NCBI GenBank assembly: GCA_950097015.1 | Contig: CATNEN010000038.1 | Span: 32,736,001 to 32,800,000 of the forward strand | Source: Macrostomum hystrix | Taxonomy: Eukaryota; Animalia; Platyhelminthes | DNA: 64,000 nucleotides | Reading direction: 5' to 3' | Notes under the pieces: generated by a model | Databases searched by the model: none | Seen by the model: only the letters and a program-made list of their open reading frames with translations | What the model was told of the DNA's origin: nothing | Translations under genes and position numbers: made by a program | Shown here: positions 1 through 64,000 of the stretch, in pieces | How the letters are laid out: every line of letters begins with the position of its first letter | Position numbering within the stretch: the stretch's first letter is position 1

Positions 1-995
1 TGAGATCCCATTCCCAATTACTGAGATCCCAATACTAATTACTGAGATCCCATTCCCAATTACTGAGATCCCAATACTAATTACTGAGATCCCAATACTA
101 ATTACTGAGATCCCATTCCCAATTACTGAGATCCCAATACTAATTACTGAGATCCCATTCCCAATTACTGAGATCCCAATACTAATTACTGAGATCCCAA
201 TACTAATTACTGAGATCCCATTCCCAATTACTGAGATCCCAATACTAATTACTGAGATCCCATTCCCAATTACTGAGATCCCAATACTAATTACTGAGAT
301 CCCAATACTAATTACTGAGATCCCAATACTAATTACTGAGATCCCATTCCCAATTACTGAGATCCCATTCCTAATTACTGAGATCCCATTCCAAATTACT
401 GAGATCCCATTCCCAATTACTGAGATCCCATTCCTAATTACTGAGATCCCATTCCAAATTACTGAGATCCCATTCCAAATTACTGAGATCCCATTCCTAA
501 TTACTGAGATCCCATTCCAAATTACTGAGATCCCAATACTAATTACTGACATCCCAATACTAATTACTGAGATCCCAATACTAATTACTGAGATACCATT
601 CCAAATTACTGAGATCCCAATACTAATTACTGACATCCCAATACTAATTACTGAGATCCCAATACTAATTACTGAGATACCATTCCAAATTACTGAGATC
701 CCAATACTAATTACTGAGATCCTATTCCTAATTACTGAGATCCCATTCCAAATTACTGAGATCCCAATACTAATTACTGAGATCCTATTCCTAATTACTG
801 AGATCCTATTTCTAATTACTGAGATCCCAATACTAATTACTGAGATCCCAATACTAATTACTGAGATCCCATTTCCAATTACTGAGATCCCATTCCCAAT
901 TACTGAGATACCATTCCCAATTACTGAGATACCATTCCCAATTACTGAGATCCCATTCCTTATTACTGAGATCCCATTCCCAATTACTGAGATCC
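1..995. repeat. 21-bp minisatellite (TGAGATCCCATTCCCAATTAC) in SLC5 intron 2
   Basis: tandem units visible from the window start up to the donor site. Confidence 0.95.
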
Positions 996-1004
996 AATTC
1001 TCAC

Positions 1005-1319
1005 CTGGTTAGCTGAGTAGATGGTCAGGCACATTCCAGTGCCGCCGATCAGCAATGTCCAGAAGCTGTGCCTGACAGTTGGGTCCGGGTTGAAGTTAAA
1101 AAAATTCAGTCGACCACCAGCGGCGGCGACATCAAAGACGCGTTGCAGGCCACCAACTTCTATGGTTGCCATGACAACCAGGCTGCAGAAGGCTACAAAC
1201 ACGATAATCATTTGTACCAAGTCGGTCCACATGACGGCTTTGATGCCGCCAAGAGCGGTGTAGAATGTGCAAACAACGCCAGTGAGAACCATGGTCAGCG
1301 GAAAGGACAGGCCTGTCAC
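1005..1319 (-). CDS. SLC5 symporter coding exon 2 (gene continues beyond the left edge of the window)
   Basis: VTGLSFPLTMVLTGVVCTFYTALGGIKAVMWTDLVQ...GRLNFFNFNPDPTVRHSFWTLLIGG...SANQ contains the SSF GGxKAVxWTD signature; AG acceptor and GTGAG donor, 315 nt, phase 0/0 compatible with exon 1. Confidence 0.93.
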
Positions 1320-1439
1320 CTTGGGTGATTCATGGAAACAGAAATCATTCGTCATCGTTTCACAAACCTCATGTGAAGCCTCTTGAAACCTCATGTGCAA
1401 CCTTACCTCAATTTGCTTGTGAACTTCGCTATTATTGGA

Positions 1440-4400
1440 GAGGAGAGTGGGCAGTAAAGTGTGCAGTAGATTGTACAGTAGTGTATAGGACAGTGTGCAG
1501 TAGAGTGTGTAGAAGAGTGTATAGGAGAGAGTGTAGTAAAGTGTACAGTAGAGTATACAGGAGAGAGTGTGCAGGAGAGTGTTTGGGAGAGTGTGTAGTA
1601 GAGTGTAAAGGAGAGTGTGCAGTAGAGTGTATACGAGAGTGTGCAGTAGAGCGTGCAGTAGAGTGTGCAGTATAGTGTGCACTAGAGTTTGCAGTAGAGC
1701 GTGCAGTAGAGTGTGCAGTAGAGAGTGCAGTAGTGCAGTAGAGTGTGCAGTAGAGTGTGCAGTAGAGTGTGCAGTAGAGTGTGCAGTAGAGTGCGCAGTA
1801 GAGTGTGCAGTATAGTGTGCACTAGAGTTTGCAGTAGAGCGTGCAGTAGAGTGTGCAGTAGAGAGTGCAGTAGTGCAGTAGAGTGTGCAGTAGAGTGTGC
1901 AGTAGAGTGTGCAGTAGAGTGCGCAGTAGAGTGTGCAGTAGTGCACTAGAGTTTGCAGTAGTGTGCAGAAGAGTGTATAGGAGAGAGTGTAGTAAAGTGT
2001 GCAGAAGAGTGTATAGGAGAGAGTGTAGTAAAGTGTGCAGTAGAGTTTGCAGTAGAGTGTGCAGAAGAGTGCGCAGTAGAGTGTGCAGTAGAGTGTGCAC
2101 TAGAGTTTTCATTAGAGTGTGCAGTAGAGTGCAGTAGTGCAATAGAGTGTGCATTAGTGCAGTAGAGTGTGCAGTAGAGTGCGCAGTAGAGTGTGCAGTA
2201 GTGTGCAGAAGAGTGCGCAGAAGAGTGCGCAGTAGAGTGTGCAGTAGTGTGCAGAAGAGTGCGCAGTAGAGTGTGCAGTAGAGTGTGCATTAGAGTGTGC
2301 AGTAGAGTGTGCAGTAGTGCAGTAGAGTGTGCAGTAGTGCAGTAGAGTGTGCAGTAGAGTGTGCAGTAGAGTTTGCAGTAGAGTGTGCAGTAGTGCAGTG
2401 GAGTGTGCAGTAGAGTGTGCAGTAGTGCAGTAGAGTGTGCAGTAGTGCAGTAGAGTGTGCAGTAGTGCAGTAGAGTGTGCAGTAGAGTGTGCAGTAGAGT
2501 GTGCAGTAGAGTGTGCAGTAGTGCACTAGAGTTTGCAGTAGAGTGTGCAGAAGAGTGTATAGGAGAGAGTGTAGTAAAGTGTGCAGTAGAGTGTGCAGTA
2601 GAGTGTGCAGAAGAGTGCGCAGTAGAGTGTGCAGTAGAGTGTGCACTAGAGTTTTCATTAGAGTGTGCAGTAGAGTGTGCAGTAGAGTGTGCAGTAGAGT
2701 GTGCACTAGAGTTTTCATTAGAGTGTGCAGTAGAGTGTGCAGTAGTGCAATAGAGTGTGCATTAGTGCAGTAGAGTGTGCAGTAGAGTGTGCAGAAGAGT
2801 GCGCAGTAGAGTGTGCAGTAGAGTGTGCACTAGAGTTTTCATTAGAGTGTGCAGTAGAGTGTGCAGTAGAGTGTGCAGTAGAGTGTGCACTAGAGTTTTT
2901 ATTAGAGTGTGCAGTAGAGTGTGCATTAGTGCAGTAGAGTGTGCAGTAGAGTGTGCAGTAGAGTGTGCACTAGAGTTTTCATTAGAGTGTGCAGTAGAGT
3001 GTGCAGTAGTGCAATAGAGTGTGCATTAGTGCAGTAGAGTGTGCAGTAGAGTGTGCAGAAGAGTGCGCAGTAGAGTGTGCAGTAGAGTGTGCACTAGAGT
3101 TTTCATTAGAGTGTGCAGTAGAGTGTGCAGTAGTGCAATAGAGTGTGCATTAGTGCAGTAGAGTGTGCAGTAGAGTGTGCAGTAGTGTGCAGAAGAGTGC
3201 GCAGTAGAGTGCGCAGTAGAGTGTGCAGTAGTGTGCAGAAGAGTGCGCAGTAGAGTGCGCAGTAGAGTGTGCACTAGAGTTTTCATTAGAGTGTGCAGTA
3301 GAGTGTGCAGTAGTGCAATAGAGTGTGCATTAGTGCAGTAGAGTGTGCAGTAGAGTGTGCAGTAGAGTGTGCAGTAGAGTGTGCACTAGAGTTTTCATTA
3401 GAGTGTGCAGTAGAGTGTGCAGTAGAGTGTGCACTAGAGTTTTCATTAGAGTGTGCAGTAGAGTGTGCAGTAGTGCAATAGAGTGTGCATTAGTGCAGTA
3501 GAGTGTGCAGTAGAGTGTGCAGTAGAGTGTGCAGAAGAGTGCGCAGTAGAGTGTGCAGTAGAGTGTGCACTAGAGTTTTCATTAGAGTGTGCAGTAGAGT
3601 GTGCAGTAGAGTGTGCACTAGAGTTTTCATTAGAGTGTGCAGTAGAGTGTGCAGTAGTGCAATAGAGTGTGCATTAGTGCAGTAGAGTGTGCAGTAGAGT
3701 GTGCAGAAGAGTGCGCAGTAGAGTGTGCAGTAGAGTGTGCACTAGAGTTTTCATTAGAGTGTGCAGTAGAGTGTGCAGTAGAGTGTGCAGTAGAGTGTGC
3801 ACTAGAGTTTTCATTAGAGTGTGCAGTAGAGTGTGCATTAGTGCAGTAGAGTGTGCAGTAGAGTGTGCAGTAGAGTGTGCACTAGAGTTTTCATTAGAGT
3901 GTGCAGTAGAGTGTGCAGTAGTGCAATAGAGTGTGCATTAGTGCAGTAGAGTGTGCAGTAGAGTGTGCAGAAGAGTGCGCAGTAGAGTGTGCAGTAGAGT
4001 GTGCACTAGAGTTTTCATTAGAGTGTGCAGTAGAGTGTGCAGTAGTGCAATAGAGTGTGCATTAGTGCAGTAGAGTGTGCAGTAGAGTGTGCAGTAGTGT
4101 GCAGAAGAGTGCGCAGTAGAGTGCGCAGTAGAGTGTGCAGTAGTGTGCAGAAGAGTTGCGCAGTAGAGTGCGCAGTAGAGTGTGCACTAGAGTTTTCATT
4201 AGAGTGTGCAGTAGAGTGTGCAGTAGTGCAATAGAGTGTGCATTAGTGCAGTAGAGTGTGCAGTAGAGTGTGCAGTAGAGTGTGCAGTAGAGTGTGCACT
4301 AGAGTTTTCATTAGAGTGTGCAGTAGAGTGTGCAGTAGAGTGTGCACTAGAGTTTTCATTAGAGTGTGCAGTAGAGTGTGCAGTAGTGCAATAGAGTGTG

Positions 4401-4890
4401 CATTAGTGCAGTAGAGTGTGCAGTAGAGTGTGCAGTAGTGTGCAGAAGAGTGCGCAGTAGAGTGCGCAGTAGAGTGTGCAGTAGTGTGCAGAAGAGTGCG
4501 CAGTAGAGTGCGCAGTAGAGTGTGCAGTAGTGTGCAGAAGAGTGCGCAGTAGAGTGTGCAGTAGAGTGTGCACTAGAGTTTGCATTAGAGTGTGCAGTAG
4601 AGTGTGCAGTAGTGCAGTAGAGTGTGCACTAGAGTTTGCATTAGAGTGTGCAGTAGAGTGTGCAGTAGAGTGTGCAGTAGAGTGTGCACTAGAGTTTGCA
4701 GTAGAGTGTGCAGTAGTGCAGTGGAGTGTGCAGTAGAGTGTGCAGTAGTGCAGTAGAGTGTGCAGTAGTGCAGTAGAGTGTGCAGTAGAGTGTGCAGTAG
4801 AGTGTGCAGTAGAGTGTGCAGTAGAGTGTGCAGTAGTGCAGTAGAGTGTGCAGTAGTGCAGTAGAGTGTGCAGTAGAGTGTGCAGAGTGT
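1440..4890. repeat. 12-bp (GTAGAGTGTGCA) satellite with 8-bp variants filling SLC5 intron 1
   Basis: about 3.4 kb of tandem units. Confidence 0.95.
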
Positions 4891-4915
4891 ATTGCCCACC
4901 CTCTATTAGTCTCAC

Positions 4916-5359
4916 CTGCTGGAAGGTGATGGCTGGAGCGTAGAGCACCACAGCCTGATAGAAGAACATCTGAATGCAGAACACAATGGATGCGGCGGTT
5001 CGCACTGATGAGCTAAACCTCAGCTCTAGATAGTGCTGAGCAGTGAGCACTTTATTCCTGTACAGTACAGGCATGTACACTTCTGCGGTGATTGGAAATG
5101 CCAGAAAATAGCTGAGGCCCAGGATGATGTACTGTACGCCAGACTGATAGACTTCGGCAGTTGTGCCAAGAATTGATATAGCGGAGATGAACGAGGCCAT
5201 GACAGAGAAGGTCACTGGCAGTAGTGTCATCTGTCTAGAGCCTAGAAATATGTCCTTGGACGAGCGCTGCTTGTGATAAGCGATGCCAATAGCAGCTGAG
5301 GCGAGCAGCACAATGGCAAAGATTAGATAGTCTAACCAGTGGAACACAATGTTCGCCAT
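4916..5359 (-). CDS. SLC5 family sodium:solute symporter (SLC5A5/6/8/12-like), coding exon 1
   Basis: MANIVFHWLDYLIFAIVLLASAAIGI...FLGSRQMTLLPVTFSVMASFISAISILGTTAEVY...YLELRFSSSVR...YQAVVLYAPAITFQQ is the typical N-terminus of the SMVT/SMCT/NIS clade; acceptor tttcag just upstream (exon edge 5382), donor GTGAG after 4916; 444 nt, phase 0. Confidence 0.93.
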
Positions 5360-5527
5360 GGTGGGGCGTTGGGACTTCAAAGCTGAAATAATTTAGAATG
5401 CGGTCAAATTGCACCTACAGGTTTCACACCATTATTATTGAAAAAATATGTATCAACAACATGATATCAACAACAGTCATGCGATCCAATGTTATACCAA
5501 ATGCGATATCAACACAGAGATTATAAG

Positions 5528-5860
5528 ATCCCGATTGTGAGACACCTGGATCCCGATTGTAATATCCCTCGGTCCCTATTGTAATATCCCTGGATCCCGA
5601 TTGTAATACCCCTCCCTGGATCCCGATTTTAATATCCCTGGATCCCTAATGTAAAATCCCTAAATTCCCGATTGTGAGATCCCTGGACCCGATTGTAATA
5701 TCCCTGGATCCTGATAGTAATATTTCTGGATCCGATTGTGAGATCCCTTGATCCCGATTGTGAGATCCCTGGATCCCGATTGTAAAATCCCTGGATCCCG
5801 ATTTTTATATCCCTGGATCCGGATGTTAATATCCCTGGATCCCGATTGTTAGATTCCTGA
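5528..5860. repeat. 22-bp minisatellite (GATCCCGATTGTAATATCCCTG)
   Basis: degenerate tandem units. Confidence 0.9.
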
Positions 5861-8800
5861 ATTTAGTCACTGCAAATACATAAAAATATGTCAAATATTT
5901 TACGAAAAAGTTAAACGAAGAAAAAGTAGTGCAAATAGAACTTTTTAAGTTATAAAAAGAGAAAATTAAGACCAACTCATTTTACCAGACACATTGTGAA
6001 CTTTATTAGCATACATTGTAAACAGAGAGCCACTCGATAATCTCTAGAGGGCTTTTTCTGGCGATTAGATAGTACACAGAGTTAATTAGTCAAGTCAAGA
6101 AGCTAAATTAGTTGCTAACTAAACACATTCGCTTCGCAAGAAATTCGATCCAACGATTCTAAGATTGGCTTAATCTTATTTTTTTATAATGTACAGTCTC
6201 CATAAACTGATAAACTATGCGAATCAAAGAAAGCTAAAGTGAAAATAAAAGCTGTCATGGAATAGATAAAGCTTGTAAAAACAAACTCGAAAACCAGCTA
6301 GAAACTATTATATCACAGAGAGACAAGAGGGAAGAACTAGGAGGAAGAAGAGTGCAGAAATAGGAGAGGAAAGAGGGCAGAAATGGGACAGGAAAGAGGG
6401 CAGAAATGGGAGAGGGGAGAGGGTAGAAATACAAAGGGAAGAGGTAAAAAGGACAAGAGGCTAGAGAATAGATAGTTTCTCTATTGGTCACTACGGTGGA
6501 AAGTCAAGTTTTGTATGACAGAAGAAAATTATACAATTACGATCGTAGTCAAAGAAAAAAACTTGAATAAATTATAATACAGCCGCACGTTCCTATTGGC
6601 TAGTGAAGGCGAAGACCTCGCAGCCAATAAGACGCGACTTAGAACTTTCAATGCCGATGTGTGGGCGCAGGCGAGAAACGGAAAAGAAAAAATGCCAACT
6701 CTCGCCCGTCGCTTCTCTAGCCTGGAGTGAAGAAATCTAGGAGTAGAGAACTCAGGCTGAACTGTCTTGTCTCACTACAGCCTCGCGCGGTTTTTTGAAG
6801 GCTTATATATAGCCACGCGATGAATGTACATTAGCTAGCTGGGGAAGGAAAACTAGGGTGGTGAGATGGAGATAAGAGAGATAAGGCACACAGATTACTC
6901 GTAGACTGAGACAGATGCCACAGACAGACACTGTTCAAAGGATAATAAATGCGACCATTAGTATTCTATAAATTATAGAAAAACTATACTAATAATAATA
7001 CATGTTTTAGCTGTGCCTTTAGGTTAAACTAAAAACTGGTTTTAGCTGGATTAAAAACACTATGGAGGTTGGCTGCAGTGGTTGGCTTTAGAATTGCAAA
7101 TCAGTATAGAAAAATATATATATAACAAGGCTAAAAGATTAAGGGGAAATTTATATGGGGAAGAATTAATCTTATTTTTAAGATGAATTTTAGTGAAAAA
7201 TTTAATTAATAAGAATAATAATAACAATACACCTGCCCCAATTAAGCCATATATGCAGATGACAGTCCAGCCATAGCTATTGTGTGGCACATCTGAAGGC
7301 TCCATGGAGCTGTTCAGTCCATAGACTGGGGGTGGCACCCTCCAAAAGTACCCAGCTGAGCTGGTGCTGGTACCCATTTAACAACTTGGTTTAACAACTG
7401 AATTTATCCAGAGTTGAGTGTCTTGCTATAGAACACTAAATGCTTTTTTGGTGGAATCAACCTGCTCAAACCTATAAGTTGTGAGTTTAATGCTCAAACC
7501 ACAAGGCTAAAATCACCTAAAATAAAATGAATTAAAAAAAGAGAGTAAAATGGGAAAGAAAGAGTATAAGCAGTAAAATTACAGAAAAAATAAGCATTTT
7601 GGTAATATATAGGTGAAATAGTGTTATAATGGAACCCAGATTGGGTTCTAATGATTTCTAGACCAAACAATATTTTATAAAGTTATTTTTCTCAATGACT
7701 TTCATCTTATTATTAAGCAATGAATAGTAAATAAAAGGGCTATTTTTAGAAATTGTGTAATAGTGTTTAGTAGTCAGTAGAAAAAACAGAAATATATTAT
7801 CTGAAAGACTTATATTAGACTAGCAATTGGTCAACTGCAACTAATTGATATACAAGTGCCCATAGCTATCGTGCATCAACAGTTTTTTATTATTCATAGA
7901 CTTATAAATATAATAGAATTTAACCTAAGTTCATTCCATTGCACTTCAAACTGATGCATTGTACTAACACAACACAGTGCAAACTTTTATACAATAAAGG
8001 TATCAATAAAATACAACAATATCTATAATTTTCTCAAATAAAAGTTAATTATATATAAATAAGTATTAAAAGTCTCTAGCAATAAGTGTTGATGCTATCA
8101 TGTCTATAAGTATTTCACTATGCAATATAAGAATGAAAAAGTTAACTGACAAAAAATTTTTATAATAAAATATTCATGAATAACAAATAGTCATAACTTT
8201 GGAATGAATTATCTACTAAGCATTTTAGCTAACTTATATTTAACAGTAGAACTACCAAGCCATTTTGATGCCAGTTTTTATACCAAGGGGGGAATTCTCC
8301 CCTGACAATTTATTTTGGCAGCGCCCAAATGCTACAACGTAATAGTGTTGGGTGGTGACTGATTAGTTGACAGACTAGGCAATGGTGTCCTGTGGTTGAG
8401 CTGCGCCTAAATTTGGCTTAAGCATTGAAATTTGAGAAATTCGCGTCAGGGTGTCCATAGTAGCTTAGTTCCACCTGTTGTAGCCCTTGAAGGTCCAGCA
8501 GTCTGTCTAGATAAAGGTAGGTGACCACCGAAGATGGAGATGATGCAGGCACACTCGGGTGACATGCTAATAAATTTTGAAGGCCTGGCAAGGCTGCACT
8601 GAGGCACAGTGCAAATTTGTGCATAGGGGTGTATGAAATACACTAGCTCTTATGGGAAAAATTGGACCTTCGGCCAGAAACATTGAATATCTCGATGGTC
8701 TGAAGAGCTGGCGACTTGTTTCTTGTTTCAGAAGATGCGCAACAAAAAGTTGGCCCATGAGTTTCTTGAGTTTCGTGTGCTTGCATTGTTCCATTCGGGT

Positions 8801-9334
8801 GTAGCAAAAATGGCTAGATGTAGTTCTATTGTTAATTAGTTTTTGCTCAATAGCTAGGACTAGGCCTAGCCTACATTAACAAAGAGGAATAAACAATTGT
8901 TAAGTAAAACATTACTTCAAAAAAGATCGTGGCTAAACCTCTGATCACAAACACTGAAGAAATCTTAAAATAGGCACAGCTTACTAAGCTTTGAAACTAA
9001 CTAAATGACCTAAAACTATGCCATATCAGCAAGTCAGTGGGCTTTATTTAAATGGTCTAAATGATGGAAATTATGTTTTTGTCTAGCCTAGGGGCCTATT
9101 TCTTTTAAAAATATATATAGTGAAGTTGATTATGCCACTTGCACTTGCACTGCACATTTGATAGGAAAATTTGCAATTGCTACAAGTTTACAAACAATTA
9201 TTTGTAATGTTTGGGGGCCATCTAGTTGGTAACTAAAAAGCGAACTAAAACAAATTATTATGAAAACCACATATGAGGCTACGCAAAGTCGCAAGATATA
9301 ATCTGAATTTTAATAATCAAAGCTACATTCGCCC

Positions 9335-9571
9335 TATAGGCGTAGGAATGATTAAAAAAGTGTGGGGCCAAGGCCAAGGGGAGGATCCATTTCCCCGAAA
9401 AAAATCCCAAATAGTCCCAAAAAGCAGCAAAATCCAAAAATAAGAGTAAAAAATAAGCAAAAAGTCAACTTTTTGCTTTTTAAATGTGGGGCCAGATCTC
9501 ATTACTGGCCCCCCCAACCGAAAAAGTGGGGGGGCCATGGCCCCACTGTCCCCCCCGTTCCTACGCCTATG
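9335..9571. mobile_element. Non-autonomous DNA transposon (MITE), hAT-like
   Basis: Terminal inverted repeats (t)ATAGGCGTAGGAA ... TTCCTACGCCTAT(g) flanked by an 8-bp direct repeat ATTCGCCC (9327-9334 and 9572-9579); internal GGGGCCATGGCCCC palindrome. Confidence 0.85.
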
Positions 9572-10929
9572 ATTCGCCCTTAAATAATGCACTTACCTTT
9601 ATTAATATATAATTTAAACGCACATTGATATTAACTTTGAATTTTTGCCATTATAAAAGTCCATGTGACTTATTCCTGGAAATACACAGATTAACGTTTT
9701 GAGCTGCGTGCTTGAAATTAGCGCATTATATTGTTTTTAGTCATTTATAAAACAAGAACAATCATTTTATAGCATTGCTTATGATGTTTTTTTGTTATTC
9801 TTGCCAGCGTGATAATAAAAATATATTCGGATTATTTTAATCCAAAGTTCCGTTCATTTCAGAACATTTCCAGAACATAACCAGAACATTTCGTTTGCTT
9901 TTTTGACGATCAGTTGTGCAAGTAATGCTTGTAAACCTGAATAAATACATATTAAAGTGTCCATATTCATCATCCTGAGCTTAACTTTAGCTAATTTGAT
10001 TCATTCACGATATCGATGTCCAATAATATTGCAAGTTCGATTCGCCAATACGAAAATGATGTGAATGACTAAGATTCTCTAAGTAGTACTTTTTGAAGAC
10101 ATTAATCGACATGAAGTCAATGCGTTTGCCATTTAAGACGGAAAAACTAGTTAGACAGTTTGTAAACAGAATAACTAACCGCTGTAACCAGCGCGCGTTA
10201 AAAATATCAGCAATGCGGTTAGGTCTTGGACAAAACAACTTATCTGTAGGAAAATGAGAAAATTTTAGCGACATCGGGAGTATTTTAATTTTTTGGATTT
10301 TTTGCCCTTCTCGTGTCCCAATTCCCTCACCCTGCACGATGACTTACCCCTGCACTACCTCGAACTCTCTGCCAATACCATTTTTAGGGTTATTTTTTGC
10401 ATGTGCAAATTTTCCACACCTCCCTCCAATTGTTCATAATTCTTTGTTTTCTCCACCAACTGCGCACAGAATTCACCCACCTCGATCCTTCCTGCACACA
10501 TTACGCACATAGTTAAAAAAAAAATTCATTGCGCAACCACCCCTCCATTCTTTTGTTCTCCTGTCATCGATCTATTATATGTAACTCAAGGACCACTACG
10601 AGTAAATATTTAAGAAAAACCGTATGAGGAGAGGATCAAATTGTAATGTACAAAACTTTATAACATTCGGTAGAGCAACATATTAGGCAAGTTGCATCAA
10701 AAGAGCAGCTGTGTATCTATCTGCTTCCAATTAAAAGCTTTCACGATTTAAATTAAAAAAGTAAATTTCGTATCTCCGCGTTTTGTGATATACTGCGAAA
10801 ACCAGACTTCAATTTTTTGTTCTAAGAAACGTACGTTCTCGTCTTTTCATCTCTTGGTGGTCCTTGATTCCTTGATGTAATCCTGCCCCGTTCTCCCTCG
10901 TAAATTATATTTTCTCTCAAACGTGCACC

Positions 10930-11060
10930 CACCCGACTCCCGTCCCATCTAATCAACGCACGGGGATCAGAACCACGTGACCCGGCTGTCTGGTAAACAA
11001 GTCAAGGTCGGGCGGATCATGCGATCACGGCGTGCGCACGTGACTCTGGCTCTATGGCTC
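10930..11060. promoter_or_regulatory. CpG-rich promoter/enhancer-like segment with two CACGTGAC E-boxes and a forkhead site
   Basis: CACGTGAC at 10974-10981 and 11037-11044, GTAAACAA at 10993-11000 and a GGGCGG box within about 80 bp, in an otherwise AT-rich intergenic region. Confidence 0.4.
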
Positions 11061-12044
11061 GTATAACGCTAGTGGTGCAGTGCCTATTTTGGAGAAGACC
11101 ACCAACCTTTTGTGCCTTTGGACCCTTCCATTCGTACCTACACTCCGGACCGTTACCTTGGCTTTGTACCCGCCGTAACGCCGTTTTTTGGAAAACGTTT
11201 CCGCCGTTCTAACCTTTTGGACCGCTTTCGCATTGTAATTTTTGTTGCCCGCAGTCGCCACACATCGTTGTTTTTCGTCATCAGTCGTCATAGGCACTAA
11301 GGCTCACGCCCTCCTAGCTCGGCTTTACCCGGTTCGCCATTCGATATCAGTTTTCTGCGATCTGTTTTCCCGGCCCGACCACCTGTTGCCAGACAACTCA
11401 CGGGGTTTGGTTAATCTTAATCTGTGCACTGCTCTTAATGCTCTTGTGTATCGAAGATTTATTTAGTATTCCTAATCCTCTTCCCCCTCAAACTCTTTAC
11501 TTCAACGAATCTAACTCATTGTATGTAAACCATGCCATTTAAAATTCAAATCACAAATTTTTCAAGACTCTTTAAGGGGAACTTAATCTAGGACTTTAGG
11601 AACCAATAAAATCTTTAATTTTGTTTTAACTATACTCCCCTCTTTGCCAATGGCGAGGAGTGAGTAAATCAGTGCGCTAGCATAGTAAATGTCCTACTAT
11701 AATAAGTCCTACTGGTCCTACTCCTACTAGTGGTCCTTGGTCCATAGACAGTAGACGGACGCTATGAAAAGATTCAGGATAATATTGTACTCTAGCTATG
11801 TACTCTAATGTAAGACTAATTTAATGCTAATGTACGCCTATAAGGATTAGATTAGTAAATTAGAAGTACCCCCTGCATGAGAATACCTATAGATAGGAGT
11901 AGTTAGGGCGGGAACAGGCCCGGTTCTCCCATTAATATATATCCCTCAAAAGCCGCGGGTGCATCGCCTTTACGAGCTAGGAGGTGAAAAAGGTGACATC
12001 AAAATAACCCCGTCAGGTAGCTTTTAGAGCAGCTCATGTGTGAT

Positions 12045-12670
12045 CCGGGAATCATAAATCCCAAGAATCATAAATCCCAAGAATCATAAAATCCCAAGAA
12101 TCATAAATCCCAAGAATCATAAATACCAAGAATCATAAATCCCAAGAATCATAAATCCCGGGAATCATAAATCCCAAGAATCATAAATCCCGGGAATCAT
12201 AAATCCCAAGAATCATAAATCCCAAGAATCATAAATACCAAGAATCATAAATCCCAAGAATCATAAATCCCGGGAATCATAAATCCCAGAATCATAAATC
12301 TCAAGAATCATAAATCGCAAGAATCATAAATCCTGGGAATCATAAATCCCGGGAATCATAAATCCTGGGAATCATAAATCCCGGGAATCATAAATCTCAA
12401 GAATCATAAATCCCAGAATCATAAATCTCAAGAATCATAAATCGCAAGAATCATAAATCCCAGAATCATAAATCTCAAGAATCATAAATCGCAAGAATCA
12501 TAAATCCTGGGAATCATAAATCCCGGGAATCATAAATCCTGGGAATCATAAATCCCGGGAATCATAAATCTCAAGAATCATAAATCCCAGAATCATAAAT
12601 CCCAAGAATCATAAATCCCAAGAATCATAAATCCCAAGAATCATAAATCCCAGAATCATAAATCCCGGGT
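12045..12670. repeat. 16-bp minisatellite (AATCATAAATCCCAAG)
   Basis: tandem units. Confidence 0.95.
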
Positions 12671-13599
12671 ATTCGTAATCTCCAGAAACCGGGAAACCTG
12701 CAATGTCTAAAATGACAAGTTCGAACATTCAACATATTTAACAATTAAACATGTGCCAAATTTACGCAAGCATTGATTCATTACGAAATAACGGATTGCC
12801 ATTGTCGTTATGATGTATACGCTTGTACAAAAAAATTGATTTGATTTTTATGTCTACTCTTCATTGAGAAAGTCGAAACTAGCTTATCCGGATTCGGGAC
12901 GAAAAAAGTCAGGAAATTCTGATCCCGGGAATATAAGTAAACTTTTTTAATCGCTTCAAAATTTCATCACGGAATCAAGCTGGAACCCAGCCAGCAGCCA
13001 GCTAGTTTCATATTACAGAAAATGACAGCATGCGCGAGCTTTATTTACATGCTCTTCCTTAAAATCGAGTGCAAGTGCACTAGACACGTAACAGGACCTT
13101 CTAGACAGCTGCAAGGGCTATTTTATGGCGCTCTTGTCTTAACCGACTGTCTGTCTGTCTGTCTGTCTGCCTGTCTGCCTGTCTGGGGCCCATGCAGCTG
13201 ATGTGCCTTACAATATCTAGGCACCAAAAATTCCTATGACGCATCGACAGTCAAAGTGAAATTAAATGTATGGGACAACGGCGTGGAGTACTTTGAAAGC
13301 AGATCGCGTATTGTTCGCGTATTTGCATATTAAAGTATAATGAATGCCTAAAAATGGGAAACAGAAAAAGCAAAAATTCATTTTTTAATTGAAACAAAGG
13401 GTACTTTAGAACAATTGAATGAGTCATCTTTGTTAAATCCTATTCATTTTCGCTTTGCTCCCTAGAGTGCACTCGATCTTTGAAAATGCACTTTTAGTGT
13501 TTCATGATCCATGATGTCATTGTGCATTTCTCAAAACATGTAAAACAGGTTTTGATGAATTTCTGGGACTACTCAAATCTCAGGATTATTGGAGACCGT

Positions 13600-14075
13600 T
13601 GGGTCGCTGAGATTTCTGGATTCTTATTGGGATTTGTGGATTCTAATTCTTGGGATTTTTGGATTCTAATCGTTGGGATATGTGGATTCTTGTTGGGATT
13701 TGTGAATTATTGTTAGAATTTGTAGATTCTTGTTTTGTTGATAATTCTTGGGATTTGTGGATTCTTGTTGGGATTTGTGAATTCTTGTTGGTATTTGTGG
13801 ATTCTTGTTGGTATTTGTCGATTCTAATTCTTGGGATTTGTGGCTTTTTTTAGGGATTTGAGAATTTTTATTGGGATTTGTGGATTATTCTTGGGATTTG
13901 TGGATTCTTGTTGGTATTGGTGGATTCTTGTTGGGATTTGTGGATTCTTATTGGGATTTCTGGATTCTTAATCTTGTTTTGATTTGTTGATAATTGTTGG
14001 GATTTGTGGATTCTTATTGGGATTTGTGGATTCTTGTTGGGATTTATGGATTCTTATTGTTGGGATTTCTGGATC
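13600..14075. repeat. about 20-bp degenerate minisatellite (TGGGATTTGTGGATTCTTGT)
   Basis: tandem units. Confidence 0.9.
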
Positions 14076-15074
14076 CTTCTCAGTATATTTTTGTCAGGTT
14101 TTAATTTTAGAATTATTGTGATTTACAGATTCTAGGATATTTGCGTTTTGGGATCTTGGGATTTTTTCGATTTTAGGGACTTGTTCATTCTTCTTAGGAA
14201 AGAAAAATTTTCGAGAATTTTCTGCTAAGAACCACGCTTTTAGAGAGTAAATTTTGTGGATTTGCAAGGCAGAAACGGGTAGTTTATATTTTACACGTGC
14301 AATAAAACGCATGGCAACGAAGAGCTTTTAACTCTGTACGCCCAAACCTTTTGCTGTTACGGCATATAAGTTTTCAATTATGATTGTTTCAATTCCATTA
14401 GATAGTTTAATCTGGCATTTTTAAGTTTTGTTTTATTTTTCTTCTGGTTATTTGCTTTTAGCGGGACGATTAGACTTTTGATTTATAATCCCATTATGTT
14501 TTTTTGTCGTCGCATTATTTGTCAGTAGTCTGTTACGGACGCCATTAAAGAATATTGTTCATTCTTTGAGCCAGAAAGAACTTAAGAGACTTCTTTAATT
14601 TATGGGTGCAATGAAGTGAATCACGCGCGCACACCACCCCATGATTTCAAACCGCGGCCCAGCATACCCCACTGGCGCACTCCCACCCCAAATTTGTCGA
14701 CCAATCGGATGGCCTGGAATCTCTAGCCCATAGCGAAAACGAAAATAGATAGGAGGGTGGGTTGGTGAAGGCAATTTAAAACAGCGGAACCACACAGCCC
14801 CAAACCCCAGTCAGGAGGCCAATATTTGCAATCGGAAACGCCTTTGTGTTGCATTGCAAACTTGGATTTGAAAACATCTCTCTGTTTTTAAGTTCATCGG
14901 TGCACTTTAAAACGCGTGATGTGATAAGAAGCGTCGTCTACATTTCAGACTTCATTTCTCATTAAACGCTGAGTGCAAAAAAGTAACAAGCATCACTAAA
15001 TCGTCATTACTTAAGCGAGGCAAAGCTCGTTTCGTCTTTTACTGATCGATTTTGTCCACCTGCAAAGCAGAAGC

Positions 15075-15792
15075 ATGCAGTCAAGTCAGCGTTCGAATGC
15101 GCATCCGCGGCCCGAGTCGCCGTCTATGCCGCCGATTAATCCGGAGGTGTCTTTTGGCCTCGGCGGCGGCAGCAACAGCAGCAGCCTGCCAGGCAGTGGA
15201 TCAACTCGGGCCACGACTAGTCCAAGAGGCCCGGGGGCGCAGGATTGGAGCAGTACACCCATGGGCGTGAGGGTTAGGTCTAGTTCGTCTGGGCGCGGAG
15301 GTCTCGGCGGCGGCGGCGGCGGCTTTGACAGTGGCTATCAAACCGAGTCACCGTCAGCGGGCGCTGCGTCGTCAGCGACAAGACCAATTCAATTTCATTC
15401 GGACCCGTACGAGCAGCAGCAGCAGCAGCAGCAGGAGCAGTTCCGTATGAGCATGGAGGATTTAAATCTGGGCCTGTCGCCGGCAAATCAAATGATGCAG
15501 CAGCAGGCGCCACCTGGCACGTTTCGTCCAGTTAGTCCCCAGCCCGCTAGGAATGCGAACGGGCCCAACTATTACTACAGCTATAACCATCACTATTATA
15601 ATAATCAGGCCGCTGGCCCTACGAGACCAACGACGTACGGTTACAGTTATCCGTTTCCCTATCGGCCACCCTCCGTGCCAATGGCCGACCTGCCGGACGA
15701 TGTAGAAGAAGGCGAAGCGATAGCTCAACAGAGCCTACTCACCGATCCGGACAGTGAGGTTGCCAATGTTGCTATGCGCAATCATGGGCATG
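15075..15792 (+). CDS. Candidate BH3-only gene, first coding exon A (S/G/Q/P/Y-rich disordered region with DSGYQT motif)
   Basis: ATG at 15075, open GC-rich frame, donor G|GTGAGT at 15792/15793, phase 1. Confidence 0.75.
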
Positions 15793-18700
15793 GTGAGTCA
15801 AGTTTTTTTTATAGTTTTTAAACTATTTATAGTTTTTAGTTTTTATGTCATAATTCGATCAAGCGAATAAAAGGGACTTCTAACTCTAAGGGTCAATTCT
15901 TAGAGCTTTAAAATATCATGTGATGCGCTTTGCCACCATTGGCACCAGGCGCGCACGCATTTATCGCGTGATCAGATTCAAGTGAAAATCTTCCAATCCA
16001 ACTTATCAAACTTTAGCAACCACTTATTACTTAAGAATAAAGTGCGGAGTATAATTTCAATCGAAAGCGAAAGAGATTCTGTCAATTTTGTATTAAAACT
16101 GTTTCACTGTTCACATGTGCCATTTAGACTCAATTTATTATACAGAATACAGATAGATATAACAAATAAGCACGTTTTTATTAAATAGGTGTCACGTGAT
16201 CCTTGTTGCTACAGCTTGTCAGGGGCTGGGGCAGCGGAAAGAATAGGCATTTGCAAAATTCTGTTAGTCTATGGCCTGTGTCACGTGCGGAAAAGTGCAT
16301 CGAAATGAATAACTACGTGAACTTTAGATAGCTAGCTATTTACTAAAGAACTCTGGAGGCTATAAAAAGTGAGTCACAAGTGCTTGCACCGAGTGACCCC
16401 AAGTTTGCAGATTTTTGTTGCTTAGCCCAATCAAGCAAGCAACTTGACTAGGCTAGCTGCCGCTTGACATAATAGAACTTTGTTCTTTGACAAAATAGAC
16501 ATCCAAGACTAAGTAGACTTTGTTTTAAGCGGTTTAGAGGATAAGAAATCTTTTCAGAAATAATACAAAATATGAATGTTATTAGAAACAAAACAGTATA
16601 TTCCAATGAAAGTTTTTTAAGCTTATGAAATGTATCATGTAGGCATATGCCAGCATTGTATTTAATTAATGTAAGTTTTGTTTAAATAGTGCCCGCACTT
16701 GGCATGTCAGGACAGCTAAATAGTGCCCGAACTGTTTTTTAACCTCGTGTCAGAATCTCCGTGCAAACTAACTCTAAATTTGGATATGATGTAATAAAGC
16801 CGCTTTCTTAATAATGTCTTCCAGCCAGTTATCTAAGCCAAAACTGTTATCAGTAGGTTGATAATTATATCCTAAATTCTCATGCCCTATTAATATTTAG
16901 GGGGGTTTGTAAGCTTATATCAAGTTTCAACAAATTAGTGTGTTTAGAGCTGGGGTTCGTGGGGCTTGCATTGGTATTTATTTTATTAACAGCGGGTAGG
17001 TGTCATACGAAGCGATGTCCACTCTGGACAGATCTAATGAATCATCTTAACTATAATCTGTTTAAACCATTGAACAGAGTGGTGGGAAACGGACACAAAA
17101 ATAGTTTCCATTCCCACGAAGCGCAAGTTTTCTTGCTAATCCTTGTTGTTTTCGCTTACTGTTTTGTCTGGGTCTTTGTTTTCTGTCACTGGCCGGTGCA
17201 TTGTCTGTTAGAAACAGTTTAAACGATCTTAAGCGTTCAACAAACACCTCTGCAGGACAGTAGGCAATAAATAACACATGTTTGCCCCTAGTTCGCCTAG
17301 GCCTAGGCTCTCTACTATTGCTATATGGATTAGCAGTTAATAAGATCAAGATTCAGAGGACCCTGTGTTCGTTAGCGTTAGTACTTTTTTCAATTCCTTT
17401 CTTTTGACGCTTTCGAAGCACAGGTCATTGTCAGTCAGTTGTGAAGTGCGATAAATACAGCCCTTGTTCTATTTTTAGAATCAGTTTTCTCAGTTGGGGC
17501 ACCCACCGCTTGTCGCCACCTGTCGACTATCGAGGGCCCTAGCTGACCCACCGCCCCAATTCCAGGCCCGCTGAAAAAAATAAAAAAACAACAGAAAACA
17601 CCGGGGCCGCTGAGACAGTCCTTCATTTTTTCGACCCAAGTTACGGGGTCAAATGCCTCGATCTTAAATAGACTTTCTTCCGTCTTAATAAATCTAGGCA
17701 TGGCAACATCTCATTGTCTAGACTCTTAGCTCATTGTTACGAGTAGCGAGCAACAACAATAGTCAAATAACATTAAATGCCCCTTCCTTCATCCCCCCCC
17801 CCAGTCGAGGGCCCTCCCGCTGTTATTTTTGACTGCCCCCATCCTAAACAGTTGGGCGGAGAGATGACTGGACAAGCCTGCTATTAGAAGCGGTAAAAAT
17901 TACGAATTATCTATTTTTATCCCTTTGAACATGCGATTTTTTCAGACCACCCACCCACCCCACCCCGTGACCCTGTGCGGTCAGAATTTGGACAGACTAG
18001 CCAGTCAGACCAATGCGGGACCATGGCAACGTGCGAGTGCCAACCCGCCCCACACACACCAACCTCCCCAGTTTTATTTTGCCGCGCCGCTCACACCTGG
18101 GTATATAAAATCAGGGTTTGAGAGTCCCATACCGCATATTGCTTTAAGATTTGCGTTATAAATCAGATTAGGTGAGAGTGAGACCAGTCAGATTATAATG
18201 CCGTCACAGCAAGAGCAGCAGCAGCAGCGGCAGCGACAGCAACAGCTACACGAGCCGGTAACCTTCGGGCTAGAGTCCGACAACGAGGAAGATGAAGTGT
18301 TTTACAGTGACGCATCAACTTTTGCTGCTGCTGCTGTTGCCGCGGACACTGACTCAGTAGCTGATGAAATACAGGCTTTGCGAAATCGCCGACTTCGTGA
18401 GTAAAGAAAAACATATTTTTCTCCATGGTCACGCCCTAATGAGAACATAGGAACATGTATGGCGTTTTTTTAAATGTTCACTCGTGAGTCATGAGCACTT
18501 CTGGGTCTTACACTTGACCACTCTCTGTCCCACACCTGACCAATCCTTGTCCCACACCTGACCAATCTCTGTCCCACACCTGACCAATCTCTGTCCCACA
18601 CCTGACCAATCCTTGTCCCACACCTGACCAATCCTTGTCCCACACCTGACCAATCTCTGTCCCACACCTGACCAATCTCTGTCCCAATCCTGACCAAGCC

Positions 18701-21700
18701 TTGTCCCACACCTGACCAATCCTTGTCCCACACCTGACCAATCTCTGTCCCACACCTGACCACTCTCTGTCACACACCTGGCCAATCCTTGTCCCACACC
18801 TGACCACTCTCTGTCCCACACCTGACCACTCTCTGTCCCACACCTGACCAATCCTTGTCCCACACCTGACCAATCCTTGTCCCACACCTGACCAATCTCT
18901 GTCCCACACCTGACCACTCTCTGTCCCACACCTGACCAATCATTGTCCCACACCTGACCAATCTCTGTCCCACACCTGACCAATCTCTGTCCCACACCTG
19001 ACCAATTTTTTTAATGGTCACTCGTGAGTCATGAGCACTTCTGGGTCTTACACTTGACCACTCTTTGTCCCACACCTGACCAATCCTTGTCCCACACCTG
19101 ACCAATCTCTGTCCCACACCTGACCAATCTCTGTCCCACACCTGACCAATTTTTTTAATGGTCACTCGTGAGTCATGAGCACTTCTGGGTCTTACACTTG
19201 ACCACTCTTTGTCCCACACCTGACCAATCCTTGTCCCACACCTGACCAATCTCTGTCCCACACCTGACCAATCTCTGTCCCACACCTGACCAATCTCTGT
19301 CCCACACCTGACCAATTTTTTTAATGGTCACTCGTGAGTCATGAGCACTTCTGGGTCTTACACTTGACCACTCTCTGTCCCACACCTGACCAATCCTTGT
19401 CCCACACCTGACCAATCTCTGTCCCACACCTGACCAATCTCTGTCCCACACCTGACCACTCTGTCCCACACCTGACCAATCTCTGTCCCACACCTGACCA
19501 ATCTCTGTCACACACCTGACCAATCTCTGTCACACACCTGACCAATCTCTGTCACACACCTGGCCACTCTGTCCCACACCTGACCAATCTCTATCACACA
19601 CCTGACCACTCTGTCCCACACCTGACCAATCTCTGTCACACACCTGACCAATCTGTCCCACACCTGACCAATCTCTGTCCCACACCTGACCAATCTCTGT
19701 CACACACCTGACCAATCTCTGTCACACACCTGACCAATCTCTGTCACACACCTGGCCACTCACTCCTGAAACAAACGTGCATTTAATTATGCGTCGAAAT
19801 TACAAGCTGGCAGTTAAATGTGAATATTCTAGTTTATATTAGGAATCGTCATAACCAATTGCAGTGAAGCACTTGTCAATCCAATTTATTTTTGTTAGAA
19901 TTATAAAACTTTTTCCTGTACCGATTTCTGAATATGGCTTCCATTTTCGTTTTGTTTATTTATCTTAGGAAGGAATTTATTTCGTGTAAGAAATGCCGGC
20001 TTTGTTAAAATTTACTAGCCAGTGGGTGTCGTATTTTCTGGATTTATTTTAATTCCAAACCTACCCGCCAAGACAGCCTGAAGTGTTATTTCTGATAAAA
20101 TCTCCTTTCTCAAGTAATTGGCTTGCTTCTTTGTGCATGTGTGGGTTTTTTGGGGGACATCACGCTACACGCAGAGAGGGATAATTGTCTTATGTCCTAT
20201 GTTGCACGTTCAAGATGTTATTGGTTGTGTAATTATAGCCACTTTAGATAAGACTGTTATACCATTGTCAATCAATTTTGCTATTAGATGCGGCCCTTGA
20301 AGAATGCACCCCATTAGCGTCAAGTTTGACCTCAAATGTCTTTGAAATAGCGTTCAGAGATTTATTTTGAATCCATCAGGCATCAGGCATCATTTCTAGG
20401 CATCAGATCTCATTGTCTAAAGACTCTGCGAATCCTATTGTCCGAGGACTCAGAGAATCTTGTTTGTCCGAGGACTCAGGGAATCTTGTTTATCCAAGGA
20501 CTCTAGAAATATTGTTTGTCCGAGGACTCAGGGAGTCTTGTTTATCCAAGGACTCTAGAAATATTGTTTGTCCGAGGACTCAGGGAATCTTGTTTGTCCG
20601 AGGACTCAGGGAGTCTTGTTTATCCAAGGACTCTAGAAATATTGTTTGTCCGAGGACTCAGGGAGTCTTGTTTATCCAAGGACTCTAGAAATATTGTTTG
20701 TCCGAGGACTCAGGGAATCTTGTTTATCCAAGGACTCTAGAAATATTGTTTGTCCGAGGACTCAGGGAATCTTGTTTATCCAAGGACTCTAGAAATATTG
20801 TTTGTCCGAGGACTCAGGGAATCTTGTTTGTCTGAGGACTCAGGGAATCTTGTTTGTCTGAGGACTCAGGGAATCTTGTTTGTCCGAGGACTCAGGGAAT
20901 CTTGTTTGTCCGAGGACTCAGGGAATCTTGTTTGTCCGAGGACTCAGGGAATCTTGTTTGTCCGAGGACTCAGGGAATCTTGTTTATCCAAGGACTCTAG
21001 AAATATTGTTTGTCCGAGGACTCAGGGAATCTTGTTTGTCCGAGGACTCAGGGGATCTTGTTTGTCTGAGGAATCTGGAAATCTTGTTTATCCAAGGACT
21101 CTAGAAATCTTGTTTGGTTGAGGACTCAGGGAATCCCATTTGTCTGAGGACTCAGGGAATCCCATTTGTCTGAGGACTCAAGGAATCCCATTTGTCTGAG
21201 GACTCAGGGATTCCCATTTGTCTGAGGACTCTGGGAATCCCATTTGTCTGAGGACTCAGGGATTCCCATTTGTCTGAGGATTCAGGGAATCCCATGTCTG
21301 AGGATTCAGGGAATCCCATTTGTCTGAGGATTCTGGGAATCCGATTCCCATTTGTCTGAGGATTCAGGGAACCCCGTTAGTCTGAGGACTCAGGGAATCC
21401 CATGTCTGAGGACTCGGGGAAGCTCATTTTTTAGGACTAGTGAAATCCCAATTGTCCCACTTAACAGTTGAAATCCCAGGTCACCAATTAAAGGTCCAGA
21501 GTTGCAAAGTGTTCAACTAAAATAGTTATTCAAATATAACTAATGGTGCGAATGCACTTGAAAACTAGTACTAGAAGTTGTAAATTGAAAAACGCGACTA
21601 AATGCACGTGTCTAGACGGCACTTACAAGAGCCCAGCTATATTTATAATCATATAGAAGTGTCGCTTTGTCGGGTCATTTTAGTTTAACTGTACGAGTTA

Positions 21701-24700
21701 AACAGTACGGGTGCTAGGCAGCTGTATATACTTGTCTGACTGTTGTGAAGTAAGGTTATTGTGTATATATAGCCACTCAGTCGAGTATGAAAAAGAAGTT
21801 TTTTTAGAAATTTCCACAGAGCAAATACTCTATACTCTATAGTTCAACAGGCAGAGAGTTATGTTTGAACTATGTACTGTGCTCGCGGTGTCAATGACTC
21901 ACGCTGTATATTTAGCATGACTGCTGTATGCCCGCTGTGAGCATTGCGTGCAGCTTACCCAATTTGGCTTGTCATTTGTCTCGCTTCTAATTTGCTTAGA
22001 ATTCGTACAATTAAATTAGAGATGTGACGGAAAGCCTCGAGATTTAGGATATTTAGAACTTGGGGAGACTTTAATATTTGGGATGTTTTAAACTTGGGAA
22101 AGCCTCGAGATTTGGGATATTGTGAACTTGGGAAAGCCTCGAGATTTGGGATATTTTAAACTTGGGAAAGCCTCGAGATTTGGGATATTTTAAACTTGGG
22201 AAAGCCTCGAGATTTGGGATATTTAGAACTTGGGTTTAATATTTGGGATGTTTTAAACTTGGGAAAGCCTCGAGATTTGGGATATTTTAAACTTGGGAAA
22301 GCCTCGAGATTTGGGATATTGTTGACTTGGGAAAGCCTCGAGATTTAGGATATTCAAAACTTGGGAAAGCCTCGAGATTTGGGATATTTTAAACTTGAGA
22401 AAGCCTCGAGATTTGGGATATTTTAAACTTGGGAAAGTCTCGAGATTTGGGATATTGTTGACTTGGGAAAGCCTCGAGATTTAGGATATTCAAAACTTGG
22501 GAAAGCCTCGAGATTTGGGATATTTTAAACTTGAGAAAGCCTCGAGATTTGGGATATTTTAAACTTGGGAAAGCCTCGAGATTTGGGATATTTTTGACTT
22601 GGGAAAGCCTCGAGATTCGGGATATTCAAAACTTGGCAAAGCCTCGAGATTTAGGATATTCAAAACTTGGGAAAGCCTCGAGATTTGGTATATTCAAAAC
22701 TTGAGATAGCCTCGAGATTTGGGATATTGTGAACTTGGGAAAGCCTCGAGATTTAGGATATTCAAAACTTGGGAAAGCCTCGAGATTTGGGATATTTTAA
22801 ACTTGGGAAAGCCTCGAGATTTGGGATATTGTGAACTTGGGAAAGCCTCGAGATTTGGGATATTGTGAACTTGGGAAAGCCTCGAGATTTGGGATATTTT
22901 AAACTTGGGAAAGCCTCGAGATTTGGGATATTGTGAACTTGGGAAAGCCTCGAGATTTGGGATATTTTAAACTTGAGAAAGCCTCGAAATTTGGGATATT
23001 TTAAACTTTTGAAAGCCTCGAGATTTGGGATATTGTGAACTTGGGAAAGCCTCGAGATTTGAGATATTTTAAACTTGGGAAAGCCTCGAGATTTGGGATA
23101 TTGTTGACTTGGGAAAGCCTCGAGATTTGAGATATTTTAAACTTGGGAAAGCCTCGAGATTTGGGATATTGTTGACTTGGGAAAGCCTCGAGATTTGGGA
23201 TATTGTGAACTTGGGAAAGCCTCGAGATTTAGGATATTCAAAATTTGGGAAAGCCCCGAGATTTGGGATATTTTAAACTTGAGAAAACCTCGAGATTTGG
23301 GATATTGTGAACTTGGGAAAGCCTCGAGATTTGGGATATTTTAAACTTGGGAAAGCCTCAAGATTCGGGATATTTTTAACTTGAATAGAAACTTTGAGTT
23401 GTTTGAAAAAATGTTAAATAAGGGAATCGTTAAGTTTAAAAAAAATTGGGAATGGTTAAATAAGGGATTTAAAACTGAAATATTAATCTTTAAATTTCAA
23501 GATATTTTTAACGAGGGAAAATCAAGCTTAACGATTTTGAAATGTGCGAATTACAAGTAGTTAAAAGTGTCTAAAGTTCAAATTGACTTAACTTTGTTAA
23601 AATAAATCAACAAAAAAGACATTTTTTACCTGAAAATAGTTTTCAACGTGCCAATTTTTTTTTTATTTTTAACTCGTGAGGTACTTGACCACGTGAGGTG
23701 AGCAAATTATTTGACACAAACGCGAACAATGCCTGCTTATTAGGTGACCTTGCCGAAAAAATGCAAAAATTTATACAATACGAAAACACGTAATTTCGAC
23801 ATTGTCAAACAAAAATGTGTGTCTCCAGGAAAGTGGCTTTGGGTCATTAAATCTTTTGCACGTTGCTTTCAAAGCTATGCTATAATATTTGAAATTGCTC
23901 GAGTTTTTCAACTACTGAAAAACAAGACTGACTGCTAACAAACAAGCGTTAGCGGTTGTTCTAGTGGATACAAGTGGGATGACAAATTACATCGATCACA
24001 GATCGCAGTAGATGAGATCTGAAAGCTTAGTGGATGGGGTCTGGAATCCTAGTAGATGGGGTCTGGAATCCCAGTAGATGGGGTCTGGAATCCCAGTAGA
24101 TGGGGTCTGGAATCCTAGTAGATGGGGTCTGGAATCCTAGTAGATGGGGTCTGGAATCCCAGTAGATGGGATCTGGAATCCCAGTAGATGGGATCTGGAA
24201 TCCCAGTAGATGGGATCTGGAATCCCAGTAGATGGTAGATGGGATCTGGAATGCCAGTAGATGGGATCTGGAATCCCAGTAGATGGGATCTGGAATCCCA
24301 GTAGATGGTAGATGGGATCTGGAATCCTAGTAGATGGGATCTGGAATCCCAGTAGATGGGATCTGGAATCCCAGTAGATGGGATCTGGAATCCTAGTAGA
24401 TGGGATCTGGAATCCTAGTAGATGGGGTCTGGAATCCCAGTAGATGGGGTCTGGAATCCCAGTAGATAGGATCTGTTATCTGGAATCCCAGTAGATGGGA
24501 TCTGGAATCCCAGTAGATAGGATCTGTTATCTGGAATCCCAGTAGATGGGATCTGAAATCCCAGTAGATAGGATCTGGTCATCTGGAATCCTAGTAGATG
24601 GGATCTGGAATCCCAGTAGATGGGATCTGGAATCCCAGTAGATGGGATCTGGAATCCCAGTAGATAGGATCTGTTATCTGGAATCCTAGTAGATGGGATC

Positions 24701-27700
24701 TGGAATCCCAGTAGATAGGATCTGTTATCTGGAATCCCAATAGATGGGATCTGGAATCCCAGTTGATGGGATCTGACATCCTATGCGATAGAATCTAGAA
24801 TGCTAATGGATGAAATTTGGATTCTAACAAAGAAAAGCACATTTGGTTAGGCCACAACTTTAACTAGATGTACTGTACCTGTAGGTAATCAAGAATCCCA
24901 TTTTTTCCATCTCGCCTTTCAGTCCAGGGTCGCCATCAGCAGGAGCCGCTGCCTGATCTAGTCATGGAGACGACCATCGTTGACGTTCGCTTCCGCAGCC
25001 GCTCCGTCCCGGTGATGCCAGACGAAGCCCTGGAGCTGATGCGGCAACGTGGACGCCCGGAGGATGGCGTCGAGCTCGTTGCTATGGGGCTGAGACGCAT
25101 CGGAGACGCCATTGCCAATAGTCGGCCAGTGCGGAGCGAGATCTTTGTTGTGAGTTTTGTCACTCTTTCACAATGTCACTCTACTCACTCACTCACTCAC
25201 AATGAGCTCTATTCCCAGCTTAAGATCTTTCATTTATCTTCCTATTCCTATCTTCCTATATTCCTATCTTCCTATCTGCAATGCACTGATTTTGCACTCT
25301 GCGTCATACAGTTGGTGATCTATGCCGCATGAAATGGAATGAATAAAAAAATCCACCGCGGAACAATAGACAGCTGATTCTGTATTGGCGAATCGCAGCG
25401 CTACCTTTAAGGCCGGATTTAAAGGCTTGGGAGAGGGGAAGAAAACGTCACGTGACGACACACTAAAAAATAAAGTAGTTATTTTATTTTTGGTTTCCGT
25501 GGATTCCTCCCTATATGTTCTCTTAGTGATTGCAGAAGCAATAAAGTGGTTCAGTGTTTCAATAGTATCACTATCTCGCTGACAAGTAAGGATTCTAAAA
25601 ATCCTATAGAGTCAAATCACGAGCATCCGATATGTAGTGAAAAACTTGTATCAAAATAATGTTAGCTTATTCCGTTTTTGCCAGCTGAATACCGGAAATA
25701 AGGCAATGATTTGTTTAAACCTGAACTAGTTTAAGAAGGATCTCAATTTAAAATTGCATGCCGAAGATTTCCTAGTCTAGATCTAGAAGTCCATTAGCAC
25801 CTTGAGATTTTCTTATCTAGATCTAGAAGTCCATTAACACCTTTAGATTTTCTTATCTAGATCTAGAAGTCCATTAACACCTTTAGATTTTCAAGTCTAG
25901 ATCTAGAAGTCCATTAACACATTTAGTTTTTCAAGTCTAGATCTAGAAGTCCATTAGCACCTTGAGATTTTCTTGTCTAAATCTAGAAGTCCATTAGCAC
26001 CTTGAGATTTTCAAGTCTAGATCTAGAAGTCTATTAGCACCTTGAGATTTTCTTGTCTAAATCTAGAAGTCCATTAGCACCTTGAGATTTTCAAGTCTAG
26101 ATCTAGAAGTCCATTAGCACCTTGAGATTTTCTTGTCTAGATCTAGAAGTTCATTAGCACCTTGAGATTTTCTTATCTAGATCTAGAAGTCCATTAACAC
26201 CTTTAGATTTTCAAGTCCGGATCTAAAAGTCCATTAACACCTTTAGATTTTCAAGTCTAGATCTAGAAGTCCATTAACACCTTTAGTTTTTCAAGTCTAG
26301 ATCTAGAAGTCCATTAACACCTTGAGATTTTCTTGTCTAAATCTAGAAGTCCATTAGCACCTTGAGATTTTCAAGTCTAGATCTAGAAGTCCATTAGCAC
26401 CTTGAGATTTTCAAGTCTAGATCTAGAAGTCCATTGTCAACTATTTGATGGTCTAAATTCAGAAATTCCTTAATTGGTTGAAACGTAAATTTCTATATTT
26501 TTTCAAACGTTTCTACATTGCGGAGGAGGATGGGTGGACAGCTTGGGGGTCCAGGGTTCAATCGGTGCGAACCTCATCCAGTATTTGTCCTCCAATTGTC
26601 CGTAGCATTAGCTAGAGAGTAGTGGATCTCCTATTGGCCAGCTATCATTGGCTGTTGTTCAAAGCGCGTGTTTTCGGGGTCAGCTGACTTGGAGTTGCTA
26701 GCTTCTTACTATACCATAGTTTCCTCATAGCACTTACTATTAACTACTAATTCCGTAATTATATAAAGTTGTTTGAATCTATTGGACAGGACTCATTACA
26801 TAAAAGGTATATTCTATTTGTGTAAATATGATATACTATTTGGCGCCTGAGTCATAACAGAATACGATCTAAATGTGCACTCCCCTTTATGAGCCTATTA
26901 CCTCATTTATTTATTTATACTGACGTAGAATAATATTTACTGTTTTCTAATACCTTTTTTGTTACCAATTCAATTCAATGTTTAACAAGCTCTATTCTGT
27001 GTTTATCCTGAACTATGCAATACCACTCGATTAGGAACCATAACAATGTCCCTCTTTCTCACTCACTATCTACCTCTTAATTTCCCTCTTAATCTCCCTC
27101 TCTACCGCTTAATCTCCCTCTCAATCTCCCTTTCAATCTCCCTGTCAATCTCCCTCTCAATCTCCCTGTCAATCTCACTGTCAATCTCCCTCTCAATCTC
27201 CCTGTCAATCTCCCTCTCAATCTCCCTGTCAATCTCCATGTCAATCTCCCTCTCAATTGTCTCTCAATCTCCCTGTCAATCTCCCACTCTCCCTCTCAAT
27301 CTCCATCTCAATCTCCCTGTCAATCTCCCACTCTCCCTCTCAATCTCCATCTCAATCTCCCTGTCAATCTCCCTCTCAATCTCCCTGTCAATCTCCCACT
27401 CTCCCTCTCAATCTCCATCTCAATCTCCCTGTCAATCTCCCTCTCAATCTCCCTCTCAATCTCCCTGTCAATCTCCCTCTCAATCTCCCTCTCAATCTCC
27501 CTCTCAATCTCCCTCTCAATCTCCCTCTCAATATCCCTCTCAATCTCCCTGTCAATCTGCCTCTCAATCTGTCTCTCAATCTCCCTCTCAATCTCCCACT
27601 CTCCCTCTCAATCTCCATCTCAATCTCCCTGTCAATCTGCCTCTCAATCTGTCTCTCAATCTCCCTCTCAATCTCCCACTCTCCCTCTCAATCTCCATCT

Positions 27701-30145
27701 CAATCTCCCTGTCAATCTGCCTCTCAATCTGTCTCTCAATCTCCCTCTCAATCTCCATCTCAATCTACCTGTCAATCTGCCTCTTAATCTCCCTCTCAAT
27801 CTCCCTGTCAATCTCCCTCTCAATCTCCCTCTCAATCTCCATCTCAATCTCCCTCTCAATCTCCCTCTCAATCTCCGTCTTTTTCTCTCTTAATCTCCCA
27901 CTCTGAAATTTCCCCTAGAAAACAGTTTCATAAATTGAGAGAGGTAGAGAGGGAGATAGAGATTATTTGTTATGATTCCCCTATCATAAATTATGTTTTC
28001 AAAGAAAGACACACACGTGGCTGGTTATTTTTAGTATCCAACACTCAGCCAGCTAAGCTAAATGCATTTGCTAACTAACTGTACACGGGAAACTGTTGAG
28101 ATGAACTCCGGTAAGAGCAAGTTGTGAGTCCTAATATAACTGGGTCTTGTTTACCCATAACATGCTCGGCCAGAAATGACAAAAAATGTTGGTTTCCTTT
28201 TTTATTTACAGGTAAAACGGACCCTGGATTATTAGTTATTAATAAAGCTTCTTAGAAGACTCACCATCTACACCATACTATTTTAGCCTAGCAACGCGCA
28301 GCTTCTCTAGTTCTTCTGGAAAATGCTTTTTTCGAAAATGCCGTCAGGGTCTATTTTTAAACTCGGGTCTGGGCGTGACCTTTTTTATAAGTAAGTGCAT
28401 GGCACGCTTAGTCCAGAACTTATATCTAGTTTTATCTGGCCAATCTGTCTATTCTGATATCTTATAGTGTATATACATTGAACCCAGTTTAAAGTTGATT
28501 TATTATCATTTGTCAATTGTCACGTGCTTTGTTTAAAACTGAACACTGCAGGGTAGGAAAGATCAGCTGACTGGTCGGTCTATATGTTCTTGTAGCCCGC
28601 ATGACTTTGATGCTTCGTGATAGTTTATAAAAAAGAGAAGATAGAAGTACCGATATTGCGGTCAAAACTATATCATTCAGATTCAACGAATACTACTTGC
28701 CCCTGCAGCAGTAGTATGATTGCGTAGTCTATAGTTTTTCAGTTTGAATTTAACATTTAAAACTGTTTATTTTGTGTCTATCATTTATGTAATGAGCTCT
28801 CTTAAGGAACTATCTATATGGTAGCCTGTATGCCCTCCTCTAAATGCATCACTTTGTGCTAAATCGTCACTTTGTGCATCTTTAGGGACCATCTCCCACC
28901 CCTATCTATCTTCTCTCTCCCTCTCCCTCTCTCCCTCTCTCCCTCTCTCTCCCTCTCTCACTCTCTCTACCTCTCTCACCATCTCTATCTTCCTCTCTAC
29001 CTCTCTCAACATCTCTATCTCCCTCTCTACCTCTCTCACCATCTCTATCTCCCTCTCTACCTCTCTCAACATCTCTATCTCCCTCTCTACCTCTCAACAT
29101 CTCTATCTTCCTCTCTACCTCTCTCAACATCTCTCTCCCTCTCTACCTCTCTCAACATCTCTATCTCCCTCTCTACCTCTCTCACCATCTCTATCTCCCT
29201 CTCTACCTCTCTCAACATCTCTATCTCCCTCTCTACCTCTCTCACCATCTCTATCTCCCTCTCTACCTCTCTCACCATCTCTATCTCCCTCTCTACCTCT
29301 CTCACCATCTCTATCTCCCTCTCTACCTCTCTCACCATCTCTATCTCCCTCTCTACCTCTCTCACCATCTCTACCTCCCTCTCTACCTCTCTCACCATCT
29401 CTATCTCCCTCTCTATCTCCCACTCTCTTCATCTCCCTCTCTCTTCATCTCCCTCTCTCTTCATCTCCGTCTCTCTTTATCTCCCTCTCTCTTTATCTCC
29501 CTCTCTCTTTATCTCCCTCTCTCTTCATCTCCCTCTCTCTTTATCTCCCTCTCTCTTTATCTCCCTCTCTCTTTATCTCCCTCTCTCTTTATCTCCCTTT
29601 CTCTTCATCTCCCTCTCTCTTTATCTCCCTCTCTCTTTATCTCCCTCTCTCTTCATCTTCCTTTCTCTTCATACTTCTGTCTTTTTATCTCTCTATCTCC
29701 CGCTATGTATCTACATCTCGCTCTATCTCCCCTTCCACTTTGTCCATGTCCTCTCTGCTTGTCTAACGTTATATTCTCTATATCCTATAACTCCTGCAGA
29801 TATTATTTGTTCAATCAATCACATTTTTTTCTAACTAACAATTTTTACTAGGTTCGTCGCCTACGCGGCTACTCCGTCTCCGAGGCTGAACGACAGGCGC
29901 GTTCTGTAGCTGGCGCCAGTGGTGGCGCGAGTGGTGGCGCTAGCGGTGGCGCCAGTGGCGTCACGTCGTCCTCCTACCCCGGGCCAGGCGACGCAATGTC
30001 GCATTTTATGCACGGCTCGCGCAGTCTGTCGCTGATTTCTCGCGCACTCTACACCCTGTCGGGTGCCGGCATTTCTAACGAGGAGGCCGAAGACGAAGAC
30101 GATAGCCGCAGTGAAGGCAATGCTGGCAGTCGTGGCGACTTTTGA
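15075..30145 (+). CDS. Candidate BH3-only protein gene (BAD/BIM-like motifs). Isoform A exons 15075-15792, 24923-25149, 29852-30145 (412 aa); isoform B exons 18198-18396, 24923-25149, 29852-30145 (239 aa)
   Basis: GC-rich coding-like exons with GTGAGT donors and YAG acceptors; phases join without stops (1/1, 0/0); shared exon encodes RFRSRSVP and VAMGLRRIGDAI; the rest is low-complexity/disordered. Confidence 0.72.
18102..18110 (+). promoter_or_regulatory. TATA box upstream of exon B
   Basis: TATATAAAA about 90 nt 5' of ATG 18198, preceded by GC-rich and CACCC/GC-box-like sequence. Confidence 0.55.
18198..18396 (+). CDS. Candidate BH3-only gene, alternative first coding exon B
   Basis: TATATAAAA at 18102-18110, ATG at 18198, MPSQQEQQQ...EEDEVFYSDAS...LRNRRL, donor C|GTGAGT at 18396/18397, phase 1 like exon A. 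Confidence 0.68.
18468..19760. repeat. 22-bp minisatellite (TGACCAATCTCTGTCCCACACC) with four copies of a roughly 50-bp spacer
   Basis: tandem units; spacer TCACTCGTGAGTCATGAGCACTTCTGGGTCTTACACT recurs near 18478, 19018, 19162 and 19328. Confidence 0.95.
20430..21420. repeat. 26-bp minisatellite (GAGGACTCAGGGAATCTTGTTTGTCC)
   Basis: tandem units with two alternating variants. Confidence 0.95.
22030..23382. repeat. 34-bp minisatellite (TTGGGAAAGCCTCGAGATTTGGGATATTTTAAAC)
   Basis: tandem units. Confidence 0.95.
24030..24776. repeat. 22-bp minisatellite (GTAGATGGGATCTGGAATCCCA)
   Basis: tandem units with internal TGGGAT/ATCCCA inverted repeat. Confidence 0.95.
24923..25149 (+). CDS. Candidate BH3-only gene, shared BH3-encoding exon
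   Basis: Polypyrimidine tract + tttcAG acceptor (24921-24922); ...DVRFRSRSVPVMPDEALELMRQRGRPEDGVELVAMGLRRIGDAIANSRPVRSEIFV; donor GTGAGT at 25150. Confidence 0.8.
25776..26435. repeat. 40-bp minisatellite containing the palindrome TCTAGATCTAGA
   Basis: tandem units. Confidence 0.95.
27075..27903. repeat. 12-bp pyrimidine-rich repeat (TCAATCTCCCTC)
   Basis: tandem units. Confidence 0.95.
28212..28235 (+). CDS. Possible alternative short terminal exon (VKRTLDY-stop) of the BH3 gene
   Basis: Strong acceptor ttggtttccttttttatttacAG, phase-0 frame ending in TAG, AATAAA at 28241-28246. Confidence 0.35.
   Translation, partial: VKRTLDY
28900..29700. repeat. CT-rich 30-bp repeat and polypyrimidine tract
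   Basis: CTCTCTACCTCTCTCACCATCTCTATCTCC units followed by shorter CT-rich units. Confidence 0.93.
29852..30145 (+). CDS. Candidate BH3-only gene, terminal coding exon (absent from the ORF track)
   Basis: Branch-point-like ctaactaac + tttttactAG acceptor; phase-0 frame VRRLRGYSVSEAERQARSVAGASGGASGG...SLISRALYTLSGAG...GSRGDF-TGA; GC-rich island followed by AT-rich UTR-like sequence. Confidence 0.75.
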   Translation, partial: VRRLRGYSVSEAERQARSVAGASGGASGGASGGASGVTSSSYPGPGDAMSHFMHGSRSLSLISRALYTLSGAGISNEEAEDEDDSRSEGNAGSRGDF

Positions 30146-30264
30146 AAAATTGAATTTTTTATTTAATCATCCCGCAATCTCAGCCATGCCTGACTAACAT
30201 CTTGTCTCATTTCCATTAATATTTCTTCCTGCTTCCGTGTCTTTTGTATAATCCCCTGTCTCTC

Positions 30265-30947
30265 TTCCCAAATCCCCCGACTCTATTCCCCAAATCCCCA
30301 ATATCTATTCCCCAATCCCCCCACTCTATTCCCTAATCCCCAGACTCTATTCCCTAGTCGCCCACTCTATTCCCTAATCCCCCGTCTCTATTCCCTAATC
30401 CCCCTACTCTATTCCCTAATCCCGAGACTCTATTCCCTAATCCCCCGTCTCTATTCCCTAATCCCCCGACTCTATTCCCTAATCCCCCGACTCTATTCCC
30501 TAATCCCCCGACTCTATTCCCTAATCCCCCGACTCTATTCCCTAATCACCCGTCTCTATTCCCTAATCCACAGACTCTATTCCCAAATCCCCCGACTCTA
30601 TTCCCTAATCCCCAGACTCTATTCCCTAATCCCTCGACTCTATTCCCTAATCCCCCGACTCTATTCCCTAATCCCCCGACTCTATTCCCTAATCCCCCGA
30701 CTCTATTCCCTAATCCCCAGACTTTATTCCCTAATCCCTAGACTCTATTCCCTAATCCCCCGACTCTATTCCCTAATCCCCAGACTCTATTCCCTAATCC
30801 CCCGACTCTATTCCCTAATCCCCAGACTCTATCCCCTAATCCCCAGACTCTATCCCCTAATCCCCCGACTCTATTCCCTAATCCCCCGACTCTATTCCCT
30901 AATCCCCCGACTCTATTCCCTAATCCCCCGTCTCTATTCCCTAATCC
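30265..30947. repeat. 21-bp minisatellite (CTCTATTCCCTAATCCCCCGA) just downstream of the BH3-gene stop codon
   Basis: tandem units. Confidence 0.95.
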
Positions 30948-33708
30948 TGTGTATCAATCTATCGATGTCCCATATTATCTGTCTCCATAATCTCTATGGG
31001 ATCTCTGTCGCGCAATCCACTATTTTTTGTGTATATGAACCTCAATTTTTATTTTTATTTGTCTGTAACTGTCTTCTCTGTCACAGAGTCTGCATTAGCT
31101 GAATATAAATTTCTAATTTGCTATAAATTCTAATGAAAAGCCTTCATTGGCTTTTGGCATTCTGCAGTTTGCTTGACAATGAAAAGACGAAAGAAAAAAA
31201 TGGCTCGTAACTGCTAAAAATGTCCGTGTTCTTTTACCAGTCTGTGACGTTATTGCCTGTAAAATTGTACATCATTTTGTACACTGCATTGTATATAAAT
31301 GTGTGTATGTATATATAGATTCACAAGTTTAATACAGCCCTGATATGCTTGTGCTTCTAGACAATTTTTTTTGTAAAAAACGTGATTTCTTGGTGTTGTT
31401 TACTTCACAATGCCTGCTTTGCTGGTTTTTTAAAGTACTTTCAAGCGCTTAGCTGTACATAATTTCACTTCCGATATTTTTTCATTGAATAAGACAACAG
31501 TTTCTGCGTTAAAGTCGAAAGCAAGGATAAATTCACCGAATATTTTTATGTAATTAATTATAGTGGTAATGTGACTCCAAAGTGAGATGTATTTTACATG
31601 TCTTATACATTGTGCATGCTTTAGTTTTGTTGTTAAACTTGCTGTGTTTTAATCCAGCTTTGCTAATTACATATTAGCTTTGCAAGTGTGTCCATTACTA
31701 ACTGCTTTGCCACCTCTCTTATATCTCTATAGAAAGTCGTTTTTATGTCTTTTTTCTTTCAAAGACTGTGTTTCAATATTATTTTCTACCAAACCAATGT
31801 AAATTGTCCGCTTTTACCTACTTACTTACTCTTAAGGCTGTAAGTAGTGCATCAAGCGTTTTTACTTTTTAATACGTAGTAAAAAGAATTTGTTTATTTG
31901 TGTAATTTTGTTAGGAAGAAATGAATCGCGTTTTTTTCTTTTTTTTGTCAGTCAGACATAACAAAATTAGTTTCAATTTTACCCAGTCCTTTTTTAGTTT
32001 AAAATAGTACGCACCTTTTATATTCATGGTCACTAATTGCAGTGTAGTAGTTCGAATTTTTTTTTGCTGTTCAATCACACATGTACAATATACAAGTGCT
32101 TTTCTTATCATCCGATTTCTCACTGACCGCTTCTGCACTTTATGTTCCTTTCAGTCCCATTTTAGCAGTTTTACCGATTCCTCTGCGCATTGATTTGCAT
32201 TTGTTCGCTTCGTCAACTAATGTCTCTCTTTTTCTCCATCAATCAGCAGTGCCATATATAGGAAGTAATTTTTTGGGGGCTATTCGACAGCATTTTTAGG
32301 TTTAGTTGTTGTGTTCTTGCTTTTTCCCGATATAAAAAAATCTTAAGAATGTACTGTTGTCTATTTGATTGCTCTTTTTTGGACTTTTTGTCTCAATTCA
32401 AGATTCCAAGTTCAATAAACGTATTGGAATCCTGGATGAGTCCCTAATTTAGGCTTGAGCTAATCAGATAATTGTTTCGTTTAATATTTTATTCTTCTGC
32501 TTTTGCTTCCAGTTTTTGTACATGAACTTTTTGGGTACGCAATTGTATAGTTTGTTTATTGTACATATTGTACATTTGCTTGTACTCTGCGATGCGAAGT
32601 GCGAATGCTAATTTAATAAGAAATTTTCAAAAGCTAGGAAAATCAGCTACAATAGAATGTCACTAACTTTATTCAACTATAGATGTTTCATTTTTGTGTA
32701 TTATACTTTTTGTTCATACAAATATTACGCATGACTTGGTCCTGGTAAATTCGCTCGTACTGTGTTAGTTTTTCAGTGCAGTTCCTATTGTTCTATTCTG
32801 TGGTCGCGATACTATTTTTCCTCTTTTTTCTTGTTAATAAGTAAATTATATAAAATAAATTTAATGTTCAAATCTGAAAATAAGTTTTTTGTCCATAAAA
32901 ATAAGTCCAGTTTCTTTCCTGGATTCTGTTCGTCTTTTTTTGATTCGGTAAAAGGCAGTCCAATTAAAAGATCTCAAAATTAATCAATTGGAATGCGATC
33001 GAGTCGCCTTTATTACACGATACAAGCATGTGTTGGGTTGGGATCAATCTTTAGGATTTTAGGATTAACATTTTCTATCGACTTGAAATGCTTAAAAATG
33101 TGTTGTTCATTTCAGTCAGCAACTTCTGTCTATCAGTTCTAACTGTATTAACCTGGACAGGTTACTCAGATCAGGGACAAGATTATTAGTACAATTCTAA
33201 GAGTAAAGGAAGCGTATAGAATCGTCTGGCCTTTACCTGTTGTTGCACTTTCCATGATTTTGTACTTTAATCTATAATTTAGAGGTTTCTATTTTACAAA
33301 AGCAAGCAATTGCACAATTAAAGATTTTAGCTTTCCAAGGGATGTTGAGAGAAAAAGAGACTTTCCAGAACTCAATCCTAAATTCTTACCACGATTCATT
33401 TTGATGATTGATGATCAGGTAAGTAAAGTATTAAAGTAACATTAAATAACATAATAGGCATTCGTTAAAGTTCATGCAAGGCTCGTGTCAACTCAAGTCT
33501 ATATGTTAAGGCAAATGAGGATTTCTTAGTCATTCAGACTTAAGCTTTGCTTTTGAGAGTCAGGCTAACCAGAGAGAGCCAACGAGACTTGGGGTGTAGG
33601 AGAGAGAGGCTGAGAGTGCAGATTGGCGAGGTTTTGTGAGGGTTAGACGATTTTATCTCAGTGCACGGACTTACATTGTCTAAGACTTATATATAAAGGA
33701 CTTATGTA

Positions 33709-33810
33709 TCCTATATACTAAAAATGAATATCTTGCTTGCTTGCTTGCTTGCTTGTAATTGATTTTCTCCCGAACGGCTCAACCAATTTTCACCATTTCT
33801 TCACCAAAAG
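33709..33810 (+). mobile_element. Possible Helitron-like non-autonomous element, 5' fragment
   Basis: TCCTATATACTAAAA start, (CTTG)n microsatellite, then CCCGAACGGCTCAACCAATTTT; architecture recalls invertebrate Lep1-type Helitron-like elements; no 3' end recognised. Confidence 0.4.
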
Positions 33811-34282
33811 ATGCCCAATATGGGGACAATTATGCACGTATTTTTATTAAGCATTACTTCATTGCTAAGGGGATTAAATATTCGAAATTACACTGACTAA
33901 AAGTTTCTATTTGACAAGACTTCTCGACAAATCCTGAAACTCATTGCAAGCGCATTTTCACATTGGAGGAGGAAAACACAGTACTTTTTAGATTTCCATT
34001 AGTGCGCGAAGATGGGAATCGCATTGTCTAAATTGTCACGCGCCAGAATGTAGAGTTTCGTTGATAACGTTTGTGAAGTTGTTTCTACGAAAATAATTCG
34101 ATTTAGTGTAGTTTTTAATCTTCGGTCTAAACACGGTCTATTTTATAAAAGCGTGACTTTGAACTTAAAGTGACTCCAGAGTCCAGCAATGGCTTGAAAG
34201 GCCTTAATAGTTACCACGCAGTGACTTTAGAAATCAAAAGGCATTAGAAGTATAAGTACCTGTGTGTCAGGTAGACTTACAA

Positions 34283-34334
34283 ATGCCTTTGAAATGTAGT
34301 GGTTGTGTTGAAATTTCTCGTGTTCTTGCTTATG
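34283..34334 (+). CDS. USP34: USP34 exon 1 ([17 protein letters not shown])
   Basis: ATG, CxxC as in the USP34 N-terminus, GTAAGT donor, phase 1. Confidence 0.7.
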
Positions 34335-37300
34335 GTAAGTTAAAATGTCTTCTAAATCAAAGCTGACCCTTTGTCTTTACTTTTATTTCACATACAGAGT
34401 ATCAGCGTTTTTTTCCCCACTGAAAATTACCTTTTACATTTTTATATTTGTATTAAAAAAATATATTTTTAATAACAAAAATTTAAAATATTACCCATGG
34501 AATTAGGCCTAAGAAGTTTTAAGTAGGCCTACCCAGGTGCAAGGTCATTTTACCATAATAAACATTTGATGTAGATGCCAAGAAAAATTTGAATTTTCCA
34601 CTGTTGACATTTGGAATATTTTGTTACAAGGATTGATTTATATTTTTTATGTTAATATTTTTGTGTCTCTATTTTCTTGTGTCTATATTTTTTATATAGA
34701 CTAGTATTTTCCTCTGGAAAAATCTATATTTAAAGACTAAAAAGAGTCAAGAAAAAATCAAAGTAATTAATAGCAATAATTTCTAATCAAGTGTATTAAA
34801 AACATGCTAGTCTAATTTACTATAAATGAAAATTTTATACTAATGCCAAGGCTAAGGGGCTTAGTATTATGATTTGTTTTGGGCTTCTGCAAACACCTTG
34901 TTAGATAGCTGTCCAATTAGCTATATCTACTGTTGGAATTAATTCAGCTTAATCTGGATCAAAAAATTCTAAAATAAGGTTTTGTTACAATCCAAAGTTT
35001 GAAGTTAGAAAAGTTATTTAGTAAAGCTTCTATTAAAAGTGTTGGACTTTATAATAGCTTTAATTTGAAATGTTAAAACATAGTTTCAATTTGCAATAAA
35101 ATTTTCCTAGCAAAACTATATTTAAAATGTTGCACATATGTAATAACAGATAAAAACTATGTAAAGAAGTTTCATTCAGTGAGTATTAAACAAAAAAATC
35201 ATTTCTAGTTGCCCAAGAGCGTCACAAGTGTGACTTTGGTCTAACTCAGCAGCAAATCTTTGTCATCATCCAGCATCTGAATGCTTTTAATGACAGGTAA
35301 GATTTCAAAATTTTATGGCTTACTGTTCCTAATATTTTTGCATATATACCAGAGTGGTTCTCAATATAGACTAATGTAATTGTTAAATTTCTTCAAGGCA
35401 AAAGTTTAACTAAGTTCATCCCCTATTGAATTTGTTCATCCCATAGTAACAGCTGTCTGTGCATCTATCAGAAGAGGCGCTCATTGGATGTGCTTAATGA
35501 TGCTCTGCAGGCAGTTATTAGAACAGCAATTTCTGTATTGCAATCATTGACCTGGCTACCTGTGGATGAGCAGCAGCAGCCAGGGCAGTCGCATGCCTCA
35601 CCAATGGTTGCCAACAGTACCGGTGATGTTGTAAGTGATCCAGCTGCCTCAGTGTCTGATGACAAAGCAGCCAGTGCGTCGACAACTTCAAAACGGCCGT
35701 GTGTTGATGAGAAGTCATCATCAATGGCTGATTGGCCATTCGATAGGAAACTAATGCTATTAGAGTTTGTAGGCAGGATATTTCACACGGAGTTCCCAGT
35801 GCACGTCACCTACAGGCACCTATTTAAGCAATCTAACGAGGATGTATCGCCTACAATGGTGCAAACTTTTCAAACCTATTGCAACGTCTGCGATGCGGCC
35901 TCGGCTTCTGTTGGCCTCGGCGGCTCCGGATCCGGATTGCCAATATTTCTGCTACAGAATGTTTGCTTCTTTTGCGATTTTCAAGGCCTTCGCTCTCTGC
36001 GCGAACTCTTGCAATTCGCTGCCGAGTGTCCGCACCGATTGCCGTTGCAGGCGGCTCAGTATATCTTCTTTATGCTGTCCAATGTGAGTTCAGGGAATAG
36101 TGTTTTCCTGTTGTGCTCCTTGCTAGCTATACTCCTGTAGACTAGAGAAACTGAAGCATTCTCAAGCTCTTAGTGTGGGTAATGGTTGCTATCCAAAGTA
36201 TAAAGGTTAAGGGTATTGCTATTTATCTAAAATATCTAAACAGTTGAAATTCAACGCTAATCCCCACCGCCTAATCCCAAATGATCATTGCGCAGCTATT
36301 CGACTGGCTAAATATGCGATTAGTTCGCGATGATTTCCTAGCGATTCGTTCCTACGTTGCCAAGTACACTAGCGGTCTTGACGACGCTAAGCTGCGCTGC
36401 CTAGTTACCGACGGCCTTGGAGATCGCAACCTCATGGACCTGGTGTGGTCCGTCTGTCGTCTGGCTCCGGACGAAGACACGCCTCCAGTCGACGTTTTAA
36501 ATTTAATTTTCGCTTGTCTCAGCGTATCCACTCTGGCTGTGAGATTGGCCGGCATCGCTCACCTGAATAGCATGATTGGCCGCTGTGTCGGCTTAAAACA
36601 CCAATTAGCTAGCTGGCTAGTTAGTAAAGGCATTGTGCAACTACTGTTTGGACCGAATATGCATGGAGAGGTGCTAAAACAGGTTAGCAACTAAATTCTG
36701 GTCTGCTTTTACATGGTCGAATGGCTAAAATAACAGTTTTTGGTAGGTTTGAGAACATCTCAAAAATGATGCCGGAGAATTATTGAAATACTTCGCCATC
36801 CCGTAGGCTCACGCAGTGCTTCAGCTGCTAGCTTCAACGGACTGCGTCACCAACAGCTGCATCGACAGCATCTGGACTGCCGCCCAGCAGCGGTGGAGCG
36901 GCAAAAGTGTCATCGACGTTCTGCTACCGTTTGTGCGTCATTTGAGCCTTCGTCTAGTTGATTATTTCCTCAGCCTGCTAGCCAAGTGTCAGTGCCACAC
37001 CGAGGGCACCCTTAGTTTAGCTTTTCACTTGCAGAAGCGAGTCTGGTCTGTTGTTTCCCGAGCTCTGCACCAGCGTCAGGCTGCTCTGGCTGCTGCAGCT
37101 GCGGCCGCAGCCGCCGCCGCCGCTGCCGCAGCCGCTGCCGCTGCTGCTACTGCGGTGACAACATCGACGACAACTTCGGAGCAGGCGACAGCTTCGGTTT
37201 CGTCTGGCGCATTGACAGCCAGTCCGCCGCCTAGCAAGCGTTTGAAATTGTTTCCAAATTTGACCATAGCCGAGCCGCAGAGTCGCTGTCAGCAGCCGGC

Positions 37301-40300
37301 CCTAGTGATTGTTGACGCTTCAACTCCGTTGAAATCTCTGAGCCGCGTCCGGGACGTCCAGGGCGACATTAGCGCCGCCGAGAATGACGACTCGGAGAAG
37401 ACGTCAGAAAGTATGCGCAGATTTATTGAAGTATCCTCATCTGAGATGCCTTCTGCCCATAGTGACAGCGTAAGCGGCGGTGGCAGCGCTTTTCGGCGTC
37501 ACGAGAGACAGCAGGCTCAGCTGGCTGGGGTGAGAAACTTTTCTGGGCAATTAGATTTTGCAGAGTTTTTAGGTCAAATATTTCAGAGGGTGCATTCAAA
37601 GTGACAAAGCCGACGGGGAATCAATTCGCCCTTTCCGCTGATTCGAGTGTACATCTGCACTGATTTACCGATTGTCAGGCAGTGTAAACTTTCACTGTGC
37701 CTTGGAGGTTGGCCCTCAAGGACGTAAATTGCACGACAAGCCCCCCAAGTCTTCTCTCCGCGGCTGCGCCCCAAATGAATTTGGCCTCGCCATGAAATCT
37801 AACTGAGGGACCTTGTTGCGAGAGTTAAACGCGTTAGACCGCTCTGCCACTCAGCCTCGGCATTTGTCCCTATTAGGAATGGAGTTATTATGATTGGGAA
37901 TTCAGTGGTAGACATTTGTTATTTGTTTTCTATTTGCTAAATCATTTGCTAAGGTAGTTTAAAATCCTTGCAATGTTATCCCCCATCAAAATCAGCATCA
38001 GAGAAGGCGTCAGCAGCTTGCCAGAACGCCTCCACCGCCAAACATCACGATAGTGGCACCGCCCGGTGTCCCGGCTGGAACTGGGGCTGCTGGCAGCGGA
38101 GCCGGGTTCGCCAGGTCGCGTGCCGCCGGTCGTCTGGCTAGACTGGCTCAGTCAGCTGGACCAGCAGGTAGCCGCGGCGCAGCAGCAAAAGGTGGTGAGT
38201 GGAATCACGCAGTCAAAGGTTTTGTGTTCTCACTACTATACTGACAGTAGCGCGCTAAAAATGTAAGCATCGAAAAATATTCTGCTTAATTGGCCTGACT
38301 AAGGTGCACAAGCAAAACACAATAATTTTCTAGATCAGTTAATTAGAAACTTCAAGTTAATCACACGAGCAGGTAAACTAACTGTTTTGAGTACCGCTGC
38401 ATTTATAAGAAATTGCGATAAATTTAGCCAATTGTTCGCACTACAATTTTTGCTAAACTTTTTGTAATGTCTGTAATGCTCTACTTACAATGGAGCACTT
38501 TGAGTACTTAGAGTACTTTGCTTACAGAGCGTTAGTTAGGTAAAAATGATTCGGGTATCTATACTTAGTCTGAAAACGGCCCTATTTACGAGCGTAGGTC
38601 CACTACAAATTGAGTATTACTAAGAATTAATAACACATGCCCGGCTTTTTGGCTTCTCCTGTCCGCTGTAGTCGTTCGCCTGCGAGGCCTTCTACCGCCG
38701 GTGCTGCCCGCCGTTCGTCATCATCGGCATCATCAAAGCGCAGCGCATAGGCACTCGCCGGCATTCAGTCGTCGACTGCTGTCCGTTCTGCCACCGTTAG
38801 CCGCCGCTGTGGCCGTTGCTGACGCCGCCGCCGCAGCCGCGGCTGCCACCGCTGGCTCCTCGGTGTCCTTGCGTCAAAATCGGCGCCTCCGCTCTCGTCG
38901 ATTGTTTCGTTTAGGTGTGGTCTTATTATTATTTATAAGTATCTGCTTCATTTATTATATCGTTTGGTGACTTTCTCATCGTCATGTAGTGTACACTCTC
39001 ACTGTGCCTTGGAGGTTGGCCCTCAAGGGCGTAAATTGCACAACAAGCCCCCAAGCCTTCTCTCCGCGGCTGCGCCCTAAAAGGAATTCATTTTACTTTT
39101 ACAAGGATGCAAAAAGGCTGGCCAATCTGAGCAGCTCTCAGCCCAAAGGGGTCAGCAGCAGCAGCAGCAGCCGCGGCGGTGGCAGCGGGGACTGCACGGG
39201 AGTTCACAGAAGTCGCCAACAAAGCAGCGTCGGCCGCATCCAATCCGTCAAGACGCCGACATTCTTGAAGAGGTCGAATACGACGAGATGGACGACGAAG
39301 ACGAAGAGCTAGAAGAAGAAGAAGACGATGAGGAGCAGGTGGAGGAAGAGGCGGTGGAGGATGCTGACAGTAGCGGCAGCGGGGCGGTTCGAGGCGCCGG
39401 GGTCGGTGTCAGTGTGCATTCTTTCTCTGGATCTAGTTCTACTTCGTCGTCATCGTCTGGCGGCAGATTGTCGGATAAGAATATGGCCGATTTTGAGGTT
39501 TGATTGGGATCTAACCTCTGAGGTTAGGGGACTATTGTGGTCAGTTGGGGATCAGTACTAGGGGACTATTGTGGTCAGTTTGGAATCAGTACTAGGGCAC
39601 TATTGTGGTCATTTGGGGATCAGTATTAGGGGATTATTGTAGTAAGTTAGGGATCAGTATTAGGGGATAAATTTGGTAAGTTAGGGATCAGTATTAGGGG
39701 ATAAATTTGGTTAAGTTAGGGATCAATATTAAGGGATTATTTTGGTAAGTTGGGGATCAGTACTAGGGGACTATTGTGGTCCGTTAGGGATCAGTATTAG
39801 GGGATTATTGTGGTCAGTTGGGGATCAGTATTAGGGGATTATTGTGGTCAGTTAGGGATCAGTATTACGCAGCTTTCTCAAGCAGCAAAGCATTTTTTGC
39901 AGGACGAAGAGGAAGAGGAAGATGACGACGATGATAACGAGGAGGAAGAAGACGAAGACGAGGAGGACGATGAAGAGGAAATGGAAGAAGAGGAGGAATT
40001 GGCCGCAGCCACAGCGTCAGCCGCCGCCGCCGCCTTGGCAAAAGTCGGCATCCCCAGCCGGCAGCATCGACGCTACGCCTCGGCTCATGATGGCGGCGGT
40101 GTGCCGCCTCATCACCGCCACACTGTGCATCATCATCAGCATCATCAGCATCACCAGCTGGCTCATCTGCACCAGCAGCAGCAGCAGCAGCAGCATCACA
40201 AACAGCTGGAAATTCTGTCCGATAGATTAAATCGAGTTGCTGAGCCTGGGCATTGCCTACTGTGGGATCTCTGCCGGGACTCCGAGGCCGCCGCACGCCT

Positions 40301-43300
40301 AGCCGAGGAGCACCTGCTGGACGAAGCCCAGCGGCTTCTGTTCTGCCTGCTGTGCGGTGCCGATGGCCGAATTCGGCATCGATTTGTGTCAGCCGCCGTG
40401 GCTAGCCTAGCCGAGCATCGGGCGCCGCTGGTCTGCGTTCGACTGCTGGCTAAACTGTTCAGGTCCTTCGGCGCCCAGGCCAAGGAGATGCTGCGCTGGG
40501 CTGTGCAGGTGAACAAGACATGCCTGGCTAGCCTGGCTGCTTTTCTCTCTCCTGACATTTTCTCCCTGACACCCTCTCCCGTGACACCCACTCCCCGACA
40601 CCCTCTCCCTGACATCTCTCCCTGAAACCCTCTCCCCTGACACCCTCTCTCCTGACACCCACTCCCTGACACCCTCTCCCCTGACATCTCTCCCCTGACA
40701 TCTCTCCCCTGACATCTCTCCCCTGACACCCTCTCTCCTGACACCCTCTCCCCTTACACCCTCTTCCCTGACTCTCTGACTCCCTCTCTCTAGACAACCT
40801 CTCCCCTGACACCCTCTCCTGACTTCTCTCCCCTGACACCCTCTCCCCTGACACCCTCTCCCCTGACACCCTCTCCCCTGACACAAGGAAAAAAGTTAGC
40901 AAGGAAAAAAATTTTTAACCTAAGGATCTGCATCTAGCTGATGCCATATTCTCTGATCTGCTCTGGCTTCGGGGAATGTCATCGCCAAACAGCGTCGGCG
41001 GCGATGGCGGCGTGCCGCCTCTGTCGTCGACCCCGCCGCCGGCCCAGCAAGTGACGCCGGACGATATAATTGCTCGGCTAGATCTAATACTGTCTGTGGC
41101 GCAGGATCTGCCACTGAATGCCGATCAGGCCGACTGTCTGTGGCGCTGCCTGGTGGACGGACAGCCGGCTGTTTTGGCCGACGTTACACTGAAGTGGCTG
41201 TTTGATTTAGTCTGGAATGGCGGGCTTAGCGCTGAGGCGGCTGTTCGACTTGAACTGGATCGGTGAGTAATAATATCGTACTGTACTCATTGTGCTCATA
41301 GTGTCACCAGAATGCATGAAATCCCGAAAGTGCTCGTTGTGTGCTCATAGTGCTGATTGTGTGCTCATAGTGTTCATACTGTACTCACAGTGTTGATTGT
41401 GTGCTGATAGTGCTTAAAGTGCTCATTGTGTGCTCATTGTGCATATTGTATGCTCATTGTGCTCATTGTTCTCATTGTGCGTTAATTTGTGCTCATAGTG
41501 TGCTCAAAGTAATGATTGTGTGCTCATAGTGCTGATTGTATCTGCAGAACTTCATGAATTCCTTATACGTGCTGATTGTGCGCTCAGAAATTTAGTTTTG
41601 TTTTTTTAATCATATTTCTGTGTTATAAAATTCATTTATAAGCACTCGAGTTGCTTTTATCGTTCTTAAAAGCCACGCAGGTATTTTTTGCTTCTCATAG
41701 TTGTCACACTCATTGGAGCGTACTTGAAATAATTCCTTTCGAAATCCTCAATTTCGCCTTTCAGCTTGCCCAGCCTTGGCGCTCGCAGCCTGAGCCCAGC
41801 CGGCCTTCAGCTCTACCTATTTCTACGCCAGCGTCGCAGCGGCGGCAACTCATCCACGGCTGGCTCCGGCTCCGGCGAGAGCCAAGGCGAGGACGTCAAA
41901 GAAGGCCCCAGTAACAGCAGCGGCGATTTTCTGTGGGACGTAGCTTTGGCCGCTGACAATTCCGACGTGAGCATAACAGCCAGCGAGCACATCAGTAAGC
42001 ACCTGCTGCAGCGTCTGGCCAGAGACCACCTGGCTCCGGCATCGACTCCGACATCCGCTCACAATGCCGAGGAGCAGTTTGTCAAGCATTGCCTTCGCGT
42101 GGCCTCCCAGCAGTTGCTGACTGCCGAATCGTCGCCTGGCTCAGATGAGCCTCTACAACCTGGGCAGCTGCTGGCACTTCAGCGAGCCCTGGTGCTGCTG
42201 GCCAGCCATCTGAAAGAATTCGCCAGACATTGGACTTTTCATCTGTGCCTCATGCGTCTGCAGGGTCGCGGCCTGCCGCCGCATCGTAGGCTTCAACTGC
42301 AGCCTCCGGCGCTGCTGCACCAGCATCAACAGCAGCAGCATCCGTCGGTGTCGCTGATGTCTCCGAACCTGTCGGCTGGTTCCGTCTCCAGCGGCACAGC
42401 TTCCATCTCATTGAATATTACATCGCCTCCGCTGACTCCTCAGCAGCCGCCTGTACTGCAGGCCACTCCAGGCTTCAGAATCAAGCAGCTGAACCTGACG
42501 CTGCTGTCGCCGCAGAGGCAGCTGCGCAAGCTCATTGTCCTGACATCTGCCAGTCTGGTTGCTGAGCTGAGGGCCGAGTCTACTCAGTTCTTTATTGAGA
42601 CTGAAGACATGCGATTGCAGCAGCCAGTTAACTTTGCCTCCGAGGTGGAGACAGACCAGGAGCCGGGGGTGAGTTAGACGCTCTTTCCTGAAGGATCTAG
42701 GTCAGCTGAACCCTGTCATGTACTTTCCCTGTGGGATCTAGGTCAGCTGAACCCTGTCATGTACTTTCCCTGTGGGATCTAGGTCAGCTGAACCCTGTTG
42801 TGTACTTTCCATCAGGGATCAAGGTCAGCTGAACCCTGTTGTGTACTTTCCCCTGAGGGATCTAGGCCAGCTGAACCCTGTCGTATACTTTCCTGAGGGA
42901 TCTAGGCCAGCTGAACCCTGTCGTGTACTTTCCTGAGGGATCTAGGCCAGCTGAACCTGTCGTGTACTTTACTGAGGGATCTAGGCCAGCTGAACCCTGT
43001 CGTGTACTTTACTGAGGGATCTAGGCCAGCTGAACCCTGTCGTGTACTTTACTGAGGGATCTAGGCCAGCTGAACCCTGTCGTGTACTTTACTGAGGGAT
43101 CTAGGCCAGCTGAACCCTGTCGTGTACTTTACTGAGGGATCTAGCCAGTACCTCCCTACTTACAGCAGCCACCGCAGCAACTGCTACGCTACGTTCGCCT
43201 ATTCGCTCTTCGCCGCGGTGTGCTCACCCTCACAGAGCTCACCCTAGAGATGGATTTGAAAACTCTGCACGAGACAGGCTTGCAGGTGACTTGTCGTTAC

Positions 43301-46300
43301 TATCTGTCAAAGTAGCATACTTTCTCAAATATAATTCTTAACCCTTATGGATTATTAAATCCGCACCAAATTCCATCTCAACTGTCAAAAACCCTAATCT
43401 CAGCTGACAAATCCATATCTCAGCTGTCAAATCCATATCTCAGCTGTCAAATCCATATCTCAGCTGTTAAATCCATATCTCAGCTGTCAAATCCATATCT
43501 CAGCTGTCAAATCCATATCTCAGCTGTCAAATCCATATCTCAGCTGTCAAATCCATATCTCAGCTGTCAAATCCATATCTCAGCTGTCAAATCCATATCT
43601 CAAACGTCGAAAACGTCGAATCCCCATCTTAGCTGTCAAAACCCTAATCTCAACTGTCAAAAATCCTAATCACAACTGTCAAATCCATATCCTAACTGTC
43701 AAAAACCCTAATCTCAGCTGTTAAATCCATATCTCAACTGTCAAATCCGCATCTCTACTGTCCAATCCGCATCTCAAATGTCAAATCCCCATCTCAAATG
43801 TCAAATCCCCATCTTAAATGTCAAATCCCCACCTCAAATGTCAAATCCCCATCTCAAATGTCAAATCCGCATCTCAAATGTCAAATCCGCATCTCAAATG
43901 TCAAATCCCCATCTCAAATGTCAAATCCGCATCTCAAATATCAAATCCCCATCTCAAATGTCAAATCCCCATCTCAAATGTCAAATCCCAAGCTGTCAAA
44001 TCTCTCTTAACTAGTGTATTACCTTTCTAAAATAGTAAAACTTCATCTCACGTGTCGCATCTCCAATCCTACTCAAAATCGCCAACTTAGGACGGCTGCA
44101 CAGTACACGTGACTGCAATGTGCATTCGCCGCGAGTTGAACTTCGCCGACGGTCCAGTGTCTTCGGCTGTGCTACCGCCGCCGCGACCGGAGCTCAATCC
44201 CCTGCTAATCCTTAGCCGCGAGGAGAATTTTAATCAGCTTTGCAGCCTGCTGGGGCCGCTAGTTGCGGTTCGCAATCCGCCCGAGCTGGCTCTGAGAGCT
44301 CAGATTCTTTCCAGGCACCTGTGGGAGATCATCTGCCTGTTGCCAACCAACTCCAGGGTGGTTGACGGCGTGCGCCAACTGGCCGACACTCCTGGCGCCG
44401 ATTGGTCTGCCGTGCTGCCGGCTGCACAGCCGCCTCTGCTGCTCTATGGATTGCAGGTGCGGGCTGCTGGGTGCTGGATTGCTGGGGCGAGATCCCTACT
44501 AGTATGGTAGTCTGAGGTAGGGCGAGATCCCCACTAGTATGGTAGGCTGAGGTAGGGCGAGATCCCTACTAGTATGGTAGTCTGAGGTAGGGCGAGATCC
44601 CTACTAGTATGGTAGGCTGAGGTAGGGCGAGATCCCCACTAGTATGGTAGGCTGAGGTAGGGCGAGATCCCTACTAGTATGGTAGTCTGAGGTAGGGCGA
44701 GATCCCTACTAGTATGGTAGTCTGAGGTAGGGCGAGATCCCCACTAGTATGGTAGGCTGAGGTAGGGCGAGATCCCCACTAGTATGGTAGGCTGAGGTAG
44801 GGCGAGATCCCCACTAGTATGGTAGGCTGAGGTAGGGCGAGATCCCCACTAGTATGGTAGGCTGAGGTAGGGCGAGATCCCTACTAGTATGGTAGGCTGA
44901 GGTAGGGCGAGATCCCTACTAGTATGGTAGGCTGAGGTAGGGCGAGATCCCCACTAGTATGGTAGGCTGAGGTAGGGCGAGATCCCTACTAGTATGGTAG
45001 GCTGAGGTAGGGCGAGATCCCTACTAGTATGGTAGGCTGAGGTAGGCGAGAGATGGTAGGCTGAGGTAGGCGAGAGATGGTAGGCTGAGGTAGGCGAGAG
45101 ATGGTAGGTTGAGGTAGGCGAGAGATGGTAGGTTGAGGTAGGCGAGAGATGGTAGGTTGAGGTAGGCGAGAGATGGTAGGTTGAGGTAGGCGAGAGATGG
45201 TAGGCTGAGGTAGGCGAGAGATGGTAGGCTGAGGTAGGCGAGAGATGGTAGGTTGAGGTAGGCGAGAGATGGTAGGCTGAGGTAGGCGAGAGATGGTAGG
45301 TTGAGGTAGGCGAGAGATGGTAGGTTGAGGTAGGCGAGAGATGGTAGGCTGAGGTAGGCGAGAGATGGTAGGTTGAGGTAGGCGAGAGATGGTAGGTTGA
45401 GGTAGGCGAGAGATGGTAGGTTGAGGTAGGCGAGAGATGGTAGGTTGAGGTAGGCGAGAGATGGTAGGTTGAGGTAGGGCGAGAGATTGTAGGTTGAGGT
45501 AGGCGAGAGATGGTAGGTTGAGGTAGGGCGAGAGATTGTAGGTTGAGGTAGGGCGAGAGATGGTAGGTTGAGGTAGGCGAGAGATGGTAGGTTGAGGTAG
45601 GCGAGAGATGGTAGGTTGAGGTAGGGCGAGAGATGGTAGGTTGAGGTAGGCGAGAGATGGTAGGTTGAGGTAGGCGAGAGATGGTAGGTTGAGGTAGGCG
45701 AGAGATGGTAGGTTGAGGTAGGGCGAGAGATTGTAGGTTGAGGTAGGGCGAGAGATGGTAGGTTGAGGTAGGGCGAGAGATGTTAGGCTGAGGTAGGCGA
45801 GAGATGGTAGGTTGAGGTAGGCGAGAGATGGTAGGCTGAGGTAGGCGAGAGATGGTAGGCTAAGGTAGGCGAGAGATGGTAGGTTGAGGTAGGCGAGAGA
45901 TGGTAGGTTGAGGTAGGGCGAGAGATGTTAGGCTGAGGTAGGCGAGAGATGGTAGGTTGAGGTAGGCGAGAGATGGTAGGCTGAGGTAGGCGAGAGATGG
46001 TAGGCTGAGGTAGGCGAGAGATGGTAGGTTGAGGTAGGCGAGAGATGGTAGGTTGAGGTAGGCGAGAGATGGTAGGCTGAGGTAGGCGAGAGATGGTAGG
46101 CTGAGGTAGGCGAGAGATGGTAGGTTGAGGTAGGCGAGAGATGGTAGGCTGAGGTAGGCGAGAGATGGTAGGTTGAGGTAGGCGAGAGATGGTAGGTTGA
46201 GGTAGGCGAGAGATGGTAGGCTGAGGTAGGCGAGAGATGGTAGGTTGAGGTAGGCGAGAGATGGTAGGTTGAGGTAGGCGAGAGATGGTAGGTTGAGGTA

Positions 46301-49300
46301 GGCGAGAGATGGTAGGTTGAGGTAGGCGAGAGATGGTAGGTTGAGGTAGGGCGAGAGATTGTAGGTTGAGGTAGGCGAGAGATGGTAGGTTGAGGTAGGG
46401 CGAGAGATTGTAGGTTGAGGTAGGGCGAGAGATGGTAGGTTGAGGTAGGCGAGAGATGGTAGGTTGAGGTAGGCGAGAGATGGTAGGTTGAGGTAGGGCG
46501 AGAGATGGTAGGTTGAGGTAGGCGAGAGATGGTAGGTTGAGGTAGGCGAGAGATGGTAGGTTGAGGTAGGCGAGAGATGGTAGGTTGAGGTAGGGCGAGA
46601 GATTGTAGGTTGAGGTAGGGCGAGAGATGGTAGGTTGAGGTAGGGCGAGAGATGTTAGGCTGAGGTAGGCGAGAGATGGTAGGTTGAGGTAGGCGAGAGA
46701 TGGTAGGCTGAGGTAGGCGAGAGATGGTAGGCTAAGGTAGGCGAGAGATGGTAGGTTGAGGTAGGCGAGAGATGGTAGGTTGAGGTAGGGCGAGAGATGT
46801 TAGGCTGAGGTAGGCGAGAGATGGTAGGTTGAGGTAGGCGAGAGATGGTAGGCTGAGGTAGGCGAGAGATGGTAGGCTAAGGTAGGCGAGAGATGGTAGG
46901 CTGAGGTAGGCGAGAGATGGTAGGCTAAGGTAGGGCGGGGCGAGAGATGGAAGGTTGAGGTAGCCGAGAGATAGTTGGTTGAGGTAGGGCGAGAGTCAGT
47001 TGTTTGAGGTAGGGCGAGGCGAGAGATGGAAGGTTGAGGTAGGGCGAGAGATGGTTGGTTGACGTTTTGCGAGGCGAGCGATGGTAGGTTAAGGTAGGGC
47101 GAGAGATAGTTGGTTGACGTTTTGCGAGGCGAGCGATGGTAGGTTAAGGTAGGGCGAGAGATAGTTGGTTGACGTTTGGCGAGGCGAGCGATGGTAGGTT
47201 GAGGTAGGGCGAGAGATGGTTGGTTGACGTTTGGCGAGGCGAGCGAAGGTAGGTTAAGGTAGGGCGAGAGATAGTTGGTTGACGTTTGGCGAGGCGAGAG
47301 ATGGTAGGTTGAGGTAAGCAGAGGCCGAGAGATGAAAAGTGATTGTAAACTGTCAAACGCTTCTTAAGGCTAATGTATAACGCCGAGCATTAATAAACAA
47401 AAACACCTGCGCAGGTGGTGGACCTGCTCTGTCGTCAGTCTTTCTATCAGTCGCGAGCTGGCGTTGACGCCGACTCAGCCGCAGCCGCTGCTCAACGATT
47501 TCGGGATCAGTTCTGCGCCAATGGCGGCCTCAACTGGCTGCTGGAGCTGTTCGCTGGCAACCGCATCGACTGGATTAGCAGCGACAAGGGACTGCTCAGC
47601 GACTGGGGCGTCGAGTGCCTGGCGTTTCTCATTGAGGTGAGTGCTACACCTGTCTGTTTATGTGTCTGTTTCAAAGCATAAAATAATTTTCGGTAATTTT
47701 CCGCAGGTAATCTATCAATTCGTGGTGGACACTGACACGGCATCGGATGCTACCGCTGCTTCAACGGAGGAAGACATGGAAGTGATTACTGGCTTGCCAG
47801 AAGGCGGCCGCAGCAGTGGCGGCGGCGGACGTGGCAAACGATCTCGAAGGTAAGAATTTCTGAATGCGTTTTTTAGGAAAAATTTTCTATCTCGCTGAGA
47901 TAATAAGATATGATTAGAAACGGTTGAGTTGGGATTTCACTGATGGTATTAGAAACGGTTGGGATTTCACTGATGAGATTAGAAACGGTTGGGATTTCAC
48001 TGATAGTGTTAGAAATGGTTGGGGATTTCACTGATGGGATTAGAAACGGTTGGGATTTCACTGATGGAATTAGAAACGGTTGGGATTTCACTGATAGTAT
48101 TAGAAATGGTTGGGGATTTCACTGATGGGATTAGAAACGGTAGGGATTTCACTGATGGGATTAGAAACGGTTGGGAATTCACTGATGAGATTAGAAACGG
48201 TTGGGATTTTACTAATTGCTTTAAAAATTGGAATTTCACTGAGATACAGAAATCCCCAAAAATACCCTTAATTAAGGTCCCAGCAAGCAGCAGCCGCAGC
48301 TTCTGCAGTCAACAGCGACTCCTGTGGCCCTGATCCGGCCATGGCGACTTCATCTTCAACATCGTCGCCAACTTCGACATCCGTCGCCTTCCTGCCTTTG
48401 AAGCGCGGCCTCCTATTGCAAGCTTCATCAACGGTGTCTAGCGTAGACAATCTCGTCCGAACTCTCATGGACATCACGGCTAGAGCTGCCGCGGGCAGCC
48501 TGCTCACGCCTTTGAGTAGCGGTCGCGTTGGCCTTGTCCGCTGGTCCCTAACTTTTCTGTTATCCCTGTCCTTCAGCTGCCGTGACGAAGTGGAACCGGT
48601 TCTAACCGGTTCTGAGAACCTGTCGGGCTGGCTTCAGGCCACCGTGTTGGACAGCCTGGACGGTCAGGTTCGCCGCGAGGTGTCGCACAAGATTGTTCAG
48701 CTGTGCTCTCTGCGCAGCACCCGCGGAGTCAGTTGCAGACGCTTCGCCAGGCCAATGCTGGCCTGCCTGTTGCGATTCCTACCCAAAGCGGCCGCTATGA
48801 AACCTTCCGAACAGGGCGCGCGGGTCGGCGCTGGCGGCGCTGGCGGCGGGGTCGGCGGAAGCGGCGCTGGCGGTGCCGGAACCAGCGGCAGCGGTGGCGG
48901 CGGCGGCGGCGGCGGCTTTGCTCTCGGCGCTGGAATTAGCGGAATCGGCGCTGTGGACGCTAAGGTGCGTTTTATCTGTGTCTTCAGGTAGCTGTCTCAG
49001 TGTCATTCAGGTAGCTGTCTCTGTGTCCTTCAGGTAGCTGTCTCAGTGTCCTTCAGGTAGCTGTTCTGTGTCCTTCAGGTAGCTGTCTCAGTGTCCTTCA
49101 GGTAGCTGTTCTGTGTCCTTCAGGTAGCTGTCTCAGTGTCCTTCAGGTAGCTGTTCTGTGTCCTTCAGGTAGCTGTCTCAGTGTCCTTCAAGTGGCTGTC
49201 TTCATCCTTCAGGTGGCTGTTCTATGTCCTCAACCGGCTCTAATTAAATGTTACACTTTTTCATGTCTGTTCAGAAGATTAATATGTTGTCCATTGTCAG

Positions 49301-49400
49301 TAATTAGTAAATAATTTTTCAGCCCGACAAATACGATAATTTCGGACTGAACTGCACCGAGTATTTCAACTTGGTCACCCGCCTGCTCGACCTGCAACCT

Positions 49401-49439
<39 letters not shown>

Positions 49440-52400
49440 GTGCAGCTTCATTTAGCCGAAGTGACCAGCCAGGTGATGCAGCTATTGCGCAATCGAGAAT
49501 GCCTCGAGCGGCACAGGTGCGGCCAAGCCTTCCCTTCGCAACCGTCGCCGCCGTCGCCGCCTCCACCGGCGCCGCCTGCGGCGCAGCCGCCTCCGCCTCC
49601 GCTGTCGCCTGCAGCCAGCTGCAGCCAATTGCCGTCGACTTCGTCAGCGTCAACAGCAGCTACCGTCGCCATCCACGACGAAGACGAAGTCCTAATTGGC
49701 CTGCTTCGCCTGGCCCAGCACCTGTTGCAGCGTTGTCCCCAGTTGAAGGCATCGTCGGCGTCGTCAACAGCCGCCGTTGGCAGCGACTTCATGCGCGACA
49801 TTTTTGATTTCCTATTCGCCCTGCCCAGCGCTCAGCAGCGCCACCTGCCAAAGTGCAAATCACTCGCCGCCAGATCCAACGCCATCGACCTGCTAGTGGA
49901 ATTAGCCAAAGGTGGCAACGGCGAGAATTACCTGTCATTGGTTGATTGGCTCCAGCTGCAGCACACCCAGCACTGTCACGATCCCTATGGATGGGATTAC
50001 TGGCCATTGGACGAGGGCCGAGCCCCGTGCGGCTACGTTGGCCTGACAAACCTTGGCGCCACCTGCTACATGGCAACCTGTCTGCAGCACCTGTTCATGA
50101 TACCTCAGGCCAGGGAGGCCCTGCTTCAGGCCAGCAATCCGGTGAAACACCCGGAAATTCTGGCCGAATTAAAGAAATTATTCGCCTTCCTGCAGGAGAG
50201 CCAGCGGAGGGCCTTCAACCCGCGCGGCTTCTGCCGAGTCTATTCAATGAATAGGCAGACAATCAACACTGGCGAGCAGAAAGATATGACCGAGTTCTTC
50301 AACGACCTCATCGCCAAACTGGAGGAGATGACGCCTGACCTGAAGGTTGGATTCTAATATTCCCGAGAAATCAATCCTTCACTTCTTTTCCTAACTGAGT
50401 CTTTATTTCCCATCATTTCCCATCAACTGTAGACCACGGGGAATTTCAAATTCCCACTGCCTAATTCGCGACAGCTCCCAAATCGAATGAACGATTTTTC
50501 GTGAAAATCCATCATTTGGATCAACATTTTCTGCCCTTTGACATTACAATGAAGTAACGTTTAAAGCCATCCGACGACATCATCGTCGAGATATTCAGCA
50601 ATTCTTATCGAAGACTTGTCGAAAATTATGCCTGCATTGGTGCTTTTTGTCATCCCTTTACACTTAGATAATCCCTTTTCCCATGGATAATCCCATTTTC
50701 CCGTATATACTCCTTTTTCATATAGATAATCCCTATTTTCCCATAGATAATCCCTTCTCCCTTGGATAATCCTGTTTCCTATCGATAATCCCCATTTTCC
50801 TATAGATAATCCCTATTTTCCCGTAGATAATCCCTATTTTCCTAGAGATAATCCCTATTTTGCCATAGATAATCCCTTCTCCCTTGGATAATCCTGTTTC
50901 CTATCGATAATCCCCATTTTCCTATAGATAATCCCTATTTTCCCATAGATAATCCCTTCTCCCTTGGATAATCCTGTTTCCTATCGATAATCCCCATTTT
51001 CCTATAGATAATCCCTATTTTCCCATAGATAATCCCTATTTTCCTAGAGATAATCCCTATTTTGCCATAGATAATCCCTTCTCCCTTGGATAATCCTGTT
51101 TCCTATCGATAATCCCCATTTTCCTATAGATAATCCCTATTTTCCCGTAGATAATCCCTATTTTCCTAGAGATAATCCCTATTTTGCCATAGATAATCCC
51201 TTCTCCCTTGGATAATCCTGTTTCCTATCGATAATCCCCATTTTCCTATAGATAATCCCTATTTTCCCATAGATAATCCCTTCTCCCTTGGATAATCCTG
51301 TTTCCTATCGATAATCCCCATTTTCCTATAGATAATCCCTATTTTCCCGTAGATAATCCCTATTTTCCTAGAGATAATCCCTATTTTGCCATAGATAATC
51401 CCTTCTCCCTTGGATAATCCTGTTTCCTATCGATAATCCCCATTTTCCTATAGATAATCCCTATTTTCCCGTAGATAATCCCTTCTCCCTTGGATAATCC
51501 TGTTTCCTATCGATAATCCTCATTTTCCTATAGATAATCCCTATTTTCCCATAGATAATCCCTTCTCCCTTGGATAATCCTGTTTTCTATCGATAATCCC
51601 CATTTTCCTATAGATAATCCCTATTTTGCCATAGATAATCCCTTCTCCCTTGGATAATCCTGTTTCCTATCGATAATCCCCATTTTCCTATAGATAATCC
51701 CTATTTTGCCATAGATAATCCCTTCTCCCTTGGATATTCCTGTTTCCTATCGATAATCCCCATTTTCCTATAGATAATCCGTTCTCCCTTGGATAATCCC
51801 TTTTCCGATAGATTATCCCCATTTTCCTATAGATAATCCGTTCTCCCTTGGATAATCCCTTTCCGATAGATAATCCCCATTTTCCTATAGATAATCCCGT
51901 CTCCTTGGATAATCCCTTTCCGATAGATAATCCACATTGTCCTATAGATAATCCCTTCTCCCTTGAATAATCCCTGTTCCAGTGGATATTGCTTTTCCCA
52001 TAGATAATCATCATCTTCCATGGCTAATCTTTATTATCCAATCAACGCTACAGGCCGCAGTGAAGGATCTGTTCTGCGGAGTGCTAACCAACAGTGTTGT
52101 ATCTCAGGACTGCCCGCATATTCGTCACACCTTAGAAGAATTCTATTGCATTCGCTGCGAAGTGCAGGGCGTTAAAAATCTTTACCAATCCTTGGACAAG
52201 CTGTGCGTTACGGACCTATTGGAGGGCGAGAATATGTACCGCTGTTCCGGCTGCGACTGCAAGGTTAAAGCCGAGAAGAGAGTGATGTTCAAGAAGCTGC
52301 CAAAGATATTGTGCCTTAACACTATGCGCTACACGTTTGACATGCTAACGATGAGAGAGGAGAAAGTCAATTCTCACTTCAGCTTTCCTATGAAACTGGT

Positions 52401-54496
52401 CATGAGGGACTACATGGAGCTAGTGAGTTTTTGTGTCATTTATGTAGAAATCATCCTTTTCAATCAGGTAGATTACTGTCTCGGAATCTTCAGGTAGATT
52501 ACAGTTTCAGAATCTTCAGGTAGATTACAGTTTCAGAATCTTCAGGAAGATTTGAGTATCAGAATCTTCAGGTAGATTACAGTTTCGGAATCTTCAGGTA
52601 GATTAGAGTTTCAAAATCTTCAGATAGATTACAGTTTCAGAATCTTCAGGTAGATTACAGTTTCAGAATCTTCAGGTAGATTTGAGTATCAGAATCTTCA
52701 GGAAGATTTGAGTATCAGAATCTTCAGGTAGATTACAGTTTCAGAATCTTCAGGTAGATTTGAGTATCAGAATCTTCAGGTAGATTACAGTTTCAGAATC
52801 TTCAGGTAGATTACAGTTTCAGAATCTTCAGGTAGATTACAGTTTCGGAATCTTCAGGTAGATTACAGTTTCGGAATCTTCAGGTAGATTACAGTTTCAG
52901 AATCTTCAGTTAGATTACAGTTTCGGAATCTTCAGGTAGATTTGAGTATCAGAATATTCAGGTAGATTACAGTTTCAGAATCTTCAGGTAGATTTCATTT
53001 TCGGAATCTTCAGGTAGATTACAGTTTCGGAATAGATTTCATGTAGAGTTTCAGGTAAATTACAGTTTTAGAATCAGGTCGATTTGAGCAGTGGAATAAA
53101 TCAACTTCAATTCCATCTCCTTTCTGTCAGAGCCAGACGGTAGCAGCCGCAGCGGCTAGCGAGACCTCCGCCAAGCAGCCGCATCGCATTGAAGTTGTTG
53201 ACAAAGATGACGAAATGCAGCAACGACTGAGAGCTGAACTGCCTACGGTTGCGGAGCAGGATGCTCAGGGCTACGTCTATGAGCTCATCGGAGTGACCGT
53301 GCACACAGGTATGCCGATTTAGTTATGAGCTGTAGCCACTAGATCCATCAGTAGCCAATAGATCCATCAGTAGCCACTAGATCCATCAGTAGCCACTAGA
53401 TCCATCAGTAGCCAATAGATCCATCAGTAGCCACTAGATCCATCAGTAGCCACTAGATCCATCAGTAGCCACTAGATCCATCAGTAGCCACTAGATCCAT
53501 CAGTAGCCACTAGATCCATCAGTAGCCACTAGATCTATCAGTTGCCTGTTGATCCATTAGTAGTCATTTTTGTATTTCTAAATTGTTTTCCTAGGCACAG
53601 CAGACGGTGGTCACTACTACAGCTACATTCGGGACCGTCTATCGCCAGACAGTGATCGCTGGCTGTGGTTCAACGATTCCGAAGTTCGGCCATTCGATCC
53701 TAGCCAGATACCAGTGGAGTGCTTCGGTGGAGAAGTGTCCAGCAAAGCTTACGATTCTATGCAGGTGTGTTTAATATAGACTCAGGCTATTCACTTTTTT
53801 ACTTGAACAGTATCTTCTGGTAGATATCAGCAGTGTCTTTAGGTAGATTTGAGTAGCATCTTTAGGTAGATTTGAGCAGTATCTTTAGGTAGATTTGAGC
53901 AGTATCTTTAGGTAGATTTGAGTAGCATCTTTAGGCAGATTTGAGCAGTGTCTTCAGATAGATTTGAGCAGTATCTACAGGTAGATTTGAGCAGTATCTA
54001 CAGGTAGATTTGAACAGTATCTACAGGTAGATTTGAGCAGTATCTACAGGTAGATTTGAGTAGCATCTTTAGGCAGATTTGAGCAGTGTCTTCAGATAGA
54101 TTTGAGCAGTATCTACAGGTAGATTTGAGCAGTATCTACAGGTAGATTTGAGCAGTATCTACAGGTAGATTTGAACAGTATCTACAGGTAGATTTGAGCA
54201 GTATCTACAGGTAGATTTGAGCAGTATCTACAGGTAGGTTTAAGCAGTATCTACAGGTAGATTTGAGCAGTATCTACAGGTAGGTTTGAGCCGTATCTTC
54301 AGATAGAATTGAGCACTTGGAAAATTTTCATTTTAAATTTAAACAGAAAAGTATTAGTTTATTGGCGCAAATTAAAACTGTTATTGTTTGGCTTATATTG
54401 CAGGATCGTTTTATGGACTTTTCCTTTGAGCGAACTAACAGTGCCTACATGTTATTCTACGAGCATGTACCTCTGGACCAGCAGCAGCAGCAGCAT

Positions 54497-54528
<32 letters not shown>

Positions 54529-57500
54529 AAGTCTATCCAGCATTCCTCGACGCCGATTTAATTTCGATTTGCCGCCAGAATTAGCCGACGCCGTATGGCA
54601 GGACAACAAGTCCTATCTGCAGGACAGAAACATCTTCAATCACATGTACTTTAACTTTATGTTTCAAGTGTGCGCCTACCTCAGGAACACTGTGCCTTCG
54701 GATGATCAGGTGGGTGCCGGCGCCTTTTGAGTTGCCTGTCTGCCATATCTTGTCTCAGTGTCTGTGTTATCCTGTCTCAGTGTCTGTGTTATCCTGTCTC
54801 AGTGTCTGTGTTATCCTGTCTCAGTGTCTGCCTTATCCTGTCTCAGTGTCTGCCTTATCCTGTCTCAGTGTCTGTGTTATCCTGTCTCAGTGTCTGTGTT
54901 ATCCTGTCTCAGTGTCTGTGTTATCCTGTCTCAGTGTCTGTGTTATCCTGTCTCAGTGTCTGTGTTATCCTGTCTCAGTGTCTGTGTTATCCTGTCTCAG
55001 TGTCTGTGTTATCCTGTCTCAGTGTCTGTGTTATCCTGTCTCAGTGTCTGTGTTATCCTGTATTAGTGTCTGCCTTATCCTGTCTCAGTGTCTGCCTTAT
55101 CCTGTCTCAGTGTCTGTGTTATCCTGTCTCAGTGTCTGTGTTATCCTGTCTCAGTGTCTGTGTTATCCTGTATTAGTGTCTGCCTTATCCTGTCTCAGTG
55201 TCTGTGTTATCCTGTCTCAGTGTCTGTGTTATCCTGTCTCAGTGTCTGTGTTATCCTGTCTCAGTGTCTGTGTTATCCTGTCTCAGTGTCTGTGTTATCC
55301 TGTCTCAGTGTCTGTGTTATCCTGTCTCAGTGTCTGTGTTATCCTGTCTCAGTGTCTGTGTTATCCTGTCTCAGTGTCTGTGTTATCCTGTATTAGTGTC
55401 TGTGTTATCCTGTATTAGTGTCTGTGTTATCCTGTCTCAGTGTCTGTGTTATCCTGTCTCAGTGTCTGTGTTATCCTGTCTCAGTGTCTGCCTTATCCTG
55501 TCTCAGTGTCTGTGTTATCCTGTATTAGTGTCTGCCTCAGTGTCTGTGTTATCCTGTCTCAGTGTCTGTGTTATCCTGTCTCAGTGTCTGTGTTATCCTG
55601 TCTCAGTGTCTGTGTTATCCTGTATTAGTGTCTGCCTTATCCTGTCTCAGTGTCTGTGTTATCCTGTCTCAGTGTCTGTGTTATCCTGTCTCAGTGTCTG
55701 TGTTATCCTGTCTCAGTGTCTGTGTTATCCTGTATTAGTGTCTGCCTTATCCTGTCTCAGTGTCTGTGTTATCCTGTCTCAGTGTCTGTTTTATCCTGTC
55801 TCACCCTGTCTCAGTGTCTGTCTCATTCTGTCTCACCCTGTCTCAGTGTCTATCTCATTCTGTCTCACCCTGTCTCAGTGTCCGTCTCATCGCCCTCCCA
55901 TTGTGGCCAGGTGTTCTTCAAGACGGCCCGCCTAACGTGCAGTTTCATCCTGGAGACGCTAGTCCACGCCAAGGAGAAGTTGAACCTAGTGCAGTGGATT
56001 GAAATCATGGACAAGATGCTGCTGCTGTGTCCGCCAGTGTGCGACTGGTTTCTAACCACAATGGCTGAGGACGACTGGTGGCTGCGCCAGATTCTGGTGG
56101 CCTGTCCCAGTCCTAAAATGAGAGAAATTTTCAGCCGATTCTGTCTAGAAGTTGTCAACAAAGTCCGTCAACGCCAGCCTGAGCTGCTTAGCGACAATGT
56201 CACCAGCTTCATCAGGATGCTGCTCTGCGCGTTAGACCAGCGCTCAATGCAGCAGCACTGTCGCCATCTGGACGAGTACTTCACCCTGCTGTTGAGACTG
56301 TCCGATGGACACCTGGAGACAGCTTTCATGCTGGAGAACTGTGCAATATCCCGACTTGTACACTTCTGCCTCATGACCAGAACCGGGCACCATTCCAGCG
56401 GCGGCGGACCCAATGCGGCCGTCATTGTGGACTCTCCTGCTGCAGCAGCGGCAGTCGCTCCTACCGCAGCTCCTCCCCAGCCATGCGAAACTGACGACGA
56501 ATTGACTCTAGACATCGCTTCGGCCAGGCAAGGCCAGGGTCACTTTGAGAAGCTGGGTGAGTTCATCTGTACGACCCGCAGCCAGCGGGGAGGCTATTAT
56601 TCCCCTGAGCATTATTAAATCCAGAATCTAACCCATCAATGTCTCACCATGCCCCAGGCGAAGTTGTCGAATTCCTTCTCAGTCGAGCTGCCATCGATCC
56701 GGCTTCGTTTCCGCTCTCGAATGAAGACCGGCAGGCTATACTGCCCAATCTGCAGCAGCAGCAGCAGCAGCAGCAGGTGGGATCCAACCAGGTGCTGTTC
56801 CCGTTCATATTCTTCTTCATCAGGCAGTGCGCCACTGGTTCCGGTATTCGCAGCGCCATCGCCATGGTTCTGTCAGCCTGCCGACTAGATTCAGCGGCCT
56901 ACGCCGAGCCCCTGATGGTCACCTTGCTGCAGGGCATGGCCAGTCAGGAGGGTGAGGCCTTTCAAAACTTTGTCAAAGTTCTCACGCCGCTGATGGATCC
57001 CGGATTGAGACTGACGCCGGAAGCTGCTGCTGCTGCTGGCTCTTCATCATCGTCATCATCAGCAGCGTCTTCTAGTTCAACAGACGAAGCCGGCTTTGTA
57101 CAGCTGGTTATGCGGCACATCTGGTCAGCTGTGCAGTTTGGCAAGTCACCCGCCTACTGCGTTGAATGGCTGGCCACTCAGGTGGGCTCAATTATTATGT
57201 ACATGTGAAACTTTTCAACAATTCGTATTCTTTTTTTCTATTCTACACACCTCATTGTTTAAACTTACTTGTCTGAAGAAGCTAAAGAACCCTCCCAGAC
57301 AATCAACCCCTTTGGTGCACAATACATTTGGTCCGATTGGGTTATAATAATAATAATAATTGCGGGAGGGCTGCAAGCAATGGAACATCATTTGGTAACA
57401 CTTGAACTTCAGCCAGCGAGGAGGCAATTCTGCCCATTTAGCTGACTCCTCAGCACACTGTCACAGGTGTGTACATCTGGCCTGACTTTCTCATCGTCAA

Positions 57501-60500
57501 GCAGTGTACACTCTCATAGTGCCTTGGAGGTTGGCCCTCAAGGGCGTAAACTGCACGACAAGCCCCCAAGCCTTCTCTCCGCGGCTGCGCCCTAATTTAA
57601 TGTGGCCTCGCCGCGAAATCGAGCTCAGGGACCTTGGTGAGAGAGGCGAACGCGTTAATCGCTCTGCCACCGACCCCTGTCCAATTGTGCGAGGCGTGGT
57701 TCAACAATGTCCACTGTACCGCCGGAACTCCTCCTTCGGAGTTATTAAACAAAAAAAGAAATTTTGGAACTGAAAAAAAATTAATAAAAGTCCTGAACCC
57801 AACAGAAAAATCGCCTGCATTATTCCTAACTCGCTACTCACACTCAGTAGTGAGTAGCATGTGTAGTATCAAGCTTCTGATAATAATGAAAACCGCTGAT
57901 TCTCGCATTCGCAGGCGATGCGCAGTCCAGCTGTTCAGCGGCACCTATTAGAATCGCGCCAGCACTGGCTGACGGCCCATCTGATCTTTCATCCGAATCT
58001 GAAAGTTCGTCAGGCTACTTTTCTATTGTTCTCTCACCTGTTGCCAGTCAGGTCTCAGGTGAGAATTCAAGATTTAAGCTCGGCCAGATGCAAACTAGCC
58101 GTCGTGTCGCCGTGCACAGCCGGCGGTCGGCTGTCAGTGTGCAGCCCTGAGCAGCGTGCTCTGTTTGCCGACCTACTCAGACTGCTTCTCACCTGCCTAG
58201 CCGACATTCGACACGGCTCATCGTCTGGCTCCGGCGGTGGCGGCGCCGGGGGCAGCGGCGGCAGCGGCTCCGAGCGCAGCGAGCACTCCTGCTTTGTGCC
58301 CTATTTCAACTCGATGACGCTCTGCCTGGTGTCACCAGAAGAAAAGCGAATGGTGCCTAGCTGCTTTTGATCTATCTGCCTGTTTTCCTTCCCCTTATAA
58401 TCTACTCCCACCTTTCCTAATCCCCTTTCCATCTTCCCCACCTTCCCTACTCCCCTTTCCCATCTTCCCACCTTCCCTACTCCCCCTTCCCATCTTCACA
58501 CTTTCCTACTCCCCTACTACTACCCTTTCCCATCTTCCAACCTTCCCTACTCCCCTTTCCCATCTTCCCACCTTCCCTACTCCCCCTTCCCATCTTCACA
58601 CTTTCCTACTCCCCTACTACTACCCTTTCCCATCTTCCAACCTTCCCTACTCCCCTTTCCCATCTTCCCACCTTCCCTACTCCCCTACTCCCCTTTCCCA
58701 TCTTCCCACCTTCCCTACTCCCCTTTCCCATCTTCCAACCTTCCCTACTCCCCTACTCCCCTTTCCCATCTTCCCACCTTCCCTATTCCCCTTTCCATCT
58801 TCCCACCTTCCCTACTCCCCTTTCCCATATTCCCCACCTCAATTCCCCTTTCCCATATCTAGCATCATACGAGTATTTATCTTACTAACTCGCTCCACAA
58901 TTTCTAGGTAACGCCTCACCTTGCCGATCTCTGGGACGCATTTTTTCCCCGGATCTTGTCCGTTGAGATTTCCAATCACGGCAACAAATACGCTATACTT
59001 AACTTTCTGCATACGGCCTGCACCGACTGTCAGGAGAATGTGGCGGCACTGCTGGCCAATCAGAAGGTTTTCAACCAGATCTGCACAAACTATATCTTGT
59101 GAGTTATGAAATAGCTGGATTTGTGAAACAATGATTTCTGAATTATGTGGCATTAAAATATTATAATTTATCTGATGGGGATGCTATGGAATTCAAGAGG
59201 TGGGAATATTCAACTTATAAAAAATTGTCAAAGATACGCGTCCTGCGACGCTGAAGTATTGTGATCTATCCCATAATTCCATATTTGTCCTTCAAAACGT
59301 ACTTCAGATCTGACATGGACGACAGTGAAGTAATATTCTACAATCGCTGCATGCTGCCGGCTTATTACGGCCTGCTGCGTCTGCTCTGCTTGGCGTCTCC
59401 GAAATTCACCGCCAACCTGTGCCGGCACACCAATGTGAGCTGGTCTCTGCGGTTCATTGCGCCTTATTCAACGCACTATGGCCCGGCTAGCGACGAGCTG
59501 CTCAGACTGTGCGAGGTAATGCTAATTAGCGGGCGCGCTCGACGACCTGCTGGCAGCGAAACCAACGGCGAGGAGAACAATGGGGAACGGGTCGACGTGA
59601 CGGCGGAGGAGAATCAGCGTAACGACGATGATAGCGTGTCGGCCGCCTTTCGTACGCAAACTATGACGGTACTCAACGTCTGGGAGATTGGCGCTAACCA
59701 AGTTGCTCCTCTGCTCAGGTGGGTAAAATAAATTCTCATTCGGCTTTTCAAGCAGACCCTCGTTAACTCCGACTCCACTCCGTTTCTCTTCATCAGCCGA
59801 CACCGACCCCACTCCGCTTTTTCGCCCTAGCCGACACCCACCTCACTCCGCTTTTCTGCCCTAGCCGACACCCACCTCACTCCGCTTTTCTGCCCTAGCC
59901 GACACCCACCCCACTCCGCTTTTTCGCCCTAGCCGACACCCACCTCACTCCGCTTTTCTGCCCTAGCCGACACCGACTCACTCCACTTCTCTGCCCCAGT
60001 CGACACCCACCCACTCCGCTTCTCTGCCCCAACCGACACCCAACCCACTCCGCTTTTCTGCCCCACTCTATCCTCTTCTACTACTTTTTCACATTTTTTC
60101 ACTGCCAGCCACTACGCACTAATTTCTATTATTTGGTTTGCAACGTCTTTCAGGCTGTGCAAAGTCCTACTCGAACGAGACTCCGACTATATCGAATTCA
60201 TGGAGCTGAACAATCTGCCAGTCCTTGCTGACGCATTCTTCACCTTACACACAATGTTCTTCGACTCTGAGGGCTGCTTCGTCTACGAAGAGATGCTTCA
60301 ACTATTGTGCATTATCAATACTTGTCTTCGAGTTGGCCTAGACTATATTGAACGGCGCAGAGATGTCACCGTGCGGAAAACTATTTTTTACGGGCACAAA
60401 AACCGGCGAAGCCTGCTGGATCTGCCTAATAAACTGCTCAGTCTGCTCAGCAGCTTTGTGGTGCCGGATATTAGAGGCGCGGCTATTGGTGAGCAGAGCT

Positions 60501-62899
60501 GCAGGAAACCATTTAGGACGAGTAAAGAACTATACTTTCTAAAAAAATTCACGCGTTCTTCCATTTATTTTAGAAGCGCTTAAGAATATGGTTAACATCT
60601 ACCAGACTGACGTCACTGAACAGTTAGTTGAGCTGCTCAGCAGTCGACACCAAGCATTCCATAGCACCACTGCGCACAGTAAGATTTTTGCATATAGCGA
60701 TGCCAATGCCTATTAAAGCCTTATTCTTGGGCAAACCTGACTACTCAGAATTTTCTTCTACTACTTTAATATACTGTCCTAATGTATTTTCACTTCACAT
60801 TTAAACCTCTGGCCTGCACCCACCTCACTCCGCTTTCTAGCCCTCTGGCCTGCACCCACCTCACTCCGCTTTCTAACCTCATGGCCTACACCCACCTCAC
60901 TCCACTTTCTAGCTCTCTGGCTCACATTAAGAATCGCTAAGAATAGATTAAAAAATAACTTTACTTTTTATAATGATTATGTCCACCCACCTCCCTCCAG
61001 TCACGCACGGCCTATTCTTTCCGCGTCTGCAGTCGCCGCCGGCATTCCAGTTGAGTCATCAGCGCCAGGTGAAGCTACCAAAGCCGCACTTAAATATGCT
61101 TCTCAATCCCAGCATGCTGGAGGCTCAGCGAGGCACGAACCCCACATATGACCGCAAATTGGACGAATTCTTCTTGCCATACTATCAGCTAGTGGACCGC
61201 TTAGCTAGGGTCAGCATCAATGCTTTACAGTTCACGGCTGAGACTGCTCACTTGTGCGCCATGGTTGCCTTCGAGGGCGCCAGCCTGCACTGCAACCTGT
61301 TTGCCAAGCTCTGGAACGAGGTTGTTACGCTTCAGGATCGCACTATTCTAAATCAAGTGCGGCTTTACAGCATTTTTCATTATATTATTCCACCAATTTA
61401 AGTAACTCATCGGAACTACAGTCATCTAATATAGTCAACTCTCCATATGTCTTGGCCTTACAACCACCTTACTCCAAATATATTGCCCCGACAGCCAACT
61501 CACTCCACATTCCTCCCCTTGACAGCCACCTCACTCCACATCTTTTCCCTTGACAGCCACCTCACTCCAAATCTTTTCCCTTGACAGCCACCTCACTCCA
61601 CATCTTTTCCCTTGACAGCCACCTCACTTCACATCTTTTCCCTTGACAGCCACCTCACTCCACATCCCTTCCCTTGATTGCCACCTCACCTGACCACACA
61701 TCTCTTCCCTCTACGGCCACCTACCTTACTTCACATCTTCCTCCGTCTGAATTCAGTTTTCGTATGTTGAAAATAGCTACTCAAAACACTGCTGCAGGGC
61801 GACTCAAAGACGCTAGCGTCACCCACCGGTGCCTCATCGGCCCCCACTGCTGCCATCGCAGCAGCCTCCGATGCCGCCAACTGCTCCGCTAGCAGTGGAG
61901 GAGCTTCGCGTCAGTCACCGTTGGACACGCTGATGGAGGACAGCTACTTTGCCGAGTACCTAGTAGCTGTGCTGTCTCAAGAACGTCGCTCTCTGGTCGA
62001 CCGGCACATCTACGCGTTTTTGACGCACTGCTTTCCCAAGGTCATTAATCGCTCTTTCGCACTTTATACGAGCCGTAATATTGTTTTTATTTATTGTGTT
62101 ACAATGGAAAATAGCAACAACCTCACTCCGCATCTTTATCCCCCCCCAAAACTAGCACCCACCTCACTCCGCCTCTCTCTCCCTGAAACTGGCACCCACC
62201 TCACTCCGTCTCTCTCTCCCTGAAACTGGCACCCACCCCACCCCGGCTCTCTATCCCTAAAACTGGCACCCACCTCACTCCGTCTCTCTCTCCCTGAAGC
62301 TGGCACCCACCTCACTCCGCCTCTCTCTCCCTGAAACTGGCACCCACCCCACCCCGGCTCTCTATCCCAAAAGAGAGCATCACTGCTAATTATAAACCGC
62401 ATCTGTCACACAGGCCTACCAGTGCCTCGCGGACATGCTGGACATTCGCGCCTCGCTGACTGACAGCCTTACTCAGTCCGCTGAGTTCCTGAGTATCATT
62501 GTTACCATCGCGGCTACTCCAGCTGCATCTATCGAGCCACACGAGAAGACTGTTCAACTTCTAGCTCAAATTGAAGGCGATATAAAAGCATGTCTGCTTC
62601 TCCTAGCTGTGAGCAAAGAGCAAGTTCAGCAGCAGCAGCCGCCGCCACCCCAGCAAAGCAGCAATAATGCAACGATAACTGCAGCTTCGGAGAAAATCTG
62701 CGCCTGTTTGCGTAAGTCGGCCGATCTGCCACCAACGGCATTAGGAGCGGCTGATGGCAGCGATTCTCAGCAGCAGCAGCAGCAGCAGCAGCAATCTACT
62801 TTGTCACTGCTCAGACTGGCTGAGCGCCTTATTGAGCAGCTAAAAACATCTGAGCTGCCCACCGTTGTCGCATTGGGCCCCGATGTTGAGCGAAACTGA
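34283..62899 (+). CDS. USP34: Ubiquitin carboxyl-terminal hydrolase 34-like (USP family deubiquitinase), 31 coding exons, about 3962 aa
   Basis: [26 protein letters not shown] (Cys box, Cys codon 50064-50066), [34 protein letters not shown] (His codon 53612-53614), [22 protein letters not shown]; N-terminal CxxC/CLC, KNMADF and C-terminal [14 protein letters not shown] segments match my recollection of USP34; all 31 exons join in phase via GT-AG introns (sum 11889 nt). Confidence 0.92.
35209..35296 (+). CDS. USP34: USP34 exon 2
   Basis: ttctAG acceptor, GTAAG donor, phase 1/2. Confidence 0.75.
35447..36083 (+). CDS. USP34: USP34 exon 3
   Basis: NSCLCIYQK...LLQNVCFFC...; catAG / GTGAGT, phase 2/0. 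Confidence 0.88.
36296..36682 (+). CDS. USP34: USP34 exon 4
   Basis: LFDWL...[13 protein letters not shown]; gcAG / GTTAG. Confidence 0.9.
36807..37529 (+). CDS. USP34: USP34 exon 5 (contains long polyalanine)
   Basis: IDSIWTAAQ motif; cgtAG / GTGAG. Confidence 0.85.
37647..37860 (-). mobile_element. tRNA-derived SINE, copy 1 (USP34 intron 5, antisense)
   Basis: Minus strand begins GCCGAGGCTGAGTGGCAGAGCGGTCTAACGCG (A-box-like) with a degenerate B-box; body GTGCCTTGGAGGTTGGCCCTCAAGG...TTCTCTCCGCGGCTGCGCCC shared with copies at 38968 and 57469. Confidence 0.75.
37996..38194 (+). CDS. USP34: USP34 exon 6 (low complexity)
   Basis: GC-rich open frame, atcAG / GTGAGT, phase 0/1. Confidence 0.65.
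38672..38914 (+). CDS. USP34: USP34 exon 7 (low complexity)
   Basis: GC-rich open frame, tgtAG / GTGTG, phase 1/1. Confidence 0.65.
38968..39079 (-). mobile_element. tRNA-derived SINE, copy 2 (lacks the tRNA head)
   Basis: Near-identical to 57483-57594. Confidence 0.75.
39106..39497 (+). CDS. USP34: USP34 exon 8 (acidic, ends SDKNMADFE)
   Basis: caAG / GTTTG, phase 1/0; KNMADF motif. Confidence 0.8.
39505..39868. repeat. about 33-bp minisatellite (GGGATCAGTATTAGGGGATTATTGTGGTCAGTT)
   Basis: tandem units in USP34 intron 8. Confidence 0.9.
39903..40508 (+). CDS. USP34: USP34 exon 9
   Basis: acidic, His- and Gln-rich tracts then PGHCLLWDL; ttgcAG / GTGAA. Confidence 0.87.
40545..40884. repeat. 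about 16-bp repeat (CTGACACCCTCTCCC)
   Basis: tandem units in intron 9. Confidence 0.9.
40925..41262 (+). CDS. USP34: USP34 exon 10
   Basis: [10 protein letters not shown]...LKWL; taAG / GTGAGT, phase 0/2. Confidence 0.85.
41280..41586. repeat. degenerate TGTGCTCAT repeat
   Basis: imperfect tandem units in intron 10. Confidence 0.75.
41765..42668 (+). CDS. USP34: USP34 exon 11
   Basis: [25 protein letters not shown]; ttcAG / GTGAGT. Confidence 0.88.
42685..43145. repeat. 40-bp minisatellite (GGGATCTAGGCCAGCTGAACCCTGTCGTGTACTTTACTGA)
   Basis: tandem units filling intron 11. Confidence 0.95.
43166..43285 (+). CDS. USP34: USP34 exon 12
   Basis: [17 protein letters not shown]; tacAG / GTGAC. 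Confidence 0.82.
43370..43998. repeat. 20-bp minisatellite (TCAGCTGTCAAATCCATATC / TCAAATGTCAAATCCCCATC)
   Basis: tandem units in intron 12. Confidence 0.93.
44091..44456 (+). CDS. USP34: USP34 exon 13
   Basis: [15 protein letters not shown]...LLYGLQ; ttAG / GTGCG. Confidence 0.88.
44485..47320. repeat. Compound G-rich array: 35-bp units followed by 24/25-bp units (GGCGAGAGATGGTAGGTTGAGGTA)
   Basis: fills almost all of the roughly 3-kb intron 13. Confidence 0.95.
47415..47636 (+). CDS. USP34: USP34 exon 14
   Basis: [14 protein letters not shown]; gcAG / GTGAGT. Confidence 0.87.
47707..47849 (+). CDS. USP34: USP34 exon 15
   Basis: ccgcAG / GTAAG, phase 0/2. Confidence 0.8.
47912..48210. 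repeat. 30-bp minisatellite (TTAGAAACGGTTGGGATTTCACTGATGGGA)
   Basis: tandem units in intron 15. Confidence 0.92.
48277..48964 (+). CDS. USP34: USP34 exon 16
   Basis: taAG / GTGCG, phase 2/0; VRREVSH, polyglycine. Confidence 0.85.
48975..49228. repeat. 22/23-bp minisatellite (TCAGGTAGCTGTCTCAGTGTCCT)
   Basis: tandem units in intron 16. Confidence 0.92.
49323..50345 (+). CDS. USP34: USP34 exon 17 (start of USP catalytic domain, Cys box)
   Basis: [30 protein letters not shown]; ttcAG / GTTGG. Confidence 0.95.
50667..52008. repeat. about 21-bp minisatellite (GATAATCCCTATTTTCCCATA) with higher-order structure
   Basis: tandem units in intron 17. Confidence 0.95.
52054..52422 (+). CDS. USP34: USP34 exon 18 (USP fingers region)
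   Basis: [37 protein letters not shown]; tacAG / GTGAGT. Confidence 0.95.
52463..53075. repeat. 26-bp minisatellite (CAGGTAGATTACAGTTTCAGAATCTT)
   Basis: tandem units in intron 18. Confidence 0.95.
53131..53308 (+). CDS. USP34: USP34 exon 19
   Basis: ends [10 protein letters not shown]; gtcAG / GTATG, phase 0/1. Confidence 0.9.
53332..53560. repeat. 19-bp minisatellite (GTAGCCACTAGATCCATCA)
   Basis: tandem units in intron 19. Confidence 0.93.
53595..53764 (+). CDS. USP34: USP34 exon 20 (His box)
   Basis: [14 protein letters not shown]...WLWFNDSEV; cctAG / GTGTG. Confidence 0.95.
53818..54315. repeat. 23-bp minisatellite (GTAGATTTGAGCAGTATCTACAG)
   Basis: tandem units in intron 20. Confidence 0.93.
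54404..54709 (+). CDS. USP34: USP34 exon 21
   Basis: [13 protein letters not shown], polyQ, VWQDN; tgcAG / GTGGG. Confidence 0.92.
54745..55885. repeat. 22-bp minisatellite (TCAGTGTCTGTGTTATCCTGTC)
   Basis: tandem units filling intron 21. Confidence 0.95.
55911..56556 (+). CDS. USP34: USP34 exon 22
   Basis: [25 protein letters not shown]; ccAG / GTGAGT. Confidence 0.9.
56658..57181 (+). CDS. USP34: USP34 exon 23
   Basis: [13 protein letters not shown]; cccAG / GTGGG. Confidence 0.87.
57469..57676 (-). mobile_element. tRNA-derived SINE, copy 3 (USP34 intron 23, antisense)
   Basis: Minus strand GGGTCGGTGGCAGAGCGATTAACGCG...GAGCTCGATTTCG (A-box and B-box-like) followed by the shared body. 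Confidence 0.78.
57915..58352 (+). CDS. USP34: USP34 exon 24
   Basis: [28 protein letters not shown]; cgcAG / GTGCC. Confidence 0.87.
58400..58857. repeat. C-rich roughly 30-bp repeat (CCTTCCCTACTCCCCTTTCCCATCTTCCCA)
   Basis: tandem units in intron 24. Confidence 0.9.
58908..59098 (+). CDS. USP34: USP34 exon 25
   Basis: [17 protein letters not shown]; tctAG / GTGAGT. Confidence 0.87.
59308..59718 (+). CDS. USP34: USP34 exon 26
   Basis: [16 protein letters not shown]; ttcAG / GTGGG. Confidence 0.9.
59795..60065. repeat. 34-bp minisatellite with CACCCACCTCACTCCG core
   Basis: tandem units in intron 26. Confidence 0.9.
60154..60488 (+). CDS. USP34: USP34 exon 27
   Basis: FFTLHTMF; ttcAG / GTGAG. 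Confidence 0.87.
60574..60678 (+). CDS. USP34: USP34 exon 28
   Basis: tttAG / GTAAG, phase 1/1, open frame. Confidence 0.8.
60808..60920. repeat. short array with CACCCACCTCACTCCG core
   Basis: three units in intron 28. Confidence 0.8.
61001..61356 (+). CDS. USP34: USP34 exon 29
   Basis: [24 protein letters not shown]; tccAG / GTGCG. Confidence 0.88.
61490..61740. repeat. 31-bp minisatellite with CCACCTCACTCC core
   Basis: tandem units in intron 29. Confidence 0.85.
61798..62040 (+). CDS. USP34: USP34 exon 30
   Basis: YFAEYL...FLTHCFPK; tgcAG / GTCAT. Confidence 0.82.
62120..62368. repeat. array with GGCACCCACCTCACTCCG core
   Basis: tandem units in intron 30. Confidence 0.85.
62414..62899 (+). 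CDS. USP34: USP34 exon 31 (terminal)
   Basis: cacAG acceptor, open frame to TGA at 62897-62899. Confidence 0.8.
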   Translation, partial: AYQCLADMLDIRASLTDSLTQSAEFLSIIVTIAATPAASIEPHEKTVQLLAQIEGDIKACLLLLAVSKEQVQQQQPPPPQQSSNNATITAASEKICACLRKSADLPPTALGAADGSDSQQQQQQQQQSTLSLLRLAERLIEQLKTSELPTVVALGPDVERN

Positions 62900-62914
62900 G
62901 GATGCGAAAATCGA

Positions 62915-63305
62915 CGATTTGGGGATCGAGTTCTCCCATCGATGGGGATTTGGGGATCGAGTTCCCATTGTTTGGGATTTGGAAATCGAGTTCTCCCATT
63001 GTTTGGGATTTGGGAATCAAGTTCTCCCGTTGTTGGGGATTTGGGGATCGAGTTCTCCCATTGCTAGGGATTTGGGAATCGAGTTCTCCCATTGTTTGGG
63101 ATTTGGGAATCGAGTTCTCACATCGATGGGGATTTGGGGATCGAGTTCTCTATTTGTTCGGGATTTGGGAATCGAGTTTTCCCATTGTTGGGGATTTGGG
63201 GATCGAGTTCTCCCAATTATGATGATTTGGGAATCGATTTCTCCCATTTATGATGATTTGGTAATCGATTCCTCCCATTGATTGGGATTTAGGGAATGAG
63301 TTCTC
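62915..63305. repeat. about 31-bp minisatellite (TTGGGATTTGGGAATCGAGTTCTCCCATTGT) right after the USP34 stop codon
   Basis: tandem units with internal TGGGA/TCCCA complementarity. Confidence 0.9.
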
Positions 63306-64000
63306 TTTGTGGCAAACATTTAGGAATGAAGTTTTCCCAGTTTCCGATCCTCAATTGAAGGTTAGCAAGTTGATATAATCTATTCAGTCATTCTCTGTCT
63401 GTAAAACCTCATCAAGAAGTTTGTTTGCCTGCTTCATTTCTCCGATTTTGCACACTTTCACAAAAAGCATTACGATAGCTTTCAGTCTGTTTGTCCGTTT
63501 GCTTTCTCGGCTTTTAATTTTGCCTTCTTATTTTAGTGTTATAAAAACTGTTCTCTAAATTTCCTGCAAGTCAGTTTAATTGCCTCTGCCCGTTGTTCAG
63601 TTATACATATTTGTCTATCTGGTTCCTGGCTTGTTTTATCTCGTTTTAATTGTCCTTCCTCTGTCAATAAATGCCGCAAAGTAAATTAATTTATTGCACT
63701 CTTATCATTACTGATAACTAGTTAAATTATAGACATTAATAATGGGGTTTTTTGTATTTTACCGCTAGCCAATAAGCGTATATCATGGCTTTTGTGTACT
63801 ATTTAGTGTCATCCAATGAGCTTTAAGCATGGGGTTGTGCGTTCTTCGGTGCCAACCAATCAGCGTTAAGCATGGTTTTATTTTTCTTTTGCATAAACTA
63901 AGCTCTATATTAGAAGGGCTTAAATTTCGGTGAAGAATATAGTGTACTCGTATGTTGTGTGCGTGTTGTAGGCATAATATTATAAGTGAAAATTAGTCAG

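Follow-up and report, generated by a model that had tools for sequence, protein, structure and literature searches.

A candidate BH3-only gene, lineage-restricted and BAD-like in layout, in the flatworm Macrostomum hystrix

Analysis of a 64-kb stretch of Macrostomum hystrix genomic DNA (the window, taken at its full length) led us to a gene of four scattered coding exons, which we regard, with somewhat better than even confidence, as a new candidate BH3-only gene, restricted to its lineage and laid out like BAD. Proteins of the BH3-only class set mitochondrial apoptosis in motion; they are short and disordered, and homology searches hardly see them. To our knowledge, few have been described beyond vertebrates, C. 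elegans, Hydra and schistosomes. A 2022 survey could not link the invertebrate BH3-only proteins to each other (PMC8998228). The sole confidently predicted helix of the protein carries a conserved BH3 motif and is flanked by two Akt-type sites, which makes it a good candidate for a cell-death trigger.

All four coding exons lie on the + strand, and two of them are alternative first coding exons. Exon 1a (15075..15792, 718 nt, 239 codons plus 1 base) starts at the first ATG past an in-frame stop, is followed by a gtgagt donor from 15793, and encodes the N-terminus of the long isoform, a low-complexity segment rich in Q, G, S, Y, N and P with one RxRxxS site (RVRSSS). Exon 1b (18198..18396, 199 nt, 66 codons plus 1 base, beginning with ATG and also followed by gtgagt) encodes the short acidic N-terminus, MPSQ...FGLES...EVF, of a 239-aa isoform. 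The shared core exon (24923..25149, 227 nt, 75 codons after two split-codon bases, bounded by tttcag and gtgagt) contains the conserved block EPLPDLxxETTxVD, an upstream phosphosite motif and the BH3-like helix. The last coding exon (29852..30145, 97 codons and a TGA at 30143-30145) follows an ag acceptor, and contains another RxRxxS site and the conserved SSYPG..MSHFMH and RALYTLSGAGIS.EEAE blocks, besides a linker rich in Gly and Ser and an acidic tail. Exons 1a and 1b both end in phase 1 and the 227-nt shared exon leads to phase 0; by arithmetic from the exons, the isoforms are 412 aa (via 1a) and 239 aa (via 1b) long.

The first-pass annotation had proposed that these exons splice in phase through the junctions 15792>24923, 18396>24923 and 25149>29852, with the shared exon read in the LRRIGD frame. 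The splice sites are canonical, and all three junctions were seen in spliced RNA contigs. The GT..AG joint 25149>29852 was present in 4/4 runs of one study, and 24923 was preceded by the final 30 bases of exon 1a in 4/4 runs and by those of exon 1b in a contig of one run (X1). Contigs extend past the last exon to at least 30393, corresponding to the 3' UTR. The shared exon, present as a single copy in the genome, is open in one frame, that of LRRIGD, which is also the frame of the related protein in Macrostomum lignano.

The introns had been described as filled with minisatellites, which Tandem Repeats Finder bore out. The intron that leads from exon 1b to the shared exon contains, at 18510..24775, arrays with periods of 22 bp (18510-19758), 26 bp (20438-21438), 34 bp (22029-23383) and again 22 bp (24002-24775). 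The array stretch of the last intron (25765..29699) consists of a 40-bp array (25765-26435) and of CT-rich 12-bp (27057-27880) and 16-60-bp (28912-29699) arrays. Two long ORFs in this intron, 27046-27906 and 28872-29834, were rejected as repeat artefacts.

Such satellite-derived ORFs make open frames weak evidence for a gene, and the locus might in principle consist of chance open frames between satellites, or leave the LRRIGD frame unused. No support for this explanation was found, and it is already refuted by the spliced contigs of four runs, which join exactly the predicted exons, by the stops in both alternative frames of the core exon, and by the orthologous M. lignano protein in the same frame; we give it hardly any credence. 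We are highly confident that the locus is a genuine, expressed, correctly spliced, single-copy Macrostomum gene.

The shared exon encodes V-A-M-G-L-R-R-I-G-D-A-I at 25078..25113 (+ strand), as first read, with all four hydrophobic positions filled. As a short linear motif, the BH3 signature is degenerate. Its consensus, h1-small-x-x-L-x-x-h3-(G/A/S)-D-x-h4 on an amphipathic helix, is followed by VAMGLRRIGDAI at 25078-25113 in the form h1-small-x-x-L(h2)-x-x-I(h3)-G-D-x-I(h4). In a six-frame translation of the whole window, this was the only match to a loose BH3 expression. Measured against the PROSITE BH3 pattern PS01259, VAMRLRSIGDEIDSS of the M. lignano orthologue fits at 15/15 positions, and the M. 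hystrix motif departs from it towards the C-terminus at three positions (A, A, N). The claim that the protein lacks BH1 and BH2 helices agrees with our searches, which gave no sign of a BH4 or a Bcl-2 fold either: no exon matched the Bcl-2 family profile PF00452 or any other Pfam domain, the expression [NDSTGHE]W[GA][RKH] for NWGR-type strings had no match within 24925-25149, and the AF2 predictions of the exon peptide and the M. lignano orthologue contained no globular fold.

For an estimate of chance occurrence, the residues of three exon peptides were pooled for composition. When sequences of this composition were shuffled, the strict BH3 form turned up at a frequency of 1.25e-4, which is low for a single protein but amounts to a few chance matches per proteome (~20,000 proteins); the motif together with an R[ST]x[ST]xP site appeared in 1e-5 of composition-matched shuffles. 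The protein could be a disordered signalling substrate or adaptor with no part in cell death, such as a growth-factor/Akt target that 14-3-3 sequesters; the BH3-like string would then be a chance match, and its conservation would reflect another helix-mediated interaction. The degeneracy of the motif, with several chance matches per ~20,000 proteins, is in favour of such an adaptor, and so is a chance string found elsewhere in the genome: a scan with the BIM-BH3 profile PF08945 gave one match (17.6 bits), on another contig, which we rejected as a 28-codon non-coding string, WIAQRLRRIG, without the Asp. Taking this together with the evidence given below, we consider an unrelated adaptor possible but rather unlikely.

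When the core exon was searched exhaustively with HMMER against 1.84 billion representatives, only one true relative emerged, a 240-aa "hypothetical protein" of M. lignano (Mlig023455; E 3.5e-14); three other matches proved to be repeat proteins once read. A word-index protein search with this orthologue found no protein beyond the orthologue itself, and with a profile of the orthologue and the window exon peptides the orthologue stood alone among the matches listed, a poly-Gln run having probably filled the candidates. The expectation that such a gene would be annotated merely as a hypothetical protein is true of the M. lignano relative. With no Pfam match and this protein as its sole relative, the gene is also not recognizable as an orthologue of an unrelated family.

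The core exon and the last exon are 59% and 60% identical, respectively, to the M. lignano orthologue, and the N-terminus encoded by exon 1b aligns with it by eye (MPSQ..V.FGLES..D.VF). In the orthologue the motif reads VAMRLRSIGDEI, with V-A-M-x-L-R-x-I-G-D-x-I kept. The comparison covers one orthologue from a congeneric species, which retains L/G/D and the four hydrophobic positions: the two proteins do not differ at h1, the small residue, L, h3, G, D or h4. Retention of seven/seven constrained BH3 positions argues against a chance match in an adaptor; the blocks EPLPDL..ETT.VD, MSHFMH and RALYTLSGAGIS, which are as conserved between the two species as the BH3-like motif, point the other way. 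The first-pass annotation had asked whether LRRIGD and RSRSVP are the conserved islands of the protein; in M. lignano the two sites are kept as L-R-x-I-G-D and R-S-Q-S-V-P, and several other blocks are conserved as well.

For searches and folds the exons were taken one by one, and not joined into the full spliced protein. AF2 predicted overall disorder for the M. lignano orthologue (pLDDT 44), with a helix at residues 105-122 spanning the motif; in the exon peptide the motif fell in a helix at residues 45-64, with the highest local pLDDT (83). Read by eye, the last exon has no evident transmembrane anchor, and the stretch with the highest hydrophobicity, LISRALYTLSGAGIS, does not look like a transmembrane segment. 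Searches of PDB sequences with the exon peptide, with 25 aa around the motif and with the M. lignano orthologue gave only noise and no BH3 peptide.

In the ESM Atlas, the named cluster nearest to the M. lignano orthologue was BMF (score 0.85, 188 shared features), a lead only, as the score lies below the tool's 0.9 line. It was followed by other BH3-only families, with PUMA, BMF/BIM-BH3, PXT1, BIK and three BIM clusters among the neighbours. The exon peptide alone gave no usable match, and the neighbourhood may largely restate the motif. Two points weigh against an adaptor unrelated to death: the motif coincides with the one best-predicted helix in a protein that is disordered elsewhere, and the language-model neighbours come almost exclusively from BH3-only families.

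The Atlas neighbours also bear on another explanation, in which the BH3-like element is functional and binds Bcl-2 proteins without making the protein a death initiator. It would instead be a Beclin 1-like target of pro-survival Bcl-2, acting for example in autophagy or metabolism; Beclin 1 is a BH3-like protein, and BAD has a role with glucokinase. The motif evidence is the same for this explanation as for a BH3-only trigger, and the extra conserved blocks and the 239-aa low-complexity head of one isoform suggest functions beyond a bare BH3. Against it, the protein contains no second domain of any kind, and its neighbours are the classical killers (BMF, PUMA, BIK, BIM) and not Beclin-type proteins. 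We judge it improbable.

Two predicted kinase sites surround the helix. The first, R-F-R-S-R-S-V-P (24988..25011, + strand), combines the RxRxxS Akt/basophilic-kinase consensus with the 14-3-3 mode-I form RSxSxP, lies 25 residues upstream of the BH3-like motif, and has the counterpart R-V-R-S-Q-S-V-P in M. lignano. The second, R-L-R-G-Y-S followed by V-S (29858..29875, + strand), is an Akt-type RxRxxS site by sequence motif, lies ~20 residues downstream of the BH3-like motif, and is identical (RLRGYSVSEAERQ) in M. lignano. Genes for 14-3-3 were found in the genome. Kinase/14-3-3 sites placed beside the motif repeat the layout of BAD, a further point against a chance BH3-like string in an adaptor.

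Potential partners of a BH3-only protein are also encoded. The genome contains at least 11 PF00452 (Bcl-2-family) loci, seven of them with NWGR; among them are genes like BAK (E 6e-33), like BOK (E 5e-35) and like Bcl-xL (E 3e-18). The BH1 Arg is kept in these loci, and the own BH3 of the BAK-like gene, IGRQLAEIGDDI, has the same pattern as the candidate motif.

On the BH3-only reading, we infer a disordered regulator of the mitochondrial death pathway. The amphipathic helix would insert into the groove of the worm Bcl-xL-like proteins and/or contact the BAK-like protein, and pairing of the conserved Asp with the BH1 Arg of NWGR would lead to release or activation of BAK/BOK. A BAD-like restraint may be exerted by RFRSRSVP and RLRGYSVS, which, when phosphorylated, would recruit a 14-3-3 dimer and hide the BH3, and the alternative promoters could add another layer of control. 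The first-pass annotation had called the protein a lineage-specific BH3-only death initiator. The conserved motif, the predicted helix and the BH3-only Atlas neighbours uphold this in part, but conservation extends to one congeneric species, and no family profile matches.

A bolder proposal, which we put forward tentatively and consider unlikely, is that the survival switch of vertebrate BAD, in which phosphorylation and 14-3-3 capture silence the BH3, is present in an early-branching flatworm, with two conserved sites bracketing the BH3, as a bilaterian-ancestral trait or one invented twice. Since the two phosphosites bracket the BH3, one 14-3-3 dimer could clamp it. If the switch were ancestral, BAD/BMF-type genes would have diverged beyond sequence recognition. 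Independently of this proposal, the candidate would supply an initiator for a flatworm pathway in which BAK-, BOK- and Bcl-xL-like genes are present, and would allow a test of whether kinase/14-3-3 control of the BAD type is an old trait or a convergent one. Regeneration, stem cells and ageing are studied in Macrostomum as a laboratory model, and M. lignano permits RNAi and transgenesis, so that, if the proposal is true, growth-factor control of stem/germ-cell death would be directly testable in a regenerating invertebrate. Should the motif not bind, the gene would serve as a useful caution on motif-based BH3 calls.

Comparison with known systems may begin within the phylum. The schistosome BH3-only protein is reported to belong to a three-part system of pro-survival, BAK-like and BH3-only proteins (Lee et al. 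2011, PNAS 108:6999, as cited in PMC3962096 and PMC8998228), which is like the system inferred in Macrostomum. Exhaustive HMMER with the core exon retrieved no schistosome or planarian protein, and homology to the schistosome BH3-only protein is therefore not detectable.

The Pfam profiles of BAD, BIM, BMF and PUMA matched neither the exons nor the M. lignano orthologue (E<=10), and genome scans with PF15185 and PF08945 do not pick the candidate's exon, a result that is also consistent with an unrelated adaptor. BMF (PF15185) is the nearest Atlas cluster, is of similar size and is disordered, and the acidic N-terminus of the short isoform, MPSQ...(D/E)(D/E)VF, presumably recalls the BMF N-terminus. 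BMF differs in having Ala in its BH3 where the flatworm protein has Gly, and PF15185 had no match in the exons, the M. lignano orthologue or the whole-genome scan.

BIM (BCL2L11; PF06773, PF08945) shares the hexapeptide LRRIGD, in line with the claim that this core is identical to that of BIM, with I-A at the h1 and small positions in BIM and V-A here. Disorder and alternative isoforms are further likenesses. In contrast to BIM, the flatworm protein has no match to PF08945 or PF06773, no C-terminal hydrophobic anchor (by eye) and no TQT dynein-light-chain motif. ETTIVD was considered as a BIM/BMF-like dynein-light-chain motif and rejected, because the TQT/Gln anchor is missing.

BAD (PF10514), a vertebrate sensitiser, has a 14-3-3 site that reads RSRSAP and a BH3, LRRMSD, with a regulatory Ser. 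Like the flatworm protein, it is disordered, lacks BH1/BH2 and a membrane anchor, and has an RxRSxSxP Akt/14-3-3 site just upstream of the BH3, a further basic-kinase site nearby, and the core L-R-R-hydrophobic-small-D. The differences are that PF10514 had no match at E<=10 in the exons or the M. lignano orthologue, that both flatworm proteins have Gly in place of the regulatory Ser, and that the flatworm gene has two promoter-specific N-termini. Moreover, the second flatworm site lies downstream of the BH3, whereas that of BAD lies upstream, so that the two flatworm sites bracket the helix. In the 2022 survey, BAD homologues could be followed back only as far as coelacanths (PMC8998228). The original description of the protein as BAD/BIM-like holds for its motif, layout, helix and Atlas neighbours, but does not extend to the BAD, BIM, BMF and PUMA profiles, and for that reason membership in the BAD or BIM family cannot be demonstrated for the gene. 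Judged from its sequence, the candidate looks built to work like BAD or BIM, and it may be a very diverged relative of BAD, BIM or BMF, or a convergent lineage-specific invention.

The candidate gene lies on the forward strand and combines either of two alternative first coding exons with a shared core exon and a last exon. Exon 1a (15075–15792) begins at the first ATG past an in-frame stop, and exon 1b (18198–18396) begins at the ATG at 18198, each ending in a |gtgagt donor. The shared core exon (24923–25149), preceded by tttcag| and followed by |gtgagt, encodes a 75-residue peptide translated from 24925. The last exon (29852–30145) follows ...ctag| and closes with a TGA at 30143–30145. Since exons 1a and 1b both end in phase 1, either one is continued in a single reading frame of the shared exon, whose other two frames are broken by 3 or 4 stops each. 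The first-pass annotation had placed a BH3-like string (VAMGLRRIGDAI, 25078–25113) in this frame and described the introns as minisatellite-filled. Both descriptions hold, with at least seven arrays in the introns. By arithmetic, the two isoforms contain 412 and 239 residues, and the genome carries one copy of the gene. It is flanked upstream by a sodium:solute symporter (SSF) gene on the reverse strand (984–5380; two exon-sized ORFs, Pfam E 4e-10 and 4e-11), and downstream by a large USP9X/USP34-type deubiquitinase gene on the forward strand (36816–64000; ORFs matching UCH, E 1e-17, and DUF3517, E 4e-7).

Transcription was assessed with Logan contigs (~50 Mb per run) from four runs, which come from one 2020 study and so are not four independent sources. 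The contigs were aligned to 24500–30400, and do not convey expression levels or transcript ends. Contigs skipping 25149>29852, with GT..AG ends, were present in all four runs, as were contigs in which exon 1a's final 30 bases stand before 24922. In a contig from run X1, 24923 is preceded by the final 30 bases of exon 1b. Contigs that skip the 4.7-kb intron are cDNA-derived, and the candidate gene is therefore transcribed. All three junctions predicted earlier (15792>24923, 18396>24923 and 25149>29852) were thus seen in spliced contigs, and we regard the gene model as certain for practical purposes. Two TATAAA-like boxes lie at 18101–18162, immediately upstream of exon 1b, and the exon-1b contig extends back to ~18162; this arrangement is consistent with the short isoform having a promoter of its own, as far as contigs, which give no transcript starts, can indicate. 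CT-rich intronic satellites (27057–27880 and 28912–29699) are partly covered by RNA contigs, with word depth up to ~17, and backward joints (29151>27661/27581) with a common 21-base insert occur in all four runs. Possible causes are cross-mapping among repeats, a retained intron or an allele with a different arrangement.

Searches and structure predictions on the window's protein took its exons one at a time. A HMMER search of 1.84 billion representatives with the 75-residue core exon as the query (E ≤ 0.001) returned four matches. One was P0002, a 240-residue "hypothetical protein" of Macrostomum lignano (E 3.5e-14, 61% identity over query residues 4–68); the other three were repeat proteins, discarded after their sequences were read. 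P0002 corresponds to the short isoform (head MPSQ...FGLES...VF), and shares 59% identity across the whole length of the core exon and 60% with the last exon. Word-index protein searches, with P0002 and a profile as the queries, gave no further relatives. At detectable similarity, membership of the family is therefore limited to Macrostomum in the searched databases. Three further blocks, EPLPDLVMETTIVD (24943–24984, in the shared core exon), SSYPG..MSHFMH (29975–30017) and RALYTLSGAGIS.EEAE (30044–30094), equal the BH3-like motif in conservation between the two species, and matched no known motif. The candidate carries ETTxVD at the place of the dynein-light-chain site of BIM and BMF, but lacks their TQT anchor.

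On balance, a BH3-only function of the candidate is likely. The motif positions h1 (V), small residue (A), L, h3 (I), G, D and h4 (I), where h denotes hydrophobic positions, are kept in both species; the expected conservation of L, G and D is thus found in one congeneric orthologue. Against the PROSITE pattern PS01259, the M. lignano motif fits 15/15 positions, and the window's motif fails three C-terminal positions. AlphaFold2 predicted P0002 to be disordered (mean pLDDT 44) with a helix at 105–122 over the motif, and gave the window's exon peptide a helix at 45–64 that has the highest confidence of the chain (block means 83 and 74). The BAK-like gene of the same genome has a BH3, IGRQLAEIGDDI, which aligns to that of human BAK and shares with the candidate the pattern h1-small-x-x-L-x-x-I-G-D-x-I. 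The named ESM Atlas clusters closest to P0002 were BMF (0.85, 188 shared features), PUMA/BMF, BMF/BIM-BH3, PXT1, BIK and three BIM clusters. On that scale, values <0.9 are a lead only, and ≥170 shared features at 0.85–0.95 are typical of true family members; the result may partly restate the motif.

The first-pass annotation called the candidate BAD/BIM-like; tests of whether it belongs to the BAD, BIM or BMF families did not show that it does, as the BAD, BIM, BMF and PUMA profiles did not match the exons or P0002 at E ≤ 10, and genome-wide searches with BMF and BIM-BH3 did not return this exon. PDB sequence searches with the exon peptide, a 25-residue motif piece and P0002 retrieved no BH3 peptides. 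Among composition-matched shuffles, 1.25e-4 contain the strict motif, so any proteome can be expected to hold a few chance cases. A concrete case in this genome is WIAQRLRRIG (G000:C39:18829080–18829112, forward strand; 2575–2607 of locus L014), which scores 17.6 bits against a BIM BH3 model and was rejected as a BH3 gene, lying in a non-coding 28-codon open stretch.

RxRxxS is an Akt-type kinase consensus, and RSxSxP is the 14-3-3 mode I consensus. RFRSRSVP (24988–25011, shared core exon), 25 residues before the BH3-like motif, satisfies both, and its M. lignano counterpart is RVRSQSVP. A second RxRxxS site, RLRGYSVS (29858–29875), lies ~20 residues after the motif and does not differ between the two species. 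The fraction of shuffles containing both a strict BH3 and an R[ST]x[ST]xP site was 1e-5, and 14-3-3 genes are present in the genome. We hypothesize from these sequence motifs that a 14-3-3 dimer could bind both phosphoserines, burying the BH3 helix between them; such BAD-type control is a tentative proposal, which we hold to be plausible although less likely than not.

Scanning the genome (220 Mb, 42 contigs) with the Pfam Bcl-2 profile revealed at least 11 loci above the cut-off, with BH1 reading NWGR at seven, HWGK at two and HWGR at one. They include a BAK-like pair (L001, E 6e-33, and L005), a Bcl-xL-like trio (L006–L008; L007 is Bcl-xL/Bcl-w-like, E 2.7e-18) and two BOK-like loci on the forward strand (L002, G000:C33:82951–83256, and L003, G000:C25:6461971–6462273), both with BH1 HWGK and BOK 5wdd as the best PDB match (E 4.8e-35 for L002). 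The open frames break off directly behind GGW/GDW, where the BH2 intron classically lies. With its BAK-like, BOK-like and Bcl-xL-like genes, the genome therefore contains a three-part Bcl-2 system on which a BH3-only protein could act. Parasitic flatworms, in contrast, have three reported Bcl-2 loci. From a Bcl-2 tree without Macrostomum, platyhelminths were described as keeping only BAK, with BAX and BOK lost (PMC11463336, 2024); the early-branching flatworm studied here seems to retain BOK.

The literature searched contained no published Macrostomum BH3-only gene, and within the scope of that search the candidate has therefore not been reported before. Flatworm BH3-only proteins fall outside the treatment of lophotrochozoan apoptosis in PMC11463336. 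According to two reviews (PMC3962096, PMC8998228), BH3-only proteins have been reported in schistosomes (Lee et al. 2011). The reviews add that BH3-only proteins of schistosomes or nematodes are unsuccessful as search seeds beyond their own lineages. In other lophotrochozoans, BH3-only proteins are just "potentially present", and a Bad homologue is listed in coelacanths (Actinistia) and in no earlier-branching lineage (PMC8998228). The candidate matters to the field of apoptosis evolution because its M. lignano orthologue is open to RNAi testing of functional steps, all of which we infer. If real, it would join the known functional kind of BH3-only proteins, the kind itself not being new.
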